Shown here: positions 1 to 64,000 of the stretch, piece by piece | Position numbering within the stretch: the first letter of the stretch is position 1 | How the letters are laid out: each line of letters begins with the position of its first letter | Assembly (NCBI GenBank): GCA_964605525.1 | Contig: CAZSCV010000002.1 | Location: 69,888-133,887 of the forward strand | DNA length: 64,000 nucleotides | Source: an uncultured Bdellovibrionales bacterium | GTDB taxonomy: Bacteria; Patescibacteriota; Minisyncoccia; Moranbacterales; UBA9337 | Direction of reading: 5' to 3' | The notes under the pieces: generated by a model | The model's database searches: none | Told to the model about the DNA's origin: nothing | The model's input: only the letters and a program-made list of their open reading frames with translations | Program-made: the position numbers and the translations under genes

Positions 1-648
1 ATCCATTCGGTTCTTGAAAACACCGGAGACGATGATGCCTATGACATCGAACTCCAATACTGGATTTCCGAAAACAAAACTTTCGGCGACGATGAAGACG
101 AATACCTCGCCTCCGATTGGATCGACCAAATCGACGCGGGAGAATCCCACGAAGACAGAAAAACCCAAGACGAAAACGGCGATCAACTCAGAACCCCCAA
201 CCAAGAGGGGCTTTTTTATATCTTCGCCATCGCCATCGTTGATACTGATAACTCGACCAACATCTCCGACAACAACGATGACGATGAGTATTCCAAACTC
301 ACCGTCAAGGAGTACATTCCTCCGCCACCTCCAATGGAAATTAAAATCACCGATCCTTCCAGCGGAGAGAAGTGGAAGACCAGTAGCGGTCATTCTTTGA
401 ATTGGAAAACCACCAACGTCCCCAAGGGATGCCACGTAAAGATTGAGTATTATCTTTACGAAAAAAAGAAGTGGTACGTCCTGGACGACTCCACCCCCAA
501 TTCAGATGGAGAAAAGAATTGGGATATGGAGAAATCTCCATACAAAGACATCATCAAAAAGGATACCGACGCCAAAGTCAGGATTACTGTCGTCGAGTAT
601 CCGAAAATATCAAATGAAGTCAAATTCAAAATTGATCACAAGAAATGA
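1..648 (+). CDS. C-terminal part of a larger acidic Asp/Glu-rich protein (5' truncated by window edge); frame 1 is open from nt 1 to stop at 646-648
   Basis: Continuous open frame from the window start. Listed ORF 334..648 is only the M-initiated tail. Low-complexity acidic N-part, then a Lys-rich folded-looking C-part. Confidence 0.45.
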   Translation: MHSVLENTGDDDAYDIELQYWISENKTFGDDEDEYLASDWIDQIDAGESHEDRKTQDENGDQLRTPNQEGLFYIFAIAIVDTDNSTNISDNNDDDEYSKLTVKEYIPPPPPMEIKITDPSSGEKWKTSSGHSLNWKTTNVPKGCHVKIEYYLYEKKKWYVLDDSTPNSDGEKNWDMEKSPYKDIIKKDTDAKVRITVVEYPKISNEVKFKIDHKK

Positions 649-675
649 AGCATATCAATCTTGAGTTTGACTGCC

Positions 676-712
676 AACGGAAAGTCTCGAAAGAGGTTTT
701 CCGTTTTTTTTA
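676..712 (+). terminator. Rho-independent terminator (AACGGAAA...TTTCCGTT stem followed by T8)
   Basis: Inverted repeat plus T-run directly after the stop at 648. Confidence 0.6.
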
Positions 713-804
713 TTACTCACTTTATTTTTTGAAATTTTTTATGTATAATAAAATGCAGTGGGCGGATATTGAGGTTTGGTTGATTTGAAATTAAGAATAA
801 TTTA

Positions 805-1368
805 ATGGAAGAGAATATTGCGAAAATTTTGGGAGTGGTGGCGGTTATAATACTCGGAAGCGGACTGATATTGGGCGAAGAAACTTTGCGGGAAAAATTT
901 TTACGGACAAAATCAATTGTAATCCGCTGGGCTGTTTACTCGATTCTTGATTATGGATTAACAGGACTTAGTATTCTCTTGGTAATCATATTTAAGCAAG
1001 CAGGATCGGGTTTTGCGGAAGCATTTTTTGCGATGTGGGCTTTTGATTTTATTTCAGCCGTCTTACTTCTTGTTATTTGCGTCAAGTCAGGAAAAGATTT
1101 GACTTTGGGACAAGAATATCGAAGGTCTATTGGGAAAATTTTTTTCAAATCAAAAATGGTCGGCGTGGTTTCTTTCCTTGCCTTTGCGCTGAAGGCGTCT
1201 ATTTGGGATGGCCCGGAAAGGATGGTCGAATACTTTAAAAATGAACTTAATACTATCCTTAAAAAAGGATTGGTTATCTTTTTTATGACATCACTTCAAG
1301 CGGTATTTTGGACAGGAGCTTATTCTTTGGGGTATGATGGGATTATGAGATTTTTAAATAATATATAA
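805..1368 (+). CDS. hypothetical integral membrane protein (4-5 TM helices)
   Basis: ORF with a GGAAGAG-like RBS context and hydrophobic segments; no recognisable family. Confidence 0.5.
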   Translation: MEENIAKILGVVAVIILGSGLILGEETLREKFLRTKSIVIRWAVYSILDYGLTGLSILLVIIFKQAGSGFAEAFFAMWAFDFISAVLLLVICVKSGKDLTLGQEYRRSIGKIFFKSKMVGVVSFLAFALKASIWDGPERMVEYFKNELNTILKKGLVIFFMTSLQAVFWTGAYSLGYDGIMRFLNNI

Positions 1369-1398
1369 TCAGCTTATTTCGCGGTTTTATTTAGAATC

Positions 1399-2748
1399 GT
1401 GCAGAATTTTTTTATGAATATACTTTTTGTTTCGAGAGATTTGTCGGGAGGGGATTTGGCGTATAGGTTGAAAAATGAGGGCAATGACGTGCGACTTTTC
1501 ATCGATGATCATGATTTGAAAAAATGTTTCGATGGAATGGTTGAAAAAACGGACAATTGGGAAAAGGATCTTGAATGGGTTGGAAAAGAGGGAATGATCG
1601 TTTTTGATAGCACTGGATACGGAAAAATTCAAGATGATTTGAGAAAAAACGGATATTCCGTTATCGGAGGATGCGAAATGGGAGATAAGCTCGAGCATGA
1701 TCGGCAATACGGACAGAAAATATTTTCTGCTTGCGGAATTAATATTGCTCCAACGGAAAGATTTGATTCATTGGAAAAGGCTGTTGCATTTGTGAAAAAT
1801 AATGAGGGACCTTGGGTTGTTAAGCAAAATGGACATCAAGATAAGACTTGTAATTATGTGGGAGAATTTAAGGATGGAAGGGATGTTATTGATGTCCTTG
1901 AATCTTATTTTAAAAATAAAGAAAAATGTATTCCGGTAGATTTGCAAAAAAGAGTATATGGAATTGAAATTGGCGTAGCGAGATATTTTAACGGAAATGA
2001 TTGGGTTGGTCCTATCGAAATTAATATGGAACATAAAGATTTATTTGCAGGATGCATAGGTCCGAAAACCGACGAAATGGGAACTTTGATGTGGTATGAA
2101 AAGGATGAAAATAACAAATTATTCCAGGCTACGCTGGAAAAATTAAAACCATTTTTTCAGAAAATAGATTTTCGTGGCGATGTCGATATAAATTGTATTG
2201 TCGATAAAGAGAAAATTTTTCCATTGGAATTGACAACAAGATTCGGCTGGCCTGCCATTCATGCACAAGAGTCTTTACATATATCCGATTGGAGTAAATT
2301 TTTAAAAGCGGTGGCGGACGGAGAAAAATACGAGTTAAAATATAAAGATGGATTTTCTATGACTGTTTTAATTGCGGTTCCTCCTTTTCCATATAAAATT
2401 GATAATGGAAAATATTCATTCAGGAATAAGGAAATTTATTTTTCATCCAAATTAACAGAAGATGAGATTAAAAATATTCATTTCGATGAAGTTTATAAGG
2501 ATAATGAGGGGAAATTTAGGATAGCAGGGGATTCCGGATTTGTTTTGAATGTTGCATGTTCAGGCGAAACAGTCGGGGATATTAGAGAAAATATCTATGG
2601 AATAATCAAAAAAATTATAATTCCAAAAAAATTCTACAGAAACGATATTGGAATAAAGTTTGAGCAAGAAGATCAAAAAAAACTTGAAAAGTGGGGATGG
2701 ATACAAAAAAGAAGCTTTTTCAGTTTTTGTGGTATAATTAAAAAATAA
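1399..2748 (+). CDS. ATP-grasp enzyme, PurD (phosphoribosylamine-glycine ligase)-like
   Basis: N-terminal MNILFVSRDLSGGDLAYRL resembles the PurD N domain (MKVLVIGSGGREHAL). ATP-grasp-like central region. Divergent, so the function is uncertain. Confidence 0.45.
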   Translation: MQNFFMNILFVSRDLSGGDLAYRLKNEGNDVRLFIDDHDLKKCFDGMVEKTDNWEKDLEWVGKEGMIVFDSTGYGKIQDDLRKNGYSVIGGCEMGDKLEHDRQYGQKIFSACGINIAPTERFDSLEKAVAFVKNNEGPWVVKQNGHQDKTCNYVGEFKDGRDVIDVLESYFKNKEKCIPVDLQKRVYGIEIGVARYFNGNDWVGPIEINMEHKDLFAGCIGPKTDEMGTLMWYEKDENNKLFQATLEKLKPFFQKIDFRGDVDINCIVDKEKIFPLELTTRFGWPAIHAQESLHISDWSKFLKAVADGEKYELKYKDGFSMTVLIAVPPFPYKIDNGKYSFRNKEIYFSSKLTEDEIKNIHFDEVYKDNEGKFRIAGDSGFVLNVACSGETVGDIRENIYGIIKKIIIPKKFYRNDIGIKFEQEDQKKLEKWGWIQKRSFFSFCGIIKK

Positions 2749-2766
2749 AAATTAAAAAATTAAAAA

Positions 2767-4467
2767 ATGTTTTGTCAAGATGCCTCGGCTCCATTTTTAT
2801 TTCTTTTTTCCGACATAGCTCCTCAGTTGTTATATTATTCACACTTTACCGGAATAATAGCAACATTGGTTATAGGATCCTATGTTTTTTTTAAGAATAT
2901 TTCTTCCATAAGCGCGTTTTTGATTTTTATTGTGGCGATTTTGTTTTCTTTATGGTCGATTTTTGATGTAATTACTTGGGTTAATATCGACAGCAGGATT
3001 ATAATGCTTTCCTGGGGATTGATGAATTTGGTTGAACCTTTGATATACCTGACTCTTTTGTATTTTGTTTCTCATTATCTGAGAGAAAAAACCGATTATC
3101 GATTCAAATTTGTTGTGGCTATTCTTTTTCTGCCGATCTTATTTTTACTTTCGACGACATATAATTTAAAGCATTTCGACCTTTCAGTGTGCGAATCAAT
3201 ACAGGGAGAATTGATGAAGTATAATTATTCTTTCGAAATGTTATTATCCACTCTGATTATCTATTTTATTGTGAAGAATTTAATATTTGTCCGTGAAGAG
3301 ATGTCAAGGAAGCACATTGTAATATTTTCTTTAGGAGTTATATTTTTTATTATTTCTTTTTCGTGGGCGAATATAGTTGGAAATATTACTACCAATTGGG
3401 AAATAACTCAATACGGACTGTTCGGAGCTCCTGTTTTTATGGGTGTTTTGGCATATTTGATTGTTCGTTATAAAGCCTTCAATGTAAAAGTATTTGGGGT
3501 GCAGGCTTTGATGCTCTCATTGATCATTATTATCGCCTCTGAATATTTTTTTGTTGATTCTTTGGTGAATTTTGTTTTGGTCGGGATTACCTTAATTTTG
3601 GCACTTGGATTCGGATATATCCTAACTAAATCGGTCAAAAGGGATATTGAGCAAAAAGAAGAATTGGAAGTTTTGAGTCAACAATTGGTAGCGGCGAATG
3701 TTCAGCTTAAAAAACTTGATAAGGCAAAAACGGAATTTATCTCCATTGCCTCCCATCAATTGCGAACCCCGCTTACTGCCATTAAGGGGTACACTTCATT
3801 GATCATAGAAGGATCGTACGGAAAAATAAGCAAGTCAGTTGAAGCTGCATTGAAAAAAACATATAGCGCTAATGAACGTTTGATTTTGTTAGTAGAGGAC
3901 TTGCTTAATGTTTCCCGTATTGAATCGGGGCGAATGAAATATGATCTGGCAGATGTTCGCTTGGAAGATTTGGCAACTCAATCGTACGACAGTTTGATTT
4001 TAAAAGCTGAAGATGAAGGATTATATTTGAAAATCAATCTTCCAAAAAATCCATTGCCGGTTTTCCATATTGATGGGGGAAAAGTGCGAGAAGTTATTTC
4101 CAATTTTATTGATAATGCGGTTAAATATACTGAAAAGGGCGGAGTGGAAGTGAGTTTTGAAATTGATTCCCAGTCGGCGAGAATTGTGATTTCCGATACT
4201 GGAATCGGAATTCCCAAGGAAGAGCTCGCTTATCTTTTTAAGAAATTTTCTCGCGGAAAAGACACTTCACGACTCAATGCGACTGGAACAGGGTTGGGGC
4301 TTTTTGTCGGAAAAAACATCATTGAAGCGCATGGCGGAAGGGTTTGGGTTGATTCGGAAGGAATAGGAAAGGGTTCAAAATTTTACATCCAGCTTCCGCT
4401 TAAATGGGTTGATCCAAATAAAAATTCTGGGGTCGGAATGAATGAAGAGGTAAATAAAGGAAAATAG
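2767..4467 (+). CDS. sensor histidine kinase with multi-TM N-terminal sensor domain (HisKA + HATPase_c)
   Basis: H-box SIASHQLRTPLTAIKGY and G2 box GTGLGLFVGKNIIEAHGG, with about 7 predicted TM helices N-terminally. No cognate response regulator in the window. Confidence 0.8.
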   Translation: MFCQDASAPFLFLFSDIAPQLLYYSHFTGIIATLVIGSYVFFKNISSISAFLIFIVAILFSLWSIFDVITWVNIDSRIIMLSWGLMNLVEPLIYLTLLYFVSHYLREKTDYRFKFVVAILFLPILFLLSTTYNLKHFDLSVCESIQGELMKYNYSFEMLLSTLIIYFIVKNLIFVREEMSRKHIVIFSLGVIFFIISFSWANIVGNITTNWEITQYGLFGAPVFMGVLAYLIVRYKAFNVKVFGVQALMLSLIIIIASEYFFVDSLVNFVLVGITLILALGFGYILTKSVKRDIEQKEELEVLSQQLVAANVQLKKLDKAKTEFISIASHQLRTPLTAIKGYTSLIIEGSYGKISKSVEAALKKTYSANERLILLVEDLLNVSRIESGRMKYDLADVRLEDLATQSYDSLILKAEDEGLYLKINLPKNPLPVFHIDGGKVREVISNFIDNAVKYTEKGGVEVSFEIDSQSARIVISDTGIGIPKEELAYLFKKFSRGKDTSRLNATGTGLGLFVGKNIIEAHGGRVWVDSEGIGKGSKFYIQLPLKWVDPNKNSGVGMNEEVNKGK

Positions 4468-4486
4468 TTTTTTTTGTCTATTTTTT

Positions 4487-4519
4487 AAAAAAGCAGACTT
4501 TTTACGAGTCTGCTTTTTA
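4487..4519. terminator. bidirectional rho-independent terminator between convergent HK gene and ispG (AAAAGCAGACT-loop-AGTCTGCTTTTT)
   Basis: Perfect 11-bp inverted repeat flanked by A/T runs on both sides. Confidence 0.7.
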
Positions 4520-4545
4520 TATGACATTATATTAAAATAAGCACC

Positions 4546-5607
4546 CTATTTTCTTTCCTTTTCGAGTCGTTTAATTTCTTCAAGAAGAGCGGGGAGAATG
4601 TCTTTTTCCTTAACGCTTTTGATAACTTTTCCTTTGGCAAAAATAGCTCCCATTCCTTTGCCACCTGCCACACCAATGTCGGCTTCGCGCGCTTCGCCAG
4701 GACCATTAACCACGCATCCCATTACAGCCACCTTAATCGGTATTTTCACCTTCAAAAGCGCTTGCTCGACTTTATTTGCCAGTTCTATTAAATTAATTTC
4801 TGTTCTGCCGCAGGTAGGGCAAGAAATCATTTCCGGTCCGCGCCGTCGCAATTCAAGCGATTGCAAGATTGCCCAGCAAGTGTCCATTTCTTCCAGTGGA
4901 TCAGCCGTGAGAGAAACGCGAAAAGTTGATCCGATGCCTTGATTTAACAAAACCCCGATTCCAATGGCGCTTTTGATAGAACCCTTAAAAGCGGTTCCTG
5001 CCTCGGTAACTCCAAGATGGAGAGGATAGTCTACTCTTTTAGCGAGCATTTGATATGCTTGGATCATATGTGGGACATTGCTGAATTTAATGGAGATTAA
5101 AATATCTTTAAAATTAAATTTTTCCAAAATCCTGACATGGCGCATTGCCGATTCAACAGCAGCTTTCGGAGTAGCTCCATATTTATTCAGAAGGTCCTGT
5201 TCGATTGATCCTGAATTAACTCCGATGCGGATAGGAATTTTTTTCTTTTTACAAGCATCAACGACAGCTTTTATTTTTTCTTCCGATCCGATATTTCCCG
5301 GATTGATTCTCACTTTGTCGATTCCCTGATTGATTGCTTCAAGCGCCAATTTGTAATCGAAATGAATATCGGCTACTAATGGAATATGGATTTGTTTTTT
5401 AATTTTTCCAATTGCTTTGGCGGCAACCATATCCGGAACAGCTACGCGAATAATCTCACAGCCGGCTTTTTCCAGCGCGAGAATTTGCTTGACAGTGTCT
5501 TTGACATTGCGAGTGTCAGTGTTGCACATTGATTGGATGCGGACAGGATTATCTCCTCCCAACTTCAAATTTCCAACTTTGACTACGCGAGTTGTGTATT
5601 TTTTCAT
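4546..5607 (-). CDS. ispG: 4-hydroxy-3-methylbut-2-en-1-yl diphosphate synthase (IspG/GcpE)
   Basis: Full-length similarity pattern to GcpE. C-terminal CPTCGRT...MGCVVNGPGE cluster-binding cysteines. Confidence 0.9.
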   Translation of the reverse strand: MKKYTTRVVKVGNLKLGGDNPVRIQSMCNTDTRNVKDTVKQILALEKAGCEIIRVAVPDMVAAKAIGKIKKQIHIPLVADIHFDYKLALEAINQGIDKVRINPGNIGSEEKIKAVVDACKKKKIPIRIGVNSGSIEQDLLNKYGATPKAAVESAMRHVRILEKFNFKDILISIKFSNVPHMIQAYQMLAKRVDYPLHLGVTEAGTAFKGSIKSAIGIGVLLNQGIGSTFRVSLTADPLEEMDTCWAILQSLELRRRGPEMISCPTCGRTEINLIELANKVEQALLKVKIPIKVAVMGCVVNGPGEAREADIGVAGGKGMGAIFAKGKVIKSVKEKDILPALLEEIKRLEKERK

Positions 5608-5737
5608 ATTTTTCTTTAAAAAATTTAACCGAAAAATTCTATTCTATAAAGAAAGGTAGCATTTAATCGGAGTATTTTCAAGCCCTTGCGATTTGATTTT
5701 TTGGCGTTATCGGGTAATATTAGATTATTGCCAAAAT

Positions 5738-6049
5738 ATGGATAATAAAAAATTCCAACGGAATATCGAGGATTTTGTTTGTGGAAATTGCGGAGCTCAA
5801 ATTGAAGGGAATGGATATACCAATCATTGCCCGTTTTGTTTGTGGAGCAAGCATGTTGACAAAAATCCTGGCGATCGGGAGGAAAAATGCCATGGAATGA
5901 TGAAGCCGGTTTCTATCCAAATGAAAAACGGCAAGCAAATAATTATTCACAAATGCCAAAAATGCGGATTTGAAAAATCAAACAAAGTTTCAAAAACGGA
6001 TAATTTTGAAAAAATATTGGAGTTAATGAAGGGAAATTTTAACAGTTGA
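5738..6049 (+). CDS. RNHCP-domain zinc-ribbon protein
   Basis: CGNCG...NHCPFC...KCQKCG motifs. Start taken at the internal ATG 5738 (MDNKKFQRN), since the upstream part of ORF 5693 has no support. Confidence 0.6.
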   Translation: MDNKKFQRNIEDFVCGNCGAQIEGNGYTNHCPFCLWSKHVDKNPGDREEKCHGMMKPVSIQMKNGKQIIIHKCQKCGFEKSNKVSKTDNFEKILELMKGNFNS

Positions 6050-6132
6050 GCAAAATAATAAAAAGTGGTAGAATATGTTTTGTCGGAGTAATTAATTTTA
6101 ACAGATTGAATTAATCTGAAATATAAATAAAA

Positions 6133-7527
6133 ATGAATCCAATTGATAAAAGCAAACGAAACAAAAAAAGGAGTGTAATCGCAATTGTTGCAATATTGAT
6201 GGCGGCTGGAGCGGTCTATTTATTTTTAAAAGCTGATAAAAAAGATATCCTCATGTCTTCCATTTCTGCGATTGAAAAAGTGTCCCGATTATTGCCAATA
6301 GAAAAAGATACGAAAGCGGAAATTTCCGCCATAGACAAATTATCCCAAGAACTTCTTAAGAAAGATGATGTCGAAAGAAGATATTTGATTTTGCTTCAGA
6401 ATAACATGGAATTGCGCCCCGGAGGAGGATTTTTGGGTCAATATGCGATTTTAAAGGTGAAAAATGGCGAGGTGGCATCCACTCAAATTGAAGACGCGAA
6501 TTTGCTTGACCAGCGGATTACGGCGAAAGTAACTCCGCCATATCCTTTCAAGCAGAAAATGCAAATCAAAAAATGGAAATTCCGCGATTCCAATTTTTCA
6601 CCGAATTTTCCAACTAATGCCGAGAAAGCCAAATATTTTTACCGCCTTAGCGGTGGCAATGATAATTTTGACGGAGTAATTGCTGTTAACTCTGATGTGT
6701 TTTCCAATGTCTTGAAACTGACCGGTCCGATAGTGGTTCCTGGTTACTCAACTGAATTTATCAGTGAAAACGCAGTTTTAAAATTGGAAGAAATTGTTGA
6801 AAAAGCATATATTAACAATGCCGCACTTGATTCCACTAACCGAAAATCAATAATGAAAAGTATGGGTCCGGTGATTATTGAAAAATTGGCGCACATTAAT
6901 AATATTCCGAAAATTTCCGAATTTGTTCTTGAAGAGTTACGCAATAAAAACGTGATGTTTAACTTTCGCGATGAGCAGTTGCAGGCGGAAGTGGAAAAAG
7001 TGCATTGGGACGGAGAAGTGGAGCAGGAATGGAGCGATGATTATTTGATGATGGTTGATGCGAATATGGGAGCGCTTAAATCCGATTATTATATGGACAG
7101 GGAAATTAGTTACAATCTTGATTTGACAGCAGAAAAACCAACAGCTGAATTGCGTATTTTGTATAAGCATAATGCAACTTATGGAGATTGGAGGACTAGC
7201 GATTACCATTCATATTTGCGGGTATATGCGCCAAAAGGGTCAACTCTTTTGGAGCGGAAAATGATCAGCTCTCCTTTGACACAGGAGGAATTTGGAAAGA
7301 CTTATTTTGGAGCGATGGTGGATGTTTTGATTGGGGGACAGACGGAAGCATATCTTAAATATGAACTCCCGGTAGAATTTAAAAGTAAAGATTACCGGCT
7401 ATTAGTCCAAAAACAATCAGGAGTGGGGGATGTTCCAATTAAAGTTCATATGAAAAATAACGATGGAGAATTTGATTATGAGGGAATATTGAAAAAAGAT
7501 TTGCATTTGGAATTTGGAAAAGAATAA
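6133..7527 (+). CDS. DUF4012 domain membrane-anchored protein
   Basis: N-terminal TM helix plus the hallmark LRPGGGFLGQYA motif of DUF4012. Confidence 0.6.
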   Translation: MNPIDKSKRNKKRSVIAIVAILMAAGAVYLFLKADKKDILMSSISAIEKVSRLLPIEKDTKAEISAIDKLSQELLKKDDVERRYLILLQNNMELRPGGGFLGQYAILKVKNGEVASTQIEDANLLDQRITAKVTPPYPFKQKMQIKKWKFRDSNFSPNFPTNAEKAKYFYRLSGGNDNFDGVIAVNSDVFSNVLKLTGPIVVPGYSTEFISENAVLKLEEIVEKAYINNAALDSTNRKSIMKSMGPVIIEKLAHINNIPKISEFVLEELRNKNVMFNFRDEQLQAEVEKVHWDGEVEQEWSDDYLMMVDANMGALKSDYYMDREISYNLDLTAEKPTAELRILYKHNATYGDWRTSDYHSYLRVYAPKGSTLLERKMISSPLTQEEFGKTYFGAMVDVLIGGQTEAYLKYELPVEFKSKDYRLLVQKQSGVGDVPIKVHMKNNDGEFDYEGILKKDLHLEFGKE

Positions 7528-7570
7528 AAAAATAGATTTTATTTTTAAAATTTGTTAGAATATATTTATT

Positions 7571-7681
7571 ATGAAGAACAAGAGATTTCGGAAGAATATA
7601 TATAGGATTTGGGTGGTTATTTCCCTTTTTGCAGTTATTGCAATGATTGTGTTTCTGATCGCGCCTCTTTTTTTGTATTAA
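7571..7681 (+). CDS. possible 36-aa single-TM peptide upstream of ftsB-like gene
   Basis: Small ORF MKNKRFRKNIYRIWVVISLFAVIAMIVFLIAPLFLY, below the ORF-track cutoff. Speculative. Confidence 0.2.
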   Translation: MKNKRFRKNIYRIWVVISLFAVIAMIVFLIAPLFLY

Positions 7682-7700
7682 AAAATAAAATTCCAACTGA

Positions 7701-8102
7701 ATGAAAAAGACGGGCTTAATAATTTCTTTCGGTGTGATTTTCGGCGGATTAGCTTTAATAGCAATGTTGCTTTATCCTTCATATAAGGAATACGAAAGAA
7801 ACAAGCGTATCAATGGTGAAATTGAAAAATTAAGCCAAGAAGCGGAAAAATTACGGGAGAACAATTCTGAATTAAGCGAGAAAATCGAGTATTTTAAAAC
7901 CCAGGCTTACAAGGAAAGGATTGCAAAAGAGAGATTGAATTTGCAAAAAACAGACGAGCAAGTTGTTGCCGTTAAACCCAGTATTTCAAAAAACGAATCT
8001 GTCGAAGTTTTGCAATTAAACAAGGGTGATGAAAATAAATTAGGCAAAATTGAATCTCCGAATTATCAAAAATGGATCAGGTATTTTTTTGGAAATTTAT
8101 AA
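7701..8102 (+). CDS. septum formation initiator family protein (FtsB/DivIC-like)
   Basis: N-terminal TM followed by a coiled-coil with leucine heptads (INGEIEKLSQEAEKLRENNSELSEKIEYFK). Confidence 0.55.
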   Translation: MKKTGLIISFGVIFGGLALIAMLLYPSYKEYERNKRINGEIEKLSQEAEKLRENNSELSEKIEYFKTQAYKERIAKERLNLQKTDEQVVAVKPSISKNESVEVLQLNKGDENKLGKIESPNYQKWIRYFFGNL

Positions 8103-8105
8103 ACA

Positions 8106-9152
8106 ATGGATAAAAAAGAAAAGAAAGAAGGAAAGAGAAGAGTGAGTTTTCCGGCGATGCTGGGTTCTTTTGCAATGTTTGCTTTTTTAATCCTGCTTTT
8201 TTCGGGTTTTTATGCCTCTCGGAATCATGACGGTGAATTTTCAAAAAAAATAACAAAATATGTTCCTCTTCCACTGGTGGCTGTGGATTATTTTAATTTC
8301 ATAAGCCTTTCAACTTTTAACGACGACTTGAGGTCATTGAGAAGTTTTTATGAAAATCAAGATTTTTCAGATTCAGGAATGCGAGTAGACTTTTCTACGG
8401 AAGATGGAAAAAAAAGATTAAAAATTAAAGAAAAAGATATCTTAAATAAGCTTATTTCTGATAAAGTAATTGAAATAGCTGCAAAAAAAAATGGAAAAAA
8501 TATCTCCAAGGAGGATGTTGATCAGAGTGTTTCCAGAAAAATCAAGGAATTCGGCGGGGAAGATAAAATAAAAGAAAATTTAAAAAAATTGTATGGCTGG
8601 AATCTCGAAGATTTCAAGGAAAAAATTGTCAAACCGAGTCTGTATCGTGACGAAATAGAAAAAATTATCGCTTCTGAGTATGGACAAGAGGAGAACATAC
8701 GGCAAGAGAATAAAATTAAAGAGGCTCAAAACAGGCTGTCCGAGGGGGATGATTTTGCCGGGATTGCCAAAGAATTTTCCCTTGGCAAAACAGCTGACCA
8801 AGGAGGGGAATTGGGGTGGTTCTCTCGTGAGCAAATTTTGGACGGACTGGCTGAGACATCATTTTCCCTGAAAGAAGGTGAAGTAAGCGACGTATTAGAG
8901 AGTGAATTGGGATATCACCTCATTGAATTAGAAGAAAAGAAAAGTGATGGAGAGCAAGAATTGATACGGGTACGGCAAATTTTTCGTCCAAAAATGACAA
9001 TGGATCGCTGGCTCTCCGAAGAGATGAAAAAGCATAAAGTTTGGATCTTTATTGATGGATATAATTGGAATTCTGAGCTTGATCTGGCTGATTTTTCCAG
9101 CGAAGAACTTCAAAAATTCGAGCAGGATCAAGGCATGGAAATTTTGCAGTAA
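8106..9152 (+). CDS. PpiC-type peptidyl-prolyl cis-trans isomerase (parvulin, PrsA/SurA-like foldase)
   Basis: Parvulin signature DFAGIAKEFSLGKTADQGGELGWFSREQILDGLAE...GYHLIELEE, plus an N-terminal TM anchor. Confidence 0.8.
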   Translation: MDKKEKKEGKRRVSFPAMLGSFAMFAFLILLFSGFYASRNHDGEFSKKITKYVPLPLVAVDYFNFISLSTFNDDLRSLRSFYENQDFSDSGMRVDFSTEDGKKRLKIKEKDILNKLISDKVIEIAAKKNGKNISKEDVDQSVSRKIKEFGGEDKIKENLKKLYGWNLEDFKEKIVKPSLYRDEIEKIIASEYGQEENIRQENKIKEAQNRLSEGDDFAGIAKEFSLGKTADQGGELGWFSREQILDGLAETSFSLKEGEVSDVLESELGYHLIELEEKKSDGEQELIRVRQIFRPKMTMDRWLSEEMKKHKVWIFIDGYNWNSELDLADFSSEELQKFEQDQGMEILQ

Positions 9153-9234
9153 AAAAACCACTTGATTCGAATTTCATATTGCAGTAAAATAGCAGAGTAA
9201 AAAATAATTAATAAATTTATTAAATAAAAAAAAT

Positions 9235-9417
9235 ATGTCAAAGCCAGTTGTAAATGAAGATTTGTGCATTGGTTGTGGAACATGTGAAGCTCTTTGCCCG
9301 AATGTTTTCAAAATTGAAGATGGAAAATCCCACACTATTTCCGAGGATTGCGATGAATGCAATTGCCAGGAAGTGATTGAGAGTTGCCCAGTGAATGCAA
9401 TTTCAAGCGAGGAATAA
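9235..9417 (+). CDS. 4Fe-4S single-cluster ferredoxin
   Basis: CIGCGTCEALCP...C motif; 60 aa. Confidence 0.8.
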   Translation: MSKPVVNEDLCIGCGTCEALCPNVFKIEDGKSHTISEDCDECNCQEVIESCPVNAISSEE

Positions 9418-9506
9418 AACTTATCGACGAATTGTTCATTTTTATTTTCTGCAAGTGATATGTTTTTTTGTTAACATAATTATTAAGTAATCTATGCTTA
9501 TTTGTT

Positions 9507-10814
9507 ATGGAAAAATTAAAAAATAGTGAAGAAAAAAATGATATTGTTTCGCAATACCGCGAGGATGATTATGAAAGCGGGGAAAAAATAAATGCTCAAA
9601 AAAGAGGCTTGAGAAATAAGTTTTTTATTGGCGCTGTTTTAGTTGTTGTTGTTTCTTCTTTTTTTGGGGCATCGTTCGGATTCGTTTCCGGCTTGATTGC
9701 GTCAAAATATCTAAACAAAAAAGAAGAAATCCAGAAAAATAATAATGAGAATAATATCCTTGGCGTGATGGATAATAATGAATCAGCTGTGATAAATGTG
9801 GTTGAAAAAGCAAATCCAAGCGTTGTGAGTATTGTGGTAACTAAGGATGTTCCGAAATTCCGCAGTTTTTTTGATAATCCTTTCGGTTTCGGTCCTTTTT
9901 CTTCTCCTTTTGAAAATAACAACAATGATGGCAGTTCGATGGAAAAACAAGAAGTGGGCGGAGGTTCTGGGTTTATCGTATCCGCCGATGGAACGATAGT
10001 TACGAATAAACATGTTGTGAGCGACAGTGAGGCGGAATACACAGCAATTACAAGCGATAATCAAGAATACAAAGCTAGCGTAATTGTGCGGCATCCCACG
10101 ATGGATATCGCGCTTTTGAAAATTGAAGGGAATGATTTTCCGGCGATTGATTTGGGAGATTCAATGAATTTAAAAGTCGGGCAATTTGCGGTTGCAATCG
10201 GAAATCCTCTCGGAGAATTCTCAAATAGTGTAAGTTTGGGAATAATTTCCGGATTGAAAAGGGATATTGTTGCCGGATCAACATTTGGTGGCGATGCGGA
10301 AAAACTTTCCGGTATTATTCAAACTGATGCGGCAATAAATCCGGGAAATTCAGGCGGACCACTTTTGGATTTAAGTGGAAAAGTTATCGGAGTTAATGTG
10401 GCAGTGGCGCAAGGAGCGGAAAATATAGGATTTGCTCTCCCAATTGAAGTTGTGAAAAAAACACTGGCCCAGATGAATGAAAACGGAAAAATATCCGTGC
10501 CTTTTCTTGGTGTCAGATATGCCTTGATTAATGAAAAAATAAAAAAAGATAATAATCTGCCATTTTCCTATGGAGCTTTGGTAGTGCGCGGAGAACAAAT
10601 TTCTGATTTGGCAGTATCTCCCGGATCCCCTGCTGACAAAGCGGGAATAGTCGAAAATGATATCATCCTTGAAATTAATAGTGAAAAAATTACAGAAGAA
10701 AAAACGCTCGCAGATATCATTTCTCAGTATGAAGTGGGCGAAGAAATTATTTTAAAAATTTGGCACAAAGGAGAGGATAAGGAGGTAAGAGTTAAATTGG
10801 AAGAAAAACAATAA
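9507..10814 (+). CDS. htrA: HtrA/DegP family serine protease (trypsin-like S1C + PDZ)
   Basis: [28 protein letters not shown] and a C-terminal PDZ-like segment; N-terminal TM. Confidence 0.85.
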
Positions 10815-10824
10815 TATAAACTTT

Positions 10825-13437
10825 ATGAATATAAACAAATTTACAAGCAGAAGTCAGGAGGCTCTGCGGATGGCGCAAGAAAAAGCTTTGTCATATAACC
10901 AGCAACAAGTAGATGTCTTGCATCTGCTTGTTGTTTTAATCGGACAAAATGATTCGGTGGTTCCAGTTGTTTTCAGAAAGATGGAAATTAATATTGAGGA
11001 ACTTTCAATTTGGCTCACGGGGGAAATTGAGAAGCTTCCCAAAGCCCCAGGGGGAATAATCGGGCAGATTTTTGTCAGTCAAATGCTAGTTGAGGTTTTG
11101 GATCAAGCAGAAAAGGAAATGAGAATAATAAAAGACGAATTTATTTCTACCGAGCATCTTCTTTTGGCGATTTTGGCTGTTGGTAATACAGCCGGTAAAG
11201 AATTGGAGCGCAGGGGCGTGAGTCGAGAAAGAGTTTTAGAAATACTTTCTGAGGTTCGTGGCAGTCAAAAAGTCGATAGCCCGGAACCGGAAGGAAAATT
11301 CCAATCTTTGGAAAAATATGCAATCAATTTGACTCGCCTGGCAAAAGAAGAAAAGCTCGACCCTGTTATCGGAAGAGATACTGAAATCCGCAGGGTTATT
11401 CAGGTCTTAAGCCGAAGAACAAAAAATAATCCGGTTTTAATCGGAGAGGCGGGTACCGGAAAAACTGCCATCGTTGAAGGTCTGGCACAAAGAATCGTTT
11501 CTGGTGATATTCCGGAAAATCTTCGAGATAAGGAATTGATTAGTTTGGATTTGGGGGCGCTTTTAGCGGGAGCCAAATTTCGAGGAGAATTCGAAGAAAG
11601 ACTTAAGGCAATTTTGAAAGAAATTGAAAGTTCATCCGGAAGGTATATTGTTTTTATCGATGAGTTGCATACGCTGGTGGGGGCGGGAGCTGCTGATGGA
11701 GCGCTGGATGCGTCAAATATGCTCAAACCTGTGCTTGCGCGCGGTAAAATGAAAACAATCGGAGCAACTACAACTAAGGAGTATCAAAGATATATCGAAA
11801 AAGATGCCGCTTTGGAAAGAAGATTCCAGCCGGTTCAAGTTCTGGAGCCTTCCATTGAAGATGCGGTAGCTATTTTGCGCGGCATTAAAGAAAAATATGA
11901 AATCCATCACGGAGTAAAAATTACCGACGAGGCAATTTTGGCGGCGGTTAATCTGTCGGTTAGATATATTAGCGATCGTTTTTTGCCGGACAAGGCAGTT
12001 GATTTAATTGATGAAGCGGCTTCTTCCTTGAAAATAGAAATTGATTCAATGCCGGCAGAAATTGATCAGATGGAAAGAGATATCCGTCGCTTGGAAATTG
12101 AGAGAAAGGGATTGGAAAAAGAAAAAGACGGAAAGAATCGAAAAAAAATCAGCGTTATTGCCAAAGAACTGGCCAATCTTCAAGAAAAATCAAAGAAAAT
12201 AAGCTTGCAATGGAAATCGGAAAGAGATCTCATTATGATTATTCGAAAGCAAAAAAAGGAAGTTGAACGCCTCAAATCGGAAGCGGATGTTTTGGAAAGG
12301 CAAGGGCAATTGGATAAGGTTGCTGAAATCCAGTATGGAAAAATTCCGGAAATTGAAAAAAAGATAAAGCAAGAAGGTATAAAATTAAATCATATTCAAA
12401 AAGATGGTGGGATGCTCAAGGAAGAAATAGATGCAAATGATATCGCAAAAGTAGTTTCCCAATGGACGAATATTCCGGCTTCGAAAATGCTTCAAGGCGA
12501 GGTGGAAAAATTAATTAATGCAGAAAAGGAATTGGGAAAAAGAGTCGTTGGACAGGAGGAGGCGATAATCTCCGTGTCTAACGCGATCAGGAGGTCGAGG
12601 GCGGGTATTGCGGAAGAAAACAGACCGATTGGTTCATTTATATTCCTAGGTCCCACTGGTGTCGGAAAAACCGAGTTGGCAAAATCTTTAACCGAGTTGC
12701 TTTTTAATGACGAAAAATCATTAGTCAGATTGGATATGAGCGAATATATGGAATCTCATTCGGCGGCGAAAATTATCGGTTCTCCTCCCGGTTATGTTGG
12801 ATATGAAGAAGGAGGACAGTTGACGGAAATTATTAGAAGAAAACCTTTCAGTGTTATTTTATTTGATGAAATTGAAAAAGCTCATCCCCAAGTTTTCAAC
12901 ATACTTTTGCAAATTCTTGATGATGGTCGGCTTACAGATGCAAAAGGTCGGATGGTAAATTTCAAAAATACGGTAATAATAATGACTTCCAATATCGGAT
13001 CGGATTTGATTTATCAAATGCAGGAGGTTGGATTTAGGCATGGAAAGAAAAAAAACAAAGTAGATGAAAAAGAGATACGTGAAAAGATAATGCAGAATTT
13101 GCGCAGCAATTTTAAGCCGGAGTTCTTGAATCGTCTTGATGATATCATAATTTTCCATCCATTGGATAAAAAAATATTGGAAAAAATCGTAAGTATACAA
13201 CTTAAAAAGGTCCAAAAAAGGCTGGGAGAGAAGAATATTGTTATTAACTTTTCTGACGAGGTAAAAAAATATCTCACCGAAAAAGGCTATGATCCGGTCT
13301 ACGGAGCAAGGCCCTTGAAACGGGTTATTCAAACTGAAATTTTGAATGAGTTGGCACTTTGGATAATTGAGGGTAAGATAAAGGAGGGAGCAGTTGTAAA
13401 TGCGAAATTTGCGAAAGGTCGGATAATTTTCCAATAA
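10825..13437 (+). CDS. clpB: ATP-dependent chaperone ClpB
   Basis: Two AAA+ modules (GEAGTGKTA and GPTGVGKTE Walker A), middle coiled-coil, Clp N-domain. Confidence 0.92.
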
Positions 13438-13452
13438 AATAACAATAACATT

Positions 13453-14190
13453 GTGTTTTTTCATTTTCAATCATTTATTTTTTCTCTGATTTTTGCATTA
13501 GGATTGGAACTTATTGCCTTAAAGCAAGAGTCGTTTTTTTACGTCTTGTTTTTCTTGATTTTTCTTTCGTTTTGGGCTAATCAAAAAATTTATCGGAAGA
13601 TTTCTTTCGCGGTTATTCCCATCCTTTTTTCACTGTCATCAATGCTGATGTTATATTTGATCGATCAAAGCGTTGAGAAACAAGTTTTCATCGCACTCAG
13701 TTTCTTTATGTATTATTTGACGTTTTTGAGCGCGTGTCGTATAAGAAGGTATAAATTGGACCAAACAGCGAGGGGATTGCTGGCGGCTTCCTTGATGGTG
13801 ACAATTTTTTTCTTTTATACTTCGGTTTATGGAGTTTATTTGAATTTTGCAATCTCGCTTTGGTTTTTAATGGCAGTTTTTTTAGTAGCAACTTTTCTGG
13901 CAAGCTACCAATATCTGGAAATAATCAATTTGGAAAAAATGTCAGTTTGGAAATATAGCGTAATATTGGGGTTGATTATGTCGGAAATTTCCTGGGTGGT
14001 AAATTTTTGGCCGTTTGGATATCTGACGACTGGCGTAATCCTGTTAATATTCTATTATATAATATGGGATATTATCCAGAGTTATTTCTTGAAATTGCTT
14101 TCCAAAAAAAGAGTTGTCGCGAATATGGTGTTTTTTAGTTTGTTAATAGGAATAATATTGCTTAGTTCAAGATGGCTTCCGAATGTTTAA
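13453..14190 (+). CDS. hypothetical polytopic membrane protein
   Basis: 6-7 hydrophobic helices; no family recognised. Confidence 0.45.
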   Translation: MFFHFQSFIFSLIFALGLELIALKQESFFYVLFFLIFLSFWANQKIYRKISFAVIPILFSLSSMLMLYLIDQSVEKQVFIALSFFMYYLTFLSACRIRRYKLDQTARGLLAASLMVTIFFFYTSVYGVYLNFAISLWFLMAVFLVATFLASYQYLEIINLEKMSVWKYSVILGLIMSEISWVVNFWPFGYLTTGVILLIFYYIIWDIIQSYFLKLLSKKRVVANMVFFSLLIGIILLSSRWLPNV

Positions 14191-14223
14191 GTCTAAATTT
14201 TAATTTAAATAATATTAAAAAAT

Positions 14224-15372
14224 ATGGATAATGAAACTGGTAATTCCGGAAAAAATAAATTCTTCAAATTTATTTTTCTAGTGGCAATGATTTTTGTAAT
14301 CGGTGGGGTGGGGGGTGCTTTTATCGACCGCTATCTTTTTCCTGAATTGTCCCAATATCCATTTTTTTCCAAATGTGCTTTTTTGCGCAAGGCAAATGAA
14401 AGCGTTACGATTATTGAAAAAACTGAACAGGTTATGGTAAAGGAAGATGATTCTATCCAGAAAATAATCTCCCGTCCAAGTTCCGGAATGGTCAATATCT
14501 TGTCTGTTGGAAAAGATGGAACAAGTAAAAATGGCTCAGGATTTGTAGTTGCCAGCGACGGCTTGATTATTACGTATGCGGATGCGATTTTAACAGACAG
14601 CGATTCATACAAAATTTTTATCTTTGACGGCTCTGAATATTCCGCTGATTTGGTTGGCATAGATAAGTATTCAAATTTGGCGTATTTCCGAATTCAGAAA
14701 TCAAACCTTCCGGTGGTTTCTTTTTCAAATTCCGACGAAATAAATATCGGAAAGAAAGTGATTCTTTTGGGAAATTCCAGTGCGGAGTATCAAAATCAAA
14801 TAAGCGCGGAAACCGTAAAGTCGTTTGAAAACAATTTTAATTTAGCAGGAAAGGCGATGTCTTTCTCTGACAAGCTTGAAGGAGTATTTGAAATTGGAGC
14901 GGAAGCTTCCGATCATTTTGTCGGCGGACCGGCAGTTGATTATAATGGCGACGTCATCGGCTTGATTGGAAAAATAAAAATCGATAATTCGAATAAATAT
15001 TTTATTATTCCTTCAAATGAAATCAACCGCTCAATAGATCTGATAATTGCAAAAAAAATCGATACACGGGCCACGTTGGGAATTTACTATATTTCCCTGA
15101 ATAAATCATATTCTTTCGCCAATGATATTAAACAGGAAAAAGGAGCATATATTTTTTCTCCATCCGGACGAAAAAGTCCGATGATTTTATCCGGTTCCAA
15201 AGGAGAGGAGGCAAAGTTTATGCTCGGGGATATTATTATTTCTGTCGATGGAAAAGAAATAAATTCCAACAACCCTTTGTCTGAAATCATCAGTCATTAC
15301 CAAATAGGAGAAAAAGCGAATTTTCATATTCTCCGGGCAGAAAAAGAAATGGACATTGAAGTAGTTTTCTGA
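14224..15372 (+). CDS. trypsin-like serine protease with PDZ-like C-terminus (divergent HtrA paralog)
   Basis: NGSGFVVASDGLIITYADAI and HFVGGPAVDYNGDVIGLIG resemble the S1C catalytic core. N-terminal TM. Confidence 0.55.
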   Translation: MDNETGNSGKNKFFKFIFLVAMIFVIGGVGGAFIDRYLFPELSQYPFFSKCAFLRKANESVTIIEKTEQVMVKEDDSIQKIISRPSSGMVNILSVGKDGTSKNGSGFVVASDGLIITYADAILTDSDSYKIFIFDGSEYSADLVGIDKYSNLAYFRIQKSNLPVVSFSNSDEINIGKKVILLGNSSAEYQNQISAETVKSFENNFNLAGKAMSFSDKLEGVFEIGAEASDHFVGGPAVDYNGDVIGLIGKIKIDNSNKYFIIPSNEINRSIDLIIAKKIDTRATLGIYYISLNKSYSFANDIKQEKGAYIFSPSGRKSPMILSGSKGEEAKFMLGDIIISVDGKEINSNNPLSEIISHYQIGEKANFHILRAEKEMDIEVVF

Positions 15373-15446
15373 CGATTATTTGCCAAATAGCTGTAAAAAA
15401 ATCGCCCCAGCAGTGGAGCGATTTTTTTTATGAAAGTTTTTTGCGG

Positions 15447-15749
15447 TTATTTCTTTTTTGGCTTGGCTTTCTTTTCTTCTTTTTTTGCGGTTTCTTTTGG
15501 CGCCTTTTTTTCTTTTTTGGCTTCGGCCGCTTCCGCTTTTTTGGCTGCTGATTTTTCTGCTAATTTCTTGAAACGGTCAACTCGTCCGGTAGTGTCTATG
15601 GTTTTTTTCTTTCCGGAAAAAAACGGATGGCAACTGGAGCAAATTTCAACTTCCATATTTTTGACAGTCGCACCGGCTTCCAAAACCGCTCCGCAAGCGC
15701 AAGTAATCTTGGCATCAGTGAAGTATTTCGGATGTATGTTCTTTTTCAT
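15447..15749 (-). CDS. rpmE: 50S ribosomal protein L31 with about 30-aa Lys/Ala-rich C-terminal extension
   Basis: MKKNIHPKY...CaCG...[12 protein letters not shown]...GRVDRF is canonical L31, followed by [31 protein letters not shown]. Confidence 0.85.
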
Positions 15750-15812
15750 GATTTTTTAGATGAAAATTATTAGTTTTTAATTACCCAAATAGACTAGCAT
15801 AAAGATTTACAA

Positions 15813-15840
15813 TTGACAAGGGTCCCGTATCTGCTATACT
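15813..15840 (+). promoter_or_regulatory. sigma70-like promoter TTGACA-16-TATACT upstream of rpsB leader
   Basis: Near-consensus -35/-10 hexamers with 16-nt spacer. Confidence 0.55.
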
Positions 15841-16000
15841 GTTAGACATGCCCGCGTGCGGGCAAATATACATATTTTCCCTTAATCTCTTCCTGTTTAG
15901 CGGCCCCGAGTGGCGCTGAATGTGAGATTGTAAACAAGGGATTATAGACGTTTTTCTTGGAATTTTCCAAGAAAATTAATTAATTTAAAAAAGGAAAAAA

Positions 16001-16774
16001 ATGACCACAAAGGAAAAAAAGGCCGAAAAGGCTATTCAAGACGAGAGCGTCAAAGAAGCAAAAAAAACAACCAGTGATTTTTTTGCTGATTTTAATTTGG
16101 GAGAGTTGAAAATGAGTATGGAAGAAATGCTCAAAGCGGGAGTTCATTTCGGACACAAAAAAGCCAGAAAGGATCCGCGGATGGAAGAATATATTTATGG
16201 AACCAAAAAAGGCGTAAATATCATCGATTTGCAGGCGACTCAAGAAAATTTGGAACGGGCGCTGGCGTTTATTGAAGATATCAAGAAAAGCGGAAAGAAA
16301 ATTCTTTTTATCGGAACAAAGAAGCAATCCCGAGATCTCGTAAAATCAGCCGCGAAAAGATGCCAGATGCCATATGTTATCGAAAGATGGCTCGGAGGGA
16401 CATTTACCAATTTTTCAAACATAAAGAAAAGAACTCGATATTTGAAAGATCTTGAAGGTCAAATTGAATCAGGAGAATTGAAAAAATATACCAAATTCGA
16501 ACAATCAAAGAAAAAGGAAGAAGCGGAAAAACTTGAACGAAGAATGGGAGGAATAAAAGAAATGACGGAATTGCCGGCAGCAATTTTTGCAACGGATGTG
16601 AATGAAGACAGTCTTGCAATTCGTGAAGCGATAAAAATGGGCATTCCAGTTGTTGCTTTGGTGGATACCAATGTCAATCCCGCTCAGGCCAATTATCCTA
16701 TTCCATCTAATGATGACGCGGTTTCATCTTTAAAATTGATGCTTGGATATGTTTGCCGGGTGCTGGAAAAATAG
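16001..16774 (+). CDS. rpsB: 30S ribosomal protein S2 (with about 37-aa Lys/Glu-rich N-terminal extension; alternative start at 16112)
   Basis: LKAGVHFGHKKARKDPRM core and full-length S2 architecture. GGAGAG lies 8 nt before the internal ATG at 16112, so a shorter canonical form is also possible. Confidence 0.88.
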   Translation: MTTKEKKAEKAIQDESVKEAKKTTSDFFADFNLGELKMSMEEMLKAGVHFGHKKARKDPRMEEYIYGTKKGVNIIDLQATQENLERALAFIEDIKKSGKKILFIGTKKQSRDLVKSAAKRCQMPYVIERWLGGTFTNFSNIKKRTRYLKDLEGQIESGELKKYTKFEQSKKKEEAEKLERRMGGIKEMTELPAAIFATDVNEDSLAIREAIKMGIPVVALVDTNVNPAQANYPIPSNDDAVSSLKLMLGYVCRVLEK

Positions 16775-16811
16775 TTATTGGCAAAAAATAAAAATTAAGA
16801 AGTGAAAAAAT

Positions 16812-17393
16812 ATGAGTTTGGAATTAGTAAAAAAAATAAGAGAAAAAACAGGAGCAGGAATGGTTGATATTAAAAATGCTATTGATGAGGCAGGCGGGAA
16901 TGAAGAGAAGGCGATTGAAATTTTGCGAAAGAAAGGGCAAAGCAAGGCAGCGAAAAAATCAGGACGCCAGGTAAAGGAAGGAATTATTGCTTGCTATATT
17001 CATTCAAATGGAAAAATCGGATCAATGGTGAAATTATATTGTGAAACTGATTTTGTCGCGCGCAATGAAGAATTTGTGAATCTGGCAAAGGATATCGCAA
17101 TGCATATTAGCGCAATGGATCCGAAGTTTTCTTCTCCCGAAGAAGTGCCGGCAGAACTTGTCGCGAAAGAAAGAGATATTTGGAATGAACAAATGAAAGG
17201 AGAAAATAAGCCTGAAGATATTTTGAAAAAAATTCTCGAAGGAAAAGAAAAGAAATTCCGGGAAGAAATGTCGCTTTTAACACAATCATTCATCAAGCAG
17301 CCGGAAAAGTCCGTCGGCGAACTGGTAAATGAAAAAATTGGTAAAATAGGAGAAAATATTCAGATCGGAGAGTTCGTTCGTTATGAAATGTAG
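16812..17393 (+). CDS. tsf: elongation factor Ts (short form)
   Basis: LVKKIREKTGAGMVDIKNAIDEAGGNEEKAIEILRKKG N-terminal UBA-like domain plus TDFVARNEEF. Confidence 0.88.
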   Translation: MSLELVKKIREKTGAGMVDIKNAIDEAGGNEEKAIEILRKKGQSKAAKKSGRQVKEGIIACYIHSNGKIGSMVKLYCETDFVARNEEFVNLAKDIAMHISAMDPKFSSPEEVPAELVAKERDIWNEQMKGENKPEDILKKILEGKEKKFREEMSLLTQSFIKQPEKSVGELVNEKIGKIGENIQIGEFVRYEM

Positions 17394-17424
17394 GCATTTT
17401 TTTTTGGTAACCTCAAATTGAACT

Positions 17425-18201
17425 ATGTTTAAATATCTAGTTAAGCTGTATGATTGGGAAAATCCCCGGCTTTGTTCCAGTAGCGCTGAATTTTCTACCG
17501 GAGATAAGGTGATAGTCAGTTCTGATTTTGGAAATGATCTAGGTGTGATTTTTGATTCCAAAGTTGAAACAAAAGACGAGCCGACAAATGCCATCGTGCG
17601 AAAAGCCACACCTCGAGATCTCGAAGTTTTCAATGAAAACGGCAGGAAAAAAGTGGAAATCATCAAGACCTGCCAAGAGGAAATTCACAAAGAAAAACTT
17701 GAAATGAAATTGATTGACGCGCATATTACTTTAGGCAAAGGTAATATTCTTATTGTCTTTACGGCAGATGGAAGAGTTGATTTTCGCGATTTGGTAAAAA
17801 ATCTTTCAGGTTCTTTCCATCGAAGCGTGAGGATGCAGCAAATCGGTTCACGGGATGAGGCCAGGAAACTTGGGGGATGCGGTATCTGCGGAAAAGAACT
17901 TTGTTGTACACGTTTTTCCGGAAACTTGCCAAGTATCTCAACCGAAATGGCAAAAATTCAGCAGATTTCCCATCGCGGGTCAGATCGAATATCCGGACTT
18001 TGCGGTCGATTGATGTGCTGTCTTTCATATGAAGTGGATCAATACCGGGAATTATTAAAAGGTATGCCTGAAATGCATAGTATCGTTAAGACGGAAAAAG
18101 GAAAAGGGCTGGTTATTGAAATAAACGCACTGATTCAGAAAATAAAAATAAAGTTGGATGACGGGCAAATAATAACTGTTGAAAAAAAAGAAATAAAATA
18201 A
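17425..18201 (+). CDS. PSP1 C-terminal domain protein (YaaT/RicT-like)
   Basis: Paired Cys motifs GCGICGKELCCTRF and GLCGRLMCCLSYE typical of PSP1/RicT. Confidence 0.75.
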   Translation: MFKYLVKLYDWENPRLCSSSAEFSTGDKVIVSSDFGNDLGVIFDSKVETKDEPTNAIVRKATPRDLEVFNENGRKKVEIIKTCQEEIHKEKLEMKLIDAHITLGKGNILIVFTADGRVDFRDLVKNLSGSFHRSVRMQQIGSRDEARKLGGCGICGKELCCTRFSGNLPSISTEMAKIQQISHRGSDRISGLCGRLMCCLSYEVDQYRELLKGMPEMHSIVKTEKGKGLVIEINALIQKIKIKLDDGQIITVEKKEIK

Positions 18202-19007
18202 TGTCTTACTTATATTTAATTATTCCACCGGTTGTAATTATTATCAGTTTGTCAATTCTGCTTGTTTTGGTGTCTCGTCGATCTGGAAAAATCCTTGCGG
18301 AAAAAGAAAGAGGGGAAGGCGGTGGCATGACGGATGGAAATGGGAAAAGAAAGAGCGCCCTGGAGAATGGAGCGAGTGGATTTAATCGGTTTTTTTTACG
18401 CATATTGGAAAAGGTTGCCCATAATTTCAAAATTTTTTCATTAAAAATCCACAATTTGGTTGAAATATGGTTGCATAATATCAAAGAAAAAAGAGCAAGA
18501 ACCCAAAAGGAGTCTGTGATTAAAGAAAATCGCGAAGAAAAGATGATCAAAGATGGAAGCGTTTCTGCTTATCGGGGCGCAGAGGTGAAATCCGCGAAAA
18601 AAATGATGAGTTTTTCCAGATTTGGAAGAATAACAAAAGACGCGGTAATGGAATCACCAAAAGGAATGGTTATAAATGAGATAAGAAAAGAAAAAAAGGA
18701 CGCTAAGGAAATTTTCGTGCAATCGGAAGAGAAAAGAGCCAAGGGACCAATGGTTAGCCGAGCGGCGGTCTATCCTGAAGCGGTTAAAATGGAAAGAAAA
18801 GATGAATTGGAGGAAATTTTGATTGAAAGAATTGCATCAGATCCCCGGGATGTGGAAGCGTATGAGCGGTTGGGGGATTATTACTATGACCGAAGAAATA
18901 CCCGGGACGCGGTTGATTGTTATAAGCAAGTATTGAAGCTCAGTCCGGTTAATCGGGCGATCCGGGTGAAACTGCGGAGAGCAGAAAGAAGCCTCCGGAG
19001 CCTATGA
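18201..19007 (+). CDS. hypothetical membrane-anchored protein with C-terminal TPR-like repeat
   Basis: N-terminal TM; C-terminal AYERLGDYYYDRRNTRDAVDCYKQVLKLSP TPR-like unit. Confidence 0.45.
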   Translation: MSYLYLIIPPVVIIISLSILLVLVSRRSGKILAEKERGEGGGMTDGNGKRKSALENGASGFNRFFLRILEKVAHNFKIFSLKIHNLVEIWLHNIKEKRARTQKESVIKENREEKMIKDGSVSAYRGAEVKSAKKMMSFSRFGRITKDAVMESPKGMVINEIRKEKKDAKEIFVQSEEKRAKGPMVSRAAVYPEAVKMERKDELEEILIERIASDPRDVEAYERLGDYYYDRRNTRDAVDCYKQVLKLSPVNRAIRVKLRRAERSLRSL

Positions 19008-19017
19008 TGCGCAAAGT

Positions 19018-19045
19018 TTGATTTTATCCGCAATACGTGTATAAT
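19018..19045 (+). promoter_or_regulatory. sigma70-like promoter TTGATT-16-TATAAT for tRNA cluster
   Basis: Hexamers with 16-nt spacer about 30 nt upstream of the first tRNA. Confidence 0.5.
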
Positions 19046-19076
19046 AAAGAAGTTTTGAGCGGATATTTTAATTAAT

Positions 19077-19149
19077 GCCACCTTAGCTCAGCTGGTAGAG
19101 CGGCTGTTTTGTAAACAGCGGGTCGTCGGTTCAAGTCCGGCAGGTGGCT
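19077..19149 (+). tRNA. tRNA-Thr (anticodon UGU)
   Basis: Cloverleaf folded by hand: acceptor GCCACCT/AGGTGGC, D arm GCTCAGCTGGTAGAGC, anticodon stem GCTGT/ACAGC with loop TTTGTAA, T arm GTCGGTTCAAGTCCGGC. No encoded CCA. Confidence 0.85.
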
Positions 19150-19176
19150 CAGGGTTGAAAATTGAATAGATAAAAT

Positions 19177-19259
19177 GGGTCGGTGGCAGAGCGGTCAAAT
19201 GCATCAGACTGTAAATCTGACGTCTTCGGACTTCGGGGGTTCGATTCCCTCCCGGCCCA
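19177..19259 (+). tRNA. tRNA-Tyr (anticodon GUA; type II, long variable arm)
   Basis: Acceptor GGGTCGG/CCGGCCC, anticodon loop CTGTAAA, long variable arm CGTCTTCGGACTTCG, T loop TTCGATT. Confidence 0.8.
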
Positions 19260-19359
19260 CTTCGACTTATTGAGTAAATTAGGATCAAGTCGATAGACTA
19301 GTTATGTTTCACAATGGAGTAGATTTTTTATTGTATCTTTTTGTGCTAATATAGTTTAC

Positions 19360-19950
19360 ATGAAGATAACAAAAGAAAAATTAGAACATTATTATTTTGC
19401 AAAAAAAATGTCGGTCAAAGAAATGACTAATGTTTTTATAAGAAGTGAAACATGTATTAGTTATTGGATGAAAAAATATGGAATAAAGAAAAGAACGATA
19501 AGCGAATCTGTATATTTAAAAAATAATCCGAATGGTGATCCATTTAAGATAAGGAAGGATTTAAACAGTGAGTTGACGGAATTAAAAGGAATAGGTATAG
19601 GGTTATATTGGGGTGAGGGAAACAAACGAAATAAAAATTCTATAAAAATTGGGAATACTGACCCAGCGTTAATAAAAAAATTTATAGAATTTTTAGTAAA
19701 AATTTTAGGAGTAAAAAGAAAAAATATACGTTTTTCTTTGCAGGTTTTTAGTGATATGAATTCAGAAAAAGCCAAGAGATATTGGTTAGAAGAATTAAAA
19801 GTTGACCCTGCGCAATTTTCAAAAAAAATAACCATAACTCATTCCGGAAAAGTCGGTAATTATAAAAGAAAAACGCAATACGGTGTTCTCACGATGTATT
19901 ATCACAATACAAAGTTGAGAAATATTTTAATTGCAATGTTGCCGTTGTAG
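19360..19950 (+). CDS. free-standing putative LAGLIDADG-like homing endonuclease (N-terminal HTH-like segment)
   Basis: GIGLYWGEGNK followed by ALIKKFIEFLVKILGV resembles the LAGLIDADG helix plus the following scaffold helix (compare I-CreI LAGFVDGDGS...LDKLVDEIGVG). Sits between two tRNA genes, and its last 10 nt overlap the 5' end of the intron-containing tRNA. Assignment is by motif only. Confidence 0.35.
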   Translation: MKITKEKLEHYYFAKKMSVKEMTNVFIRSETCISYWMKKYGIKKRTISESVYLKNNPNGDPFKIRKDLNSELTELKGIGIGLYWGEGNKRNKNSIKIGNTDPALIKKFIEFLVKILGVKRKNIRFSLQVFSDMNSEKAKRYWLEELKVDPAQFSKKITITHSGKVGNYKRKTQYGVLTMYYHNTKLRNILIAMLPL

Positions 19951-20213
19951 CTCAGTTGGTAGAGCACATCCATGGTAAATTAAAAACTGCCCATTGATTA
20001 GGAAACTTTTCATTGAATCCCGAATAACGGTTAAAGACCTAGCACGAGGTTCAGACCGTGGCGAAATTTTCGCCCGAACGACTGACAAGGGGGACTAAGT
20101 CTTTGGAATACATTGATATGTTCAATATACAGTCTAGTTCTCTTATATAGGTGTTTTAAAAAAAAGAGATAGCAATGAAGGATGAGGTCCGCGGTCCGAT
20201 TCCGCGCAACGGC
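19941..20213 (+). tRNA. tRNA-Thr (anticodon GGU) gene interrupted in the anticodon loop: exon 1 at 19941-19976, exon 2 at 20177-20213
   Basis: Exon 1 is GCCGTTG TA GCTCAGTTGGTAGAGC A CATCC ATGGT. Exon 2 is AA GGATG AGGTC CGCGGTCCGATTCCGCG CAACGGC T. Acceptor stem 7/7 and anticodon stem CATCC/GGATG 5/5. Joined loop is ATGGTAA (U33, A37). Confidence 0.75.
19977..20176 (+). mobile_element. group I-like intron (200 nt) in tRNA-Thr(GGU) anticodon loop, inserted after nt 36
   Basis: 5' exon ends in U and the intron ends in G (omega-G). R-like element CGAACGACUGACA and S-like element AUAUACAGUCUAG can form P7 (GACUG/CAGUC). Size is comparable to the 205-nt Azoarcus tRNA-Ile intron. The P1/IGS pairing is only partly resolved by eye. 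Confidence 0.6.
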
Positions 20214-20256
20214 TCAGAGGAAGGTAAATATGTTAATATGTTAAAATGTAAAATAT

Positions 20257-20418
20257 TATGGCAAAGACAAAGGAAAATCTGGTTAAATTCAAATGCAATG
20301 AGTGCAAAAAAATAACTCATTATTCTAATCGTAACAAAAAGAAATTGAAAGAGAAATTGGAAATGAAAAAATATTGCAAATTCTGCAAAAAGCATACTCT
20401 GCACAAGGAAGCGAAATA
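20257..20418 (+). CDS. rpmG: 50S ribosomal protein L33 (zinc-ribbon type)
   Basis: MAKTKENLVKFKCNECKKITHYSNRNKKKLKEKLEMKKYCKFCKKHTLHKEAK has the CxxC...CxxC L33 signature. Below the ORF-track size cutoff. Confidence 0.85.
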
Positions 20419-20448
20419 ATTTGACAAAAGTCCGCCCTGGCGGACAAA

Positions 20449-20519
20449 GGCGGGTGTCGTACAGTGGCAGTACGTTGGTCTCCAAAACCAATAACGGGAG
20501 TTCGATTCTCTCCACCCGT
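20449..20519 (+). tRNA. tRNA-Trp (anticodon CCA)
   Basis: Acceptor GCGGGTG/CACCCGT (G1.U72), D stem GTAC/GTAC, anticodon stem TTGGT/ACCAA with loop CTCCAAA, T arm GGGAGTTCGATTCTCTC. Preceded by a GTCCGCC-ctg-GCGGAC hairpin. Confidence 0.75.
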
Positions 20520-20530
20520 GCATATCAATT

Positions 20531-20557
20531 AAAAAACGCTTGAATAAGGCGTTTTTT
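20531..20557 (+). terminator. rho-independent terminator after tRNA-Trp
   Basis: AACGC-ttgaataag-GCGTT stem followed by T6. Confidence 0.6.
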
Positions 20558-20687
20558 ACGTTTTTGCTGTAGGTTTATTTGACACACAATGATTTTTATG
20601 CTATCATAAGTAGTTATTGAGGAATAACCCTCAATACAATCCTCAGCGATCGAGGGATCACTCTCGACGCAAAAAAGGAGGCCAGTT

Positions 20688-21122
20688 ATGGCAAATTTAG
20701 TTCTTATTGGTAAAGAAGGACAAATCAAGGCAAAGTTATCCTGCTCTGCATCCTTGCCTCCGGACTTCAAAGTTCCGGAAGGCTGCATTTTAAGCTGGGA
20801 TGATCAGCCGCATCGTGCCGAAGGATGGTATAAGGGCAACCAGAATCGTGGTCCGGAAATCATCAAGCACAGGAGTGCAAGCGCAGTACTGAGGAACTAC
20901 CATCCTACAGTTCATATTCGAATCGAGAGTTCGGATGCCAGAGATCTGTTTGAGCTGATTGAGATCGTATGGCTGCACATTGGCGGAACAGTTATCCCTG
21001 CCAGATGGCCAGCCGAGAGAGATCAATCGTTTATCGCTGGCGTTCAGGGTGATTGCAGGCGATTGAAGGATGGGATTGTTCGGGTCAAACAAGTCATTGG
21101 AATGAAACTCGCCTCTCTCTAG
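20688..21122 (+). CDS. hypothetical protein, compositionally foreign (about 50% GC)
   Basis: Strong RBS AAGGAGG 7 nt upstream. GC and codon usage unlike the flanking genes. No recognised family. Confidence 0.55.
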   Translation: MANLVLIGKEGQIKAKLSCSASLPPDFKVPEGCILSWDDQPHRAEGWYKGNQNRGPEIIKHRSASAVLRNYHPTVHIRIESSDARDLFELIEIVWLHIGGTVIPARWPAERDQSFIAGVQGDCRRLKDGIVRVKQVIGMKLASL

Positions 21123-21207
21123 GGGGGGGTGGCATAAGCTAATGATGCAAACGAAAGGGTTCTCTAGCCGAGCTAGTTGATCCCTTTTTTGTTTATTGAA
21201 TGATGGG

Positions 21208-21244
21208 CCAGTGATTTACAACAGACCATCACTGGTCTTTTTTA
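21208..21244 (+). terminator. rho-independent terminator (CCAGTGAT...ATCACTGG + T-run) fused to repeat copy A
   Basis: 8-bp perfect stem followed by TCTTTTTT. Confidence 0.65.
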
Positions 21245-21340
21245 TTTCATCAAAACCATCGCTCTCTCCAATCTAATTTCAATCACATCCCAATTCTCCA
21301 ATATATTGGTTCGAAGCGTGTACCCTAGTCTGTGCAAAAT
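21238..21340. repeat. copy A of a roughly 105-bp intergenic repeat family (TTTTTTATTTCATCAAAACC...CCAATATATTGGTTCGAAGCGTGTACCCTAGTCTGTGCAA)
   Basis: Near-identical to copy C at 31786-31886; diverged copy B at 22969-23071. Contains the 12-bp perfect palindrome CCAATATATTGG. Confidence 0.8.
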
Positions 21341-21601
21341 AAAGCAGTTTTCTTTACGGAGGCTGTTTTTTTTGTCAGAAAATCTTTTTTAGCGTAACTT
21401 CTTTTTCTTCCATAGCGTTAATTGAGTTAACCCTCCAGTTTACCAGAAAAAGGGGCTTCGGGGTTTGAATTCGGGCCATGGCTGAGGGCTGGACATTTTT
21501 ATTTATTTGTGCAATAATCAAATGTTGCCAAATGATTGGCATCCCTTGAATGCAGGTGGCATTCACAGTTCCTAAAACCCTAAAATGGGAAAGGAGATGC
21601 T

Positions 21602-22915
21602 ATGAAAACGAAAGGGGAAAAAGATGGCTTGTTGGGAGGTGCAATGGCTTTCTATCATGATAAGGGCTTTGTTCCTGCATTTAAGCAAGCAATGCGATAT
21701 GCTGCAGGACGTGCTGGCCGAGTTGGGACTATGCTGGACTGGGTGGATGCACGATTAGCAATACCGCCGTACGAAAAACTGGGCATGCATGACACATCAA
21801 ATCCAACTCCTTGGGATCAGTACTACACAACCATGTCTGCTGAGTATGTTGGTATCAGCAAGGGTGGAACCAAAATCTTGATCGTTGCTCATGGTATCGG
21901 ACCAATGGCAACACTTGATGGTGTCGTCGAAGCATATCGATATCATTATAATGATAAGACACGCCGGACTGAGGGTGGCCGTATTTCAGTGGAGGAGTTC
22001 CGGAAGCTTGAGAGTGGCATCTATGGTGACGTGGTGATTGTCGATCTTGAAGAGTATGTATTTGAGCGTGAGTATCCGTTCATTGCAACTCTCCACTATT
22101 TTGATGCACTGGATGACTCAGTGCTTAAGGCTCGCCTTGGCTCAAGGGCTGATGAGTACATTGAGCAACATGCAAATTATGCAAGGAAATACCATCTGGA
22201 TGCTCATCAGCGTATGATTATAGATCCCTACATTATAGGGAACGAAGGACCGGGAATGTACTGGGTCAAAAATACCAAGCCCGAAGATGGTCTTGCATAT
22301 GCTCATCTTCTGAGCGTCGGTGCGATTACGAATTTACATGTCAGCCAAAGCGAGCATCGGGTCCCCAGCTGGGTGTCTGATGTGAACACACATGGTTGGT
22401 ATGACGGTACTCGCCTGATTGGTATTCCTGAGGGTAAGCTTGCATCTATCGGCAAAGGCCCTGATGCATATCGCCTGCTGCGCAAGCACTGGCAAGAGCT
22501 TTTTGAGCCGAGTGGTCTCAACCGCTCACCCGATGGGCTCTTCGTTCTGATGCAAATGCCGGACAAGACGTGGTTCACGCAGTTCCAGAAGAAGGGAGCT
22601 AGCGCTGACAGCTACGAACCGGAATTCCGTGTGACGTCGATGGAGAAGGTGGGGGAACTTGCTCGGTTTTACACCGAGTCGAACTATCCCGTCCCGATCT
22701 TCCGATACGACATCCGCGAGGCGCAGGCTGTGCTTTCCAAAGAAACCAATGCTTACGAACTCGTTGGTGATCCGACCAAGACAGGTGGTGCTGATAGTCA
22801 GGAGACCTGTCTCGTGCAGGGCTATCGCATCGAAATTGACCATACGCAACGGCTTATGCGACAAGAAGTATTGGCCAATAATTACGAAAAGATGATGCAG
22901 CTTCACGAGAAGTAA
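21602..22915 (+). CDS. hypothetical protein, compositionally foreign (about 50% GC), 437 aa
   Basis: RBS GGAAAGGAG; no recognisable domain by inspection. Confidence 0.55.
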   Translation: MKTKGEKDGLLGGAMAFYHDKGFVPAFKQAMRYAAGRAGRVGTMLDWVDARLAIPPYEKLGMHDTSNPTPWDQYYTTMSAEYVGISKGGTKILIVAHGIGPMATLDGVVEAYRYHYNDKTRRTEGGRISVEEFRKLESGIYGDVVIVDLEEYVFEREYPFIATLHYFDALDDSVLKARLGSRADEYIEQHANYARKYHLDAHQRMIIDPYIIGNEGPGMYWVKNTKPEDGLAYAHLLSVGAITNLHVSQSEHRVPSWVSDVNTHGWYDGTRLIGIPEGKLASIGKGPDAYRLLRKHWQELFEPSGLNRSPDGLFVLMQMPDKTWFTQFQKKGASADSYEPEFRVTSMEKVGELARFYTESNYPVPIFRYDIREAQAVLSKETNAYELVGDPTKTGGADSQETCLVQGYRIEIDHTQRLMRQEVLANNYEKMMQLHEK

Positions 22916-22930
22916 AAGCATCGAAATCCT

Positions 22931-22974
22931 GCGGAGCCGCACCCACAGCAATATGTGGGTCGCGGCTCTTTTTT
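22931..22974 (+). terminator. rho-independent terminator (GAGCCGC...GCGGCTC + T6) fused to repeat copy B
   Basis: Long GC-rich stem-loop followed by a T-run. Confidence 0.6.
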
Positions 22975-23071
22975 ATTTCATCAAAATTCTTACTTGCTCT
23001 AATTTTGCCTTAACACTTTCCCAATTTTCCACCATTAAAGTTCGAAGTATATACCTTCTCCTGTGCTGATG
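22969..23071. repeat. copy B (diverged) of the roughly 105-bp repeat family
   Basis: Shares TTTTTTATTTCATCAAAA...CCAATTTTCC...AGTTCGAAGTATATACC...GTGCTGATG with copies A and C. A further right-end fragment is at about 23868-23915. Confidence 0.65.
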
Positions 23072-23233
23072 AAAAACGAGGCTTATTTGAGCTTTGTTTT
23101 TGTTTGGGGACTGGACATGATAACTTCTTTTAGTGTCTACCAACGCGCATTGAATAAAGGCAGGAACTATGTTAGTATCGAGGTGGATTATAAATTAATT
23201 CACCTTGTTTTTATTAGATTAAAAAAATGCAAT

Positions 23234-23770
23234 ATGACAAACAAATTAGAAAAATGGGAGGAAATTTCCAGAGAGGAAATTTTTAGTAAATATGGGAGAG
23301 GCATTGAAAAAGTTGATTTCAAATTGCCAAATGGAGAAATCACTGATTTCTATATCAAAAAGGAAAGTGTTTTCGTGGCTACCCTAGCGATAACCAAAGA
23401 TGAAAAAATCATTCTTGTTAAGCAATTCAGACCAGGACCAAAAGAAATTCTTACTGAATTGCCTGGTGGTTATGTTGACAAAGGCGAGATTCCGAAGCAA
23501 GCGGCAGAAAGAGAACTTTTAGAAGAGACTGGGTATAAGGGAAGCGCAGAATTTGTAACATCTATCATTGGCGACGGTTATTCTACGATGGAAAAAAATT
23601 GTGTCGTGGTGACTGATTGTGAGAAAGTTTCCGAACAAAAACTTGAAGAAAATGAATTTACTGAAGTTGTGTTGATGTCAATTGCAGAATTTAGAGAATT
23701 GCTTAGAAGTGGAAAAAGCTCAGATGTTGAAGTCGGATATCTTGGTTTGGATTACTTAGGATTATTGTAG
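23234..23770 (+). CDS. NUDIX hydrolase (ADP-ribose pyrophosphatase-like)
   Basis: Nudix box GGYVDKGEIPKQAAERELLEETGY. Start chosen at the internal ATG (MTNKLEKWEE), because the upstream part of ORF 23063 overlaps repeat B. Confidence 0.75.
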   Translation: MTNKLEKWEEISREEIFSKYGRGIEKVDFKLPNGEITDFYIKKESVFVATLAITKDEKIILVKQFRPGPKEILTELPGGYVDKGEIPKQAAERELLEETGYKGSAEFVTSIIGDGYSTMEKNCVVVTDCEKVSEQKLEENEFTEVVLMSIAEFRELLRSGKSSDVEVGYLGLDYLGLL

Positions 23771-24140
23771 ATAAAAAAATAGTGAGCAGGAGAGTGGGGT
23801 AATTTATATTTGCTGGCTTAAGTCTGGAATATAAATATATTCCTTTCTTTTCATAAAAATAGTTCTAACGTCCTTTACTACCCCGTGCATATAAAACAAG
23901 GCTTATTTGCTAGAGTCTTGTTTTCGTGTCTTGTGGATTGGGGTTAGAATTGTGATATAATGGGCATATGAAAATAAATAAATTGACTCCGGAAGAAAAA
24001 AGAATAATTATCGACGCGGTAGCTACCTATGAGTAAAATTGGATTAGGTCTATAAAGTGGTTTAACAACGGGGATGGGCGGGTGTAAGATATTAGTATAA
24101 TCTAAATTATACTAATCTGAATTATAGATATTATAAAAAT

Positions 24141-24215
24141 ACTAAGAATTCAGGAATTTCAGCCAAAGACTGATCCGCCTATGGCGGAAATTCAGTAATA
24201 AGTTCAGTAATAAAC
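24141..24215. repeat. left boundary repeat of defense-like island (GAATTCAGGAATTTCAG...CCGCCTATGGCGG AAATTCAGTAATAA GTTCAGTAATAAAC)
   Basis: Shares the core GGAATTCAGTAATAAA (direct) and the GAATTCAGGAATT/AATTCCTGAATTC module with 30190-30262. Confidence 0.6.
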
Positions 24216-24231
24216 TTATTAAAACAAAAAA

Positions 24232-24396
24232 ATGCCAAGAAGAAAATCGGAAGATAATAATATCAGGAAATTGACCAAATCCGGCAACGGGTCAATTGGG
24301 CTAACGCTTCCGATTGAAGTTGTTCGCGAACTTGGTTGGAAAGAAAAGCAGAAAGTTTACCCCGTAGTCAGCCCCGATGTACTACTGGGGTGGTAG
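24232..24396 (+). CDS. AbrB/SpoVT (MazE-like) swapped-hairpin DNA-binding small protein, 54 aa
   Basis: KLTKSGNGSIGLTLPIEVVRELGWKEKQKV is typical of AbrB/MazE-type antitoxin or regulator domains. Below the ORF-track cutoff. Confidence 0.5.
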   Translation: MPRRKSEDNNIRKLTKSGNGSIGLTLPIEVVRELGWKEKQKVYPVVSPDVLLGW

Positions 24397-24539
24397 TCAA
24401 ACGAGTCCGTGGAGGCGTGCTGGTTAAGGACTGGAAAAATAAGATTTTATAAAAACTATGGCAAGCGAAAAGAAAATTGAGGCTTTTGAAAAAACCCTTT
24501 TTAAGGTGGCAGATAAATTGCGAAAAAAATATAAATATT

Positions 24540-25958
24540 ATGGATATAAGCGAAATTAAAAAAATAATTAATAGGGCTTTCGATGCTCGTTCAGAGCTAA
24601 GCGGAATAGAATTTAAAGATGCGCGCGGTGGATTTCCAGCAGACCCAACGGCAAAAACTCTTTCTGCTTTTGGCAATACGAAAGGTGGCGTTATTGTATT
24701 TGGCGCGTTGGAACATAAAGATCGTTCTTTGGAAATTGTTGGCACGCAAAATTCTGCAGTACTACAAGAGCGTATGGCACAGTTGTCATCTGAAGGCATG
24801 AGTGAAGTATTGCGTCTGGAATATCAAATCCTTTCTATGGAAGGAAAAACAGTTTTGGCAGTAGTTGTTCCGGAATGCCGTAGTCATGTTAAGCCATATT
24901 ATGTAAAAAAATTTGGTATGGATAGAGGTGCATTTGTGCGTGACGGTATTACGGATCGTCAGATGACAGCCGAGGAAGTGCGAAGTTGCGTGCGTAATGC
25001 GCAAGTTGATGATTTTGATGGAAATTGTGCGGATAATCTAATCAAAGAAGATCTATCGATTATAAAAATTGAAAATTTTCTCAAAAAAAGTGCAAAAAAG
25101 GTTGGACGTATTTTTGATAGTGTTGACGATGTGCTTCTTAAAAATATCGGCGTGGCACGTGAATGTGGTGGTGTTTTACGCCCAACAATTGCAGGTTATC
25201 TTATTTTTGCAAATCAAAATCCGCAAAACACTCTTCAGTTTGAGCGTTATAAGATTAGATGTGTCAGATTTAAGGGATCAGGAGTAGCGAGTGATATTAT
25301 TGATAAAGCAGATATCGTTGGCACACTGGATGAACAGATTGATGTTATGGAATCTTTTGTATTACGCAATATTAAAAATAGTGCTGAAATTGTAGGCACT
25401 AAACGAGTTGAGAGATATGAATATCCGGAAAAAGCAGTTCGCGAGATTTTGGCTAATGCTGTTATTCATAGGGATTATCGTATCACAGAAACATATACGC
25501 AAGTCAATATTTTTGACGATCGTATAGAAGTATTTAATCCAGGGAACTTGCCTCCGGGTGTAACAGTGGAAAATATTAAGGATGCGCAAGAGAGTCGCAA
25601 TCGCATCATAGCAGCTCGTCTTAATGAAATGGACTATCTTGAAGAATATGGTCGTGGTATCGATATAGTTTTTACATTGATGTCAGCATGGGGATTGTTG
25701 CCGCCAATTTTCAAAAACTCATCAAATAGCTTTAAGGTTGTCCTACCAGGTGAAAGATTGAGTAAATTAAATGATCGTCAGATTAAAATTTGGCAATATT
25801 TGATGGACAACAATAGATTAAATCGTAAGGATGTTGAAAAGATATTACCAGATACCCCCGTGGAAACTATCAAATATGATTTACGAAAAATGAAGGATAT
25901 GGGTCTTATTGGCCAACGAGGCGAATCTATTAACACATATTATGAGGCAGCCTTTTAG
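24540..25958 (+). CDS. AlbA_2 (Schlafen-like) DNA-binding domain + HATPase_c_4 ATP-binding protein (putative regulator, COG2865-like)
   Basis: N-terminal IKKIINRAFDARSELSGIEFKDARGGFP...GGVIVFG AlbA_2-type; C-terminal RecG-C/HATPase_c_4-like region and winged HTH. Confidence 0.55.
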   Translation: MDISEIKKIINRAFDARSELSGIEFKDARGGFPADPTAKTLSAFGNTKGGVIVFGALEHKDRSLEIVGTQNSAVLQERMAQLSSEGMSEVLRLEYQILSMEGKTVLAVVVPECRSHVKPYYVKKFGMDRGAFVRDGITDRQMTAEEVRSCVRNAQVDDFDGNCADNLIKEDLSIIKIENFLKKSAKKVGRIFDSVDDVLLKNIGVARECGGVLRPTIAGYLIFANQNPQNTLQFERYKIRCVRFKGSGVASDIIDKADIVGTLDEQIDVMESFVLRNIKNSAEIVGTKRVERYEYPEKAVREILANAVIHRDYRITETYTQVNIFDDRIEVFNPGNLPPGVTVENIKDAQESRNRIIAARLNEMDYLEEYGRGIDIVFTLMSAWGLLPPIFKNSSNSFKVVLPGERLSKLNDRQIKIWQYLMDNNRLNRKDVEKILPDTPVETIKYDLRKMKDMGLIGQRGESINTYYEAAF

Positions 25959-25961
25959 AGG

Positions 25962-26078
25962 AATTAACCGCAATTAACCGTAATAGTAAAAAATGGCTTA
26001 GGGAGGGGGAGGGGGAGGGTGTATAATGCCTAAAGGAATTAACCGCAATTAACCGTAATAGTAAAAAATAGCTTAAAA
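25962..26078. repeat. two 41-bp direct repeats (GGAATTAACCGCAATTAACCGTAATAGTAAAAAAT.GCTTA) separated by a G-tract GGGAGGGGGAGGGGGAGGG
   Basis: Read directly: 25962-26002 and 26037-26078. Each repeat contains AATTAACCG twice. The intervening G3-5 tracts fit a G-quadruplex motif. Confidence 0.7.
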
Positions 26079-26424
26079 TAAGGATTTTAAGGGTATGGAG
26101 TTTTAGACGAAATTAGACGAATTAAACGCAATGTCGAAAAAGGCTTAAATAAAAGACTTATGATCGTGTAGCCTTTTAAATTAAAGAATCTTAAAGGAAA
26201 CATTGGAGATTGGGGAAAGGGAGAAATATGAAAAGAAGATTGGGGTGGCCAAAAAAGAGGGTCGGAAATGCCGGTCTTTTGGATATAATCGCAATCATCT
26301 GACTGGATTACAAACTGGAATTGCTGCGAAGTTGCCCTTGCGATGCTCATTTGAGAAAGTGTTGAGTAATCAGTTGCTTGATGGTATTATATAAATATAA
26401 TAACATCCCTTAATTTCAACAAAT

Positions 26425-27447
26425 ATGGAACGAAAAGACATTATTAAAAAAATTGAGACATTGCGAAGCTCAAAGGTGATAACCTACGCAACCAGTGATC
26501 GGCAAGGTCCAGTCAATGCTCGGGTGGCGATGGATATTATTCCGATTATCAGCTCGCAACTGCGAAAGATTGGGAAGCAAGAAAAGATTGATTTGGTGCT
26601 GTATAGCGCAGGAGGCGACACCATGGTGCCATGGCGCTTGGTTTCGATGATTCGCGAGTATTGCGACCAGTTTTCTGTAATAATCCCATATAAAGCCCAT
26701 AGTGCGGCCACTATGATTTCTTTGGGAGCGGATGAAATTGTGATGAGCGATATGAGCGAGCTTTCACCGATTGATCCGTCCACAGCCAATGTTTTCAATC
26801 CGATTGACCCGCAAAATCCGCAAAAACGCATCCCGATTTCCGTGGAAGAAGTGATGAGCTATTTTGATTTGGCAAAAAACAAGTTTGGAATCAAGAGCGA
26901 TGAGGAACTGACCAAGATTTTCAACAAGTTTGTGGAAAGCACACCATCCATCCATCCTTTGGCTTTGGGTAATGTTAATCGAACACACAATCTGATTAAA
27001 ATCCTAGCGAAAAGATTACTTAAGAGCCATAAGGAGTCGATGAAAGAGGATGAGGTGGAAAAAGTGATTGAATTCCTGACGGAAAAATTATATTCACATC
27101 AATACTACATTGGAAGAAAAGAAGCCAAGGAAGATCTCGGCATTAAGTCTGTGGTTTTTGCTGGCCAAGATCTTTCTGATCTGATGACGGATATTTATGA
27201 AGAGTATGAAAAGGAAATGAATATGCGAAAAATGTGGAATCCGGAGAATGAAATCGGCGGCAATGCAGAAACTAGAAAAGAATATAAAATCGCATTCGTC
27301 GAAAGCGCGGAAACGAGCAATCATTTTGGAATCAATATGGAATTTAAAAAAGTCCAACAAAACATCCCACAACAAACTCCGCAAGGAATCATTCAAATTC
27401 CACAGGAGCAAATTGTTTGGAGAATGATTGGACAGGGGTGGAAATAA
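26425..27447 (+). CDS. Clp-fold serine protease (SDH/SppA-ClpP-like)
   Basis: LVLYSAGGDTMVPWRLVSMIREYCDQFSVIIPYKAHSAATMISLGADEIVMSDMSELSPIDP resembles the ClpP/crotonase-fold catalytic core (Ser, then His/Asp). Confidence 0.45.
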   Translation: MERKDIIKKIETLRSSKVITYATSDRQGPVNARVAMDIIPIISSQLRKIGKQEKIDLVLYSAGGDTMVPWRLVSMIREYCDQFSVIIPYKAHSAATMISLGADEIVMSDMSELSPIDPSTANVFNPIDPQNPQKRIPISVEEVMSYFDLAKNKFGIKSDEELTKIFNKFVESTPSIHPLALGNVNRTHNLIKILAKRLLKSHKESMKEDEVEKVIEFLTEKLYSHQYYIGRKEAKEDLGIKSVVFAGQDLSDLMTDIYEEYEKEMNMRKMWNPENEIGGNAETRKEYKIAFVESAETSNHFGINMEFKKVQQNIPQQTPQGIIQIPQEQIVWRMIGQGWK

Positions 27448-27448
27448 A

Positions 27449-27733
27449 ATGAAAAATTTAATCAACATAGAAATCAAAGATTCATTCAACAAGAAGGATC
27501 ACTCATACAAAAAAGATGAAGATATTTCCAATCATGTCTCCACGCTAAATGATACAAAAAACATTTTGGAAACTTATTCTGCTAGTGTGGGATCGATTAC
27601 GGGACATCATTTTGATGGAAGTATAAATATTGTAAAAAATCAAGGAAAAGGAATTTGGAGAGAAATTATTATTGGAACTACCAGTGCAGTTCTTGGTGCA
27701 GTTATAAGTTATTTCATTTTTGGAATTAAGTAA
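27449..27733 (+). CDS. small protein with C-terminal TM anchor (operon partner of the protease)
   Basis: Start 2 nt after the protease stop; C-terminal IIIGTTSAVLGAVISYFIFGI helix. Confidence 0.4.
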   Translation: MKNLINIEIKDSFNKKDHSYKKDEDISNHVSTLNDTKNILETYSASVGSITGHHFDGSINIVKNQGKGIWREIIIGTTSAVLGAVISYFIFGIK

Positions 27734-27739
27734 TAAAAT

Positions 27740-28429
27740 ATGAAGAAGTATAAAATTGATATTTATGTATTGTTGCCTGCAATAGCATTCTTGGTGGGTT
27801 GGTTTTTAAAAGGGCTCATAAATTTCAATATAATCAAATTACTAAATTCAAATTTTTTTGTTGCTCTTATCACTGCAATAGTGGGCTATACTGCTATCCA
27901 TTTGTATAAAAAACAGCAAGCAGATAATAAGAAAAATGCTGCAAGACTTATCATACAGGAAATAAGATATGCGGAACAACAAATACGAAATGCAAAAATG
28001 TTGACGCCTGCAGTAGAAACCAATTATTATTTGGCATTAAAATTATTACCAACAAATAGCTGGCATAAAAACATACATTTATTTGTTGAGGATTTGCAAG
28101 AAGAAAATCAACTTGATCTCGTTAGTCAATTTTACTCCCAAGCAGCTTATCTGGATAGCGTAATTGAAATAATTTCCAACGAAAAAAACAAGACATGGAA
28201 TGTTGTAAAATCCTCACTTCTTGCAAATGAAAAAGGTCAAATGCAAATAGCAATGGGGCTTATCCTTCCCTCTGGACATAGTACATTAGACGCTTCAAAT
28301 GAAAATTTTAAAATTGAATTAAAGCTTCAGGCCAATCAAATTTTATCTGATGTTACAGGCAAAATAGAGTTTATATATAATTCTTCTGCTGTGGATAAAT
28401 TAAGATCTATTGCTAAAGGTAAGTTGTAA
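27740..28429 (+). CDS. membrane protein with two N-terminal TM helices and cytoplasmic domain
   Basis: Tightly spaced in the same operon; no family recognised. Confidence 0.45.
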   Translation: MKKYKIDIYVLLPAIAFLVGWFLKGLINFNIIKLLNSNFFVALITAIVGYTAIHLYKKQQADNKKNAARLIIQEIRYAEQQIRNAKMLTPAVETNYYLALKLLPTNSWHKNIHLFVEDLQEENQLDLVSQFYSQAAYLDSVIEIISNEKNKTWNVVKSSLLANEKGQMQIAMGLILPSGHSTLDASNENFKIELKLQANQILSDVTGKIEFIYNSSAVDKLRSIAKGKL

Positions 28430-28441
28430 AAAATATTAATT

Positions 28442-29215
28442 ATGAAAAAGGACGACCAGCGATGGACACGAGAACAGACAATAGTCGCTTTTAACTTATA
28501 TTGTAAAATCCCTTTCAATAGAGTTACTTCAAGTCACCCTGAAATAATAAAAATCGCCAAAATTATCGGTCGGAGTGTAAATTCGGTAAAAATGAAAATA
28601 GGCAATTTTGGAAGTTTTGATCCAGAGCTTAAAAAAAGAGGAATTGTTGGACTTACCAATGCAAGCAAGCTGGATGAGGTTGTTTGGAATGAATTTAATA
28701 ATAATTGGGATGATTTGGCTTTCGAAAGCGAAAAAATATTAACGAGCTTTGAGGGAGGGGACATTTTGAAAAATGCACAAGCCAGTGAAGATAATTTTTG
28801 TTTTGTGGAAGGAATTGAAAAGGAAAGATTGGTAAAGACAAGGGTAAATCAAAGCTTTTTTCGCCAGACAGTTTTATCTGCGAATAATTCATCCTGTTGT
28901 ATTACTGGAATAGATATTCCAGCACTTCTTATTGCCAGTCATATAATTCCTTGGAGCAAAGCGGCCAAAGACAGGCTAAACCCACGAAACGGATTATGTC
29001 TGAATGCCCTGCATGACAAAGCTTTCGATAAAGGACTGATGACTATTACCCCTGACTTTAAAATAAAAATATCTCCAAAAATACTCGAGAACCCGAGTGC
29101 GCCAATTGAAAAATGGATAGCCAGTTTTGAAGGTAAAAATATAATAATTCCAGAAAGATTTGTGCCAACAACTCAAATACTTGAGTATCATAATAAAAAT
29201 ATTTTTCAATTATGA
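28442..29215 (+). CDS. HNH endonuclease (HNH_2 / putative restriction endonuclease family)
   Basis: CCITGIDIPALLIASHIIPWS...NGLCLNALHDKAFDKGLMTI matches the HNH_2 core. Confidence 0.65.
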   Translation: MKKDDQRWTREQTIVAFNLYCKIPFNRVTSSHPEIIKIAKIIGRSVNSVKMKIGNFGSFDPELKKRGIVGLTNASKLDEVVWNEFNNNWDDLAFESEKILTSFEGGDILKNAQASEDNFCFVEGIEKERLVKTRVNQSFFRQTVLSANNSSCCITGIDIPALLIASHIIPWSKAAKDRLNPRNGLCLNALHDKAFDKGLMTITPDFKIKISPKILENPSAPIEKWIASFEGKNIIIPERFVPTTQILEYHNKNIFQL

Positions 29216-29713
29216 TTGCTAAAACAACATATATTCGGCCGAATATTACGATTGAATATGAGATTATCGGATCAAGAAAGTTTTACATATATAATTACAA
29301 GGGAATCCATTATAGGGTTTTTTGTTCGTTGAAAAATTTACGAAATTTTATTACAAAGGCATGCGAAACATGGATTTTTGAATGTGGCACTGAAAATGAA
29401 TTAGAAAAATATTTATACAGCCATATCCAAGCACATTAAAATCAAGAATTTTTTGGTTGCGATCGCGTTGGGCATGACACCAAATAAGAAATGGGACGGC
29501 TTCACTAAGGCGCACGGCGGCTATATTATTGTCAGGGAGGACGGGGAACTTGTTTGTTATCATCTCTATAATAGAGATGAGTTTCAAAATTATCTTTACA
29601 AGAATACCAAATTGGATACGCCAAGCACAACCAGACATAAATTCGGGAGTATTTATGAAGAAAACGGAGAGAAAAAAGTAAAATATAATCTGCAAATAAG
29701 GTTTATAAAATAG
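29212..29713 (+). pseudogene. frameshifted remnant ORFs (29212-29439 frame 1; 29453-29713 frame 2), possibly a decayed restriction endonuclease
   Basis: Two short adjacent ORFs in different frames immediately upstream of vsr. No methyltransferase present. Family not identifiable by eye. Confidence 0.3.
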
Positions 29714-29723
29714 TATTCAAATC

Positions 29724-30125
29724 ATGGCAGATATTTTTTCAAAAAATAAAAGATCCGACATAATGTCCAAAATCAAAAGTAAGGAAACGGGAATTGAAAT
29801 AAAACTGAGAAAAGAACTGTGGAAGGCGGGCTACAGATATCGGAAAAATGTATCAGGCTATTTCGGAAAGCCTGATATTTTATTAAAAAAATACAAGACG
29901 GTTATTTTCGTTGATTCCTGTTTTTGGCACGGATGTAAAAAACACGGATCAATGCCTCAAACTCGCAAGAAATTTTGGAAAGAAAAAATCGAGCGAAACA
30001 AAGAACGAGACAAAGAGGTTAATAAGTATTACAAAAAAATAGGCTGGAAGGTTATCAGAATTTGGGAGCATGATATAATAAATGGCTCATGGATAAAAGG
30101 GGTCAGGCACTTTTTTGAGAAATAA
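29724..30125 (+). CDS. vsr: very short patch repair endonuclease Vsr
   Basis: RSDIMSKIKSKETGIE...FVDSCFWHGCKKHG...GWKVIRIWEHD is canonical Vsr. Confidence 0.85.
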   Translation: MADIFSKNKRSDIMSKIKSKETGIEIKLRKELWKAGYRYRKNVSGYFGKPDILLKKYKTVIFVDSCFWHGCKKHGSMPQTRKKFWKEKIERNKERDKEVNKYYKKIGWKVIRIWEHDIINGSWIKGVRHFFEK

Positions 30126-30189
30126 GATTAAAATAAAATTATGACACCAAAAAACAAAAAATTTTCCATTGCTCTTGCCGGCTGGCGCA

Positions 30190-30262
30190 AGGCTCTGAAT
30201 TGTCCGTAATTAATTCCTGAATTCCTGCCCGCCTCTGGAGGGAATTCAGTAATAAATAAAAA
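30190..30262. repeat. right boundary repeat of defense-like island (AATTCCTGAATTCCTG CCCGCC TCTGGAGGG AATTCAGTAATAAATAAA)
   Basis: Shares core sequences with 24141-24215. Contains the inverted repeat CTGAATTCC...GGAATTCAG. Confidence 0.6.
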
Positions 30263-30337
30263 TTAAAATAAATAAATAAAAAAAATATCCAAACTCATCA
30301 TTTACTCTTAATTATTTAATTTGGATTCTCAACTAAG

Positions 30338-30499
30338 ATGTCCCAACAAAAAATAAAAATCATCACTGTAAATGACAAGATGCAGTCAGGATACAAATAT
30401 AATCTGACTGAGTTGATGGGGAAGAATTTTGATCCGGCGTTCAAGCCGGAGCTGACTCCCAAGGAGATGCTGGCGCTGGAATTGTATTCAAAAGCGTGA
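30338..30499 (+). CDS. 53-aa ORF upstream of fic (possible cognate small partner/antitoxin, or N-terminal gene fragment)
   Basis: MSQQKIKIITVNDKMQSGYKYNLTELMGKNFDPAFKPELTPKEMLALELYSKA. Its stop lies in the first CAAAAGCGTGAAAA repeat. Confidence 0.3.
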   Translation: MSQQKIKIITVNDKMQSGYKYNLTELMGKNFDPAFKPELTPKEMLALELYSKA

Positions 30500-30534
30500 A
30501 AATGTGAGAATTTTAATGATTTTTCACGATTATG

Positions 30535-30562
30535 TTGACAAAAGCGTGAAAAAGAGTATAAT
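30535..30562 (+). promoter_or_regulatory. consensus sigma70 promoter TTGACA-16-TATAAT for fic, overlapped by direct repeat CAAAAGCGTGAAAA (x2)
   Basis: Perfect hexamers. The 14-nt motif occurs at 30489-30502 and within the spacer at 30539-30552. Confidence 0.65.
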
Positions 30563-30570
30563 ATTAACAT

Positions 30571-31458
30571 ATGGTTAAAATACTAAATGTCTACAATAAA
30601 ATAAGTTTTCTGCGCGAGCGATACTATGAGGCATCTGCCGATAAAGATGCGCTTATTAAGCTTATTGCTGAAGCTGAAGTGGCTGAACAGGTGTATAACT
30701 CCAATGCCATCGAAAACAGCACTCTTTCACTTGAAGAAACGGAAAAAATACTTTTACAGATTGATCTGGATAGATATATTTCTGAGCGAGAAATTTTTGA
30801 AGCCAAAAATTTGGCACGAGTTGTGTCATACATTGATAAAAAATCTAAAGAGCAAGAACTCACTCTTGAGGTAATTTTGTCATTGCATAAAATGCTAATC
30901 TCCAATATTCGCGATGACATTGCTGGCAGATTCAGAAAAGATAATGAATTTGTGCGAGTTGGAAATCACATTGCGCCTAATCCAAAAGAAGTGGTTGAAC
31001 GATTAGAAAAAATGCTGGCTGAATATAATGCTTCAAGTCACGAAAATATTATAAAGCGTATTGCAAAACTGCATTTGACTTTTGAATATGCTCATCCATT
31101 TTGTGATGGCAATGGACGCATTGGGCGAGTTATTAATAATTATCTGTTAATGCGAGAGGGGTTCGTGCCGATAAATATAAAATTTATTGATCGCAAAAAA
31201 TATTATGAAGCGTTTCGAGAATTTGATGCAAATGGATCGACTGCTATTATGGAGGAAATAGTTGGCAAAGCTTTGACTAATAGTTATCATAAGCGGTTGG
31301 CATATTTGGAAGGCAAAAAAATAATTACCTTGGTTGAATATGCAAAAAACAATAAGCTTTCACATTCTAATATGATAAATAAGGCTAGTAGACAAACTAT
31401 TGAGGCTTTTTTGGAAAAGAATGTTTGGAAAATTGGGATCAATAATGATACAAAATAA
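30571..31458 (+). CDS. fic: Fic/Doc family protein (AMPylation-type toxin-like)
   Basis: Fic motif HPFCDGNGRIGR. Confidence 0.85.
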   Translation: MVKILNVYNKISFLRERYYEASADKDALIKLIAEAEVAEQVYNSNAIENSTLSLEETEKILLQIDLDRYISEREIFEAKNLARVVSYIDKKSKEQELTLEVILSLHKMLISNIRDDIAGRFRKDNEFVRVGNHIAPNPKEVVERLEKMLAEYNASSHENIIKRIAKLHLTFEYAHPFCDGNGRIGRVINNYLLMREGFVPINIKFIDRKKYYEAFREFDANGSTAIMEEIVGKALTNSYHKRLAYLEGKKIITLVEYAKNNKLSHSNMINKASRQTIEAFLEKNVWKIGINNDTK

Positions 31459-31785
31459 TATTTTATAAACGAATCAGAAACAAGAGCTGAATATATTGAT
31501 CCCAAGTTGAAAACCAGTGGCTAGGGAGAAGTTGAAGCTAAAAGGTATACTCAATTCTGTGCTGATGTGATAAAATTCGAAATAGTTTGGTAGTGTCCCC
31601 GATAACATCTGCGTTGCAGACTGAAGGATGCTAGGGAATTGGCTCTGGTTTTCCCGGACACTAAAAACGCACGGTCCCCAGCGGTCATGGTCCACCGTAT
31701 AGGCCACGTTGCTGAAATATGGACTTGTTTACCGGGATTTGAGCAGGAATGCTATTTATTAAAGCTTCCTGATACTCAGATCCCG

Positions 31786-31886
31786 TTTTTTATTTCATCA
31801 AAACCATCGCTCACTTCAATTTAATCTCAATCACATCCCAATTCTCCAATATATTAGTTCGAAGCGTGTACCCTAGTCCGTGCAAG
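31786..31886. repeat. copy C of the roughly 105-bp repeat family (near-identical to copy A)
   Basis: TTTTTTATTTCATCAAAACCATCGCTCACTTCAATTTAATCTCAATCACATCCCAATTCTCCAATATATTAGTTCGAAGCGTGTACCCTAGTCCGTGCAAG. A partial right-end copy at about 31540-31580 (GGTATACTCAATTCTGTGCTGATG) lies in a GC-richer segment. Confidence 0.8.
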
Positions 31887-32036
31887 TACTGAAAAATGCC
31901 TTTAAATTGGCATTTTCTGCGTTTTGTTTTAAACACATTCATTTGGGTGTGTTTTTGTTTTTGGGAGTGGGGGCGAGAAGAAAATAATCGTGATATAATA
32001 AGAATATTGAATAATAAGTGAGCGAGTATTTTTTGT

Positions 32037-32885
32037 ATGAAAATTTTTAAAAGTAAGGTTTGCAAAATGATGCTACTTGGCGCACTGGGATTGATAGTGA
32101 TTATTGGTTGGTATTTTCTGGACAAACCTCCTTTGCAGGGCGATTGGCAGGAGCAATTAGCGGTGGCATCAACTGCAGAATTCAATGGTGATTTCGTGAC
32201 TGTTAAAAATGTGCGAAATTTTCGATATTATCCAACTGAAGCTGATATGCATCCGGATTATTATGACAAAACCTATAATCTTACTCAAATAAAAAAAGTT
32301 TGGTACATAACTGAGCCGTTTAATGAAAACAAGATTGCCGCACACACATTTGTTTCTTTTGAATTCAATAATGGCGACTTTTTGTCTATCAGTATTGAAG
32401 CTCGCAAGGCTAAGGGTCAAACATATAGTACTTTGAAGGGTATGGTGCATTCCTATCCGCTTATATATATCGCGGCCGATGAAAGGGATGTTCTTTTAAT
32501 GCGGGCTAATCTGCGCAAAGATCAGGTCTATGTGTATCCGGTGAGGTTGGAAAAACAGGAGAATGCCAGATTGCTGTTGGTCGATATGCTAGGAAAAATG
32601 AATGAATTGACTTCGACTCATCCAGTCTGGTACAATACGCTTTTTGCCAACTGCACTTCCAGTATTGCTAGTCACATAAACAAGATTACTCCCGGACGCA
32701 TCTCTATTTTTTCTTGGCAACTCTGGTTAACCTCATCAGCAGATGAATTGGCCTTGGAACGTGGTCTTCTGGACACTGATTTGCCCATTGAGCAAGCTCG
32801 GGAAAAATATAATATAAATGCAATTTCCGAGAAAGTCGGCGACATGGAAAATTATTCGTCCGAGATCAGAAGGGGATTGAGGTAA
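32037..32885 (+). CDS. hypothetical membrane-anchored protein (possibly DUF4105-like)
   Basis: N-terminal TM; DUF4105 is guessed from overall pattern only. Confidence 0.35.
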   Translation: MKIFKSKVCKMMLLGALGLIVIIGWYFLDKPPLQGDWQEQLAVASTAEFNGDFVTVKNVRNFRYYPTEADMHPDYYDKTYNLTQIKKVWYITEPFNENKIAAHTFVSFEFNNGDFLSISIEARKAKGQTYSTLKGMVHSYPLIYIAADERDVLLMRANLRKDQVYVYPVRLEKQENARLLLVDMLGKMNELTSTHPVWYNTLFANCTSSIASHINKITPGRISIFSWQLWLTSSADELALERGLLDTDLPIEQAREKYNINAISEKVGDMENYSSEIRRGLR

Positions 32886-32999
32886 AGATTAAAGGAATGT
32901 AGGAATCTGGAATTTTTTGTGATAATATTGAAATATTAAAATTAAAATAAAAAAAGAATTATTTATACTGGATTAACCCAAGAGCAAGCCACCGAGGCT

Positions 33000-35474
33000 T
33001 TGCAAAAAGACGGATTCAATGAGTTGCCTTCACAAAAAAAGCAGGGCGTTTTTGTGGTATTTTTGGAGGTGATAAAAGAGCCAATGTTGTTCATTTTGGT
33101 GATTGCCGGTTTTATTTATCTGGCAATGGGAGAATTGCAAGATGCTTTGATGCTTCTTTCTTTTATTGTAGTGGTTATCGGAATAACTTTTTATCAAAAG
33201 CATAAAACAGAGAAAACTCTGGATGCCTTGCGCAATCTTTCCAGCCCCAGAGCGTTGGTAATTCGAGATGGCAAGCAAATACGAATTCCCGGGCGGGAAG
33301 TTGTGCGTGGTGATATGATTATAATCCGTGAAGGCGACCGTATTCCCGCAGATGCCGTGATTTTAGATTGTGAAAATCTTTCTGTCGATGAATCGCTCCT
33401 GACCGGAGAATCTGTTTCTGTGCGAAAATCCGAGGGTAATAAAAAAATGGAATTCAAAAGACCAGGAGGAGATGATCTTCCTTTTGTATACTCCGGATCA
33501 TTAGTCGTGAGCGGACGGGGTGTTGCAGAAGTATTGCGCATCGGAATTGAAACCGAGATCGGCAAAATCGGAAAAAGCCTGGATTCAATAAAAAACGAGG
33601 AAACTAACTTAAACAAGGAAATATCCAGAGTTGCCAGCCGAATGGGAATTTTTGGAATTATTGTCTGTCTTATATTTATTCTTGTTTATTACATTGTTAA
33701 GGGCAATCTCTTGGAAGGATTTTTGGCCGGATTGGCACTGAGTATGTCAATGCTTCCGGAAGAATTTCCCGTAGTTTTGATAATATTTATGACATTGGGC
33801 GCTTGGAGAATTTCAAAAAAACAGGTTTTAACCCGGCGCGCATCGGCAATTGAAACTCTCGGCGCGGCGACCGTCCTTTGTACTGATAAAACCGGAACTT
33901 TGACAATGAATGAAATGCAATTATCTTCCCTGTATTCAAAAGGTGTTTTCCTTAAAATAACCAACGCTAAAAAAGATAATTTGCCGAATGAATTTTCAGA
34001 ATTGCTTGAGGTGGCACTGCTTTCAAGCCAACAAGATCCATTTGATCCCATTGAAAAAGAAATAAAAAGAACGTACGAAAAATATTTGACCAGCAAAAAA
34101 GAATCCTTAAGTGGAATGTTTTTAACAAAAGAATATTCGCTGTCGAAAGAATTGACTGCGGTGTCGCATGCTTGGAAAACAAGGGAGGAAGATTACCTGA
34201 TTGTTTCAAAGGGCTCTCCGGAGGCCATTTTGGAGCTGTGCCATACGGGCAGAGGAGAAAGGATGGAACTTCTGAAAACCATAAATGACATGTCAGCCAA
34301 GGGCTTGAGAGTCCTGGGAACCGCCAAGGCGATTTTTACCGAAAAAGAATTGCCAGCCAATCAGCATGATTTTAAATTTGAATTTACGGGGTTTTTGGGT
34401 TTTGTTGATCCGCCGCGAGATTCCGCTTCGCTGGCAATCAAAGAAGCATATCAGGCAGGTATGCGAGTAATAATGATAACCGGAGATTATCCCGGAACGG
34501 CACAATTTATCGCTAAAAAAATCGGCATCAAAAATCCGGAGCGGTTTATTACGGGAGATGAAATAAGTAGAATGAATCCGGATGAATTCAAAAAGAAAAT
34601 AATCGGGGTAAATATCTTTGCGCGTACTGCACCGGAACAAAAACTTCAAATTATCAGTGCGCTTAAGTCTAATAATGAAATCGTTGCCATGACGGGCGAC
34701 GGGGTCAATGATGCGCCGGCTCTCAAGGCTGCTGATATTGGAATTGCTATGGGAAAACGCGGAACCGATGTCGCGCGTGAAGCTTCCGCGCTTGTACTTT
34801 TGGATGATGATTTTTCTTCCATTGTCGATGCTGTCCGTTTGGGTCGCCGCATTTATGCCAACCTGAGAAAAGCTTCCGGATATATCTTGGCGGTTCATAT
34901 TCCTATTGCCGGAATCTCTCTTTTACCTTTGTTTTTTAATTTTCCTATAATTTTATTGCCGGCGCATATCGCTTTTTTGGAATTAATAATTGATCCAGCT
35001 TGTTCAACTGTTTTTGAGGCAGAAAAAGAATCTCCCAATACGATGCATAGGCCGCCCAGGAGCATCAGTGAATCTATTTTCAGCAGGAAAAATGTCATCC
35101 TGAGCCTAATGCAAGGTTTTGGAGTTTTGCTGGCTGCCTTGTTGTCTCTTTTTTATGCCATTAAGACAGGCAGGAGTGAAGAAGAAATCAGATCATTTGC
35201 TTTTGCTTCGCTTGTTTTGTCTAATATTATCTTAATAACTATTAATCTCTCTTGGCATAATAATATTCATAAAATTATTTTGTCCGGAAATAAAATTTTA
35301 TTTTTTGTTGCCGGCGGAGCAATAGCTTGCCTTTTGGCTGTTTTATACATACCTTTCTTTTCGAGATTATTCCATATGGCGCCAATTGGCACCGGAGAAT
35401 TTTTTCTTATCGGAATTGCTTCTATGATTAGTTTGTTTTGGTTTGAAATACTCAAGATTTTTGCAAGAAAATAG
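33000..35474 (+). CDS. P-type cation-transporting ATPase (type IIA-like), TTG start as listed; N-terminus appears truncated or uses a non-canonical start
   Basis: DKTGTLT, TGDYPGTA and GDGVNDAPALK motifs. The conserved N-terminal GLTQEQATEALQKDGFNEL continues in frame upstream of 33000 to a stop at 32943-32945 with no ATG/GTG/TTG available. Confidence 0.8.
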   Translation: MQKDGFNELPSQKKQGVFVVFLEVIKEPMLFILVIAGFIYLAMGELQDALMLLSFIVVVIGITFYQKHKTEKTLDALRNLSSPRALVIRDGKQIRIPGREVVRGDMIIIREGDRIPADAVILDCENLSVDESLLTGESVSVRKSEGNKKMEFKRPGGDDLPFVYSGSLVVSGRGVAEVLRIGIETEIGKIGKSLDSIKNEETNLNKEISRVASRMGIFGIIVCLIFILVYYIVKGNLLEGFLAGLALSMSMLPEEFPVVLIIFMTLGAWRISKKQVLTRRASAIETLGAATVLCTDKTGTLTMNEMQLSSLYSKGVFLKITNAKKDNLPNEFSELLEVALLSSQQDPFDPIEKEIKRTYEKYLTSKKESLSGMFLTKEYSLSKELTAVSHAWKTREEDYLIVSKGSPEAILELCHTGRGERMELLKTINDMSAKGLRVLGTAKAIFTEKELPANQHDFKFEFTGFLGFVDPPRDSASLAIKEAYQAGMRVIMITGDYPGTAQFIAKKIGIKNPERFITGDEISRMNPDEFKKKIIGVNIFARTAPEQKLQIISALKSNNEIVAMTGDGVNDAPALKAADIGIAMGKRGTDVAREASALVLLDDDFSSIVDAVRLGRRIYANLRKASGYILAVHIPIAGISLLPLFFNFPIILLPAHIAFLELIIDPACSTVFEAEKESPNTMHRPPRSISESIFSRKNVILSLMQGFGVLLAALLSLFYAIKTGRSEEEIRSFAFASLVLSNIILITINLSWHNNIHKIILSGNKILFFVAGGAIACLLAVLYIPFFSRLFHMAPIGTGEFFLIGIASMISLFWFEILKIFARK

Positions 35475-35578
35475 CGTCGTTCTTGCCTTGTTTTGTGTTT
35501 TGGAATAAACTGAACGGGGTAGGTAAAAGTGGCAAAAAGCGCTTATTTATTATTTTTTTATACCAAGTGTTAAATTAT

Positions 35579-36646
35579 ATGGACATTAAGGAAGAGCTGA
35601 AAAAATTCAAAGATTTGTTGGATCCGAAAATTGAAATATATCTGGACAAAGCCGTCAAAGAGGCGGAAAAAGAAGATATCTTTATTGCCGATGCTTTGCG
35701 CTTTGTGAAAAAATATGTGCTTTCCGGAGGTAAAAGATTGCGCCCAGCACTCATGTATTATGGCTATTTGGCTGCTGGAGGAAAAGAAAGAGAAAAAGCT
35801 CTCAAGACCGCAGTAAGCATTGAACTGATTCATGCTTTTCTTCTTATTCATGATGATATTATCGATAAGGATGAGATGCGTCACGGAGTGGACACGGCGC
35901 ACTATCATTTTTCCAAATTAGGAAAGAAATATTTTCCCAAAAAAGATAGCGCGCATTTCGGCAATTCCATTGCGATTATTGTGGGGGATATGGTAGGAGC
36001 GATGGGAAATCAAATTATTTTCAATTCTGATTTCGACACAAAAAATATTATGCGGGCGCTGGACCGTTTGCAAGGAATTGTTTCAATGACGGTTATCGGG
36101 CAATCTCAAGATGTGTATATCGAATATGCGGGAAAGGCGAGTGAGAAAGAAATCTTGCAAATGTACAAAAATAAAACTGCCAAATATACCATCGAGGGTC
36201 CGCTTCATTTGGGAGCGATTTTGGGCGGAGCTGGCGATGAACTTTTGGAAAAAATCACCCGTTTTTCCATTCCAATCGGAATCGCTTTTCAAATTCAAGA
36301 TGATATTTTGGGAATTTTTGGATCAGAGAGGAAAATCGGAAAACCGGTTGGTTCAGATATTCAAGAAGGAAAACAAACAATTTTAGTGGCGCGCGCTTTG
36401 GAAATTGGAAAAGCTGATCAAAAAAAGGTTATCAAAAGTTTACTGGGGAAAGAGAAATTAACATCTAAAGATATTGATGAATTCCGTCGGGCGATTATTG
36501 CTTCTGGTGCATTGGAATATGCGCAAAAAACAGCTACTGATTTTATCAAGCAAGGAAAAAAAGAAATTGAGAGTGCGCAGATAAAAAGCGAAGCCAAAGA
36601 ATTTCTCTTAGGAATGGCTGATTATATGATGAGCAGGGATGTTTGA
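35579..36646 (+). CDS. polyprenyl diphosphate synthase (IspA/GGPPS family)
   Basis: First DDxxD LLIHDDIIDKDEMRHG and second FQIQDDILG motifs; start at internal ATG (MDIKEELKK). Confidence 0.8.
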   Translation: MDIKEELKKFKDLLDPKIEIYLDKAVKEAEKEDIFIADALRFVKKYVLSGGKRLRPALMYYGYLAAGGKEREKALKTAVSIELIHAFLLIHDDIIDKDEMRHGVDTAHYHFSKLGKKYFPKKDSAHFGNSIAIIVGDMVGAMGNQIIFNSDFDTKNIMRALDRLQGIVSMTVIGQSQDVYIEYAGKASEKEILQMYKNKTAKYTIEGPLHLGAILGGAGDELLEKITRFSIPIGIAFQIQDDILGIFGSERKIGKPVGSDIQEGKQTILVARALEIGKADQKKVIKSLLGKEKLTSKDIDEFRRAIIASGALEYAQKTATDFIKQGKKEIESAQIKSEAKEFLLGMADYMMSRDV

Positions 36647-36670
36647 TGAAAAAATAATTCAAATAAAAAA

Positions 36671-36694
36671 CTCCCGGCGTGCCGGGAGTTTTTT
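36671..36694. terminator. bidirectional rho-independent terminator (CTCCCGGC..GCCGGGAG + T6)
   Basis: Between the convergent prenyl synthase and rpmB genes. Confidence 0.65.
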
Positions 36695-36695
36695 A

Positions 36696-36863
36696 TTACT
36701 TGGAAATAGTTTTTATGCATTTGGCGCAAACTTTTCTCTTTTTTCCGTCAATTTTTTTTGACTGGACATTGATTTTGAATTTTCGATTGGAAGCAATATT
36801 TGAATGGCTTCGAGAATGACCGGTTTTAGTCCCGCGTCCGCAAACTTCACAAGTTCTACTCAT
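36696..36863 (-). CDS. rpmB: 50S ribosomal protein L28
   Basis: MSRTCEVCGRGTKTGHSRSHSNIASNRKFKINVQ... matches L28; start at internal Met 21 of listed ORF. Confidence 0.8.
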   Translation of the reverse strand: MSRTCEVCGRGTKTGHSRSHSNIASNRKFKINVQSKKIDGKKRKVCAKCIKTISK

Positions 36864-37046
36864 AATATCATATACCATGGAATATGGAGCATGGAACATT
36901 TGCATTATTGCTATGTGTTTCACGTTTCATATTTCACGAAATTGGGTTGCTTTATTACAGAAATTATCTTATCATAGTAAATGGGTTTTGGCAAGGAGAT
37001 TGTGTTTTTTTCAGAAAACCATAATTTATTAAAAGGGTAAAATAAT

Positions 37047-37748
37047 ATGTCTGGAGAAATTGTGCTAATTATTTTTCAAGTAGCTATTGTAATAATGTCA
37101 GTAGTTGTTCATGAAGTTTCCCACGGATTAGCAGCTTTTTATTTGGGCGATCCAACCGCAAAATATGCCGGGCGCCTCACTTTGAACCCTTTCCACCATT
37201 TGGATTTGTGGGGATCTGTCTTGGTACCTATTTTTATGATTTTTACGTTTGGTTTCGGTTTTGGATGGGCAAAACCGGTTCCATATAATCCGTACAATTT
37301 GAAAGACCAAAAAAAAGGTCCGGCATTGGTCGGATTGGCCGGTCCGCTTTCAAATATCATTCTGGCATTAGTTTTTGGACTAGCCGCCCGTTTCATTGCC
37401 ATCAACTATTTGGGGAAAATAGATATTCTTAATAACTTGCTCCAGGGGGATTATTCAAGTCTGGTTCTTGCGGTTTCAGGTTCTCTTTCTTCGATATTTT
37501 TCCTTTTGTTTACAATGATCGTGGTAATAAATGTTTTTTTGGCGTTTTTTAATCTTATTCCAATCCCTCCGCTGGACGGTTCCAAATTGCTTTTTTACCT
37601 TATTCCAATAAAAACAGAAACGAAAATAATGCTGGAGTCTTTCGGATTCGTTTTTCTTTTGGTTTTTATCTTCTTAGCGTCTCCGCTTTTGGGAAGATTC
37701 CTTTATGGAGCGTTGGATATCTTTTTTCATTATGTAGTGGGAATATAG
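37047..37748 (+). CDS. site-2 protease family zinc metalloprotease (peptidase M50)
   Basis: HEVSHGLAAFYLGD HExxH motif in a TM helix; multi-TM. Confidence 0.75.
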   Translation: MSGEIVLIIFQVAIVIMSVVVHEVSHGLAAFYLGDPTAKYAGRLTLNPFHHLDLWGSVLVPIFMIFTFGFGFGWAKPVPYNPYNLKDQKKGPALVGLAGPLSNIILALVFGLAARFIAINYLGKIDILNNLLQGDYSSLVLAVSGSLSSIFFLLFTMIVVINVFLAFFNLIPIPPLDGSKLLFYLIPIKTETKIMLESFGFVFLLVFIFLASPLLGRFLYGALDIFFHYVVGI

Positions 37749-37813
37749 AACTAAGAAAAATTTCCATAAAAAAAATTGCATTTTATTTTAAAGAATAATG
37801 CAATTTTTTTTAG

Positions 37814-39721
37814 TTATTCTTTGGCTGGAGTTTCGGCAGGAACAATTCTGATAAAATTATCCGGCCGGTTATCAATATTCAATTCCCATTCCGGGAGGGA
37901 ACTTTCACTGTAATAATAATGCGCCGAGAGAGTATCTTTGTTCTTTTTTTTGTTAGATTCCAGTTTTTCAAAATAACGCATTTTTCCTCTGCGAGTGATG
38001 ACAAAATAATCTATGGAATTTTTTGTAGAATTTACCGAATAGTTGGTAGTGCAAGTGCCTGAAAAAAATTCACATACTCCGTAATAATCCGACCAGACAG
38101 TCAATTCTTTGGCGCCAGGAAGGCTATTGAGGTATTTGGCGGCCTCAAACCCTCCATATCCCCAGGAATCAGCTATAATGTATTTTTTGGGCAGTAGGTT
38201 ATTTGTGTAATTGAGATAGAAGGGCTTGGCAAGAATTATTGGAAGTGCCAAGGAGAAAACAAGAGCAACTGTCAAAATAAGCTTGTTGCCTTTTTTAAGT
38301 ACAAAAGCAGATGAAAGCATGGAATAGAAAGAAATCGCCGCTAGAAAATATGCCGCTGGATACAATATAATATCATAGCGAATTATGGCAAATAAATTTT
38401 TCGAAAGAACAGCTCCAAAAAAAGATAGTATGAAAAAAGAAAGTGAAAATGAAATAAAATGAAATGGATTTTTCTTGAAAAAAATTGACCTGATCCAATG
38501 TGCCAGCATTAAAAAAATAACAACAGGTTGGAGGGAAAAAACAAAAATTTTAAATTCAAGCATGACTTTTTCAAAAAAAGACGTTCCTTCGGGAAAAAAT
38601 TTCACATCAAATGGAATTTCGCTTATTTGGAGAAAATTGCCCCCAATCGACCAATTCAGTAAAACTGCAAGAAAAATAAATGCCAAAACTGAATAAACGA
38701 CTGAAGAAATAACAAATCTGGCTTTGTGCAGAAAATTTGATATTTTCAAAAAGAGGCTTGCTTTTATTTTTACGCACAGAATCAGGATTATTAATAGCGC
38801 AAGTATGCAAATAAGAAATACGGGAATTCCTTCATATAGTAGCGTTCCTTTTAAAAGAATTGAGAAATCTAATAATGAAGCCGGAAGAAATATGGCGAAC
38901 ACAACCACTGAGGTCAAAATTGTCAGCACGTAACCTGTGATAAGTTTTTTTACATCCCTTCCGAGAAGCTCCGCATCAGATGAAGATTTTCTAAAGAAAA
39001 ATATCCAGGCAAGTATGATGGAAAAAAAATAAATGAAAAGAAAGGTGCTGGTATATTTGCAAAGCAAGCTTAATCCCAAAAAAATACCGCTCAAAAAACT
39101 CAAAGGAAATTCTTTCTTGATTATAAAAGCGAGAAATAATAGAACAGAGGCAAAAGTGCAAGACCAAATTAAGGCATCAGGATTTATGACCTGGGAAATT
39201 CCGACAAGAATAGGGGATAGGGACATAATAAAGACAGCCAAAAAAGAAAACGGCTTATTTCCGGTCAATTTGTTGGTAATCCAATAAAAAGATAACAACG
39301 AAAGCGCGGACCAGATCAACAAGGGGATTCGGAAGAAAAAATTTCTTTTTATTGTTGATTTTTCCCTGGCTTCACCGAAAGATTCACTGTCGCCGGAAAC
39401 AGTTGTTTCTCTGGGAAATTGATTGAAGTTTCTGTTTAAAAAATAACCGGCACCGTCTATGAGGGCTAATGTGATTCCGGGCTTGTCATTTATGTAGGTT
39501 TTTTCAAATTCTCCACTGGAAATACCCTTCCAATAATGAGGAATTCTTTCATATTTCCAAAGCTGTTCATCTGGGGATACGAAATTTGTTAAATGAAAAA
39601 AACCGAATGATAAAAATATAAAAGCCGGCAAAACGGCAAAAATCGCGGATTTTTTTTGTAATAATTTCAGAATACGTATGCGCATATTAATATCAAAGCA
39701 AGTAGACAACAAGGATAGCAA
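37814..39721 (-). CDS. GT-C fold membrane glycosyltransferase, ArnT/PMT (GT39/GT83)-like, family A paralog 1
   Basis: First-loop DE motif (SPDEQLWKYERIPHYW), INDKPGITLALIDG, more than 10 TM, C-terminal soluble domain GYGGFEAAKYLNSLPG...VWSD...GVCEFFSGTC shared with the next two genes. Confidence 0.6.
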   Translation of the reverse strand: MLSLLSTCFDINMRIRILKLLQKKSAIFAVLPAFIFLSFGFFHLTNFVSPDEQLWKYERIPHYWKGISSGEFEKTYINDKPGITLALIDGAGYFLNRNFNQFPRETTVSGDSESFGEAREKSTIKRNFFFRIPLLIWSALSLLSFYWITNKLTGNKPFSFLAVFIMSLSPILVGISQVINPDALIWSCTFASVLLFLAFIIKKEFPLSFLSGIFLGLSLLCKYTSTFLFIYFFSIILAWIFFFRKSSSDAELLGRDVKKLITGYVLTILTSVVVFAIFLPASLLDFSILLKGTLLYEGIPVFLICILALLIILILCVKIKASLFLKISNFLHKARFVISSVVYSVLAFIFLAVLLNWSIGGNFLQISEIPFDVKFFPEGTSFFEKVMLEFKIFVFSLQPVVIFLMLAHWIRSIFFKKNPFHFISFSLSFFILSFFGAVLSKNLFAIIRYDIILYPAAYFLAAISFYSMLSSAFVLKKGNKLILTVALVFSLALPIILAKPFYLNYTNNLLPKKYIIADSWGYGGFEAAKYLNSLPGAKELTVWSDYYGVCEFFSGTCTTNYSVNSTKNSIDYFVITRRGKMRYFEKLESNKKKNKDTLSAHYYYSESSLPEWELNIDNRPDNFIRIVPAETPAKE

Positions 39722-39755
39722 ATACCAGAAAGACGGCTGATTATGGAAATTTTTT

Positions 39756-41639
39756 TTATTCCATTATTAATAGCTGTTTGGCGTCAACAACTTTGACAAA
39801 ATTATCCGGCCGACCGGCTATCTCCACCTTAAACGCATAATCCTCCGTGAGGTAGGCTTGCTCGAGGTCGATATAACTTTTGGCTGAGGTTTCAGTTTTG
39901 AAAGTTTTAGACATCCGGCCGGTTGAAATAACGATGTAATCAAAATCTTTTCCCTTGATGTTTTTGGGATCAAGTCCAATTTCACAGCGTCCGGAGAAAA
40001 CCGCGCAAACAGCGCCTTTGTCCGACCAAATGACAAGATTCTGCGGATTGGGAAGAGAATTTAAATAGGCTGCGGCTTCATATGATCCATCCCCCATATC
40101 TTTTAAATTAACAACATATTTTTTGGGAAGAATCTCAGAATTATATGCAAAATAGAAAGGCTTGATTGAAACAAGACTGTAAATCAAGGAAAATGCAAAT
40201 AATATTGAAATTATAATTTGATGTTTCTCGAATCTTTTAATCTGGACAAAATGCGCAAGTGCCATTCCGGCAATAATAAAAAAGAGGGGATAGAGCATTA
40301 CTTGATAACGCACCACCGCAACAGCGCCACTAGCAGTCGAGGCAATGTAATAAATAAAAATAAACAACAAGAAATAAAAAACATTTTTTATTGCGTAAAT
40401 ATCCTTTTCTTTATGCCAAACAATGAGAGCAGTGATGTAAGAAATAACCGAAACAAGTACCAGTGGAGAAACAGCAAAAATAAGGCTGTACACTTCCGCC
40501 AATATTTTCCCGCTAAATACTGCCGGGGAGAACAAGTCGTTCGTTCCCTTTGGAGAAGCGATTATTTGCATAAAGTCGCCAAAGCGCATTCCCGAATAAA
40601 CATTAACAATTACGGCAATCATCAAAAAAAGAAAAAATCCTAAAAATAACAATACCAGAGTTTTTCGATAAGGGGTGATTTTTTCCAAAATTGTTTTAAT
40701 TATCTTTGATTTCAGAAAAAAGAAATCCAATCCGATAAAAAACAATATAGCACAAAATAAAGGCAGGAATGGCACAAAGGTTTTGTTTAAAAACGTTCCC
40801 TCTAGGAGCATTATGGGCTTTACCCAAACGGCAGGGAAAAAAATGAAAAAAGTCGCCAGTGAGGATGCAATCAAAATCAGATAACCAATCATTTTATTCC
40901 TCAAATAAACAAAAAATTCAGTTTGCTTTGCGGCAAAAATAAAATCAATGAATATGAGCAGGAAAAAATAAACATAGAGAACATTGGACACATATTTTGT
41001 AAGCAGAGAAAGACCCAAGAAAATTCCAGCAATAGCGGAAAATTTAAATTTATCTTCTTTTAGGTACGCCAAAAAAGAAAGCAACGCAAGTGGCGCAAAA
41101 ATCCAAATCAACGAATCCGGATTAATAATAAGCGACATCCCCAGAAGAATCGGAGAGAGTCCTATGAATATGGTTGAAAAATTAGCCGTGGATTTTCCGA
41201 ACATTTTTCGGATAAAAAAATAAAACAAAGGAAGAAAGAGTAGTGAAAGAAGATAAATCGGCAGGCGAAAAAAGAAATTTATTGAGTTGATAATTTCCAA
41301 TTGTTCTGAAGTTTTGGGTTTTTGCCTCAGTGTTTTGTAATCCATCGGGTCATATTTTAAAAGACCCAATCCGGAAAATATTGCGACAGTCACTCCCGGC
41401 TTGTCATTAATATTGGTTCGGCTGAATTTCGGTTTGGTTACTCCGCTCCAAAACTTCGAAGTTCTGTCATAAGTCCAATATGGCTCGTCCACCGCGGAAT
41501 ATTTGTCCAAGCGCGGAAGTCCGAAAAAAAGATTAACAGCAATAATCGAACTAAGCAACAAAATCGCCCCTAGTTCTTTTTTGAAAAAAATTTTCATATA
41601 CTTTGCCGCATCATCTGATAATTTTCTTAGTGTTTTCAT
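39756..41639 (-). CDS. GT-C fold membrane glycosyltransferase, ArnT/PMT-like, family A paralog 2
   Basis: SAVDEPYWTYDRTSKFW, NINDKPGVTVAIFSG, C-terminal GDGSYEAAAYLNSLP...IWSDKGAVCAVFSGRC. Confidence 0.6.
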   Translation of the reverse strand: MKTLRKLSDDAAKYMKIFFKKELGAILLLSSIIAVNLFFGLPRLDKYSAVDEPYWTYDRTSKFWSGVTKPKFSRTNINDKPGVTVAIFSGLGLLKYDPMDYKTLRQKPKTSEQLEIINSINFFFRLPIYLLSLLFLPLFYFFIRKMFGKSTANFSTIFIGLSPILLGMSLIINPDSLIWIFAPLALLSFLAYLKEDKFKFSAIAGIFLGLSLLTKYVSNVLYVYFFLLIFIDFIFAAKQTEFFVYLRNKMIGYLILIASSLATFFIFFPAVWVKPIMLLEGTFLNKTFVPFLPLFCAILFFIGLDFFFLKSKIIKTILEKITPYRKTLVLLFLGFFLFLMIAVIVNVYSGMRFGDFMQIIASPKGTNDLFSPAVFSGKILAEVYSLIFAVSPLVLVSVISYITALIVWHKEKDIYAIKNVFYFLLFIFIYYIASTASGAVAVVRYQVMLYPLFFIIAGMALAHFVQIKRFEKHQIIISILFAFSLIYSLVSIKPFYFAYNSEILPKKYVVNLKDMGDGSYEAAAYLNSLPNPQNLVIWSDKGAVCAVFSGRCEIGLDPKNIKGKDFDYIVISTGRMSKTFKTETSAKSYIDLEQAYLTEDYAFKVEIAGRPDNFVKVVDAKQLLIME

Positions 41640-41648
41640 AGATAAGTT

Positions 41649-43877
41649 TTATCTTAATTTTATTATGCGAACATACTGACTTTCACGATTATTTATTTTT
41701 AATTGCCAGAAAATATCATTTCCTTCAAGCTCATAGTATTGCCCGAAGCTCAATGGATCGTTGGGTTTTGACCGACTTCTCTTTTTTGTCCGGCTTTCTC
41801 TTCCTGATGAAATAACTACATATTCAATTTGAATATTCTGAAGTTCCAGCTTGTCATATCCAGTATAGCAAATTCCTGCAAAAAAGTTGCATACTCCGGA
41901 TTTATCCGTCCAAATAACCGTTTCTTCCGCGTCAGGAAGTTGATTAAGAAACTGCGCCGCTTCATATGACCCACTTCCCATATCCTTCAAATTAAGCGAA
42001 TACTCGCGAGGAAGGAAAACGGAAGCGTAGCTTAGATAAAAAGGATGATTCAGCCAGAGGGAGATAATCCCAGCAGAGATTATTAGCAAGATAGGAACGA
42101 TTACTAGAGAAAGAATACCTAGTTTTATACGCTCAAACAATGTTTTTATTCCCAATCCTGCGGCGGTTAAAATTAGCGGGAAAGCCATTATTTGATAGCG
42201 GGTTATCAATGCGACATTGGTCATAATTGATCCGGCATAATAAAGCAGAGTAAAAAATATGAGAAAAATAAAATAGCGTTTTTGGGCGGAATATTTCTTG
42301 GAAAAAGCAAAAAATAATCCGCTTGCAATTCCCAATATTGCAATGGGATGGATGGCAAAAATTAAAGCATAAAAATCAGCAAAAAAAGTATTCAGGGAGC
42401 CGATTTTTTTGATTGATTTTGGGGATTGGAGAATTTCTTCAAAATTCCAAAAATGCATTCCGAGATAAACATTGAAAAGTACGATTAATATTGAAAGAGT
42501 AAAAATTGATCCAATAAAAATAAAAATGAACCTTCTTTTTTTTGCAAAAAAACTCAAAATTGAAGAAAACAAGATATTTTTAAATAAAAAAGTGTCGAAT
42601 ACTAATAACGCAAAAAAAGACAACAGATATGCGGAAGTTGATTGAAATGCCTGGCTGTGGATGGTTGCTTTTAGGATTATTTCCGGGTTAACCCAAGATG
42701 CCGGACAGAAAAGATAAAAAACGGCTAGAGAAATAAAAATTATAGAAAGATAGTTATAAACCGATTCTCTTAAATATATTTTTAAAGAAGGGTATTTTTT
42801 TACGTTTAAAATATATTCAAGAAAAATAAGAAAAAAGAAAAAAATGAAAAGAATATTAGCGACATACTTTGTTAGAAGTGCCAATCCTAAAAATATTCCG
42901 GACCATAAAATAAAAATTTTTGATTTTCTTTTTAAATAAGAAAAATAAGAAAAAATCGACGCGGAAGTAAAAATCCAGAGTAAGGAGTCTGGATTGATTA
43001 TGCGGACCATCCCGATCAATATCGGAGAGAGTCCGATAAATGCGATTGAATACAGCGCTGATTTTTTTCCGGAAAAACGTTCAATGAAAAAATAAAGAAT
43101 TGGAATAAAAAATGCAGCGAAAACAAGGATGGGGAAGCGAAGCGCAAGATTCATTTCTTCAAAATTTTTCGTTGAAGCAAAAATTCTACTACTCCATTTA
43201 ATTGGAGCGTAATTTTCGGGCGTTATCCAATTCAATCCGATCCCTGAAATAATTGAAACTGTGATCCCGGGCTTATCACTGACAAAGGTTCTTTCCCATT
43301 CATGTTTTTCAAGTGCCAGCCAATATTTCTCAATTCGGCCGAAAGTCCAAAGAGCTTCATCCACGGCTGCAAATTTTTGCACATTAAAGCTTGAAAATCC
43401 AAAGAAAGCAAAGGCAATCAAAAAAACGGATGCCAGTGTTAATACTCCTTGTTCCTGCAACCAATTTCCAATTGATACCGCAGTGGAAAATTTTTCCGGC
43501 TGATGTTTTTTAAGCAAATACTTCCAAGATAAAAAAATAACCGCCACCGCTAAAAAGATATTCGCAAAAGCAAAGACCGCTAGGTGGAACTGGAAACCAT
43601 TAACTGCGACAAAAATTTGAGCAGGAAGAAGAACGAAAACGGTTTTTTTGAAAAAAATTTCAAATGCAAACTTTTCTTCAAAATAAGCAATCAAACCTAA
43701 TGATACTATTAAAACTGTTAAGTAAAGGAAATATAGGATGTCACCTGGAATTAAAACAGGAAAATAGGGGTTTTTCTCCATTTTTATCAAAAAAATAAAA
43801 AAAAGCATTAAAATTGAAAAAAATGCCAGAAGTTTGGGATAATAGTTGGAAAATATTTCATTCAAAAGCTTGTTCAT
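41649..43877 (-). CDS. GT-C fold membrane glycosyltransferase, ArnT/PMT-like, family A paralog 3 (extended N-terminus)
   Basis: AAVDEALWTFGRIEKYW, FVSDKPGITVSIISG, C-terminal GSGSYEAAQFLNQLP...IWTDKSGVCNFFAGIC. Confidence 0.6.
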   Translation of the reverse strand: MNKLLNEIFSNYYPKLLAFFSILMLFFIFLIKMEKNPYFPVLIPGDILYFLYLTVLIVSLGLIAYFEEKFAFEIFFKKTVFVLLPAQIFVAVNGFQFHLAVFAFANIFLAVAVIFLSWKYLLKKHQPEKFSTAVSIGNWLQEQGVLTLASVFLIAFAFFGFSSFNVQKFAAVDEALWTFGRIEKYWLALEKHEWERTFVSDKPGITVSIISGIGLNWITPENYAPIKWSSRIFASTKNFEEMNLALRFPILVFAAFFIPILYFFIERFSGKKSALYSIAFIGLSPILIGMVRIINPDSLLWIFTSASIFSYFSYLKRKSKIFILWSGIFLGLALLTKYVANILFIFFFFLIFLEYILNVKKYPSLKIYLRESVYNYLSIIFISLAVFYLFCPASWVNPEIILKATIHSQAFQSTSAYLLSFFALLVFDTFLFKNILFSSILSFFAKKRRFIFIFIGSIFTLSILIVLFNVYLGMHFWNFEEILQSPKSIKKIGSLNTFFADFYALIFAIHPIAILGIASGLFFAFSKKYSAQKRYFIFLIFFTLLYYAGSIMTNVALITRYQIMAFPLILTAAGLGIKTLFERIKLGILSLVIVPILLIISAGIISLWLNHPFYLSYASVFLPREYSLNLKDMGSGSYEAAQFLNQLPDAEETVIWTDKSGVCNFFAGICYTGYDKLELQNIQIEYVVISSGRESRTKKRSRSKPNDPLSFGQYYELEGNDIFWQLKINNRESQYVRIIKLR

Positions 43878-43962
43878 GTCTATTAATATCGCTTTTTTAA
43901 TAAAAATATGTTAAAATAAGTAGGAATTAAAAAACCTTATTTTCCATTATATCGCATTTACA

Positions 43963-45726
43963 ATGATACGCAAACTGTCAAGTTTCCTCAAAAATAATTG
44001 GTTCGTACTTCTCATCTCTGTCATTTTTTTGGTTGGAATTTTTTTGCGTTCTTTTCATTTTTCCGATTGGATGCATTTTGAATTGGATCAAGAGAGAGAT
44101 GCGCACCTAATCAGCAAAGCCATTGAAAATGGTCCGGCAGAACTCCCGCTTCTCGGTCCGCGGGCGAGCGGATCATTTTTGCGCCTCGGTCCGGTTTTTT
44201 ATTACTTGGAATACCTGAGCGCACTGGCATTTGGAAATACTCCGCAAGGAATTGCCGGGGTTGTTTTGCTTTTTTCAATCGCTTCACTTCCTTTGTTTTT
44301 TTATTTCTTCCGAATATATTTTGACAGGAGAATTTCTTTGATGCTTCTTTCTCTTTATGCGGTTTCTTTATATTTCGTGATGTATTCTCGATTTGCTTGG
44401 AATCCGAATTTGCTTCCGTTTTTCATTCTGCTGTTCTTTTATTCCTTGCTAAGGATAATAAAAACGGATGAAAAAAATAAAGGCAAGTGGCTTTTAATAT
44501 GTTCATTTTCCTTGGCAATCACTACCCAGCTTCATTTTGTAGCATTCATAAGCTTGCCGGTGATTTTTGCTTTCGGAATAATATTCAAACGAACAAGAAT
44601 AAATTGGCGCTATTGGTTGGGATTTATTTTCATTTTGCTTCTTTTTTATTCTCCAATGATTATTAATGAATACAAAACAGGGGGAGAAAACGCGCAAGAA
44701 TTTTTCAAAGCAATTACAGAGAAATCGGGAGATGGCGAAAATGTAAGCATTGTTAAAAAAGCAGTCATTGATTATATTAAAACATCTCGTTATTATTCTG
44801 TTCTGTTGACTGGAAGGGATGACAGTGATTTTTTGAGAATAAATTTTGAAGATATAAAAAATCAGAATACGAATTGCAAGTATTGCTGGAGGGATTTTCC
44901 GTTGGGAATAATGAGTTCGCTTTTTTTTCTGGTTGGGATATGGCTGTCTGTTTGGATATGGAGAAAAGAGTCTGATGAACAAAAGAAGGATTTTATTTTA
45001 CTTAATTTGGTTTGGATATTTTTTGTTTTTCTTTTATTTGTCCCCCTGGCACTTGAAATATCTCCGCGATTTTTCTTATTATCCGCTTTTTCCCCATTTT
45101 TTCTTCTGGGCGTGGTTTTGAATTATTTTTTTCGAACAAAAAAGGCTATCGTTTCTTGGATAATCTTCCTGATTCTCATCTCGCTTGGCATTCAATCAGT
45201 AAAAATGCGTTTTAATGAGCTTTCCAGGGCGCCATTTGAAAATATTTGGAGTCAAAAAGATGTGATTCTTAAAGAGAAAAAAAGGGTGACTCTCGAGCAA
45301 GAAGAAATGATTATTGCTTATATGGAAAAAATAAGCCGGGAAAACGGAGAGCCGATATTTTTCGAAGCCGATCCGGAATATTCCAATGCATTTGAATATT
45401 TTCTGGAGAAAAATCCGGCGCTTTTTGATGACATTAGCAGTAAAAATATTTATCGGCAAGGAAATTATTTCTCAATTCAATCGATTAATAGTCTTGAGGA
45501 AGTATATTTAGGTAAGCTGTCCAAAAAATTCACATTGCTGGATGCCACGCAATTTGGAACTCTCACGGTAGTCCGGATGCAGCCAAAAGAAGAGGCTATT
45601 ACGGAGGATGCGAAAGATTTTAATGAGCCACCTAAGAAAAAATCCAGGTCGAAAGCTCCAAAACGTTATGTGTGGAGAGAAATATTTGACCAGGGTTTTA
45701 TTAATGAAGATGATGAAGATGAATAA
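43963..45726 (+). CDS. polytopic membrane protein, family B paralog 1 (GT-C-like / glycan polymerase-like)
   Basis: Shared N-terminal motif FHFSDWMHFELDQERDAHLISKAIENG...LPLLGPRASGSFLRLGPVFYY with 48998 and 50773; about 13 TM; acidic C-terminal tail. Confidence 0.5.
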   Translation: MIRKLSSFLKNNWFVLLISVIFLVGIFLRSFHFSDWMHFELDQERDAHLISKAIENGPAELPLLGPRASGSFLRLGPVFYYLEYLSALAFGNTPQGIAGVVLLFSIASLPLFFYFFRIYFDRRISLMLLSLYAVSLYFVMYSRFAWNPNLLPFFILLFFYSLLRIIKTDEKNKGKWLLICSFSLAITTQLHFVAFISLPVIFAFGIIFKRTRINWRYWLGFIFILLLFYSPMIINEYKTGGENAQEFFKAITEKSGDGENVSIVKKAVIDYIKTSRYYSVLLTGRDDSDFLRINFEDIKNQNTNCKYCWRDFPLGIMSSLFFLVGIWLSVWIWRKESDEQKKDFILLNLVWIFFVFLLFVPLALEISPRFFLLSAFSPFFLLGVVLNYFFRTKKAIVSWIIFLILISLGIQSVKMRFNELSRAPFENIWSQKDVILKEKKRVTLEQEEMIIAYMEKISRENGEPIFFEADPEYSNAFEYFLEKNPALFDDISSKNIYRQGNYFSIQSINSLEEVYLGKLSKKFTLLDATQFGTLTVVRMQPKEEAITEDAKDFNEPPKKKSRSKAPKRYVWREIFDQGFINEDDEDE

Positions 45727-47305
45727 TAAATTTTATTCGGGAATGTTGGTATTTTTTGGAATTATTATTCTAGTTGTTTTTTATTTTTTTCAAAAAAACA
45801 ATACTGCTAATATCCAGCGGGAAAATGAAGATAAATTTAAAGATATTGCGGTAAATATAGATCTTGAAGCTTTAAAATTCAAGCCATTATCCTTTCCTGA
45901 CCGGGAATGTAATATTTTAAATTATGGAGCCGAGGAAAGTGGAAAAAAACTGGCAACTGAAGCCATCCGGCAAGCCATAGATGATTGTGCCAAGCAGGGC
46001 GGAGGAAAAGTTGTTATTCCGACGGGAAAATGGAAGACAGGCGCAATTCATCTTAAAAGCAATATCAACTTATATCTCGAAGATAATTCCCAGTTAATCT
46101 TCAGCTCAAACCCGCAAAATTATCTGCCGGTTGTTTTCTCGCGCTTTGAAGGTATGGAACTTTATAATTATTCGCCATTTATTTACGCGAAAGATTGCGA
46201 AAATGTAGCACTAGGCGGAAAAGGAGAAATCATCGGGCAGGGAGAAAAATGGAATGATTGGAATGATAAACAGAAATCCGCAGTCAATGAGCTTTATGAT
46301 ATGGCAGATAAAGATGTTCCGGTCGAAAAAAGGATTTTTGGGACTGAAAAAGCCGCTTTGCGTCCAAATTTTATTGAGTTTGTCGGATGCAGGAATGTTG
46401 AAATTTCCGGATTGACCATTATTGATGGTCCGATGTGGACGCTTCATCCTCTTTATTCGGAAAATGTATATATTCACGATTTAAATATAAAAACGAAAAG
46501 CCATAATACGGACGGAGTTGTGATTGACTCATCAAAAAATGTCTTGGTGGAAAATTGCAAATTTGAAACTGGCGATGATGCGGTTTCAATAAAATCCGGA
46601 TTGGATAATGATGGATGGCGGGTCGGCAGGTCGTCTGAAAACATCGTTATTAGAAAAATTTCGACAAAACGAGGGCACGGAAGCGTGAATATCGGAAGTG
46701 AGATGTCGGGCGGAGTTAAAAATGTTCTTGTTTATGATTGTGATTTTTTCAACACACAATCGGGAGTTCGAATAAAAACTTTGCGGGGGCGAGGGGGATT
46801 TGTGGAAAATGCCACTTTTTATGATATAAGAATGTTGGACGTTAATGATCCGATTATTATGGACTTACGTTATCCGGCATATACAGTTACTCCGAAAACC
46901 AAAGCTATGCCGAATATAAAAAATATTTTATTTAGCGATATTAACAGTATCGCTTCCCGGAACGCGATTTTTATCAGAGGTTTTTCAGAAAAAGATAATC
47001 TGAGTGAAATATCCTTTAAAAATATTTCAATGAAAGCGCTGAACGGAGTATTAATAGACGGAGCGGAAAATTTAAAATTTGAAAATATCGACATAGATAT
47101 TGAAGTAAAAAAAGACAAATCGCTGGTTTCTGTCAGCGAGAGTTTCAATTTAATATTTAAAAAAATAAAATGCAATGATAATATTGAAATATGCTTCAGG
47201 ATATTGGGAGAGGAATTGGGAGGGATTGATCTGAAAGAATCCGGGATTTCAAATATCAATGAAAGAATGCAATTTACGCAAGATGAAAAATTTTTTGAAA
47301 ATTAA
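45719..47305 (+). CDS. glycoside hydrolase family 28 (polygalacturonase-like, parallel beta-helix), signal-anchored
   Basis: CNILNYGAEESGKKLATEAIRQAIDDCAKQGGGKVVIP, NTDGVVIDSS, GHGSVNIGSEMSGGVKNV GH28 signatures; start placed at ATG 45719 overlapping the upstream stop. Confidence 0.7.
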   Translation: MNNKFYSGMLVFFGIIILVVFYFFQKNNTANIQRENEDKFKDIAVNIDLEALKFKPLSFPDRECNILNYGAEESGKKLATEAIRQAIDDCAKQGGGKVVIPTGKWKTGAIHLKSNINLYLEDNSQLIFSSNPQNYLPVVFSRFEGMELYNYSPFIYAKDCENVALGGKGEIIGQGEKWNDWNDKQKSAVNELYDMADKDVPVEKRIFGTEKAALRPNFIEFVGCRNVEISGLTIIDGPMWTLHPLYSENVYIHDLNIKTKSHNTDGVVIDSSKNVLVENCKFETGDDAVSIKSGLDNDGWRVGRSSENIVIRKISTKRGHGSVNIGSEMSGGVKNVLVYDCDFFNTQSGVRIKTLRGRGGFVENATFYDIRMLDVNDPIIMDLRYPAYTVTPKTKAMPNIKNILFSDINSIASRNAIFIRGFSEKDNLSEISFKNISMKALNGVLIDGAENLKFENIDIDIEVKKDKSLVSVSESFNLIFKKIKCNDNIEICFRILGEELGGIDLKESGISNINERMQFTQDEKFFEN

Positions 47306-47318
47306 ATAAAAAAATAAT

Positions 47319-48146
47319 ATGCATAAATTGCAAAAAAACCTCGGGGAATACTGGAATAAATTCAAATCGTTGATAGCGAAAAATAAAAAAGTTGTGGTTA
47401 TTGGTGTTGCATTGGCGGTGCTTTTACTTTCCGGTTTTTGGGTTTGGAGGGAATGTGAAGTTAATCGTCCCTTAAAAATTGGGATTATGTCTGACATTCA
47501 CGCCGCTAACGACAAAGTGCGAATGGCTGACAATGAACCGGCGGGCTATCCGAGAAAATATAAGGAATATTTTGCATCCGCTTTGGATAAAATGAAAGAA
47601 GAGAAGGTCGATGTGGTATTGGCACTAGGGGATAACACTAATGTGGGCAATCCAAAATATGCAAAAAGTCTAATGGAAATTATGGCAGAAAAAAAAGCGA
47701 GTGTTATGTGGGTAAAAGGAAATCATGACCGGACAAAAACCAAAGTAATGACCTATTTCGGAATCGACAAGACATACTATTTCCAAGATGTTAAAAATTG
47801 GCGTATAATTGTGCTGGATTCTTCATTTACCGGAAAAGATTATACTGGCGAAATAGACGCGGAGCAGATGAAATGGCTCAAGGAAGCGCTCAAAACCGAC
47901 AGACGCGTGATTATTGCAATGCATCATCCAATATTTAACAAGGAAAATTTGGAAAATATTTATCCGATTTACAAAGATTTTGTGGAAACTATTTCAAATA
48001 GTCACAATGTTAAGGATGTGTTTTTTGGACATTTTCACAAATATGATATGGTTAAGGAAATAAACGGAGTAAAATATCATCTCGTCCCATCATTGACCGG
48101 AAATGAAAACGAACCGATTTTTAAGATCATAGAATTTGAAGAATGA
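47319..48146 (+). CDS. calcineurin-like metallophosphoesterase, paralog 1
   Basis: IGIMSDIHA, LGDNTNVGN, GNHD, GHFH motifs; N-terminal TM. Confidence 0.75.
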   Translation: MHKLQKNLGEYWNKFKSLIAKNKKVVVIGVALAVLLLSGFWVWRECEVNRPLKIGIMSDIHAANDKVRMADNEPAGYPRKYKEYFASALDKMKEEKVDVVLALGDNTNVGNPKYAKSLMEIMAEKKASVMWVKGNHDRTKTKVMTYFGIDKTYYFQDVKNWRIIVLDSSFTGKDYTGEIDAEQMKWLKEALKTDRRVIIAMHHPIFNKENLENIYPIYKDFVETISNSHNVKDVFFGHFHKYDMVKEINGVKYHLVPSLTGNENEPIFKIIEFEE

Positions 48147-48988
48147 AATTATTTATAAAGCAAAAAAATAAAATATTCATTACCTCGGTACTTTTTATTT
48201 TTGTGATCATTTTATTTGCAGGAGCATTGAAGATTGTGTTTTTTTGTGCAAGCAAAAAACATACGCCTGTCAAAATCGGGTGGGTAACAGATATTCATGC
48301 CGGGGGGCAAAGAGAGCGGAAACAAACAGAAAAGAATATTACATTTCCGCGGGAATATTCCAAATATCTGGATGCTGTTTTTAAAAAAATGAAGGCTGAG
48401 GGTATAAATTTTGTAATCACTTCCGGGGATAATACTGATAAAGGAGAAAATAAGTATGCGGAAAAGCTTGTCGCTATTGCCAGGGAAAATGAGATGAATG
48501 TTCTCTGGACAAAAGGCAACCACGATAGGGAAAAAAATGGCATAATGAAGCAACTGGGATTGGAAAAAAACTATTACACCTTTGATATCGGCAATGACGT
48601 AAGAATAATTATTTTAAATAATGCAAAAATCGACACTTATCCGAATGGTGAAATCGACGCGGAACAATTTGAGTGGTTCAAAGATGTTTTGAAAAATACT
48701 CGCAGAGGTAAAAAAATAATCATATCAATGCATGTTCCAATAATAGAACCGACTAAAAATTTTGTAATCACCCCTCAATATAAAGAATTTGAAAAACTGC
48801 TGAGAAAGAATAATAACATTATTTTTGTCCTATTTGGTCATCGGCATATGGAATTTAATGCGAAAATCAACGGGGTGCATTATTGGGCGGGAAATCCATT
48901 GACACTCAAAGATCACTTGGGAAGTTATTATATATTGGATATTGATAATGAAATTGTAATCTCTGCTGATTTAGCAGGTTTGGAATAA
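48143..48988 (+). CDS. calcineurin-like metallophosphoesterase, paralog 2
   Basis: IGWVTDIHAG, SGDNTDKGE, GNHD, GHRH motifs; ATGA overlap with the upstream gene. Confidence 0.75.
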   Translation: MKLFIKQKNKIFITSVLFIFVIILFAGALKIVFFCASKKHTPVKIGWVTDIHAGGQRERKQTEKNITFPREYSKYLDAVFKKMKAEGINFVITSGDNTDKGENKYAEKLVAIARENEMNVLWTKGNHDREKNGIMKQLGLEKNYYTFDIGNDVRIIILNNAKIDTYPNGEIDAEQFEWFKDVLKNTRRGKKIIISMHVPIIEPTKNFVITPQYKEFEKLLRKNNNIIFVLFGHRHMEFNAKINGVHYWAGNPLTLKDHLGSYYILDIDNEIVISADLAGLE

Positions 48989-48997
48989 AAAAAAATT

Positions 48998-50767
48998 ATG
49001 AAAAAAAACAAAGCAACTATCTTAACTCTCGCGTTAATTTTATTTGTAGCAATATTTTTGCGGACATATCATTTCCATGATTGGCTTTACTTTAAAATGG
49101 ATCAAGCGCGTGATTCTCTGCTCATCAGCCAGGCTATTACTGAAGGAGCGGGAAGTCTTCCTCTTTTGGGACCACGCGCCGGGGCGACGGATGTAGGTGA
49201 GGGTTTTTTGCGCCTGGGACCAGCTTATTACTATTTTCAATATCTTTCCGGAAAAATCTTCCATTCCACAGATCCTGAAATTTTTGCCTATCCGGATTTA
49301 TTTTTTTCTATTGCGGCAATACTACTTATTTTTTTCTTTCTCCGTTTGTACTTTAATAATTTTATCTCTCTTTTGCTTGTCGCCTTGTATTCATTTTCTT
49401 TTATCATAATCCAATATTCGCGCTTTGCTTGGAATCCAAACTCTTTGCAATTTTTTGCTATTTTGACTTTTTTCGGACTTTTGAAATTTTTTCGCGAAAA
49501 AGATAAAAAAAGAAAGAAATGGTGGCTGGCACTTTGGGCAATCGGACTTTTTATCGGCTCCCAATTGCATTTTTTCGGCTTCTTTATGCTTCTTGGCGCA
49601 TCTGGATTATTTATATTATTCAAATTCCAGCCTTGGAAAAAAGAAAGTTTCGCGCAACTCGGAAAAAAAGAATTTATCCAAAAAATTTCTACTTATACTT
49701 TGATAATTTTGGCAGTATTTGCCGTTACATATTCCCCCGTGATTATCAGTGATATTAAAAGGGGAGGGGAAAATACTAGAAATTTTGTTTTGGCACTTTC
49801 TTCAAAACCGGCAAACAAGAAAAAAACTTTCGATGAAAAACTGCAGCGCGGATTTGATGAAAATATGAAAAATTATTGCTTAATTATAACCGCCGATTGT
49901 TATAACGGGAAATACAAGGATTGGGGAATGTCCATTAAGTTTACGATTTTTTTAATCGCATTTGGAATAGTTTTGACCATCTGGAGGATAGCAAAAACGT
50001 CAAATCAAGACCAAAAAGACTTTCTTATGCTTGTCCTGATCTGGCTGGGCGTGTTCTTTGTTTTGACTGTTCCGGTTTCATATCAAATCCGTCCCAGATT
50101 TTTCATACCCGTTTTCTTGATTCCGTATATCTTAATTGGGATATTTTTTCAACTGTTGCAAGAAAAGGCAAAAAAGGGCGGGATCTTGATTATCATCGGT
50201 GCTACGATCCTCCTTTTGAATGTGAATGCCGAGGGGACTCGCGCTTGGTTTGGCGAACAGTCAAAAGCGCAAAATAAAAATATATCGCCCGCAAGAACGC
50301 TTATTTTAAAAACAAAAGATGGAGTGACTCTTGGGCAATTGGAGCGCGCGGCGGATTATATTTATGAAAACAAGAAAAAAGGAGCAAATATTTATTATTA
50401 CATAAAACCGGAGCACATCGCCCCCTTTAAGTATCTTTTCCGCCAAAAAAACGATCCATCCTTTGTTTTTTTACCTTTAAAAATAAACACTGATCCAAAC
50501 GCCCAATATTTTGCCATCATCCCTTCAGATGCAGAAAGCCAGAGCTATATTGAAGGTAAATTCAATAGTGAAATAAAAATATTTTCAGAGAAGCAATTTG
50601 GTCAGTTGAAGGTTATTGAAATTGATGTTCTTAATCGATCAATCTCTCAAGATTTCAGGTTTAATCAGGAAAGCGGATTATCGGACAGAATTTTTTGGTC
50701 GGATATTTTTGGCAAGAAAATAAATCGGGATATATTGCAAGAAGAGGGGATTAATTCAATCGAATAG
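48998..50767 (+). CDS. polytopic membrane protein, family B paralog 2
   Basis: YHFHDWLYFKMDQARDSLLISQAITEG...LPLLGPRAGATDVGEGFLRLGPAYYY. Confidence 0.5.
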   Translation: MKKNKATILTLALILFVAIFLRTYHFHDWLYFKMDQARDSLLISQAITEGAGSLPLLGPRAGATDVGEGFLRLGPAYYYFQYLSGKIFHSTDPEIFAYPDLFFSIAAILLIFFFLRLYFNNFISLLLVALYSFSFIIIQYSRFAWNPNSLQFFAILTFFGLLKFFREKDKKRKKWWLALWAIGLFIGSQLHFFGFFMLLGASGLFILFKFQPWKKESFAQLGKKEFIQKISTYTLIILAVFAVTYSPVIISDIKRGGENTRNFVLALSSKPANKKKTFDEKLQRGFDENMKNYCLIITADCYNGKYKDWGMSIKFTIFLIAFGIVLTIWRIAKTSNQDQKDFLMLVLIWLGVFFVLTVPVSYQIRPRFFIPVFLIPYILIGIFFQLLQEKAKKGGILIIIGATILLLNVNAEGTRAWFGEQSKAQNKNISPARTLILKTKDGVTLGQLERAADYIYENKKKGANIYYYIKPEHIAPFKYLFRQKNDPSFVFLPLKINTDPNAQYFAIIPSDAESQSYIEGKFNSEIKIFSEKQFGQLKVIEIDVLNRSISQDFRFNQESGLSDRIFWSDIFGKKINRDILQEEGINSIE

Positions 50768-50772
50768 AAAAT

Positions 50773-52479
50773 ATGCTTAATTTAAAAAACGGAATAAATT
50801 GGAAGATTGCGTTGTTCTGGGCGGTAATATTACTGGCGATTTTTTTGCGCGTTTACAATTTTAACGATTGGCTTTTGGCAAAAGGCGACCAAGTGCGCGA
50901 CGGGATAAAAATTTCACGGGCTTTTGAGGGAGGTGTGGGAGATTTGCCACTTTTGGGACCGCGCGCCGGAGGAACAAAACTGCATCTGGGACCGGCTTAT
51001 TACTATCTTCTTTATGGCTCTAGTATTATTTCCGGTAATGTTTCATTGCCGACTACGGCATATCCGAATTTAATTTTCTCGCTCCTTTCAATTTGGATTT
51101 TTTATTTTTTCTCCAAAGAATATTTCAATAAAGACCAGGCGATGGTTTTAACAGGAATATTCTCCCTTTCATATCTTGCCATTGAACATGCCAGATTTCC
51201 CTGGAATCCGAATTCAACAATCTTTTTTTCACTGCTTTTTGCTTTTGCTCTGCTGAAAGTATTCAAATCCGGAAAAGAAAAAAATATTTGGTGGGCGGCG
51301 CTGGCCGGTTTTGCTTATGCTATTGGATCACAGTTGCATTTCACTTTTTTTGTGGCTTTTCCGATAATCACCGTCATCTTTCTGACCTTTAACTACAAAA
51401 GAATTTCTCGTTCCATATCCTGGAAACAAGCCGGATTGTTTTTTTTGGTTATAATATTTTTTTATATCCCGGTAATCGTGAGTGATGTTTTAAATAATGG
51501 AGAAAATCTTCGATTGTTTTTTTCTTCAATCAGTTCGAAGTCATCAGATCATTCATTTTTCAAGAATTTGCAAAAAGATTTTTATTATTTCGGGAAATAT
51601 ATCTTCAGAATAATAACCGGATATTTCGGGCCAAATAAAGTGCTTCATTATGCGGGAAGTTTTCTGGCAGTATTGGGATTGGGAGTCTTGGTCGCATTGC
51701 TAAAAAAAGAATCGGATGAAAATAAAATGAGCTTTCTTCTGCTTAACTTGATCTTATTTTTCACTTTTTTCCTTGTGTATATTCCGCTGGCATATTCAAT
51801 CGACAAACCTCGCTTTTATCTGCCAATTTTCTTTGTTCCTATTGTTTTTCTGGGCTTGATTGCCGGAATAATTGTTAAAAAAACACGAGGCAATATTATT
51901 GCAAAAATCTCTCTTTTACTTTTGGCAGTTGCCCTTATTTCCAGTAATATTTTTTTTGTGTCCGCTTGGTTTAGCGAGCTTGGAAAATCAACGCGCAAAA
52001 GCGTTAATCCGAAAGATACCCTCATCCTGAAAACAAAAAAAGACAGCGCTTGGATACTCTGGGAGCAACTTACGTCTTCTGCGAATAAAATAAAAAGAGA
52101 TTGCCCGCAAAAAAATATCTATCTCTCTTTTTCCAAAAAAGTTGCCGAATTTGAAGATACTCTTGATTATGCGCTTACTTATAATGATAAGAATTTGAAA
52201 TTACACTTATTTAAGCTTGGTAGCAACGCTCCTTTTGATTCCAGTGCTTGTTATTATTATATTTTTCGAAACGGGGATGAGGCACCGAAAGATTTGAATG
52301 CGTATTTTAATCAAAAAGAAGACTTTTCTATGGGAAGTTTGGGGATATTAAAAATTGAAATAAAAAATACAACCGTTAAAGATGACTTGTCGGAGAAATC
52401 AGGAAGCACTGCGGCATCTGAAATAGAAGATATTGCCGGTCAAAATGAATATTGGAAAGATGTTTTCCGTAAAAAGTAA
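50773..52479 (+). CDS. polytopic membrane protein, family B paralog 3
   Basis: YNFNDWLLAKGDQVRDGIKISRAFEGG...LPLLGPRAGGTKLHLGPAYYY. Confidence 0.5.
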   Translation: MLNLKNGINWKIALFWAVILLAIFLRVYNFNDWLLAKGDQVRDGIKISRAFEGGVGDLPLLGPRAGGTKLHLGPAYYYLLYGSSIISGNVSLPTTAYPNLIFSLLSIWIFYFFSKEYFNKDQAMVLTGIFSLSYLAIEHARFPWNPNSTIFFSLLFAFALLKVFKSGKEKNIWWAALAGFAYAIGSQLHFTFFVAFPIITVIFLTFNYKRISRSISWKQAGLFFLVIIFFYIPVIVSDVLNNGENLRLFFSSISSKSSDHSFFKNLQKDFYYFGKYIFRIITGYFGPNKVLHYAGSFLAVLGLGVLVALLKKESDENKMSFLLLNLILFFTFFLVYIPLAYSIDKPRFYLPIFFVPIVFLGLIAGIIVKKTRGNIIAKISLLLLAVALISSNIFFVSAWFSELGKSTRKSVNPKDTLILKTKKDSAWILWEQLTSSANKIKRDCPQKNIYLSFSKKVAEFEDTLDYALTYNDKNLKLHLFKLGSNAPFDSSACYYYIFRNGDEAPKDLNAYFNQKEDFSMGSLGILKIEIKNTTVKDDLSEKSGSTAASEIEDIAGQNEYWKDVFRKK

Positions 52480-52484
52480 TCCGT

Positions 52485-53966
52485 TTATTTTTTTCCAGCA
52501 AGCATTTTTCCAAAGAAGACAAGGTCTTCTTTTTTTATTTCCCCAATAAAATATAAAATTCCGGCGTAAATAGCAAATAAAATCACCGACCACACAATAA
52601 AAATATATTGCCCTTGGGAGAAAAATCCGGCAATAAAATACATAATGATTCCTGCTGAAATTATTTTTAAGTAATTCTTCATTTTCAAAGTAATCCCGAA
52701 ATCGCGATGAATAAAGTAGAGCGCGATTAGCATGACAATAAATGAACTGACGGATGTCGCAATCGCACTTCCAATCAGAGCATATTTTTTTATGAGAATA
52801 TAATTAAGAATGGTGTTGACAATCAATCCAAAAATGGAAATAAACATTGGTTGCTTTGTTTTCCCGGCTCCATTACTCACAAAACTCATCACATAAAATA
52901 TCGTCAGAAATCCCACTCCGACAGCAAGAATTGCCATTGGGACGCTAGCCTCGATATATTGCGAACTGTAAAATATCTTGATTATCGGGCGGGCAAAAAC
53001 TGACATCAAAACCACGCTTGGAACTAAAAGTATTGTCATAATTCGGAGTGATTGGCTGATTATTTTATTGGTTTCACTGTGATTATTTTGCGCGGTGGAA
53101 TTGGAAATTTTCGGAAGGAGGATTATTGTAAGAGCGTAAAAAATATAGTAGGGGATACGTCCAACCGTAAGGGCGGCATTATATATTCCAGTTTGGTAGT
53201 CGCTATGTAAAATTCCTTTAACAAGATAGAGATCGATACTGATAAGAAGCTCGTATGCCAGAAAAAATAGGATTATTTGCCAAGCGTAATTTGTGAGTTT
53301 TTGCCATGGAAATGAAGCGGTTTCAAGTTTTTGAGCGGTAATTTGAGCGCGAATTTTTTTTGTAACGCTGAATTTGTCGATCAGCCACGCAATCAAGAAA
53401 ACTGATGCCGGAGCAACAATATATCCAATAATTGATCCTTTGAGATGGAAAAAATATGCCAGCGAAACGATAGCGATAACTTTTACTGCAGAACGGGAAA
53501 CTTTGAGAATCGACTGTAAATTGAAAAGATGCAGTCCTGTGTAATATGAAAAATAAAAAGAAGCCGCCGCAAATGCCGGAATAATCAAGGTTGAGATGCG
53601 GAAGAGGTGAGTAAGCGTTGGATCACCCAATATTCTCGCAATTAATGGCGAAAGGAGGTAAAACAGCAAGGTTATGCTTCCAATGACAATGCTTTGCAAA
53701 AAAATTGCCCGCCGTTTGATTGCCAAAACCATTGCCGGATTGGAGTCAAAGATTTCGCTGATATATTTTGCCATCGCGGTAGGAATTCCGTTTCCAATCA
53801 AGATAATTACCATTGTGGTAAGCGTAATGACCAATCCGTAGCGTCCGTAATCCGCCGGACCCAATATCCTCCCGACAACACTATGGATAATATAGCCGGA
53901 TAGATTGAAAATGATTTCTGAAATTACAACCCAAAGTGCTGATTTTGCAATATGTTGTTTTGACAT
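52485..53966 (-). CDS. Wzx-like oligosaccharide flippase (polysaccharide biosynthesis protein, MOP superfamily)
   Basis: 14-TM architecture with N-terminal ALWVVISEIIFNLSGYIIHSVVGRILGPADYGRYGLVITL typical of Wzx/PST proteins. Confidence 0.65.
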   Translation of the reverse strand: MSKQHIAKSALWVVISEIIFNLSGYIIHSVVGRILGPADYGRYGLVITLTTMVIILIGNGIPTAMAKYISEIFDSNPAMVLAIKRRAIFLQSIVIGSITLLFYLLSPLIARILGDPTLTHLFRISTLIIPAFAAASFYFSYYTGLHLFNLQSILKVSRSAVKVIAIVSLAYFFHLKGSIIGYIVAPASVFLIAWLIDKFSVTKKIRAQITAQKLETASFPWQKLTNYAWQIILFFLAYELLISIDLYLVKGILHSDYQTGIYNAALTVGRIPYYIFYALTIILLPKISNSTAQNNHSETNKIISQSLRIMTILLVPSVVLMSVFARPIIKIFYSSQYIEASVPMAILAVGVGFLTIFYVMSFVSNGAGKTKQPMFISIFGLIVNTILNYILIKKYALIGSAIATSVSSFIVMLIALYFIHRDFGITLKMKNYLKIISAGIIMYFIAGFFSQGQYIFIVWSVILFAIYAGILYFIGEIKKEDLVFFGKMLAGKK

Positions 53967-54052
53967 TTTTTTAATATTATTTTAATATGAAATACTGTGG
54001 TTATTTAAATTAGCAGTTCTTTTTATCAAAATCATTAGGAGGGGGAGGAGAG

Positions 54053-54346
54053 ATGATAGAAGTGTTGGGAATAGAGGGTGTAGAGATGTTATTATTGTTG
54101 ATGTCCTTGTTGATAGTTTGCTTTTTTATGGAGAGAATTCTGCAACAGATGTTTTTTCCAATGATTGCCCTTTCCAGTATTCCGCTTGTCTGCGACACTA
54201 TCATCCCGGTGTATTGTTTCCTTGATAAGTTCAATGGACTTAATAAGGAAATGGCAACGATGTTAGGATGGGCGATTGCGTTCGTGGCAATATTTTGGAT
54301 TTCTCTTTTAATGTCGTTTCTGGTTTTTAAAAGAAATATCCAATAG
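54053..54346 (+). CDS. small hypothetical membrane protein
   Basis: Strong RBS GGAGGGGGAGGAGAG; three hydrophobic helices. Confidence 0.4.
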   Translation: MIEVLGIEGVEMLLLLMSLLIVCFFMERILQQMFFPMIALSSIPLVCDTIIPVYCFLDKFNGLNKEMATMLGWAIAFVAIFWISLLMSFLVFKRNIQ

Positions 54347-54367
54347 AGAACAATCCTTAATCGACAG

Positions 54368-54408
54368 CAGACCGTTTCCTTGTAATTCAGGGAACGGTCT
54401 GTTTTTTT
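54368..54408. terminator. bidirectional rho-independent terminator (CAGACCGTT...AACGGTCTG + T7)
   Basis: 9-bp stem with A/T runs on both sides, between convergent genes. Confidence 0.7.
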
Positions 54409-55039
54409 ATTTCTCCATTTTTATTATATCTTTAATTTCTTCAAAAATCACATTCTGATCCCTGTTTCCGTCAATTGTTTTTAGATCCCAAATTTTTACC
54501 GCCGCGTCATACAAAGATCTTTTTTCTTTGAGATATTCCACTCCTTGGTCAGGCTTGCGCTGGCGATTCATGATAATCTTTGGATCAACTGCAAGATAAA
54601 TCCCAAGAAATGGCTGCTCGATTTTATAATTTTTCAAATTTTCTGCATCGAAATTTTTCAAAAGATATTGGATGTTAATCGCACTATCATAAAAAAACCG
54701 GTCGCTGAGAATATAATTAAAATCTCGGCTTTCCAATTCGCGCTTTAATTTTTCAAATCTTAATTGATCGATTTTTAGCGCCAACTTGCGAAGCTGGATT
54801 TGTATTAGATTGGCTTTCGTGACACTTTTTTTCATATTCGGTTGAATTTGGCACAAGCCTTTGATTTTGCAAATCAAGCAATATTTTTTCTTTAATTCCG
54901 CCAATTTGGTGGCGATGCCGAATTCGATGGCATGGAAATAAAAAACCCGCTTGCCTTGCGACTGGAGATAAGTTTTGAGCATTTGGATCTGGGTGGATTT
55001 GCCCGACCCGTCCAACCCAGAAATGGTGATTATTTTCAT
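54407..55039 (-). CDS. thymidylate kinase-like P-loop nucleotide kinase
   Basis: ISGLDGSGKSTQ P-loop, DRFFYDS (DRY-like) and YLAVDPKIIMNRQ lid-like motif; unusual insertion in the middle. Confidence 0.45.
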   Translation of the reverse strand: MKIITISGLDGSGKSTQIQMLKTYLQSQGKRVFYFHAIEFGIATKLAELKKKYCLICKIKGLCQIQPNMKKSVTKANLIQIQLRKLALKIDQLRFEKLKRELESRDFNYILSDRFFYDSAINIQYLLKNFDAENLKNYKIEQPFLGIYLAVDPKIIMNRQRKPDQGVEYLKEKRSLYDAAVKIWDLKTIDGNRDQNVIFEEIKDIIKMEK

Positions 55040-55148
55040 ATTTTAGTAAATTTATGGTAAAATGTATTCATAAGGCAGTATGATTACATCAAAATCATAC
55101 CACAAACCTTAATTTGAGCCAAATTATAGGCAGGTACGGATAAAACTA

Positions 55149-55347
55149 GTTCGGGGAAATCGCTCGCTCGGACTAAGGTCCTCGCTCGCTCTGATTTCCC
55201 CGAACGGGCGCGGCTTACAGCCTCGTTCTCCGATGCCGCTCGCAGTCCTGCGGCCTTGCTCTGCGACATCTCCGAACTCGGCTTATGCGAAATGCCTGTC
55301 GAAAAATTTCATTTTTCTCCAGACACATCGCATAAGCCGCGCCCGTT
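55149..55347. mobile_element. GC-rich (about 60%) 199-bp hairpin element, copy 1 (MITE/IS200-605-like non-autonomous element or structured RNA)
   Basis: Identical to copy 2. Nested inverted repeats GTTCGGGGAAATC/GATTTCCCCGAAC, GGGCGCGGCTTA/TAAGCCGCGCCC and CGGCTTATGCGAT/ATCGCATAAGCCG. Confidence 0.7.
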
Positions 55348-55424
55348 ATCGGAAATGAATTCATTTTTGTCCCTTTAAAATATAATAAAAAATTAGAATT
55401 GGGCTAATATACGGAGGGAGGATT

Positions 55425-55538
55425 ATGAAAAAGAAGGAAGAAGAATTTCCAGGTGTTAATTTCATGAATCGTTTTTGGGTGGCAATACTTGTCATATGTA
55501 TAATGTACATTATATTTTTCGTTGAATTTCCAAAGTAA
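55425..55538 (+). CDS. possible 37-aa membrane peptide
   Basis: Strong RBS GGAGGGAGG 6 nt upstream; MKKKEEEFPGVNFMNRFWVAILVICIMYIIFFVEFPK. Speculative. Confidence 0.25.
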   Translation: MKKKEEEFPGVNFMNRFWVAILVICIMYIIFFVEFPK

Positions 55539-55900
55539 CACCCTCACTATTCTAAGGCGGAAACATCTGCCGTGATAAAGCGTGAACGAACAGCCCACGT
55601 TCACGCCCAATTCTAATTTTTTATAACCAAAAGGAAGGACAAAAATAAATTTACATCCGACAACAAAGAATATCTGGTTCAAAAAATTTGCCGCAGTTAA
55701 AACTAAAAGGAGGGCAAATTTTTCTCTCCCAAATCCCGCACTTTTCCGTTTTGCTGCAATTTAGAGTATAATTAAACTAATAAAGAAGTAAGGATATTAA
55801 AGTTTTGTGCCTATAAACCAAAGTGCAGGACTTCAGATATTCTTAAACGTTGGACGAAATTATAAATTGACCCTTTATTTGGTATTGTAATACGGATCGC

Positions 55901-56392
55901 ATGAATACATTTTTTTATCTACTATTGATATACATCATCTTTTGTAAAGTTTGGCCATATTTTTTTTATCCAAATTATTTGAAGAAATCAAAAATTGAAA
56001 ACTATCCTGAATTAAAAGAATTATCTTCAAAACTAACAGGAAATAGTAAGCTTCAAACTGTTGAAAATGTGTATGAATATATGCGACAAACTTATTCCGG
56101 CAATGACGACGTTTTGAAGATAGAAAATTTATTGAGCGTTTTCAATTTTGGTGATTTCTCAACTAAGGGCATCTTGGATAAAAAAATATTTCTATGGTGT
56201 CATGGACAAAATCGATTACTCAAGTCTGTTCTGATTAATACTGGTTTGTTTAAAGATGATGATATAACTATTCAAAAAAGATTATTTACATCGTTTTTTA
56301 TTCATCAATGGTTGGTGATAAATATTGACGATAAAAAAATAAAGGTAGATCCATATTACAATATTTTTAATAAGGAACTGGTCAATTTATAA
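55901..56392 (+). CDS. hypothetical N-terminally anchored protein
   Basis: ORF following an F-type repeat/promoter-like region; no family recognised. Confidence 0.4.
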   Translation: MNTFFYLLLIYIIFCKVWPYFFYPNYLKKSKIENYPELKELSSKLTGNSKLQTVENVYEYMRQTYSGNDDVLKIENLLSVFNFGDFSTKGILDKKIFLWCHGQNRLLKSVLINTGLFKDDDITIQKRLFTSFFIHQWLVINIDDKKIKVDPYYNIFNKELVNL

Positions 56393-56515
56393 CATCGTCC
56401 AACACCAAATATCTGGTTCCAAAATTTTTCACTTTATAATATAATAAGGTAAGAAAAATTTTCTCTCCCAAATTTGCTTTCGTTACACTCCAGCAAACTT
56501 CAGATATTTGGATAC
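56392..56515. repeat. F repeat (about 125 bp; ...ACACCAAATATCTGGTTCC...CTTCAGATATTTGGATACGTT), occupied target-site copy
   Basis: Near-identical to 58048-58178. Partial relatives at about 55640-55700, 55800-55860, 56725-56780, 59030-59075 and 59690-59710. Confidence 0.7.
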
Positions 56516-56714
56516 GTTCGGGGAAATCGCTCGCTCGGACTAAGGTCCTCGCTCGCTCTGATTTCCCCGAACGGGCGCGGCTTACAGCCTCGTTCTCCGA
56601 TGCCGCTCGCAGTCCTGCGGCCTTGCTCTGCGACATCTCCGAACTCGGCTTATGCGAAATGCCTGTCGAAAAATTTCATTTTTCTCCAGACACATCGCAT
56701 AAGCCGCGCCCGTT
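56516..56714. mobile_element. GC-rich 199-bp hairpin element, copy 2, inserted after GATACGTT of an F repeat
   Basis: Same sequence as copy 1. Flanks are gatacgtt|...|agacgaaatg, while the unoccupied homologous site at 58170-58188 reads gatacgtt|agctgaaata. Confidence 0.75.
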
Positions 56715-56898
56715 AGACGAAATGCCATGAAGAAATTAAGGGATGGCACATCGTCCAACACTGTATATCTGGTTTCGCAAAAGAGAAAATCTGCATAATT
56801 CTTTTCTTTTAAAATCAGCTTTTTTGTATTTTTTTGCCAAAAGAAAACCCCAGGGAAGTGTTATCCTGGGGTTCGCGTGTGTGGCAACGATTTGCCCT

Positions 56899-57201
56899 TT
56901 ACTTCTGCGGTGACGGCTCTATTTCACGCATTGTCCATTCATCGTCGTAGCGTATGGTGTGTTTTTTTCCGATTTCAAACACCATTCCCAGGATTATTCC
57001 CCGGAAGGTTACGACTCGGCCGTCCTTGAAAGTTACGACCGTCATGTTTGGCGCTCCGAGAATGGATTCCCTGGGGATGATCTGAACATTGGAAATAACC
57101 CCTGAGACTTCATGGAGATTTGCCGCCTCCACGACAACCACACTTGCTGTTGCAATGATGAGGGTCAGCACGAGAGTTAAAAGAACGATAAGCTTTTTCA
57201 T
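56899..57201 (-). CDS. small secreted hypothetical protein (signal peptide), about 47% GC
   Basis: MKKLIVLLTLVLTLIIATASVVVVEA signal peptide; RBS GGAGAAATG context. Confidence 0.45.
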   Translation of the reverse strand: MKKLIVLLTLVLTLIIATASVVVVEAANLHEVSGVISNVQIIPRESILGAPNMTVVTFKDGRVVTFRGIILGMVFEIGKKHTIRYDDEWTMREIEPSPQK

Positions 57202-57426
57202 GTCATTTCTCCTTTTCCGTTGATGTTGGTGAACTTCTGTATGACTCTATATGCTAGCACAAGATGATGGTCTTGTCAACTCCAATTTGGCAAAAAAATA
57301 CAAAAAAGTTTTAAAATAAGGTAAATTATACAGATTTTCTCTTTTGCTTCACCCAAATTTTTGCTTCTTTTATCTATTTGGAATAATATTAAGGAAGCGA
57401 GGCAAAAACTTCAGATACACAGATAC

Positions 57427-57603
57427 GTTCGGGGAAATCGCTCGCTCTGATTTCCCCGAACGGGCGCGGCTTACAGCCTCGTTCTCCGATGCCGCTCGCA
57501 GTCCTGCGGCCTTGCTCTGCGACATCTCCGAACTCGGCTTATGCGAAATGCCTGTCGAAAAATTTCATTTTTCTCCAGACACATCGCATAAGCCGCGCCC
57601 GTT
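57427..57603. mobile_element. GC-rich hairpin element, copy 3 (177 bp; lacks 22 bp of the first hairpin loop)
   Basis: Identical to copies 1 and 2 except for deletion of CGGACTAAGGTCCTCGCTCGCT. Inserted after CTTCAGATACACAGATACGTT. Confidence 0.7.
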
Positions 57604-57700
57604 GTACGAAATAGCCAGAAATTTCTTTTTATTTTTTAGATCTTTTGGCAAATAATTTTATAAATCATTAATTAATTAATTAATTAATTTAAATAATAAT

Positions 57701-58003
57701 ATGTTTGGAGAGCCAAAATTTGAAATGAAACAACCGAATGAATTTAGGGATTTGGTTGAGGACTTAGTTAAAAATAGCGAAACTCTAAAAGACAGGGTTA
57801 TCTCAATCGGTGGAATTGAAGAAAAAATAAATATTCTTGATGCGATTGAGGGCAAGGGATTGACTGATTATGCAGATGGCGCAGACGACAAAACATTAGA
57901 TGCTATTCATTGTCTTATGGCTATATATGACGAGCTAAAGAAAGATGAGCCGGATGATGATTTTATTGAAGAAACAGTCGAACGTTTAAAAGAATATTTA
58001 TAA
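57701..58003 (+). CDS. hypothetical acidic 100-aa protein
   Basis: ORF preceded by a (TTAA)6 tract at 57670-57695; no family recognised. Confidence 0.4.
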   Translation: MFGEPKFEMKQPNEFRDLVEDLVKNSETLKDRVISIGGIEEKINILDAIEGKGLTDYADGADDKTLDAIHCLMAIYDELKKDEPDDDFIEETVERLKEYL

Positions 58004-58047
58004 AATTATTTGCCAAAATATTAATAAGGAGGAAAAAATTTCTAGCT

Positions 58048-58178
58048 ACATCGCACAACACCAAATATCTGGTTCCAAAATTTTTCACTTTATAATAAAA
58101 TAAGGAAAGAAAAATTTCCTCTCCCAAATTTGCTTTCGTTACACTCCAGCAAACTTCAGATATTTGGATACGTTAGCT
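58048..58178. repeat. F repeat, unoccupied copy (target site GATACGTT|AGCTGAAAT intact)
   Basis: About 95% identical to 56392-56515 over about 125 bp, but no GC-rich element follows. Confidence 0.7.
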
Positions 58179-58348
58179 GAAATATTTTTTCATCTTTGGT
58201 GGTAATTTGTGGATTTGTGATTTAAACAAGGATAGAAAATTTGATTTTTAATTTATTTACAGAGGGGAATAAGAATGTCCCTTAATAGTTCAAAAATAAA
58301 AAACGCCCGTGGTGCTCATTGAGTCCACTGACGGCGAGATTTTCCAAA

Positions 58349-58666
58349 TTAATATCTTGGAGAAAGAGGTGATGGTTCGGGATCAAGCTGGCAACATGAA
58401 CGGTCAATCCGACCAGTTTTGCCACCATAGTATATTTCAGTACACGCTTGAATCTTATCATCTTTGGGGGATTTTATTGTGACTTTTCTGACCAATCTCC
58501 TCCCGTTTCCTTGCCATGCTCCAAATGTTGTTTGCGGAGCTCCGTGGGTCGTAAACTCCCTCATTTCCAGCATTTCAATATTATTTCCAGCACCACTGCT
58601 AATAGGCACGGAAATGATGAGGAATAAAAAAATAATAGAAAGAACTTTTGGTGTTTGCATAGTCAT
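58349..58666 (-). CDS. small secreted hypothetical protein
   Basis: Start taken at internal Met (MTMQTPKVLSIIFLFLIISVPISSGAG signal peptide). Confidence 0.35.
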   Translation of the reverse strand: MTMQTPKVLSIIFLFLIISVPISSGAGNNIEMLEMREFTTHGAPQTTFGAWQGNGRRLVRKVTIKSPKDDKIQACTEIYYGGKTGRIDRSCCQLDPEPSPLSPRY

Positions 58667-59179
58667 TATTCTCCATGGTTGCATGTTGTTAAAAGATAAT
58701 TTACGATACCAAACAACATAAGATACTAGCATATGAAATAAATAATAGCAAGGCAATGTGTAGTTGATTGGCTAGATTTTGGCTAAAATAAAGACCAATA
58801 AGGAGTTTTGGGTTTTGGGCATTCACCCCTGACCCCTCTGCCCAAAATCCAAAACAAAAATCAAATTTTCTTAGTAATAAAACAAAGTTTAAACCAATAA
58901 AAATCGAGATAAAAAATTTACATCGCATATGATTAAATATGTTAGGCGACGGAGCTAAAACTCCAACACGGCGATCCATAGCCCGCGTCATAGCCCGCGA
59001 CTGTTAAAAGCATACCAAATATGGTATGCTTTTAGTATACGAACACCAAATATCTGGTTTCACAAAAGAAAAATTTAACGGATATTTTTTATTTTTAATT
59101 GGCTCTTTTTAATTTTTTAAAAAAAGAAGTGTCTACACATGATATACACATGAGACACTCATAGATTACTCGGACAATC

Positions 59180-59437
59180 TTATTGCAGTCCGACCACTGA
59201 CTTTACTGCGATTACCCATGTTGAGTGCGAGGTAAAATGTGATGTCTTGAGTGCAGGATCTGGTTCTGACAGATTCTCCGCAGTTGAATCACTGGTCTTT
59301 TTGTAAAGATTGTGATTGACCTGCTTTTCTTCGTGCCAAAACATCATTCCGAAGCGTCCTCCAAACACTTCGTAGATTACAAAAAGGTCACCTACTGCCA
59401 AATCATCAAACTCCGGAAAACGCTTTTTCTTTTCCAT
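59180..59437 (-). CDS. hypothetical protein (85 aa)
   Basis: RBS AGGAGGAG 7 nt upstream on the minus strand. Confidence 0.45.
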   Translation of the reverse strand: MEKKKRFPEFDDLAVGDLFVIYEVFGGRFGMMFWHEEKQVNHNLYKKTSDSTAENLSEPDPALKTSHFTSHSTWVIAVKSVVGLQ

Positions 59438-59774
59438 CTTACTCCTCCTTGTTTGTTGTCAGAAATTTATGAAATTCATTGACTCAGCACTATACTCCAA
59501 AACCAAGAAAAAGTCAATCCCCGCGCCTTTAAAAAATTAAAAAGAGCCTTTATTTAATGTAAATATTCGTTAAATTTTTCTTTTGTTCCACCCAAATTCC
59601 GCGCTTTACGCTGGTTATAATCCAAAGTATAATTAAACTAATAAACCAAGAAGAATATCAAGGTTTTGTGCCATTAAACCAGTGCTAAACTTCAGATATT
59701 TGGATACGTTATCTGATGTTTATTTTTATATAATGCAATTATTGGGGGATATTTATTTTTTAACCCAGAATTCA

Positions 59775-60086
59775 ATGAAGAATAAACAAGGATATATTTT
59801 TGTTGGACTAGCATCTCTGCTCTGGACATCAACCGCAGCAGTTAGTAAATTGCTTCTTGCTCATTTGAACGCCAGTACGGAAAAAATACCAGTCGCGGAC
59901 GCTTCTTTTGAATATATAGTGGAATTTGACTTGAGCGAAATGAGCAAATTGAAATATAAAAAATATATATTAAAGCAACGAAAATTAATTAACGAATCGG
60001 CTTATTCCGATTATTACAACAAAGAAAAATGTTTGAATCTTTTTGATAGAATAGAAAAAATTATCAACGATGACAGTAACGCTTAG
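59775..60086 (+). CDS. hypothetical secreted/anchored protein (start at internal Met of ORF 59682)
   Basis: MKNKQGYIFVGLASLLWTSTAAVS signal-like N-terminus. Confidence 0.35.
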   Translation: MKNKQGYIFVGLASLLWTSTAAVSKLLLAHLNASTEKIPVADASFEYIVEFDLSEMSKLKYKKYILKQRKLINESAYSDYYNKEKCLNLFDRIEKIINDDSNA

Positions 60087-60165
60087 ATGTAAATATTTTT
60101 TGATCCCACCTCGCTGCGTCGCGTCAATTTTGCGTCTGGCGTGAAATGGGATAAAATTAAAACTA

Positions 60166-61230
60166 ATGTGGATGAAAAATAAAAAAATAATATTCGTTTT
60201 GATTTTCGCCGTTTTGCTTGCGATGGTTTTGATTATTGTCGGCATGGGAAAATTTTCTTCGATGGAGCCGGACGGGGATTTGTCCGGATATGACCGGCGG
60301 GATTTCAATTTCACTTTGGAGCACGACGGAATGGAGCGGTCGTATATCGTCCATATCCCCGCCGGTTATGACAGGAATTCCGAAACGCCTTTGGTCATCG
60401 CCCTCCATGGCGGAGGAGGCGACGCCGCCAACGGTCCGGAATATTTCGGACTGAACCGGACATCCGATGAAAAAGGTTTTATTGTCGCGTATCCGGAAGG
60501 AAGCGGGAAGGAAGTTTTCGGGAAAACATTCGCGACTTGGAATGCGGGCAGGTGTTGCGGCGACGCTTTGCGGGAAAATGTCGATGACGTCGGATTTATT
60601 GCGGCGATGATCGGAAAAATGGAAACGGATTTTAATATCGATGGAAAAAGGATATTCGCGACCGGGATGTCCAACGGCGCGCAGATGGCGTACCGGCTGG
60701 CCTGCGAACTGTCGGGGAAAATCGCGGCGATCGCGCCCAGCGGTTCGCAAGGGACGTTTGATGATTGCCAGCCGGAAAGAGCGGTTCCGGTTTTCCACAT
60801 CCAGGGAAAGGCCGATCCTTGCAGTCCGTATTGGGGCGGGACGTGCGGAAGGTGTATGGCTGATTTCTGGCGGAAAATCGGCGTGCCGGCCCGTTATGAC
60901 GATTGGCAATGCGTTTCCATACCGGACTATGTCGATAAGTGGCGGACGATGAACGGCTGTTCCGAAAAAACAAATATAACTTTCAGAAACGGAGGCGCGG
61001 TCTGTTCGACATATGAAGGTTGCCAGCAGGATGCGGACGTGACCTTGTGCGCGGTTGACGGCTTGGGGCACAATTGGGCGGGAAGGGAAGGCTATAGCGT
61101 CCAAGCCTGCGAAACGGACCCGAGCGGAAAAGTATGCCAAGAGTGGGAAAGCGCCGTCGGTCCGTTAAGTCAAGACCTTCCGGCCAATGAAAAAATTTGG
61201 GAATTTTTTGAAAAGCACCCGCTGCCTTAA
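60166..61230 (+). CDS. PHB depolymerase-family esterase (LpqC/COG3509-like alpha/beta hydrolase), about 57% GC
   Basis: RSYIVHIPAGYDRNSETPLVIALHGGGG...GFIVAYPEG...GMSNGAQMAYRLACE (GxSxG nucleophile elbow); N-terminal TM anchor. Composition strongly foreign to the host. Confidence 0.7.
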   Translation: MWMKNKKIIFVLIFAVLLAMVLIIVGMGKFSSMEPDGDLSGYDRRDFNFTLEHDGMERSYIVHIPAGYDRNSETPLVIALHGGGGDAANGPEYFGLNRTSDEKGFIVAYPEGSGKEVFGKTFATWNAGRCCGDALRENVDDVGFIAAMIGKMETDFNIDGKRIFATGMSNGAQMAYRLACELSGKIAAIAPSGSQGTFDDCQPERAVPVFHIQGKADPCSPYWGGTCGRCMADFWRKIGVPARYDDWQCVSIPDYVDKWRTMNGCSEKTNITFRNGGAVCSTYEGCQQDADVTLCAVDGLGHNWAGREGYSVQACETDPSGKVCQEWESAVGPLSQDLPANEKIWEFFEKHPLP

Positions 61231-61232
61231 TA

Positions 61233-62729
61233 TCAATACATCAGCACCGCTACCGGTTGCATTTTGGCTACTGATTTTATGATCTTATTTTCTTCCATTC
61301 CGGAAATCACTTCCTCGACATCTTTGTAATAGGAGCTGTCTTGTAAGACTACTCCTTTGGAAGCGGCATTGTATAATTTGACATGACGTTTTTCCATTTT
61401 TTCAAATAATTCTTTTTTGCTATGCGCGGCATCTTCTTGGCTTTCGGCGCGTTTTCCTGTTCCATGGCTTGCTGAAAAAAAGGATGAGTCATTTTCATCT
61501 GTTCCCACTCCCAAATAGGCAGGAGTACTCATTGAAGATGGAATGAAAACCGGCTCTCCGGTTTGGGAAAACAGAGGATGATTTTTCATTCTTTGCGGAC
61601 CATCGGCGCTTACAGTTCCATTGCGATGCACCCAAACATCTTCGCCGAAATGATCCTCTTTCCGATTGAAAATATGCGGAGTATCATAGAGCAAATCCAA
61701 TTCAACTTGTCTTCCGAAAACTCTTTCCAAAGCGCGATCCAGATTGTCAGTTAGAACTGCCCGATTGGCAAATCCGAAATTGGCACTGGCTTGGTGGGCG
61801 GTGAGATACATTTTTCCTTCCAGACTGTCCGCTTCGTAGCCCAAAAATTCATCAGAGTTTTGATATTTTTTTATTTTTTCGGCGATATTTTTGTATACTT
61901 GTTTTTTCTGGCTGTCGAAAAATGTTGTTCCAATCTTGAGCATCATTTTTTGACTGAAATGCTCTTTGGTTTTTGGCGTGTACATATATGACGCATATTG
62001 TCCGAAAAGTCCCGAGCCGGTGTGCATCAGAAAAATATATTGTCCGACCTTGAGGTTGAATTTTTCCGCAATTTCATTGTCCTTGATTTCTGTTATTTTC
62101 ATCAAATCCAAAAAGTGATTTCCGGCCGCTCCCAAAATTCCGAGGCGATATTTTCCCACGTGAAAAAAGAATTTCGGAATCGCATCAAAAATATCCCGCT
62201 GGCTGATTTCTGCTGGCACCATATTTCCATTCATTGAGGAATTTTCCAATTCGTTTTTTGTTCGACTTTTCAGGTGAGAAAGCAATGGGTTAATTCCTTT
62301 GTGGGCAATGTCGACTGCCAATTGGTATGGAATCTTATTGCCGACATATTTTTTTGTCGGAATAACCTCGATCAATTCTTTGAAAAGTTCGTCGATTTTT
62401 TCTTCTGTCAGATTCTGGTCATTCAAATCGGTACGCAAAAAACGCATTCCGCAATTAGGGGCGGTATCATTAATCTGAGGAAAGAGATGAGTTTTGCTCA
62501 CCACGATTGTTCCAGTTGGATTTTTGCGTCCCGCCTTGGGATGCACGTCGCTCATTGCGGCAATATGCGAAAAAAGACGCTTGTCTTTTCCGAGGTTTTC
62601 CAGTTGGTCGAAGGTGTGCTGGTTGGGCAAAAGAGCATCCGAAGTGTGAAAAATCACCGGAACACTCATTTCCTTGGTTTGAAATTGCTGAAGATGCGGG
62701 TTTATTTTTTTTGTTTTAGGCATTGACAT
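61233..62729 (-). CDS. rtcB: RtcB-family RNA ligase
   Basis: MSDVHPKAG, GNHFLDL, VWVHRNGTV, HGTGK metal/GTP-binding motifs of RtcB. Confidence 0.8.
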   Translation of the reverse strand: MSMPKTKKINPHLQQFQTKEMSVPVIFHTSDALLPNQHTFDQLENLGKDKRLFSHIAAMSDVHPKAGRKNPTGTIVVSKTHLFPQINDTAPNCGMRFLRTDLNDQNLTEEKIDELFKELIEVIPTKKYVGNKIPYQLAVDIAHKGINPLLSHLKSRTKNELENSSMNGNMVPAEISQRDIFDAIPKFFFHVGKYRLGILGAAGNHFLDLMKITEIKDNEIAEKFNLKVGQYIFLMHTGSGLFGQYASYMYTPKTKEHFSQKMMLKIGTTFFDSQKKQVYKNIAEKIKKYQNSDEFLGYEADSLEGKMYLTAHQASANFGFANRAVLTDNLDRALERVFGRQVELDLLYDTPHIFNRKEDHFGEDVWVHRNGTVSADGPQRMKNHPLFSQTGEPVFIPSSMSTPAYLGVGTDENDSSFFSASHGTGKRAESQEDAAHSKKELFEKMEKRHVKLYNAASKGVVLQDSSYYKDVEEVISGMEENKIIKSVAKMQPVAVLMY

Positions 62730-62864
62730 AAAATTATTTATGTAGTATTATATTGAGTTAATAGAGTTCGTTACCAATTTAAATGGAGGCATTGCTATGA
62801 AATATAATACCATAGTTGCCTCAGAAACGGAAGAATATACTTCATGAAAAATAAAGGAGGGGGG

Positions 62865-63167
62865 ATGAGAAAAACTTGTTTTTTAATCGCGGGGTTGTTG
62901 ATTTTTGTCTGTATCCTTGGGAATAATGCAGATAGTTTTTTTCCCAAGAATAAAGTTGCTAATTTAAACGGAGGGGTTGTTGCGGTCTTCATGACAATCC
63001 CCGATGGGGATATCATTGTTGAAGATCGGGCAAAATATCTCAACCTCCGTCCGGAGGATGAGGTTAGACTGCCTATCTCTGGAAAAATGGTTTCGGTGAA
63101 GTTTATCAACTTTTTCTTTCGCACATTCGACGAGGATGGCGCGGAAGTTTTGAGATCAATTCGATAA
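62865..63167 (+). CDS. small secreted hypothetical protein
   Basis: RBS AAAGGAGGGGGG; MRKTCFLIAGLLIFVCILG signal peptide; start at internal ATG of ORF 62844. Confidence 0.4.
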   Translation: MRKTCFLIAGLLIFVCILGNNADSFFPKNKVANLNGGVVAVFMTIPDGDIIVEDRAKYLNLRPEDEVRLPISGKMVSVKFINFFFRTFDEDGAEVLRSIR

Positions 63168-63199
63168 TCCAGTCGCACAAGCTTCTGGCAAAATTTTAA

Positions 63200-63559
63200 A
63201 TGGGGGGATGGGTTGAGATGAGTATCTGTCAATTTTCATTGGGTATTGTCCTTGCATCAATATTTCTTTGGGTCTCATTGATGTATTTCAGGCGCCCGAA
63301 GGATATCAATGAATGGGGAATTGGTTTCGGAATTTTGGCCGGAATATTAATCTCCGCAGCTATGTTTATTAATAGCTGCCCATTGCGTTATCATTCTCTG
63401 TTGGAAACTGAAATCGTTTCCATGATCGTCGCTTCCACAGGAATAGTCGCGGCGTATATAGCATTACTTATTCTCTTGGTAAGTTGTTTGAGGGAGAGTC
63501 GTACAATAATTGCGCGATTTATGAAAAACGTCCGAAAAAAAGAGGAGGAGGCTTCATGA
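63200..63559 (+). CDS. hypothetical membrane protein (3 TM)
   Basis: Hydrophobic helices; no family. Confidence 0.4.
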   Translation: MGGWVEMSICQFSLGIVLASIFLWVSLMYFRRPKDINEWGIGFGILAGILISAAMFINSCPLRYHSLLETEIVSMIVASTGIVAAYIALLILLVSCLRESRTIIARFMKNVRKKEEEAS

Positions 63560-63894
63560 AAACATGCACAAGAATTTTATTGATTATAGCAGTATGTTTT
63601 ATCTTTTCTGGTTGCGCTTCGAAGTCAACTCTTTATGAACCTTGTGAAGGGGAAATCGGTGAGGATGAGGATGGTGCGGCCATTGGCAGAGTCGCACTCT
63701 TTTCGGTTATTGTTAACGGAGAGAAGGCAACTCTCCGCAATTATGCTCCGGAAACATTGGGTGATCTTCGTCCGGGAGAGGAAGTTTTTTTCACGGATAT
63801 CAATGGTAAAAAAATCATCCAGGCCATTTTTACTGGATACGAAAAGATAATTATAGATGGGGTATCTGAAATCTCCATCCCAGAGGAGGAATAA
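63556..63894 (+). CDS. putative lipoprotein
   Basis: RBS AAGAGGAGGAGG; lipobox-like IFSGC after the signal peptide (start at internal Met of ORF 63484). Confidence 0.45.
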   Translation: MKTCTRILLIIAVCFIFSGCASKSTLYEPCEGEIGEDEDGAAIGRVALFSVIVNGEKATLRNYAPETLGDLRPGEEVFFTDINGKKIIQAIFTGYEKIIIDGVSEISIPEEE

Positions 63895-63897
63895 ACA

Positions 63898-64000
63898 TGA
63901 TATGGAAGGATATTTTAATCTTATTGATTATCTTGATTTTAACATTCGGTCCTTTTGTTTCATGGGTTATATCATTAGATCGTTACGTAAATGGATATCC
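63898..64000 (+). CDS. 5' part of a membrane protein gene continuing beyond the window
   Basis: ATG 4 nt after the previous stop; MIWKDILILLIILILTFGPFVSWV hydrophobic start; truncated by the window edge. Confidence 0.3.

What the first reader, a model, noticed from the sequence alone, without database searches (positions are those of the whole stretch)
21238..31886. Family of roughly 105-bp repeats that begin at terminator T-runs and delimit gene modules (copies at 21238-21340, 22969-23071, 31786-31886, plus right-end fragments at about 23868-23915 and 31540-31580)
Copies A and C are near-identical over about 100 bp, and copy B is a diverged version. All begin TTTTTTATTTCATCAAAA, where the T-run doubles as the terminator tail, and all end ...GTTCGAAG(C/T)(G/A)T(G/A)TACC...GTGC. 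Copies A and C contain the 12-bp palindrome CCAATATATTGG. Right-end fragments (TACC..GTGC..AAAAC(G/A)AGGCTTATTTG) recur at 23868 and 31540. These repeats bracket the foreign-GC ORFs and the whole 20.5-31.9 kb accessory stretch. That arrangement recalls cassette recombination sites (conserved attC/VCR-like repeats) or stacked att remnants from serial integrations.
Basis: seen in the sequence. Interest (0 to 1): 0.6.

Follow-up and report, generated by a model that had tools for sequence, protein, structure and literature searches.

The report
Cassette junction repeats behind tRNA-Trp
The ~100-bp repeats are real. They are the junction pieces of a row of accessory and defence gene modules stacked directly behind the tRNA-Trp gene in a group of ultra-small (CPR/Moranbacteria-like) bacteria; each piece ends in a copy of the tRNA's last 8 bases and also encodes a conserved 31-33-residue mini-protein, so the locus looks like a gene-capture system that differs from classical integrons.

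Summary
Observation confirmed: copies A 21238-21337, B 22969-23068 and C 31786-31885 exist (A/C 94%, A/B 65%). The "fragment" at 23868 is a complete short-type copy (23804-23890). The one at 31540 is a decayed stub.

The repeats do not fold, so they are not attC hairpins, and they are not a high-copy REP element. Read on the minus strand, each copy is a 31-33-codon frame (MHGLGYTLRTNILENWDxIExRLERAxxLMK*) under codon-level purifying selection. This sequence is found only in short ORFs in searches of 1.84 and 5.8 billion proteins.

The right end of each copy (..CCCGTGC) equals the 3' end of tRNA-Trp. The terminator and leader sequence that follows a copy is homologous to the sequence that follows tRNA-Trp in other genomes, and the switch point falls exactly at GTGC|.

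Seven distinct contigs carry one-directional arrays at the same rpmG-tRNA-Trp locus, with 1-5 copies and different cargo. The 437-aa module occurs directly after tRNA-Trp, after a short-type copy, or after copy A.

Best reading (about 0.5): these are stacked att-type junctions left by serial site-specific capture of integrase-less modules at tRNA-Trp, using a recombinase supplied in trans that I did not find. The architecture resembles an integron, but membership in the integron family fails.

The parts
20450..20521 (+). tRNA-Trp(CCA): the anchor and leftmost boundary of the array. Its 3' end ..CACCCGTGC matches the right end of the repeats.
   Evidence: ARAGORN and Rfam; junction table.
20530..20558 (+). 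A-run/hairpin/T-run ('hp2') directly after tRNA-Trp. It is homologous to the hairpin that follows a repeat copy in L009.
   Evidence: Terminator scan; flank comparison z=12.3.
20579..21122 (+). Module 1: an 11/12 sigma-70-like promoter (20579-20607) plus a 144-aa ORF (20688-21122) with no family hit.
21206..21237 (+). Hairpin ('hp1') whose T tail is the start of copy A.
   Evidence: Sequence; inner stem 21223-21238 scored terminator-like.
21238..21337 (-). Repeat copy A. Minus-strand frame 21242-21337: (TTG)LHRLGYTLRTNILENWDVIEIRLERAMVLMK*.
21341..21369 (+). hp2 after copy A (AACAG type). It is homologous to the hairpin downstream of the B-like copy in L010 and L004.
21476..22915 (+). Module 2: promoter TGGACA-17-AATAAT (21490-21518) plus a GC-rich 437-aa ORF (21602-22915). 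The same module is found in L010 (82% nt identity) and in L037 (88.7%).
22934..22968 (+). hp1 of module 2, conserved together with the repeat in L010, L004 and L037.
22969..23068 (-). Repeat copy B. Minus-strand frame ..HQHRRRYILRTLMVENWESVKAKLEQVRILMK*.
23072..23104 (+). hp2 after copy B (CGAGGC type). It is 86.5% identical over 52 nt to the 3' end plus flank of tRNA-Trp in L021.
23063..23770 (+). Module 3: NUDIX hydrolase ORF (the real start is probably near 23234).
23804..23890 (-). Short-type repeat copy ('f1'). Minus-strand frame MHGVVKDVRTIFMKRKEYIYIPDLSQQI*. It contains the palindrome GGAATATAAATATATTCC and ends ..CCCCGTGC.
23893..23924 (+). hp2 after the short-type copy (CAAGGC type, degenerate).
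23970..31470 (+). Module 4, a multi-gene block of mostly defence-type or decayed genes: MazE-like, AlbA_2/HATPase_c_4, SDH protease, HNH, HpaII fragment, Vsr, Fic. The Fic unit 30495-31470 is 80% identical to a Fic module in the L021 array.
31535..31566 (-). Decayed stub of a B-type copy (..HQHRIEYTF*). Weak evidence.
31786..31885 (-). Repeat copy C, 94% identical to A. Its frame is broken by a TGA seven codons before the normal stop.
31893..31954 (+). Two terminator-like hairpins after copy C. The Lnb_N gene (32037-) and a P-type ATPase follow.

Best explanation
The repeats are the junction elements of a tRNA-Trp-anchored array of integrase-less gene modules in a CPR (Moranbacteria-like) genome.

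Each module reads: terminator hairpin (hp2), its own promoter, one or several cargo genes, a terminator hairpin (hp1), then the ~95-nt junction element, which ends in CCCGTGC(A). That ending is the same as the 3' end of tRNA-Trp.

Proposed mechanism: a site-specific recombinase acting in trans recombines the CCCGTGC core of a free module with the core at the end of tRNA-Trp, or with the core of a resident junction. Modules therefore pile up in one orientation downstream of the tRNA (attL = tRNA-core-P'; internal junctions = P-core-P'). The 100-nt repeat corresponds to the P arm plus the core. The P arm coincides with a conserved antisense 31-33-codon micro-ORF of unknown role.

Shown:
- the repeat family itself;
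- identity between the repeat core and the tRNA-Trp 3' end;
- interchangeable left partners (tRNA-Trp or repeat) for the same right flanks;
- the recurrent locus in seven contigs;
- the same module in three different array positions;
- codon-level constraint on the micro-ORF.

Inferred: site-specific recombination as the process, the crossover position, the enzyme acting in trans, and any translation of the micro-ORF.
For: 1. Core. All 6 aligned tRNA-Trp genes end ..CCCGTGC|, and 18 repeat copies end ..(C/T/G)(C/G)(C/T)(G/A)T(G/A)C|, most often CCCGTGC.

2. Switch point. The right flanks of 5 of 6 tRNA-Trp genes have a homologous right flank after a repeat copy elsewhere (z = 12-25 against shuffles), and the homology starts at the junction. 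Examples: window tRNA flank ATATCAATTAAAAAACGC.. versus L009 ATATCATAAAAAACGCC..; L021 tRNA flank versus window copy B flank, 86.5% over 52 nt. The tRNA and the repeat share only 8-10 nt there, which is too short for ordinary homologous recombination (the length limit is from general knowledge).

3. Same locus. rpsB-tsf-PSP1-TPR-tRNAs-rpmG-tRNA-Trp is followed by arrays with 1-5 copies, all in the tRNA's orientation, with different cargo in each: the window, L004, L010-13, L020, L021, L034-36 and L037.

4. Cassette behaviour. The 437-aa module lies directly after tRNA-Trp in L037. It lies after a short-type copy in L010, with the same 5' leader, so homology starts at the core. It lies after copy A in the window. 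In the window-versus-L010 comparison the right end of homology is at the core. A Fic module is shared with L021.

5. L020 has a second 30-nt tRNA-Trp 3' fragment 60 nt downstream of the tRNA. This is the usual scar of integration at a tRNA end.

6. In five junctions from four contigs, CTTCGAAC lies at a fixed +51..+60 from the core. It is the inverted copy of GTTCGAAG at -27..-20 in the repeat.

7. The repeats have no secondary structure of their own.
Against: - No recombinase gene is seen in the window or in the gene tables of L010, L021 and L034. The only recombinase seen is a large serine recombinase about 10 kb from a copy in L019.
- No excised circle and no empty-site allele was observed. 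Strain contigs L007, L025 and L026 are identical to the window.
- The 5' leader of the 437-aa module in the window differs from that in L010 and L037. In L037 the body of the repeat is A/C-type between B-type flanks. Gene conversion or other recombination therefore also acts here.
- An att role does not explain why the frame is under purifying selection.
- The window's right flanks lack the CTTCGAAC motif.
Confidence: 0.5

Rival explanations
1. The repeat is first of all a small gene for a 31-33-aa protein, present in several paralogous copies. Modules are gained, lost and reshuffled by homologous recombination or gene conversion between these copies, for example after uptake of DNA from relatives. 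No dedicated recombinase is involved.
For: - Codon-position entropy is 15.4/11.4/23.8. pS is 0.655 against pN 0.312, the best of the six frames. Arg is kept through six codons and Leu through five.
- The subset found only by DNA methods gives the same picture (entropy 14.8/10.7/20.3, permutation p=0.016, no stop in 10/10).
- Mean BLOSUM62 is 2.78 per site, against 1.89 for the only other open frame.
- The A/C identity runs exactly from start codon to stop codon.
- The mosaic copy in L037 suggests gene conversion.
- No recombinase was found.
Against: - Identity between subtypes is only about 65%, and the longest shared run is 18 nt.
- tRNA-Trp and the repeats share only 8-10 nt, yet they are interchangeable left partners of the same flanks.
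- Every copy lies between two terminator hairpins, 2-7 nt after a T-run, with no Shine-Dalgarno sequence and no consistent promoter.
- Copy C carries a premature stop.
Confidence: 0.22
2. The repeats are orphaned 3' ends of a larger gene that is split or replaced by integration. The gene could be a chromosomal target gene or a gene of the element itself that spans attP, as in SSV-type integrases. The full-length gene would exist only at one array end or in the excised form.
For: - The frame is protein-like and ends at a fixed stop codon, while the sequence upstream of it is unrelated between copies.
- Selection acting in an unseen context would reconcile the constraint with the lack of expression signals.
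Against: - An exhaustive HMMER search of 1.84 billion representative proteins gave 13 hits, all 29-67 aa.
- Two k-mer profile searches of 5.8 billion clusters gave only 29-68-aa ORFs.
- The sequence to the right of every core is a hairpin plus a plus-strand promoter, not a gene body.
- The PDB profile search gives only E of about 0.8 matches, to Fe/Mn-SOD C-termini.
Confidence: 0.1
3. The repeat is a small non-autonomous mobile element (MITE-like or REP-like) that inserts next to terminators and tRNA 3' ends. Modules only appear to be delimited by it.
For: - It is short and intergenic, and always lies next to hairpins.
- GTT^CGAAG inside it is a recurrent breakpoint or insertion point: 24-52-nt GC-rich inserts in L034 and L021, and a truncation in L018.
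Against: - It has no terminal inverted repeats, no target-site duplication and no fold.
- Copy number is low: only the array copies in 64 kb, and 2 loci in 185,579 species genomes for the strict pattern.
- Orientation is strictly one way relative to tRNA-Trp, and copies are confined to arrays.
- It is under codon-level constraint.
Confidence: 0.06
4. The repeats are integron attC sites in a sedentary integron or a CALIN.
For: The layout is a one-directional array of small modules, each followed by a 75-100-bp repeat that contains GTT, with content that varies between genomes.
Against: - There is no hairpin (z >= -0.03 for 8 folds) and no R''/L''-L'/R' symmetry.
- There is no intI.
- The modules have their own promoters and terminators.
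- The array is anchored at a tRNA 3' end rather than at attI.
Confidence: 0.02

Closest known systems
Tandem accretion of att-flanked, integrase-less elements (CIMEs) with ICEs or IMEs at the 3' end of a tRNA or protein gene, for example the ICESt1/ICESt3 family (definition in PMC5704250, section 2.3)
   Same: [quoted passage not shown]
- The units lack integration genes.
- The units are stacked in tandem at one locus.
- A new unit is expected to enter at an att site using an integrase supplied by another element.
   Different: - The units here are very small (0.6-8 kb, often one gene) and show no trace of ICE, IME or phage backbones.
- Up to five units occur in a row, and the arrays recur at the same locus in many genomes.
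- The tRNA-derived part of the repeat is only 8-10 nt. The other ~90 nt are a conserved coding frame.
- No cognate integrase has been identified.
Integron cassette arrays and CALINs (clusters of attC sites lacking an integrase); comparison from my own knowledge
   Same: - A fixed platform is followed by a one-directional array of small gene units, each ending in a 60-140-bp recombination-type repeat.
- Content differs between relatives.
- The same unit occurs at different positions, including the first position next to the platform.
   Different: - The repeats do not fold into attC hairpins.
- There is no IntI.
- The platform is the 3' end of tRNA-Trp.
- The units have their own promoters and terminators on both sides.
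- The repeat encodes a micro-ORF.
Xer-dependent modules (IMEX elements; pdif modules of Acinetobacter plasmids); comparison from my own knowledge
   Same: Gene modules without their own recombinase, delimited by short conserved sites and moved by a host-encoded recombinase acting in trans.
   Different: - By eye I saw no 28-bp dif-like XerC/XerD site at the junctions; I did not run a formal scan.
- The sites here are direct rather than inverted, and they are linked to a tRNA end.
SSV-type integration, where attP lies inside a coding sequence that matches a tRNA 3' part; comparison from my own knowledge
   Same: The attachment core, which matches a tRNA end, overlaps a protein-coding frame. Here ATG-CAC-GGG is the complement of CCCGTGCAT.
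   Different: The frame here has only 31-33 codons, and no integrase body is found on either side.

Membership tests
Integron attC site / integron | Imperfect inverted repeats (R''-L''/L'-R') that fold as a bulged single-strand hairpin | tested here: not met
   ssDNA folds of A, B, C and the L001 copy on both strands: MFE -0.6 to -6.5 kcal/mol, z -0.03 to +1.58 against shuffles.
Integron attC site / integron | IntI-type tyrosine integrase next to the array | tested here: not met
   No Phage_integrase hit among island ORFs. No integrase-like ORF was seen among the other long window ORFs, which I checked only by reading their translations. None appears in the gene tables of L010, L021 and L034.
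Integron attC site / integron | Promoterless cassettes expressed from a common Pc promoter | tested here: not met
   Sigma-70-like promoters lie in front of modules 1 and 2 (11/12 and 10/12 matches), and terminators flank the repeats.
Integron attC site / integron | One-directional array of small units with variable content, each ending in the repeat | tested here: met
   Window, L004, L010, L020, L021, L034 and L037.
CIME / tandem accretion at a tRNA gene | Each junction repeat contains the 3' end of the target gene | tested here: met
   The right end of the copies, CCCGTGC(A), equals the last 8-10 nt of tRNA-Trp. This is only 8-10 nt, shorter than typical identity segments.
CIME / tandem accretion at a tRNA gene | Target gene and junction repeats are alternative left partners of the same element ends | tested here: met
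   5 of 6 tRNA-Trp right flanks have homologues after repeat copies, z = 12-25, starting at GTGC|. The 437-aa module with the same leader follows tRNA-Trp in L037 and follows a repeat in L010.
CIME / tandem accretion at a tRNA gene | Units lack integrase and transfer genes but derive from ICE, IME or prophage by decay | tested here: inconclusive
   Absence of integrase is shown. No backbone remnants were seen that would show the origin.
CIME / tandem accretion at a tRNA gene | Excision or integration by a cognate integrase | not testable with these tools
   This needs read-level junction evidence or an experiment.
MITE / REP-type dispersed repeat | Terminal inverted repeats or a stable palindrome, target-site duplication, and many dispersed copies | tested here: not met
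   No fold. The flanks of the copies are unrelated. Copies occur only in the array within the 64 kb. The strict pattern occurs in 2 loci among 185,579 species genomes.
3' end of a full-length protein gene used as att site | An intact long gene carrying this C-terminus exists | tested here: not met
   All hits are 29-68 aa.
Small-protein gene | Conserved frame with codon-level purifying selection | tested here: met
Small-protein gene | Start codon with ribosome-binding site and promoter | tested here: inconclusive
   Most full-length copies have ATG or TTG at the MH position; B-type and L003 copies have CAG or TGG there. There is no Shine-Dalgarno sequence, and the start lies 2-7 nt after a terminator T-run. 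Only B has a 9/12 promoter-like match inside the element.
tRNA pseudogene fragment | Match to the tRNA covariance model or sequence beyond the extreme 3' end | tested here: not met
   No tRNA hit at E<=10 on 21150-24050. The best local alignments of tRNA-Trp plus its downstream flank against the repeats (with their right flanks) fall at the GTGC junction and in the flanks, not in the repeat body; the scores are mixed (z from -0.8 to 15.9).

The most novel reading that the evidence does not exclude
A previously undescribed gene-capture platform of CPR/Patescibacteria that works like an integron but is built from different parts.
- The 3' end of tRNA-Trp serves as the primary site.
- A junction of up to about 190 bp serves as the cassette site. 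It consists of the ~95-nt micro-ORF arm, the CCCGTGC core, and a hairpin/CTTCGAAC arm.
- Self-expressed one-gene or few-gene modules, many defence-related, are the cassettes.
- A still unidentified recombinase acts in trans.
- The conserved 31-33-aa peptide is a functional component, for example a recombination or stabilisation factor carried by every cassette.
Probability: 0.3. Interest if true: 0.85.

Novelty: new variant of a known kind. Interest (0 to 1): 0.66.

Why it matters
CPR bacteria have tiny genomes, and little is known about how they acquire genes. This finding points to a recurrent, precisely structured hotspot behind rpmG-tRNA-Trp. Small self-contained modules are stacked and exchanged there, including Fic, Schlafen/AlbA_2 ATPase, HNH, restriction-modification remnants, a PycTM effector, a P-type ATPase and a CPR-wide 437-aa protein.

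If a dedicated recombinase is behind it, this would be a second, structurally different solution to the integron problem, and a practical handle for finding accessory and defence genes in uncultivated lineages.

The junction also carries an unannotated micro-protein family that standard gene calling almost always misses.

Tried and rejected
- **attC-type folding.** Rejected.
- **Rfam families on the repeats, including tRNA at a lax threshold.** Nothing relevant.
- **Repeat as a decayed copy of the tRNA-Trp body.** Only the last 8-10 nt and a GTTCGA hexamer agree.
- **C-terminus of a known protein.** Pfam and NCBIfam give nothing. The PDB profile search gives only E of about 0.8 matches to Fe/Mn-SOD C-termini, which I judge not significant. 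Three large protein searches return only short ORFs.
- **Viral origin.** Four scans of IMG/VR with different patterns gave only chance hits. L008 is a phage structural region, L022-24 a T7-like intergenic hairpin, and L027-33 match the 16-mer only.
- **Strain variants with a different array.** Contigs L007, L025 and L026 are 100% identical to the window.
- **dif/Xer-like site at the junction.** Considered by eye and not supported, because the sequence after the core varies between copies.
- **Plus-strand frame of the repeat (FYFIKTIALSNL..).** It is open in 15/15 copies. It has a lower BLOSUM score, the wrong order of codon-position variability and no start codon, and it is broken in L037.
- **Literature searches.** Searches on CPR plus integron, attC, genomic island or tRNA-Trp found no description of this system.

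Full report
**1. Observation**

The three copies are real. The repeat finder gives a 100-nt family at 21238-21337 (A), 22969-23068 (B, 65% identical to A) and 31786-31885 (C, 94%) (sequences). A 23-base anchored pattern (CATCAAAA-N33-CCCAATT-N13-GTTCGAAG) hits exactly these three sites, with none expected by chance. Profile and translated searches find no other full copy in the window.

The bracketed ORFs are GC-rich: 0.445-0.498 at 21-23 kb, against about 0.35 elsewhere.

The surrounding genes are rpsB, tsf, a PSP1-domain gene, a TPR gene, tRNA-Thr, tRNA-Tyr, rpmG and tRNA-Trp (20450-20521), followed by the accessory stretch. The 437-aa protein's nearest named relatives are Candidatus Moranbacteria and Parcubacteria MAGs. 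The source is therefore a CPR/Patescibacteria genome.

**2. What the repeat is not**

- *Not attC-like.* Neither strand of any copy folds better than shuffles as single-stranded DNA (z from -0.03 to +1.6).
- *Not a known RNA.* No Rfam family matches, not even tRNA at a lax threshold.
- *Not a high-copy dispersed element.* The strict pattern occurs in only 2 loci among 185,579 species genomes and in 4 metagenome loci.
- *No recombinase nearby.* I found none in the window. The island ORFs are: a 144-aa unknown, a 437-aa unknown, NUDIX, MazE-like, AlbA_2/HATPase_c_4, SDH-type protease, HNH, an HpaII C-terminal fragment, Vsr and Fic. The other long ORFs in the window were checked by reading their translations only.

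**3. A coding frame on the opposite strand**

Read on the minus strand, the repeat is an open frame that ends at the TAA inside TTTTTTATTTCATCAA:

- A: LHRLGYTLRTNILENWDVIEIRLERAMVLMK*
- B: ..HRRRYILRTLMVENWESVKAKLEQVRILMK*
- C: the same as A, with a premature TGA

The same frame is open in all related loci.

Over 12 copies and 20 codons, variability by codon position is 15.4/11.4/23.8 bits. pS is 0.655 and pN is 0.312, the best of six frames. Arg is kept through AGA, AGG, CGA, CGC, CGT and CGG, and Leu through five codons. The subset of copies found purely by DNA methods gives 14.8/10.7/20.3, a permutation p of 0.016, and no stop in 10/10 copies.

One plus-strand frame is also stop-free. It scores lower (BLOSUM62 1.89 against 2.78 per site), has the wrong order of codon-position variability, lacks a start codon, and is broken in L037.

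An exhaustive HMMER search of 1.84 billion representative proteins found 13 matches. All are ORFs of 29-67 aa with the motif at their C-terminus and unrelated N-termini. Two k-mer profile searches of 5.8 billion clusters gave the same picture. Consensus: (M)HGLGYTLRTNILENW(D/E)x(I/V)ExRLERAxxLMK(QI).

The sequence is therefore not the tail of any known long protein. Pfam, NCBIfam and the PDB give nothing significant.

Expression signals are poor. The ATG/TTG lies 2-7 nt after the T-run of a hairpin, with no Shine-Dalgarno sequence. I treat the codon-level constraint as shown and translation as inferred.

**4. The short-type copy**

The 'fragment' at 23868 belongs to a shorter relative at 23804-23890, with frame MHGVVKDVRTIFMKRKEYIYIPDLSQQI*. 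It has 80-89% identical counterparts in L010 (= L006/L002), in L004 (two copies) and in L021 (two copies). The site at 31540 is a short decayed stub.

**5. The link to tRNA-Trp**

I aligned 24 junctions on their last GTGC. All six tRNA-Trp genes end ..CCCGTGC|. The repeat copies end ..CCCGTGC| or in close variants of it. On the coding strand this is ATG-CAC-GGG, the start of the micro-ORF.

The sequence to the right of the junction consists of an A-run/hairpin/T-run and then a promoter. It falls into a few families. These families occur both after tRNA-Trp and after repeat copies. For 5 of 6 tRNA-Trp genes, the best partner among repeat flanks scores z = 12-25, and the homology starts at the junction. 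For example, the L021 tRNA-Trp end plus flank is 86.5% identical over 52 nt to the core plus flank of copy B in the window.

L020 has a second 30-nt tRNA-Trp 3' fragment 60 nt after the tRNA.

In five junctions from four contigs, CTTCGAAC sits at a fixed +51..+60. It is the inverted copy of GTTCGAAG at -27..-20 in the repeat.

**6. Arrays elsewhere**

The same locus (rpsB-tsf-PSP1-TPR-tRNAs-rpmG-tRNA-Trp) is followed by one-directional arrays in several other contigs:

| Contig | Array after tRNA-Trp (the bar marks a repeat copy) |
|---|---|
| L010-13 | rSAM / Ddl-like / ATP-grasp / C39 \| short copy \| 437-aa gene \| full copy \| LysRS |
| L004 | three copies about 1 kb apart |
| L020 | S51, HD, NUDIX \| copy \| MTase, AlbA_2 .. 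|
| L021 | AAA_18 \| short \| two ORFs \| full \| P-type ATPase \| short \| Fic \| full |
| L034-36 | five copies |
| L037 | see section 7 |

Copies also delimit modules away from tRNA-Trp:
- L018: PycTM.. \| copy \| MFS.. \| copy, next to tRNA-Leu.
- L019: a methyltransferase between two copies, with a large serine recombinase about 10 kb away.
- L003: HsdR.. \| copy.
- L001: a copy upstream of a P-type ATPase.

**7. Cassette behaviour**

The 437-aa module (promoter, gene, hp1, repeat) occurs in three arrangements:
- after copy A in the window;
- after a short-type copy in L010 (82% nt identity; homology ends at the core of B);
- directly after tRNA-Trp in L037 (88.7% nt identity).

L037 and L010 also share the 5' leader from the core onwards. 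The window's Fic unit (30495-31470) is 80% identical to the Fic module of the L021 array.

More distant homologues of the 437-aa gene (62-65% identity) lie downstream of tmRNA genes and have no repeat.

**8. Interpretation**

tRNA-Trp and the repeats share only 8-10 nt, yet they are interchangeable left partners of the same flank families. The same module is found directly after the tRNA or deeper in the array. The most economical mechanism is therefore site-specific recombination at the CCCGTGC core, with modules accreting behind tRNA-Trp. The 100-nt repeat is the element-side arm plus the core.

In architecture it resembles both integron arrays and CIME accretion (definition in PMC5704250, read). 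It fails the defining integron tests, and it differs from described accretion arrays in four ways: unit size, the very short tRNA-derived segment, the coding arm, and the absence of any element backbone or integrase.

**9. Caveats**

- No recombinase, circle or empty site was seen.
- The window's 437-aa module has a different leader from the one in L010 and L037.
- The L037 copy is a mosaic: an A/C-type body between B-type flanks. Gene conversion or homologous recombination therefore also shapes the arrays.
- An att role does not explain the purifying selection on the micro-ORF.

I put about 0.5 on the site-specific accretion model, about 0.2 on a small-gene-plus-homologous-recombination model, and the rest on the other rivals.

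**10. Novelty**

Searches of the held literature found no description of this arrangement. I rate it a new variant of a known kind.

Noticed in passing
window 19941-20215: tRNA-Thr(GGT) is split. Positions 19941-19976 and 20178-20215 match positions 1-36 and 37-74 of the intact L010 tRNA-Thr(ggt). A 201-nt insert (19977-20177) sits right after the anticodon. ARAGORN misses the gene, and no Rfam family (such as a group I intron) matches at E<=1. L021 has a homologous region and also lacks a callable tRNA-Thr(ggt).
   Followed up: partly
window 19360-19950: A 196-aa ORF lies between tRNA-Tyr and the split tRNA-Thr. It is absent from L010, where the spacer is 143 nt, and present in L021 at the same place (also 196 aa). 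It has no Pfam hit. It may be a free-standing homing-endonuclease-like insertion.
   Followed up: partly
window 29453-30125: An 86-aa ORF matches the C-terminal 84 residues of HpaII restriction endonuclease (E=4e-37). It lies directly upstream of a Vsr gene. Together they look like the remains of a decayed restriction-modification system inside the island.
   Followed up: partly
window 25956-26075: Two 45-nt direct repeats (96% identical, 75 nt apart) follow the AlbA_2-type gene, with a G-rich run between them.
   Followed up: no
window 55149-59760: A separate cluster of repeat families (209 nt x3, 136 nt x2, 82 nt x3 and others), unrelated to the finding.
   Followed up: no
window 30557-30573 and 23953-23972: The Fic gene has TATAAT ending 8 nt before its ATG. 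A 22-codon ORF (23970-24038) has GTGATATAAT ending 6 nt before its ATG. This suggests leaderless or near-leaderless starts in this organism.
   Followed up: no
L034 12804-12873, 10849-10934, 10084-10153; L021 10104-10168: Several repeat copies carry 24-52-nt or longer GC-rich palindromic inserts (TCCGCCAGAGGCGGA..) exactly at GTT^CGAAG. The L018 copy next to tRNA-Leu is truncated at the same point. This marks a second recurrent breakpoint inside the element.
   Followed up: partly
L020 about 6480-6572 (minus strand): A second 30-nt tRNA-Trp 3' fragment (T arm plus acceptor end, of a different allele) lies 60 nt downstream of the tRNA-Trp gene.
   Followed up: partly
L014 8635-9041; L016 6704-7076; L017 1748-2120: Homologues of the 437-aa gene at 62-65% identity lie 1-3 kb downstream of tmRNA genes in other Parcubacteria-type contigs. 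The gene is therefore recurrent cargo at a second classical integration hotspot.
   Followed up: partly
window 37814-52479: Six large paralogous membrane-protein genes (565-742 aa) lie in two blocks, 37814-43877 on the minus strand and 43963-52479 on the plus strand, and share short DNA repeats between paralogues. I did not run a family search on them.
   Followed up: no

What the first reader, a model, noticed from the sequence alone, without database searches (positions are those of the whole stretch)
24141..30262. A 6-kb defense-like island bounded by short direct repeats
The sequences at 24141-24215 and 30190-30262 share GGAATTCAGTAATAAA and an inverted GAATTCAGGAATT / AATTCCTGAATTC module, each with a local hairpin. 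Between them lie an AbrB/MazE-like ORF, a Schlafen/AlbA_2-HATPase protein, a protease-membrane-membrane-HNH operon, a frameshifted REase remnant and vsr. The fic toxin-like gene with its small upstream ORF (30338-31458) lies just outside the right repeat. Content and boundaries fit a mobile defense island with att-like ends.
Basis: partly seen in the sequence, partly recalled or inferred. Interest (0 to 1): 0.55.

Follow-up and report, generated by a model that had tools for sequence, protein, structure and literature searches.

The report
Cassette array behind a tRNA-Trp gene
The proposed 6-kb island is not a unit of its own: it is the inside of an unusually large, patchwork unit in a row of swappable gene cassettes behind the tRNA-Trp gene of a Moraniibacteriota (CPR) bacterium, where every unit ends in a repeat whose last 7-8 bases copy the end of the tRNA.

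Summary

The two segments share one direct and one inverted exact 13-mer, 24 of 29 bases when aligned, and a hairpin each. This is borderline against chance. The motif is absent from about 1.1 Mb of related loci, and no empty site was found.

**The real boundaries.** Real repeats lie elsewhere. There are ~100-nt "type A" elements at 21238-21337, 22969-23068 and 31786-31885, and a 66-nt "type B" element at 23824-23889. All but one end in C(C/T)GTGCA, the 3' end of tRNA-Trp at 20450-20522; the divergent copy ends CCTGTGCT. They cut the 11.5 kb between tRNA-Trp and the Lnb_N gene into four units.

**Relatives.** Related genomes have different co-oriented units at the same place, 30 units with a median of 1.26 kb. 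One relative has only 2.2 kb there. No integrase lies nearby, and the elements have no attC-like hairpin.

It sits inside the last unit, 23890-31885, about 8.0 kb. That unit is a mosaic of intact genes (SLFN-ATPase, protease-TM-TM-HNH, Vsr, Fic) and remnants (AbrB-like, hsdM, HpaII, hsdR).

**Most likely origin.** Repeated site-specific insertion at the tRNA-Trp 3' end by a recombinase acting in trans, followed by decay.

The parts
20450..20522 (+). tRNA-Trp(CCA). Its last 8 nt, CCCGTGCA (20515-20522), are the core shared with the ends of all the cassette elements. It anchors the array.
   Evidence: ARAGORN and Rfam; core positions; the tRNA-Trp genes of five relatives all end in CCCGTGCA.
20523..21337 (+). 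Unit 1. Terminator hairpin after the tRNA, a 144-aa ORF (20688-21122, no Pfam family), a hairpin, then type A element 21238-21337 ending in CTGTGCA. GC is 0.41-0.45.
   Evidence: composition.
21338..23068 (+). Unit 2. A 437-aa ORF (21602-22915, no Pfam or NCBIfam family, GC up to 0.50), a strong hairpin, then a divergent type A element 22969-23068 (65% identical to the first copy) ending in CCTGTGCT.
23069..23889 (+). Unit 3. NUDIX hydrolase gene (23234-23770), then type B element 23824-23889 ending in CCCGTGCA.
   Evidence: Pfam; gene call in L001; type B alignment and HMM hits.
23890..31885 (+). Unit 4, about 8.0 kb (7996 nt between element ends). It is the largest of the 30 units measured (median 1256 nt).
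   Evidence: Unit lengths; no further core between 23889 and 31878.
24141..24215 (+). It ends 17 nt before the AbrB-like start codon.
24232..24453 (+). AbrB/MazE-like antitoxin-type gene, broken by a 29-nt insertion flanked by the direct repeat GTAGTCA. This leaves a 54-aa ORF (24232-24396).
   Evidence: Pfam MazE_antitoxin E = 3e-4, below the cut-off. TIGR02609 doc_partner E = 0.004. The insertion was read from the sequence. The reconstructed protein gives the same weak hit. A 56% homologue lies in L068.
24458..24528 (+). 5' remnant (24 codons) of a type I R-M hsdM gene.
   Evidence: 83% identical, in both DNA and protein, to the start of the HsdM gene that precedes the SLFN homologue in L092.
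24540..25958 (+). SLFN_AlbA_2 + HATPase_c_4 protein (472 aa). It is followed by a 75-nt tandem repeat at 25956-26148.
   Evidence: Pfam; PADLOC hits only to domain-sharing models; homologues and their contexts; repeat.
26425..29215 (+). Operon of four genes: SDH-type ClpP-like serine protease (26425-27447), a 94-aa protein with a C-terminal TM helix (27449-27733), a 229-aa protein with two N-terminal TM helices (27740-28429), and an HNH_2 endonuclease (28442-29215).
   Evidence: Pfam, NCBIfam and PADLOC. TM helices were read from the translations. In relatives the protease, with or without the TM genes, is 73-85% identical in DNA, but the genes downstream differ.
29212..30125 (+). A 75-aa ORF with no family, an HpaII restriction enzyme C-terminal remnant (29453-29713), and an intact vsr gene (29724-30125).
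   Evidence: Pfam RE_HpaII E = 3.9e-37 over profile positions 276-359 of 359; Vsr E = 1.3e-29.
30190..30262 (+).
30338..31458 (+). A 53-aa ORF with no family (30338-30499), then the Fic gene (30571-31458), which has its own TTGACA/TATAAT promoter preceded by a CGTGAAAA hairpin.
   Evidence: Pfam Fic E = 1.2e-23. PADLOC PDC-S04 E = 3.8e-34 and SoFic E = 2.9e-26. The promoter region is homologous to that of the Fic cassette in L074.
31464..31580 (+). 5' remnant of a type I restriction enzyme R subunit gene, with one in-frame stop.
   Evidence: tblastn of the 39-aa translation: of the 11 plasmid hits, 8 lie in genes annotated as 'EcoAI/FtnUII family type I restriction enzyme subunit R' and one more in another type I R-M restriction gene. 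E-values are 2e-3 to 0.5, weak individually. Pfam finds nothing. The same remnant occurs in L004.
31786..31885 (+). Type A element, 94% identical to 21238-21337, ending in CCGTGCA. It closes the array. A terminator hairpin and the Lnb_N gene (32037-32885) follow.

Best explanation
The 24141-30262 interval is not a self-contained mobile island. It is the interior of the last and abnormally large unit (23890-31885) of a cassette array anchored at the 3' end of tRNA-Trp in a Candidatus Moraniibacteriota genome.

**What is shown.**
- Between tRNA-Trp and the Lnb_N gene the DNA is divided into co-oriented units.
- Each unit starts with a terminator-like hairpin, carries one to a few genes, and ends in a conserved element: type A (~100 nt) or type B (~66 nt).
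- The last 7-8 nt of these elements (C(C/T)GTGCA) are the last bases of the tRNA; one divergent copy ends CCTGTGCT.
- Related genomes hold different units in the same place.
- The same unit can follow a tRNA, a type A element or a type B element.

**What is inferred.**
- Units enter one at a time by site-specific recombination at this core. The tRNA end acts as the chromosomal site and the element as the site carried by the cassette.
- Each new unit supplies a fresh terminator for the tRNA and pushes older units outward.
- The recombinase acts in trans, because none is encoded in or next to the arrays.
- Unit 4 then grew and decayed by ordinary illegitimate or homologous events. A type I R-M locus containing the SLFN-ATPase lost most of hsdM and hsdR. 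A protease-TM-TM module that elsewhere usually precedes type III R-M genes is here joined to an HNH nuclease. An HpaII system was cut down to 86 codons plus vsr. The AbrB-like gene was broken.
They are not recombination ends.
For: **Organism and flank synteny.**

**A real repeat family in the window.** Two copies are 94% identical and a third is 65% identical.

**Copies in relatives.** There are 33 type A and 10 type B copies in the window and its relatives, almost all co-oriented with the genes.

**The core.** All four CYGTGCA sites in the 64-kb window lie on the + strand, at the end of the tRNA or of an element. The tRNA-Trp genes of five relatives end in the same 8 nt.

**Variable content at the same place.**
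- L009 has tRNA-Trp, SPFH, A, a 145-aa ORF, A, then Lnb_N in 2.2 kb, against 11.5 kb here.
- L068 has eight units after tRNA-Trp.
- L004, the closest relative (Lnb_N 90% identical), has other units between Fic and Lnb_N.

**Insertion signature.** In L068, 1.07 kb lies between the intact tRNA-Trp and a degenerate 22-nt copy of its 3' end. That copy is followed by the terminator that directly follows the tRNA in the window.

**Junction evidence.**
- A NUDIX unit is 81% identical over 689 nt between L068 and L074. Homology begins within 7 nt after the core, although the preceding element is type A in one locus and type B in the other.
- The same families of post-core hairpins follow tRNA-Trp, type A and type B elements.

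**Unit sizes.** n = 30, median 1256 nt, and 28 of the 30 are 518-1750 nt. Unit 4 of the window is about 8.0 kb (7996 nt between element ends).

**Cassette gene families.** Fic, GNAT, NUDIX, ASCH, HIT and Ham1.

**Mosaic nature of unit 4.**

Against:
- The core is only 7-8 nt and is not over-represented by count. The argument rests on its position.
- The similarity between the 3' part of the element and the tRNA beyond the core is not significant (p about 0.05 by shuffling).
- In two comparisons sequences diverge 55 nt (L058 against L064) and about 140 nt (window against L004) after the core. Either the site extends past the core, or other recombination also shuffles the array.
- Related loci were fetched with a pattern taken from the repeat, so how often arrays sit next to tRNA-Trp is known for only six loci.
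- Most contigs are short metagenome assemblies.
- No excised circle or strain-level presence/absence of a unit was observed.
Confidence: 0.6

Rival explanations
1. One reading: 24141-30262 is a discrete mobile defence island whose short repeats are att-like ends or terminal inverted repeats left by its insertion.
For: - The two segments share a direct and an inverted exact 13-mer and 24 of 29 aligned bases, each with a hairpin.
- The pair ranks second of 13,752 intergenic tile pairs.
- The content is defence-like.
- The 13-bp inverted pair resembles terminal inverted repeats.
Against: - No relative carries the motif, and no empty site was seen.
- There is no integrase or transposase inside or nearby.
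- No target-site duplication flanks the inverted 13-mers (sequence).
- The enclosed blocks occur separately elsewhere, in other contexts.
- An hsdM remnant inside the interval and an hsdR remnant outside it suggest that one decayed R-M locus spans the right 'boundary'.
- Chance expectation is up to 0.78 per window.
Confidence: 0.07
2. The array is real, but no site-specific recombinase is involved. On this view type A and B elements plus the hairpins are conserved terminator or intergenic modules, and units are exchanged by homologous recombination (for example after DNA uptake), using these modules and the tRNA as homology anchors.
For: - No recombinase was found.
- Every element is flanked by hairpin-plus-T-run terminators.
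- Breakpoints 55 and about 140 nt after the core occur in two comparisons.
- The elements are 65-100 nt and 65-94% identical, enough for some homologous exchange.
Against: - Unrelated left partners (tRNA, type A, type B) are joined to homologous right partners within a few nt of an 8-nt core, which is too short for homologous recombination.
- All elements end at the same base, and that base is the end of the tRNA.
- L068 has a partial tRNA 3' end duplication of the kind left by tRNA-targeting integration.
- All units share one orientation.
Confidence: 0.25
3. The reader's two segments are functional cis elements rather than scars. They would be shared operator or terminator sites placed before two small-ORF-led gene pairs (AbrB-like/SLFN and o53/Fic), perhaps bound by an AbrB-type regulator of the Doc/Fic-partner kind.
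For: - Both segments lie just upstream of a small ORF followed by a larger gene.
- The left one carries a tandem TTCAGTAATAA 17 nt before the start codon.
- The AbrB-like ORF weakly matches TIGR02609 doc_partner.
- The Fic cassette of L074 has two copies of ATAAATTCACTAAA around a TTGACA/TACAAT promoter.
- Both hairpins are more stable than shuffles.
Against: - The AbrB-like gene is broken (sequence).
- The family matches are below the curated cut-offs.
- The right segment is 76 nt upstream of o53, not at the mapped Fic promoter.
- The motif is not conserved upstream of the AbrB, SLFN or Fic homologues read.
- The resemblance to the L074 motif covers only about 9 bases.
Confidence: 0.2

Closest known systems
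Integrons, in particular sedentary chromosomal integrons and CALINs (clusters of attC sites lacking an integrase)
   Same: - A one-directional row of short units, mostly single genes, each ending in a repeated site.
- New units appear next to a fixed anchor.
- The same unit occurs in different neighbourhoods.
- The junction lies at a short conserved core at the end of the site.
- The cargo (GNAT, NUDIX, Fic/toxin-type and unknown genes) resembles that of chromosomal integrons.
- As in CALINs, no integrase is adjacent.
   Different: - The sites are not imperfect palindromes. RNAalifold finds no pairs in 19 copies, and single copies do not fold better than shuffles.
- The core is CCYGTGCA, not GTTRRRY.
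- The anchor is the 3' end of a tRNA gene rather than an attI next to intI.
- Units carry their own terminators and, at least for Fic, their own promoter.
- No IntI-type gene was seen.
tRNA-targeting integrative islands that pile up in tandem, such as the tycheposons of Prochlorococcus (bioRxiv 10.1101/2020.12.28.424599)
   Same: - Integration at the 3' end of a tRNA gene.
- Repeated integrations at the same site push older material outward.
- Partial tRNA copies and degenerate remnants are scattered in the island (passages read).
- The hosts have streamlined genomes with few classical mobile elements.
- The cargo includes defence and niche genes.
   Different: - Tycheposons and classical islands carry their own tyrosine or serine recombinase, and often replication genes, and are several kb to tens of kb long. 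Here the units are 0.5-1.75 kb with no mobility gene.
- The shared tRNA-derived stretch is only 7-8 nt (22 nt, degenerate, in one case), attached to a 66-100-nt element that is not tRNA sequence.
Defence islands and integration hotspots flanked by conserved core genes
   Same: - Restriction, nuclease, Fic and Schlafen-type genes cluster together with remnants of others.
- The content differs between close relatives while the flanks are conserved: the S2-Tsf-PSP1-TPR-tRNA cluster on one side, and Lnb_N-ATPase-IspA on the other.
   Different: Most units in the related arrays are not defence genes, and the hotspot has a regular repeat architecture that ordinary defence islands lack.

Membership tests
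Integron / CALIN | An integron integrase (intI, a tyrosine recombinase) with attI and a Pc promoter next to the array. Not required for a CALIN. | tested here: not met
   No Phage_integrase or other recombinase family among the window ORFs, nor among the top-ranked families of 69 cassette and flanking ORFs or in 10 further ORFs.
Integron / CALIN | attC sites: imperfect inverted repeats (R''-L''/L'-R') that fold into a hairpin, with a GTTRRRY core. | tested here: not met
   RNAalifold on 19 full-length type A copies gives 0 predicted pairs. Single copies fold no better than shuffles apart from the upstream terminator. The core is CCYGTGCA. Rfam finds no family.
Integron / CALIN | An array of co-oriented short cassettes, each bounded by a recombination site. 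The same cassette is found in different arrays, with the junction at the core. | tested here: met
   Array maps; unit lengths and strands; a NUDIX unit shared by L068 and L074 with homology starting within 7 nt after the core.
tRNA-targeting integrative island / tycheposon-like element | Located directly at the 3' end of a tRNA gene. | tested here: met
   The array starts at tRNA-Trp in the window and in L009, L058, L059, L068 and L073.
tRNA-targeting integrative island / tycheposon-like element | Direct repeats of a partial tRNA 3' end flank the integrated DNA. | tested here: inconclusive
   Every element ends with the last 7-8 nt of the tRNA. One 22-nt degenerate partial tRNA copy occurs in L068. 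Similarity beyond the core is not significant.
tRNA-targeting integrative island / tycheposon-like element | The element encodes its own integrase (tyrosine or large serine recombinase). | tested here: not met
   Same searches as for intI. The one rve-domain ORF among 69 is a DDE transposase type, seen in a single locus.
   A 13-bp perfect inverted pair exists. It does not extend further, it has no flanking duplication (TACTAA against CTGCCC), and no transposase lies inside.
Type II R-M system HpaII with Vsr repair | An intact restriction enzyme, a cognate C5 methyltransferase, and vsr. | tested here: not met
   Only profile positions 276-359 of 359 of RE_HpaII remain. No methyltransferase family occurs in the interval. 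Vsr is intact.
Fic/Doc toxin with AbrB/Phd-type antitoxin | An antitoxin gene directly upstream of, and co-transcribed with, the Fic/Doc gene. | tested here: not met
   The AbrB-like ORF is 6.2 kb from Fic, is broken, and scores below the curated cut-offs. The ORF directly upstream of Fic (o53) has no family.
Known anti-phage systems in PADLOC-DB 2.0 | Model hits to the proteins of a described system. | tested here: inconclusive
   Single-protein hits: HNH (PDLC04132, E = 3.5e-94), Vsr, and Fic (PDC-S04 E = 3.8e-34, SoFic E = 2.9e-26). SLFN-ATPase hits only domain-sharing pAgo and Aga models. The protease and both TM proteins have no hit. System-level rules could not be run.

The most novel reading that the evidence does not exclude
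A clade of Moraniibacteriota (CPR bacteria) may have a previously undescribed gene-capture system that works like an integron but is built differently. The 3' end of tRNA-Trp would serve as the fixed insertion site. Promoter- and terminator-equipped mini-cassettes of 0.5-1.75 kb would carry one of at least two families of non-palindromic 66-100-nt sites ending in CCYGTGCA. A recombinase encoded elsewhere, possibly of an unrecognised type, would insert and excise them. A second, independent novelty in the same interval is that the SDH-protease plus membrane-protein module could be an uncharacterised accessory or regulatory partner of restriction systems, since it sits directly upstream of type III R-M genes in 5 of 7 contexts.
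Probability: 0.35. Interest if true: 0.8.

Novelty: new variant of a known kind. Interest (0 to 1): 0.6.

Why it matters
- CPR bacteria have tiny genomes and few recognised mobile elements, and how they gain and lose accessory and defence genes is poorly understood.
- A regular, integrase-less cassette array at a tRNA gene would be a concrete and searchable mechanism for that turnover. The two element families and the 8-nt core give patterns that can be scanned across all Patescibacteria genomes and metagenomic reads.
- The result is also a caution for island calling. The short repeats that looked like ends were not the ends. The real borders were found only by comparing relatives.
- The association of a highly conserved ClpP-like protease and membrane proteins with restriction systems is a testable lead for defence biology.

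Tried and rejected
1. **attC-like structure of the repeats.** No consensus pairs were found, and single-copy folds are not better than shuffles.
2. **Rfam.** It found only three tRNAs in the window, and nothing more at E <= 0.1 in 19000-32100.
3. **Empty site among strains.** Every contig with identical Fic, Lnb_N, NUDIX or Vsr is the same arrangement. The contig breaks fall at 30288/30298 (an A-rich run) and about 31610.
It is absent.
5. **Type A and B elements on viral contigs.** The 14 pattern hits were all chance, with no HMM match, and type B gave none.
6. **A hidden recombinase among the unknown 337-462-aa cassette proteins.** They are not similar to one another and have no Pfam family.
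7. **The interval as a transposon.** There is no target duplication and no transposase.
8. **The type A element as the 3' end of a real gene on the minus strand.** It does read as a roughly 31-codon ORF with more third-position variation. However, several copies carry stops, no longer parent gene exists in any locus, and Pfam finds nothing. This is left open as a coding imprint of unknown meaning.
9. **Homology of the 3' half of the element to the tRNA-Trp 3' half beyond the core.** It is not significant.
10. **Literature.** No paper was found on integrons or cassette arrays in Patescibacteria, or on the SDH protease as a defence partner.

Full report
**1. Check of the observation**

The sequence at 24141-24215 and 30190-30262 was read.
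- The exact 16-mer GGAATTCAGTAATAAA is present only on the right, at 30241. The left side has copies with 2 and 3 mismatches.
- What the two segments share exactly is one direct 13-mer (AATTCAGTAATAA, 24189 and 30243) and one inverted 13-mer (GAATTCAGGAATT, 24146 + and 30212 -).
- Aligned, 24 of 29 bases agree.
- Each segment folds into a hairpin about 2.5 SD more stable than shuffles.

Against chance the result is borderline.
- Co-located double 13-mers otherwise occur in the window only inside true long repeats.
- They are expected 0.08 times per window with local shuffles, but 0.78 times under a third-order Markov model.
- Among 13,752 pairs of intergenic tiles the pair ranks second. The first-ranked pair, and part of this one, are an A/T-rich leader (AGTAAnAAAT...AAAAAAAATAT) that also precedes a small ORF starting about 9235.

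The gene list is confirmed by Pfam, NCBIfam and PADLOC:
- a MazE/AbrB-like ORF (below the cut-off);
- SLFN_AlbA_2 + HATPase_c_4;
- SDH_protease, two membrane proteins and HNH_2;
- the last 84 residues of HpaII;
- Vsr;
- Fic behind a 53-aa ORF.

**2. A different and much stronger repeat**

Contigs carrying identical proteins were compared with the window. This exposed a 100-nt direct repeat, 94% identical, at 21238-21337 and 31786-31885. A third, 65% identical copy lies at 22969-23068. Each copy is preceded and followed by a hairpin with a T run whose sequence varies.

A second element family, type B (66 nt, 23824-23889), was found from matches to relatives.

All these elements end in the same short sequence as tRNA-Trp at 20450-20522.
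- The tRNA and type B end in CCCGTGCA.
- The type A copies end in CTGTGCA, CCGTGCA and, in the divergent copy, CCTGTGCT.
- CYGTGCA occurs four times in the 64 kb, all on the + strand and all at these ends.
- The count itself is not above chance. The argument is the position.

**3. Relatives**

The organism is a Candidatus Moraniibacteriota.
- In L009 the conserved left flank (S2, Tsf, PSP1, TPR, tRNA-Thr/Tyr/Thr, L33, tRNA-Trp) is followed by only 2.2 kb before the Lnb_N gene: SPFH, type A, a 145-aa ORF, type A. The window has 11.5 kb there.
- L004 is the closest relative (Lnb_N 90%, M50 96% identical). It has the same Fic gene but three other units between Fic and Lnb_N.
- A metagenome scan with a pattern from the repeat returned further arrays. 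L068 has eight units behind tRNA-Trp.
- In all, 33 type A and 10 type B copies were found.
- The 30 measurable units have a median length of 1256 nt, and 28 of them are 518-1750 nt. Their ORFs are almost all co-oriented with the tRNA.
- Their genes are Fic, GNAT, NUDIX, ASCH, HIT, Ham1, dehydrogenases and many unknowns.

**4. Evidence that the core is a recombination joint**

- (a) In L068 an intact tRNA-Trp is followed by 1.07 kb (a 133-aa ORF, a type A element and an AbrB-like pseudogene). Next comes a degenerate 22-nt copy of the tRNA 3' end. The terminator that follows it is the one that directly follows the tRNA in the window. This is the classical footprint of insertion into a tRNA 3' end.
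- (b) A NUDIX unit is shared by L068 and L074, 81% identical over 689 nt. Homology begins within 7 nt after the core, although the preceding element is type A in one locus and type B in the other.
- (c) The same families of post-core hairpins, for example AAAC-AAGGCTT...AAGCCTTG-TTTTTGTATAGAGAA, follow tRNA-Trp (L058), type A elements (L009, L068, L070) and type B elements (L074, window).

Two comparisons count against a joint lying strictly at the core.
- L058 and L064 are identical through the element, the core and the hairpin, and diverge 55 nt after the core.
- The window and L004 share a type A element plus about 140 nt before different genes.

The functional site may therefore include the hairpin module, or other recombination also acts on the array.

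**5. What the elements are not**

- They have no conserved secondary structure: 0 pairs in 19 copies.
- They match no Rfam family.
- They are not found on viral contigs.

On the minus strand, type A reads as a roughly 31-codon ORF (MHGLGYxLRxNILENWDxIExRLERAMALMK). Third codon positions are more variable than the others (0.98 against 0.61-0.71 bits). However, several copies carry stops, and no longer parent gene or family was found. Its meaning is open.

No recombinase is encoded in the window or in the arrays at the sensitivity available.

**6.

The window holds four units: 20523-21337, 21338-23068, 23069-23889 and 23890-31885. The first two have GC of 0.41-0.50 against about 0.36 elsewhere.

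That unit is a mosaic.
- **AbrB-like gene.** It is broken by a 29-nt insertion between GTAGTCA repeats (sequence).
- **hsdM remnant.** 24458-24528 is the first 24 codons of an hsdM gene. In L092 the full hsdM directly precedes the 88% identical SLFN-ATPase inside a type I R-M operon.
- **hsdR remnant.** A 5' remnant of hsdR lies beyond Fic at 31464-31580 (weak but consistent).
- **Protease module.** The protease has 2194 homologues at E <= 1e-5, 72-91% identical in more than 100 clusters.
  - In 5 of 7 contexts read, the protease and one to three small downstream genes (TM proteins where they match those of the window) sit directly upstream of type III mod and res genes.
  - DNA homology to the window stops at gene borders: 27446, 27738 or 28405.
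  - Here the partner is an HNH_2 nuclease.
  - In L080 the protease operon ends in a type A element.
- **HpaII and Vsr.** HpaII is reduced to its C-terminus. Vsr is intact but has no methyltransferase.
- **Fic.** In L074 a 52% identical Fic is a single cassette between a type A and a type B element. Its promoter region is homologous to the one at 30490-30570.

**7. Mechanism**

- *Shown:* the architecture, its variability, the shared core, the partial tRNA duplication and the swapped left partners.
- *Inferred:* units are inserted one by one at the tRNA-Trp 3' end by a site-specific recombinase acting in trans. Each brings a new terminator for the tRNA and its own site. Older units are displaced outward and decay. 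Unit 4 is a product of later fusions, deletions and insertions among defence genes.
- *Main rival:* exchange of units by homologous recombination using the elements as anchors.
Their function was not established.

**8. Comparison with known systems**

The array works like an integron or CALIN, with co-oriented mini-cassettes, a core junction and similar cargo. It fails the defining tests for one, because there is no attC hairpin and no IntI.

It also resembles tandem accretion of tRNA-targeting islands such as tycheposons, where later integrations push earlier ones into the island and leave partial tRNAs and remnants (10.1101/2020.12.28.424599). However, its units lack any integrase and are ten times smaller.

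No paper describing such arrays in Patescibacteria, or the protease module as a defence partner, was found. That is not proof of absence.

**9. Verdict**

The variable locus and the defence-type content hold up. The boundaries and their att-like role do not.
- What is there is a new variant of a known kind of structure, with a moderate chance of being a distinct gene-capture system.

Noticed in passing
window 19360-20215: tRNA-Thr(GGT) at 19941-20215 is interrupted by a 201-nt intervening sequence after position 37. ARAGORN finds it only with the intron option. No Rfam intron family matches at E <= 0.1. Relatives L009, L058 and L068 have the same tRNA uninterrupted. Just upstream is a 196-aa ORF with no Pfam family, and 30-34% homologues of it sit in the same tRNA cluster in L058, L059 and L073.
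   Followed up: partly
window 26425-28429; loci L080, L081, L083, L088, L089, L090: The SDH-type ClpP-like protease plus one to three small downstream proteins forms a very widespread and highly conserved module. It has 2194 homologues, many 72-91% identical, including one in an Asgard archaeon MAG. It lies directly upstream of type III R-M mod and res genes in 5 of 7 contexts read. No PADLOC model and no paper covers it.
   Followed up: partly
window 25956-26148: A 75-nt tandem repeat (three copies: reference, 96% and 62%) lies immediately after the SLFN-ATPase stop codon. Matching sequence also follows the homologous genes in L091 and L092.
   Followed up: no
window 24363-24396: The AbrB-like gene is interrupted by a 29-nt insertion bounded by the 7-nt direct repeat GTAGTCA. 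Removing it restores an in-frame 63-aa protein ending in ...VKRVRGGVLVKDWKNKIL.
   Followed up: partly
window 20523-23068: The first two units behind tRNA-Trp (144-aa and 437-aa ORFs with no known family) have 41-50% GC in a genome of about 36% GC. This suggests recent arrival from a different donor.
   Followed up: no
window 55100-59800: A second repeat-rich stretch holds a 209-nt family (3 copies, 86-99%), a 136-nt pair, 27-31-nt families of 4-5 copies, and 29-nt palindromes. These are interspersed with small ORFs of unknown function.
   Followed up: no
window 32037-32885; loci L004-L052: The Lnb_N-domain gene that closes the array is 67-78% identical in MAGs labelled as many different CPR groups (Paceibacterota, Saccharibacteria, Zambryskibacteria, Doudnabacteria and others), with no shared neighbours. 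This conservation is unusually high for such distant lineages.
   Followed up: no
window 21238-21337 and all type A copies: On the minus strand the type A element reads as a roughly 31-codon ORF that starts at the core (ATG/TTG-CAC-GGG). Third positions are more variable than first and second, yet several copies carry in-frame stops. Type B also opens with MHG because of the core.
   Followed up: partly
window 24092-24115: A perfect 10-bp inverted repeat, TTAGTATAAT-CTAA-ATTATACTAA, contains a TATAAT box.
   Followed up: no

What the first reader, a model, noticed from the sequence alone, without database searches (positions are those of the whole stretch)
26425..29215. Tight four-gene operon (Clp-fold serine protease, small TM protein, two-TM protein, HNH nuclease): candidate uncharacterised defense or abortive-infection module
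The gene spacings are 1, 6 and 12 nt, so co-transcription is likely. It combines a ClpP/SDH-like serine protease, two membrane proteins with no recognisable family, and an HNH_2-type nuclease. The locus sits inside a defense island next to a Schlafen-like ATPase and a decayed R-M system. I do not recognise this protease-membrane-nuclease combination as one of the named defense systems.
Basis: inference. Interest (0 to 1): 0.7.

Follow-up and report, generated by a model that had tools for sequence, protein, structure and literature searches.

The report
Protease–membrane module beside separate nuclease
The four tightly packed genes are two independent mobile units: an uncharacterised protease-plus-membrane-protein module that often sits next to restriction systems in tiny uncultured bacteria, and a separate restriction-type nuclease cassette that overwrote an older restriction system.

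Summary
All four ORFs, their spacings (1, 6 and 12 nt) and their domain calls are correct. They are not one conserved system.

Unit A is g1-g2-g3 (26425-28429): an SDH-type ClpP-fold serine protease, a tail-anchored 94-aa protein, and a membrane protein of an undescribed family ("G3").

Across 95 non-redundant G3 loci, none has an HNH_2 homologue. In 70 of 85 informative loci, G3 lies next to a peptidase. Four unrelated peptidase families fill this role: SDH, proteasome-like, ClpP and trypsin-like.

SDH/proteasome-like + G3 pairs have restriction genes within two genes in 19 of 41 loci. The figure is 1 of 15 for the ClpP and DUF3892 variants. Two pairs sit inside type I R-M operons.

Unit B is g4-g5 (28442-29439), an HNH_2 endonuclease plus a 75-aa partner. 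This cassette occurs elsewhere without Unit A. Here it has replaced M.HpaII and the 5' part of R.HpaII, leaving an R.HpaII stub and vsr. DNA homology blocks break exactly between g3 and g4.

Best reading: Unit A is a candidate protease-gated membrane defence module. It is the same kind of system as DefenseFinder's "HP + SDH_sah". The mechanism is inferred, not shown.

The parts
26425..27447 (+). g1: cytoplasmic SDH-type ClpP-fold serine protease (Unit A)
27449..27733 (+). g2: 94-aa tail-anchored small protein that travels with g1 (Unit A)
   Evidence: No family hit. One TM segment at 72-93. Homologues sit directly after g1 in L033/L035 (48% identity), L124 (91%), L126 and L109, including loci that lack g3.
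27740..28429 (+). g3: membrane protein of an undescribed family ('G3'). It has a conserved TM helix, a cytoplasmic helical core, a hypervariable linker and a conserved C-terminal segment (Unit A)
28430..28441 (.). Junction between the two independently inherited blocks
   Evidence: blastn: homology to L035 (g1-g2-g3) ends at 28405. Homology to L115 and L119 (HNH_2 cassette) starts at 28427 and 28441.
28442..29215 (+). g4: HNH_2 restriction-type endonuclease (Unit B, not part of the protease module)
   Evidence: PF13391 E 4.3e-14. PADLOC 'HNH' PDLC04132 E 3.5e-94, full length. More than 7800 homologues, several named 'putative restriction endonuclease'. Found without g1-g3 in L115-L121.
29212..29439 (+). 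g5: 75-aa ORF overlapping g4 by 4 nt; conserved partner of HNH_2 (Unit B)
   Evidence: A 66%-identical 76-aa ORF follows HNH_2 in L119-L121. The window and L119 share DNA homology across HNH_2 + g5. No family hit.
29453..29713 (+). Remnant of an HpaII-type restriction endonuclease gene (last 86 codons)
   Evidence: PF09561 positions 276-359 of 359, E 3.9e-37. 99% identical to residues 281-366 of the intact 366-aa R.HpaII of L124.
29724..30125 (+). vsr: very-short-patch repair endonuclease, survivor of the former M.HpaII-R.HpaII-Vsr system
   Evidence: PF03852 E 1.3e-29. 91% identical to the L124 Vsr, which follows an intact C5 methylase and R.HpaII.

Best explanation
SHOWN. The four genes belong to two separately inherited units placed head to tail.

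Unit A (g1-g2-g3) is a protease-centred membrane module. g1 is a soluble ClpP-fold, SDH-type serine protease with no AAA+ partner in the operon. g2 is a tail-anchored protein with a polar N-terminal part. g3 anchors a conserved helical domain to the membrane. By the positive-inside rule, both the g2 N-terminal part and the g3 helical domain face the cytoplasm. Within the g3 domain, a Q/P/S-rich linker of very variable length separates the core from a conserved C-terminal segment.

The G3 family is encoded next to peptidases of four unrelated families. The link is therefore proteolysis itself, not one particular enzyme. The SDH and proteasome-like versions travel with restriction systems of types I-IV.

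INFERRED. Unit A is a stand-alone anti-phage or abortive-infection-type module. The protease cuts exposed, disordered segments of its membrane-tethered partners (the g3 linker, possibly the g2 N-terminal part). Cleavage frees the g3 TM/helical core from its C-terminal clamp, and the core then damages the membrane. The trigger is unknown.

Unit B (g4-g5) is a solitary HNH_2 restriction-type nuclease with a small partner. It replaced the methylase and the 5' part of the endonuclease of an HpaII-type system. It acts independently of Unit A, even if the two are co-transcribed here.
For: Two units:
- 0 of 95 non-redundant G3 loci carry an HNH_2 homologue within 6-7 kb.
- blastn block boundaries fall in the g3/g4 spacer.
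- L124 (g1 89% and g2 91% identical) has g1-g2-DUF6941-X218-RadC-M.HpaII-R.HpaII-Vsr and no HNH_2.
- L115 has HNH_2-HpaII-like-Vsr and L119 has HNH_2-g5, both without the protease.
- L035 shares g1-g2-g3 as one block, followed by a type III R-M.

Proteolysis link:
- G3 is adjacent to an SDH protease in 48 loci, a proteasome-like protein in 16, ClpP in 5 and Trypsin_2 in 1, out of 85 informative loci.
- The g1 fold is closest to ClpP, NfeD 1510-N and SppA. 1510-N is a protease that cleaves its operon-encoded membrane partner (PMC3795559).

Architecture: core length is fixed at 82-89 aa, the linker is 20-84 aa, and the C-terminal segment is 27-32 aa. The model has pLDDT 87.5.

Defence context:
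- R-M or type IV genes lie within two genes in 19 of 41 SDH/proteasome-like loci, against 1 of 15 ClpP/DUF3892 loci (Fisher p = 0.01).
- Pairs are embedded between hsdM and hsdS in L016 and L026.
- Among 209 nearest neighbours there are 21 DNA methylases, at least 5 GmrSD and 3 type II endonucleases.
- A HEPN gene is inserted in the L068 module.
- Serine recombinases flank several loci.
- DefenseFinder lists a system named FS_HP_SDH_sah with an SDH_sah component (name seen in PMC13532340). That it is a two-gene, phage-tested system is from my memory.
Against: - No experiment and no direct evidence of cleavage, toxicity or phage protection.
- PADLOC has no model matching g1-g3.
- About half of the SDH + G3 loci have no recognisable defence neighbour, and some sit among ribosomal, rpoC or ftsK genes.
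- The G3 + ClpP and G3 + DUF3892 variants look housekeeping.
- G3 is absent from phage, plasmid and IMG/VR collections, so there is no evidence from mobile elements.
- The direction of regulation (activation or degradation) is not constrained by the data.
- The g3 fold search gives only generic helical bundles.
- R-M genes are generally common in CPR genomes, and the internal control is small (15 loci).
Confidence: 0.5

Rival explanations
1. One reading: all four genes form one protease-membrane-nuclease defence system, with the HNH nuclease as effector.
For: Spacings are 1, 6 and 12 nt and there is no intergenic terminator-like site. In 8 other loci a restriction gene follows the module on the same strand with a gap of -16 to 32 nt. 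The module may therefore cooperate with whichever nuclease follows it.
Against: No HNH_2 homologue occurs in any of 95 G3 loci or in 4 further g1 contexts. Recombination block boundaries fall between g3 and g4. HNH_2 keeps its own partners (g5, HpaII-like, Vsr) without the protease. The downstream restriction genes elsewhere belong to unrelated types (I, II, III).
Confidence: 0.06
2. A housekeeping membrane-proteostasis pair. G3 is a membrane scaffold or adaptor that tethers or regulates a self-compartmentalising protease, as stomatin does with NfeD or HflK/C with FtsH. It has no role in defence.
Against: The family is sporadic: only 28 loci in a pattern-based scan (a lower bound) of 185,579 species genomes. 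It is inherited block-wise at 73-84% DNA identity in different contexts. g3 is swapped for unrelated genes in a relative whose g1 is 89% identical. R-M adjacency is 46% against 7%. It is embedded in type I R-M operons and has a HEPN insertion in one locus. No SPFH domain was detected.
Confidence: 0.2
3. Toxin-antitoxin polarity. g3 (and the other variable partners) are toxins that the protease continuously degrades. Infection or loss of the locus stops the protease supply and the toxin accumulates.
For: The data are the same as for the best explanation. One conserved protease pairs with many unrelated downstream partners. A HEPN toxin-type domain occurs in L068. The protease gene comes first in the operon.
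Against: Nothing distinguishes this from activation by cleavage. The conserved C-terminal segment packed on the core looks more like an autoinhibitory clamp than a degron. This is an inference only.
Confidence: 0.14
4. An accessory to restriction systems. The protease controls restriction-enzyme levels (restriction alleviation or establishment control), as ClpXP does for HsdR in E. coli (from my own knowledge).
For: The module sits immediately upstream of, or inside, R-M operons of types I, II and III.
Against: The adjacent restriction enzymes are unrelated to each other, while g1 is at least 72% identical across all of the 120 best-scoring hits listed. More than half of the loci have no R-M gene. 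The model leaves the membrane partners unexplained.
Confidence: 0.08

Closest known systems
DefenseFinder system 'FS_HP_SDH_sah' (hypothetical protein + SDH_sah protease; Fillol-Salom et al. 2022, Cell 185:3248, recalled from memory; the name is confirmed in PMC13532340)
   Same: It is built around a PF01972 SDH-family ClpP-fold protease with an adjacent uncharacterised protein. It is found in defence or accessory positions. SDH-like proteases also occur as morons in Shewanella and Porphyromonas phages.
   Different: [quoted passage not shown] This module is centred on CPR/Patescibacteria and is chromosomal, not on a PICI. It has a variable third component.
NfeD (STOPP, PH1510) / stomatin (PH1511) operon
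   Different: g1 has no TM segments and no OB-fold C-domain. g3 has no SPFH/Band_7 domain. The stomatin operon is widespread housekeeping, whereas this module is sporadic and R-M-associated.
Bacterial gasdermin + associated protease systems (from my own knowledge)
   Same: The logic is the same: a membrane-acting effector is held inactive by a C-terminal segment and is paired in different genomes with proteases of different families.
   Different: There is no gasdermin fold. g3 is already membrane-inserted through a TM helix. Cleavage and pore formation are not shown.
Solitary HNH_2 'putative restriction endonucleases' (PF13391; PADLOC HNH PDLC04132), which applies to g4 only
   Same: Full-length match with E 3.5e-94 and 60-98% identity to hundreds of 254-257-aa proteins.
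   Different: There is no cognate methyltransferase in the window. It occupies the place of M.HpaII. Its specificity (modification-dependent or not) is unknown.

Membership tests
SDH_protease (PF01972 / NCBIfam NF047768 Clp_like_SDH) | Score above the curated cut-off of the family model | tested here: inconclusive
   Pfam gives 55 bits against a cut-off of 31.3, which is met, but only for residues 1-123 on profile positions 35-162 of 286. The NCBIfam equivalog gives 61.7 bits against 250, which is not met. g1 is therefore a divergent subfamily of the SDH superfamily, not the equivalog.
SDH_protease / ClpP-fold peptidases | ClpP/crotonase fold | tested here: met
SDH_protease / ClpP-fold peptidases | Catalytic serine (with a Lys or His partner) at the canonical position | tested here: inconclusive
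   S93 in K90-A-H92-S93-A-A-T and S61-x-G63-G64-D65 are invariant in 48 homologues. No residue-level superposition on a solved active site was done.
DefenseFinder FS_HP_SDH_sah | Match to the system's two HMMs (HP and SDH_sah) and the two-gene arrangement | not testable with these tools
   DefenseFinder models are not among the libraries and the describing paper is not held. Only the family-level resemblance (PF01972) is established.
Any PADLOC-DB v2 defence system (for g1-g3) | Match to a PADLOC protein model | tested here: not met
   No PADLOC hit for g1, g2 or g3 at E up to 0.01.
NfeD-stomatin pair | Partner carries an SPFH/Band_7 domain; the protease is membrane-bound with a C-terminal OB-fold | tested here: not met
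Type II R-M system (for g4) | Cognate DNA methyltransferase encoded alongside the endonuclease | tested here: not met
   No methyltransferase lies between 23 and 32 kb. The close relative L124 has the C5 methylase at the position that HNH_2 occupies here.
HNH_2 endonucleases (PF13391) | HNH_2 domain above the gathering score | tested here: met
   52.6 bits against a cut-off of 21. PADLOC HNH model 313 bits, full length.
HpaII R-M-Vsr system | Intact M.HpaII-type C5 methylase, a roughly 360-aa R.HpaII and Vsr | tested here: not met
Only profile positions 276-359 of RE_HpaII remain and there is no methylase. Vsr is intact.

The most novel reading that the evidence does not exclude
G3 is the founding member of a new class of protease-gated membrane effectors. 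It works like a gasdermin in logic but is unrelated in fold and already membrane-inserted. It can be coupled to any of four peptidase families. Together with the highly conserved SDH protease and its interchangeable partners (g2, DUF6941, HEPN, several orphan proteins), it forms a previously unrecognised abortive-infection family. That family is concentrated in CPR/Patescibacteria and is physically coupled to restriction systems as a second line of defence.
Probability: 0.3. Interest if true: 0.75.

Novelty: new variant of a known kind. Interest (0 to 1): 0.5.

Why it matters
Very few defence systems are known in CPR/Patescibacteria, which are obligate epibionts with tiny genomes. Metagenomic selections have shown that their defence genes can work in E. 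coli (PMC12366544).

This work defines a compact module of 2-3 genes with clear boundaries. It has a very conserved protease (at least 72% identity across all of the 120 best-scoring hits listed) and interchangeable partners, which makes it directly testable.

If G3 is a cleavage-activated membrane effector, it would add an independent example of protease-gated cell suicide. It would also explain why a protease gene is repeatedly wedged into type I and type III restriction operons.

The negative result also matters. Tight spacing alone wrongly suggested a four-component system. Block-level comparison shows a nuclease cassette that overwrote a methylase and was then juxtaposed with the module.

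Tried and rejected
- PADLOC, PHROGs and NCBIfam gave nothing for g2, g3 and g5. Pfam gave nothing for g2 and g5, and only one sub-threshold hit for g3 (Halogen_Hydrol, E 0.0084, 16.5 bits against a cut-off of 29.8).
- tblastn of g3 against phage and plasmid collections, and the IMG/VR scan, found no relative, so the module is not demonstrably phage- or plasmid-borne.
- I looked for G3 fused to a protease: none among the best 150 of 617 clusters, all 73-256 aa.
- PDB sequence searches for g1 and for the proteasome-like partner found nothing at E up to 1.
- Literature: the PF01972, SDH protease and DUF6941 searches gave nothing relevant. The 'Tai' PICI defence paper proved unrelated, with no protease. 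The Fillol-Salom 2022 paper is not held. The Patescibacteria defences LdgA and Dallas in PMC12366544 are described without domains, so no comparison was possible.
- I considered whether the phage SDH-protease neighbours resemble g3. The Shewanella phage p16 has an N-terminal hydrophobic segment but no visible sequence resemblance to g3 by eye, and no alignment was run. I did not pursue it.
- Promoter and terminator scans are uninformative in this AT-rich DNA.
Full report
**1. What is in the window**

The four ORFs exist exactly where stated: g1 26425-27447, g2 27449-27733, g3 27740-28429 and g4 28442-29215. All are on the + strand, with spacers of 1, 6 and 12 nt.

- g1 matches PF01972 SDH_protease over its first 123 residues (E 8.5e-15).
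- g4 matches PF13391 HNH_2, and matches a PADLOC 'HNH' model over its full length (E 3.5e-94).
- g2 and g3 match no Pfam, NCBIfam, PHROG or PADLOC family at a significant level.

A fifth ORF, g5 (29212-29439, 75 aa), overlaps g4 by 4 nt. After it come the last 86 codons of an HpaII-type endonuclease (29453-29713), an intact vsr (29724-30125) and a Fic gene. Upstream lie a SLFN_AlbA_2/HATPase_c_4 protein and a NUDIX protein.

The window comes from a Parcubacteria-group (CPR) metagenome-assembled genome. The island begins after tRNA-Trp at 20450-20521.

**2. Is the four-gene arrangement conserved? No.**

I used g3 as the probe, because it had no family. It has 191 homologues, mostly in Patescibacteria. 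A profile search finds 617 clusters at 50% identity, and the best 150 listed are stand-alone proteins of 73-256 aa.

Scans of 185,579 species genomes and of JGI metagenomes returned 108 loci. Together with three found by exact-protein look-up (L032-L034), these make 95 non-redundant loci. The results were:

| What lies next to g3 | Non-redundant loci |
|---|---|
| HNH_2 homologue within 6-7 kb | 0 |
| g1-type SDH protease directly upstream | 48 (5 with an extra gene in between) |
| 308-aa proteasome-beta-like protein upstream (PF00227, N-terminal M-S-L...AADSR) | 16 |
| Canonical ClpP (PF00574) directly downstream | 5 |
| Trypsin_2 protease upstream | 1 |
| DUF3892-like protein downstream | 11 |
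| None of these | 4 |
| Too short to judge | 10 |

So 70 of 85 informative loci pair G3 with a peptidase, drawn from four unrelated families.

**3. Block structure of the window**

blastn against related loci gives clean boundaries:

- Window 26424-28405 aligns with L035 (73% identity) as one g1-g2-g3 block. In L035 this block is followed by a type III R-M.
- Window 26424-27738 (g1 + g2) and 29436-30076 (R.HpaII 3' end + vsr) align with L124 (84% and 90%).
- Between those two anchors, L124 carries DUF6941, an unrelated 218-aa protein, RadC, a C5 methylase and an intact 366-aa R.HpaII.
- Window 28441-29412 (g4 + g5) aligns with L119 (81%), where HNH_2 + a 76-aa ORF stand alone next to RadC.
- L115 has HNH_2-HpaII-like-Vsr with no protease.

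The junction therefore falls in the 12-nt g3/g4 spacer. g4-g5 is a separate cassette that has taken the place of M.HpaII and the 5' part of R.HpaII. g4 belongs with the 'decayed R-M', not with the protease.

**4. Grammar of the protease module**

g1 is far more abundant than g3. It has 2194 homologues, and all of the 120 best-scoring hits listed are at least 72% identical.

Sampling g1 contexts directly shows other partners, none of which matches the G3 profile:

- g1-g2-(231 aa)-(175-aa TM protein)-type III R-M
- g1-(242 aa)-type III R-M
- g1-(166 aa)
- g1-g2-DUF6941-(218 aa)

g2 therefore travels with g1, and the third position is interchangeable. Conversely, G3 accepts different proteases. 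One locus (L068) has a Cthe_2314-like HEPN gene inserted between the proteasome-like gene and g3.

**5. Structures**

Across 114 homologues:

- the TM segment (residues 38-60) and core (61-148) are conserved, and the core has a fixed length of 82-89 aa;
- the linker (149-200) ranges from 20 to 84 aa and is rich in Q, P and S;
- the C-terminal segment (201-229) is conserved and has a fixed length.

The lysine-rich stretch just after the TM helix places the domain in the cytoplasm, where g1 is (g1 has no signal peptide or TM segment). g2 is tail-anchored, with a TM segment at 72-93 and a polar N-terminal part that by the same reasoning is cytoplasmic.

**6. Context**

Among 209 genes lying within two positions of the modules there are:

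- 14 N6_N4 methylases, 5 EcoRI-type methylases and 2 HsdM;
- 2 HsdS;
- at least 5 GmrSD;
- ApaLI, MvaI/BcnI and MjaI endonucleases;
- RloB and AAA_21.

Per-locus labelling gives R-M or type IV genes within two genes as follows:

| Module type | Loci with R-M or type IV gene nearby |
|---|---|
| SDH + G3 | 12 of 29 |
| Proteasome-like + G3 | 7 of 12 |
| ClpP + G3 | 0 of 5 |
| DUF3892 + G3 | 1 of 10 |

Pooling the first two rows against the last two gives Fisher p = 0.01.

Two pairs, each with a different protease, sit between hsdM and hsdS (L016 and L026). In 8 loci a restriction gene follows g3 on the same strand with a gap of -16 to 32 nt. Serine recombinases flank several loci.

Against this, several loci lie among housekeeping genes. 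G3 was also not found in phage, plasmid or IMG/VR collections.

**7. Interpretation**

Shown:
- There are two units.
- There is a robust genomic link between G3 and peptidases.
- The SDH and proteasome-like versions associate with restriction systems.

Inferred: Unit A is a defence module in which an ATP-independent protease cleaves disordered segments of its membrane-tethered partners. This switches g3 into a membrane-damaging state.

The best-documented mechanistic analogue is NfeD 1510-N, which cleaves its operon partner stomatin (PMC3795559). The closest named defence system is DefenseFinder's FS_HP_SDH_sah (name seen in PMC13532340). The describing paper was not available, so membership is untested.

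The rivals cannot be excluded without experiments. They are a housekeeping scaffold-protease pair, a protease acting as antitoxin, and a regulator of restriction.

**8. Verdict**

The four-gene-system interpretation is not. A smaller, conserved and still uncharacterised module of 2-3 genes emerges. It is a new variant of protease-containing defence-island modules and is of moderate interest. Patescibacterial defence genes have been shown to work in E. coli (PMC12366544), so it is testable.

Noticed in passing
window 28442-29713; compare L124 10106-12071, L115 5001-6502, L119 5001-6164: The HNH_2 + g5 cassette sits exactly where a close relative has M.HpaII (a C5 methylase) and the first 280 codons of R.HpaII. 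The same HNH_2-g5-R.HpaII-stub arrangement recurs in L119. A nuclease that replaces a methylase suggests incompatibility with m5C, which would fit a modification-dependent enzyme, or a homing-like spread.
   Followed up: partly
P0207; L117 3104-6481: One HNH_2 homologue is fused to a Vsr domain. Another lies between an Eco29kI R-M (C5 methylase) and an HhH-GPD glycosylase. This HNH_2 family is repeatedly linked to the m5C / T:G-mismatch repair context.
   Followed up: no
L068 179-2306: A proteasome-like gene, a Cthe_2314-like HEPN gene (E 1e-11) and g3 lie in a row. A toxin-type RNase domain has been inserted into the module.
   Followed up: partly
L124 8301-8696, L125, L099 1589-1972, L046 4524-4913: DUF6941 (PF22091) recurs as an optional component inside or next to the protease module. 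It appears both with and without g3. No literature on it was found.
   Followed up: partly
L126 7553-11017; L132 6763-11026: The type III R-M operons that follow the protease module carry an extra gene between mod and res: RhuM in L126 and a NYN nuclease in L132.
   Followed up: no
window 25956-26148: A 45-nt direct repeat occurs three times at 73-75-nt spacing in the gap between the SLFN-like gene and g1. Two copies are 96% identical over the 45 nt (sharing an exact 33-nt core) and the third is 62% identical. No further copies exist in the window.
   Followed up: partly
window 21602-22915: A 437-aa ORF has about 50% GC against a background of about 36%. It lies about 1.1 kb downstream of tRNA-Trp (20450-20521). 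It has no NCBIfam or PADLOC match and is probably foreign DNA at the island edge.
   Followed up: no
window 30535-31458: The Fic gene matches PADLOC candidate PDC-S04 (E 4e-34) and SoFic (E 3e-26). It is preceded by a perfect 12/12 sigma-70-like promoter match at 30535-30562, so it is probably its own transcription unit and another defence candidate.
   Followed up: partly
P0331: The g1 protease is unusually conserved: all of the 120 best-scoring hits listed are 72-92% identical, spanning several CPR lineages. One 79%-identical copy is labelled as coming from a Promethearchaeota archaeon MAG. That suggests recent wide horizontal transfer, or a binning artefact.
   Followed up: no
L122 2923-4432 (Shewanella Mu-like phage); L123 2457-3684 (Porphyromonas prophages): Distant SDH-type proteases sit in moron-like positions of phages. 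In the Shewanella phage the gene lies between the late regulator and the lysis genes. In the Porphyromonas prophages it lies beside HicAB. In the Shewanella phage it is followed by a protein with an N-terminal hydrophobic segment.
   Followed up: partly
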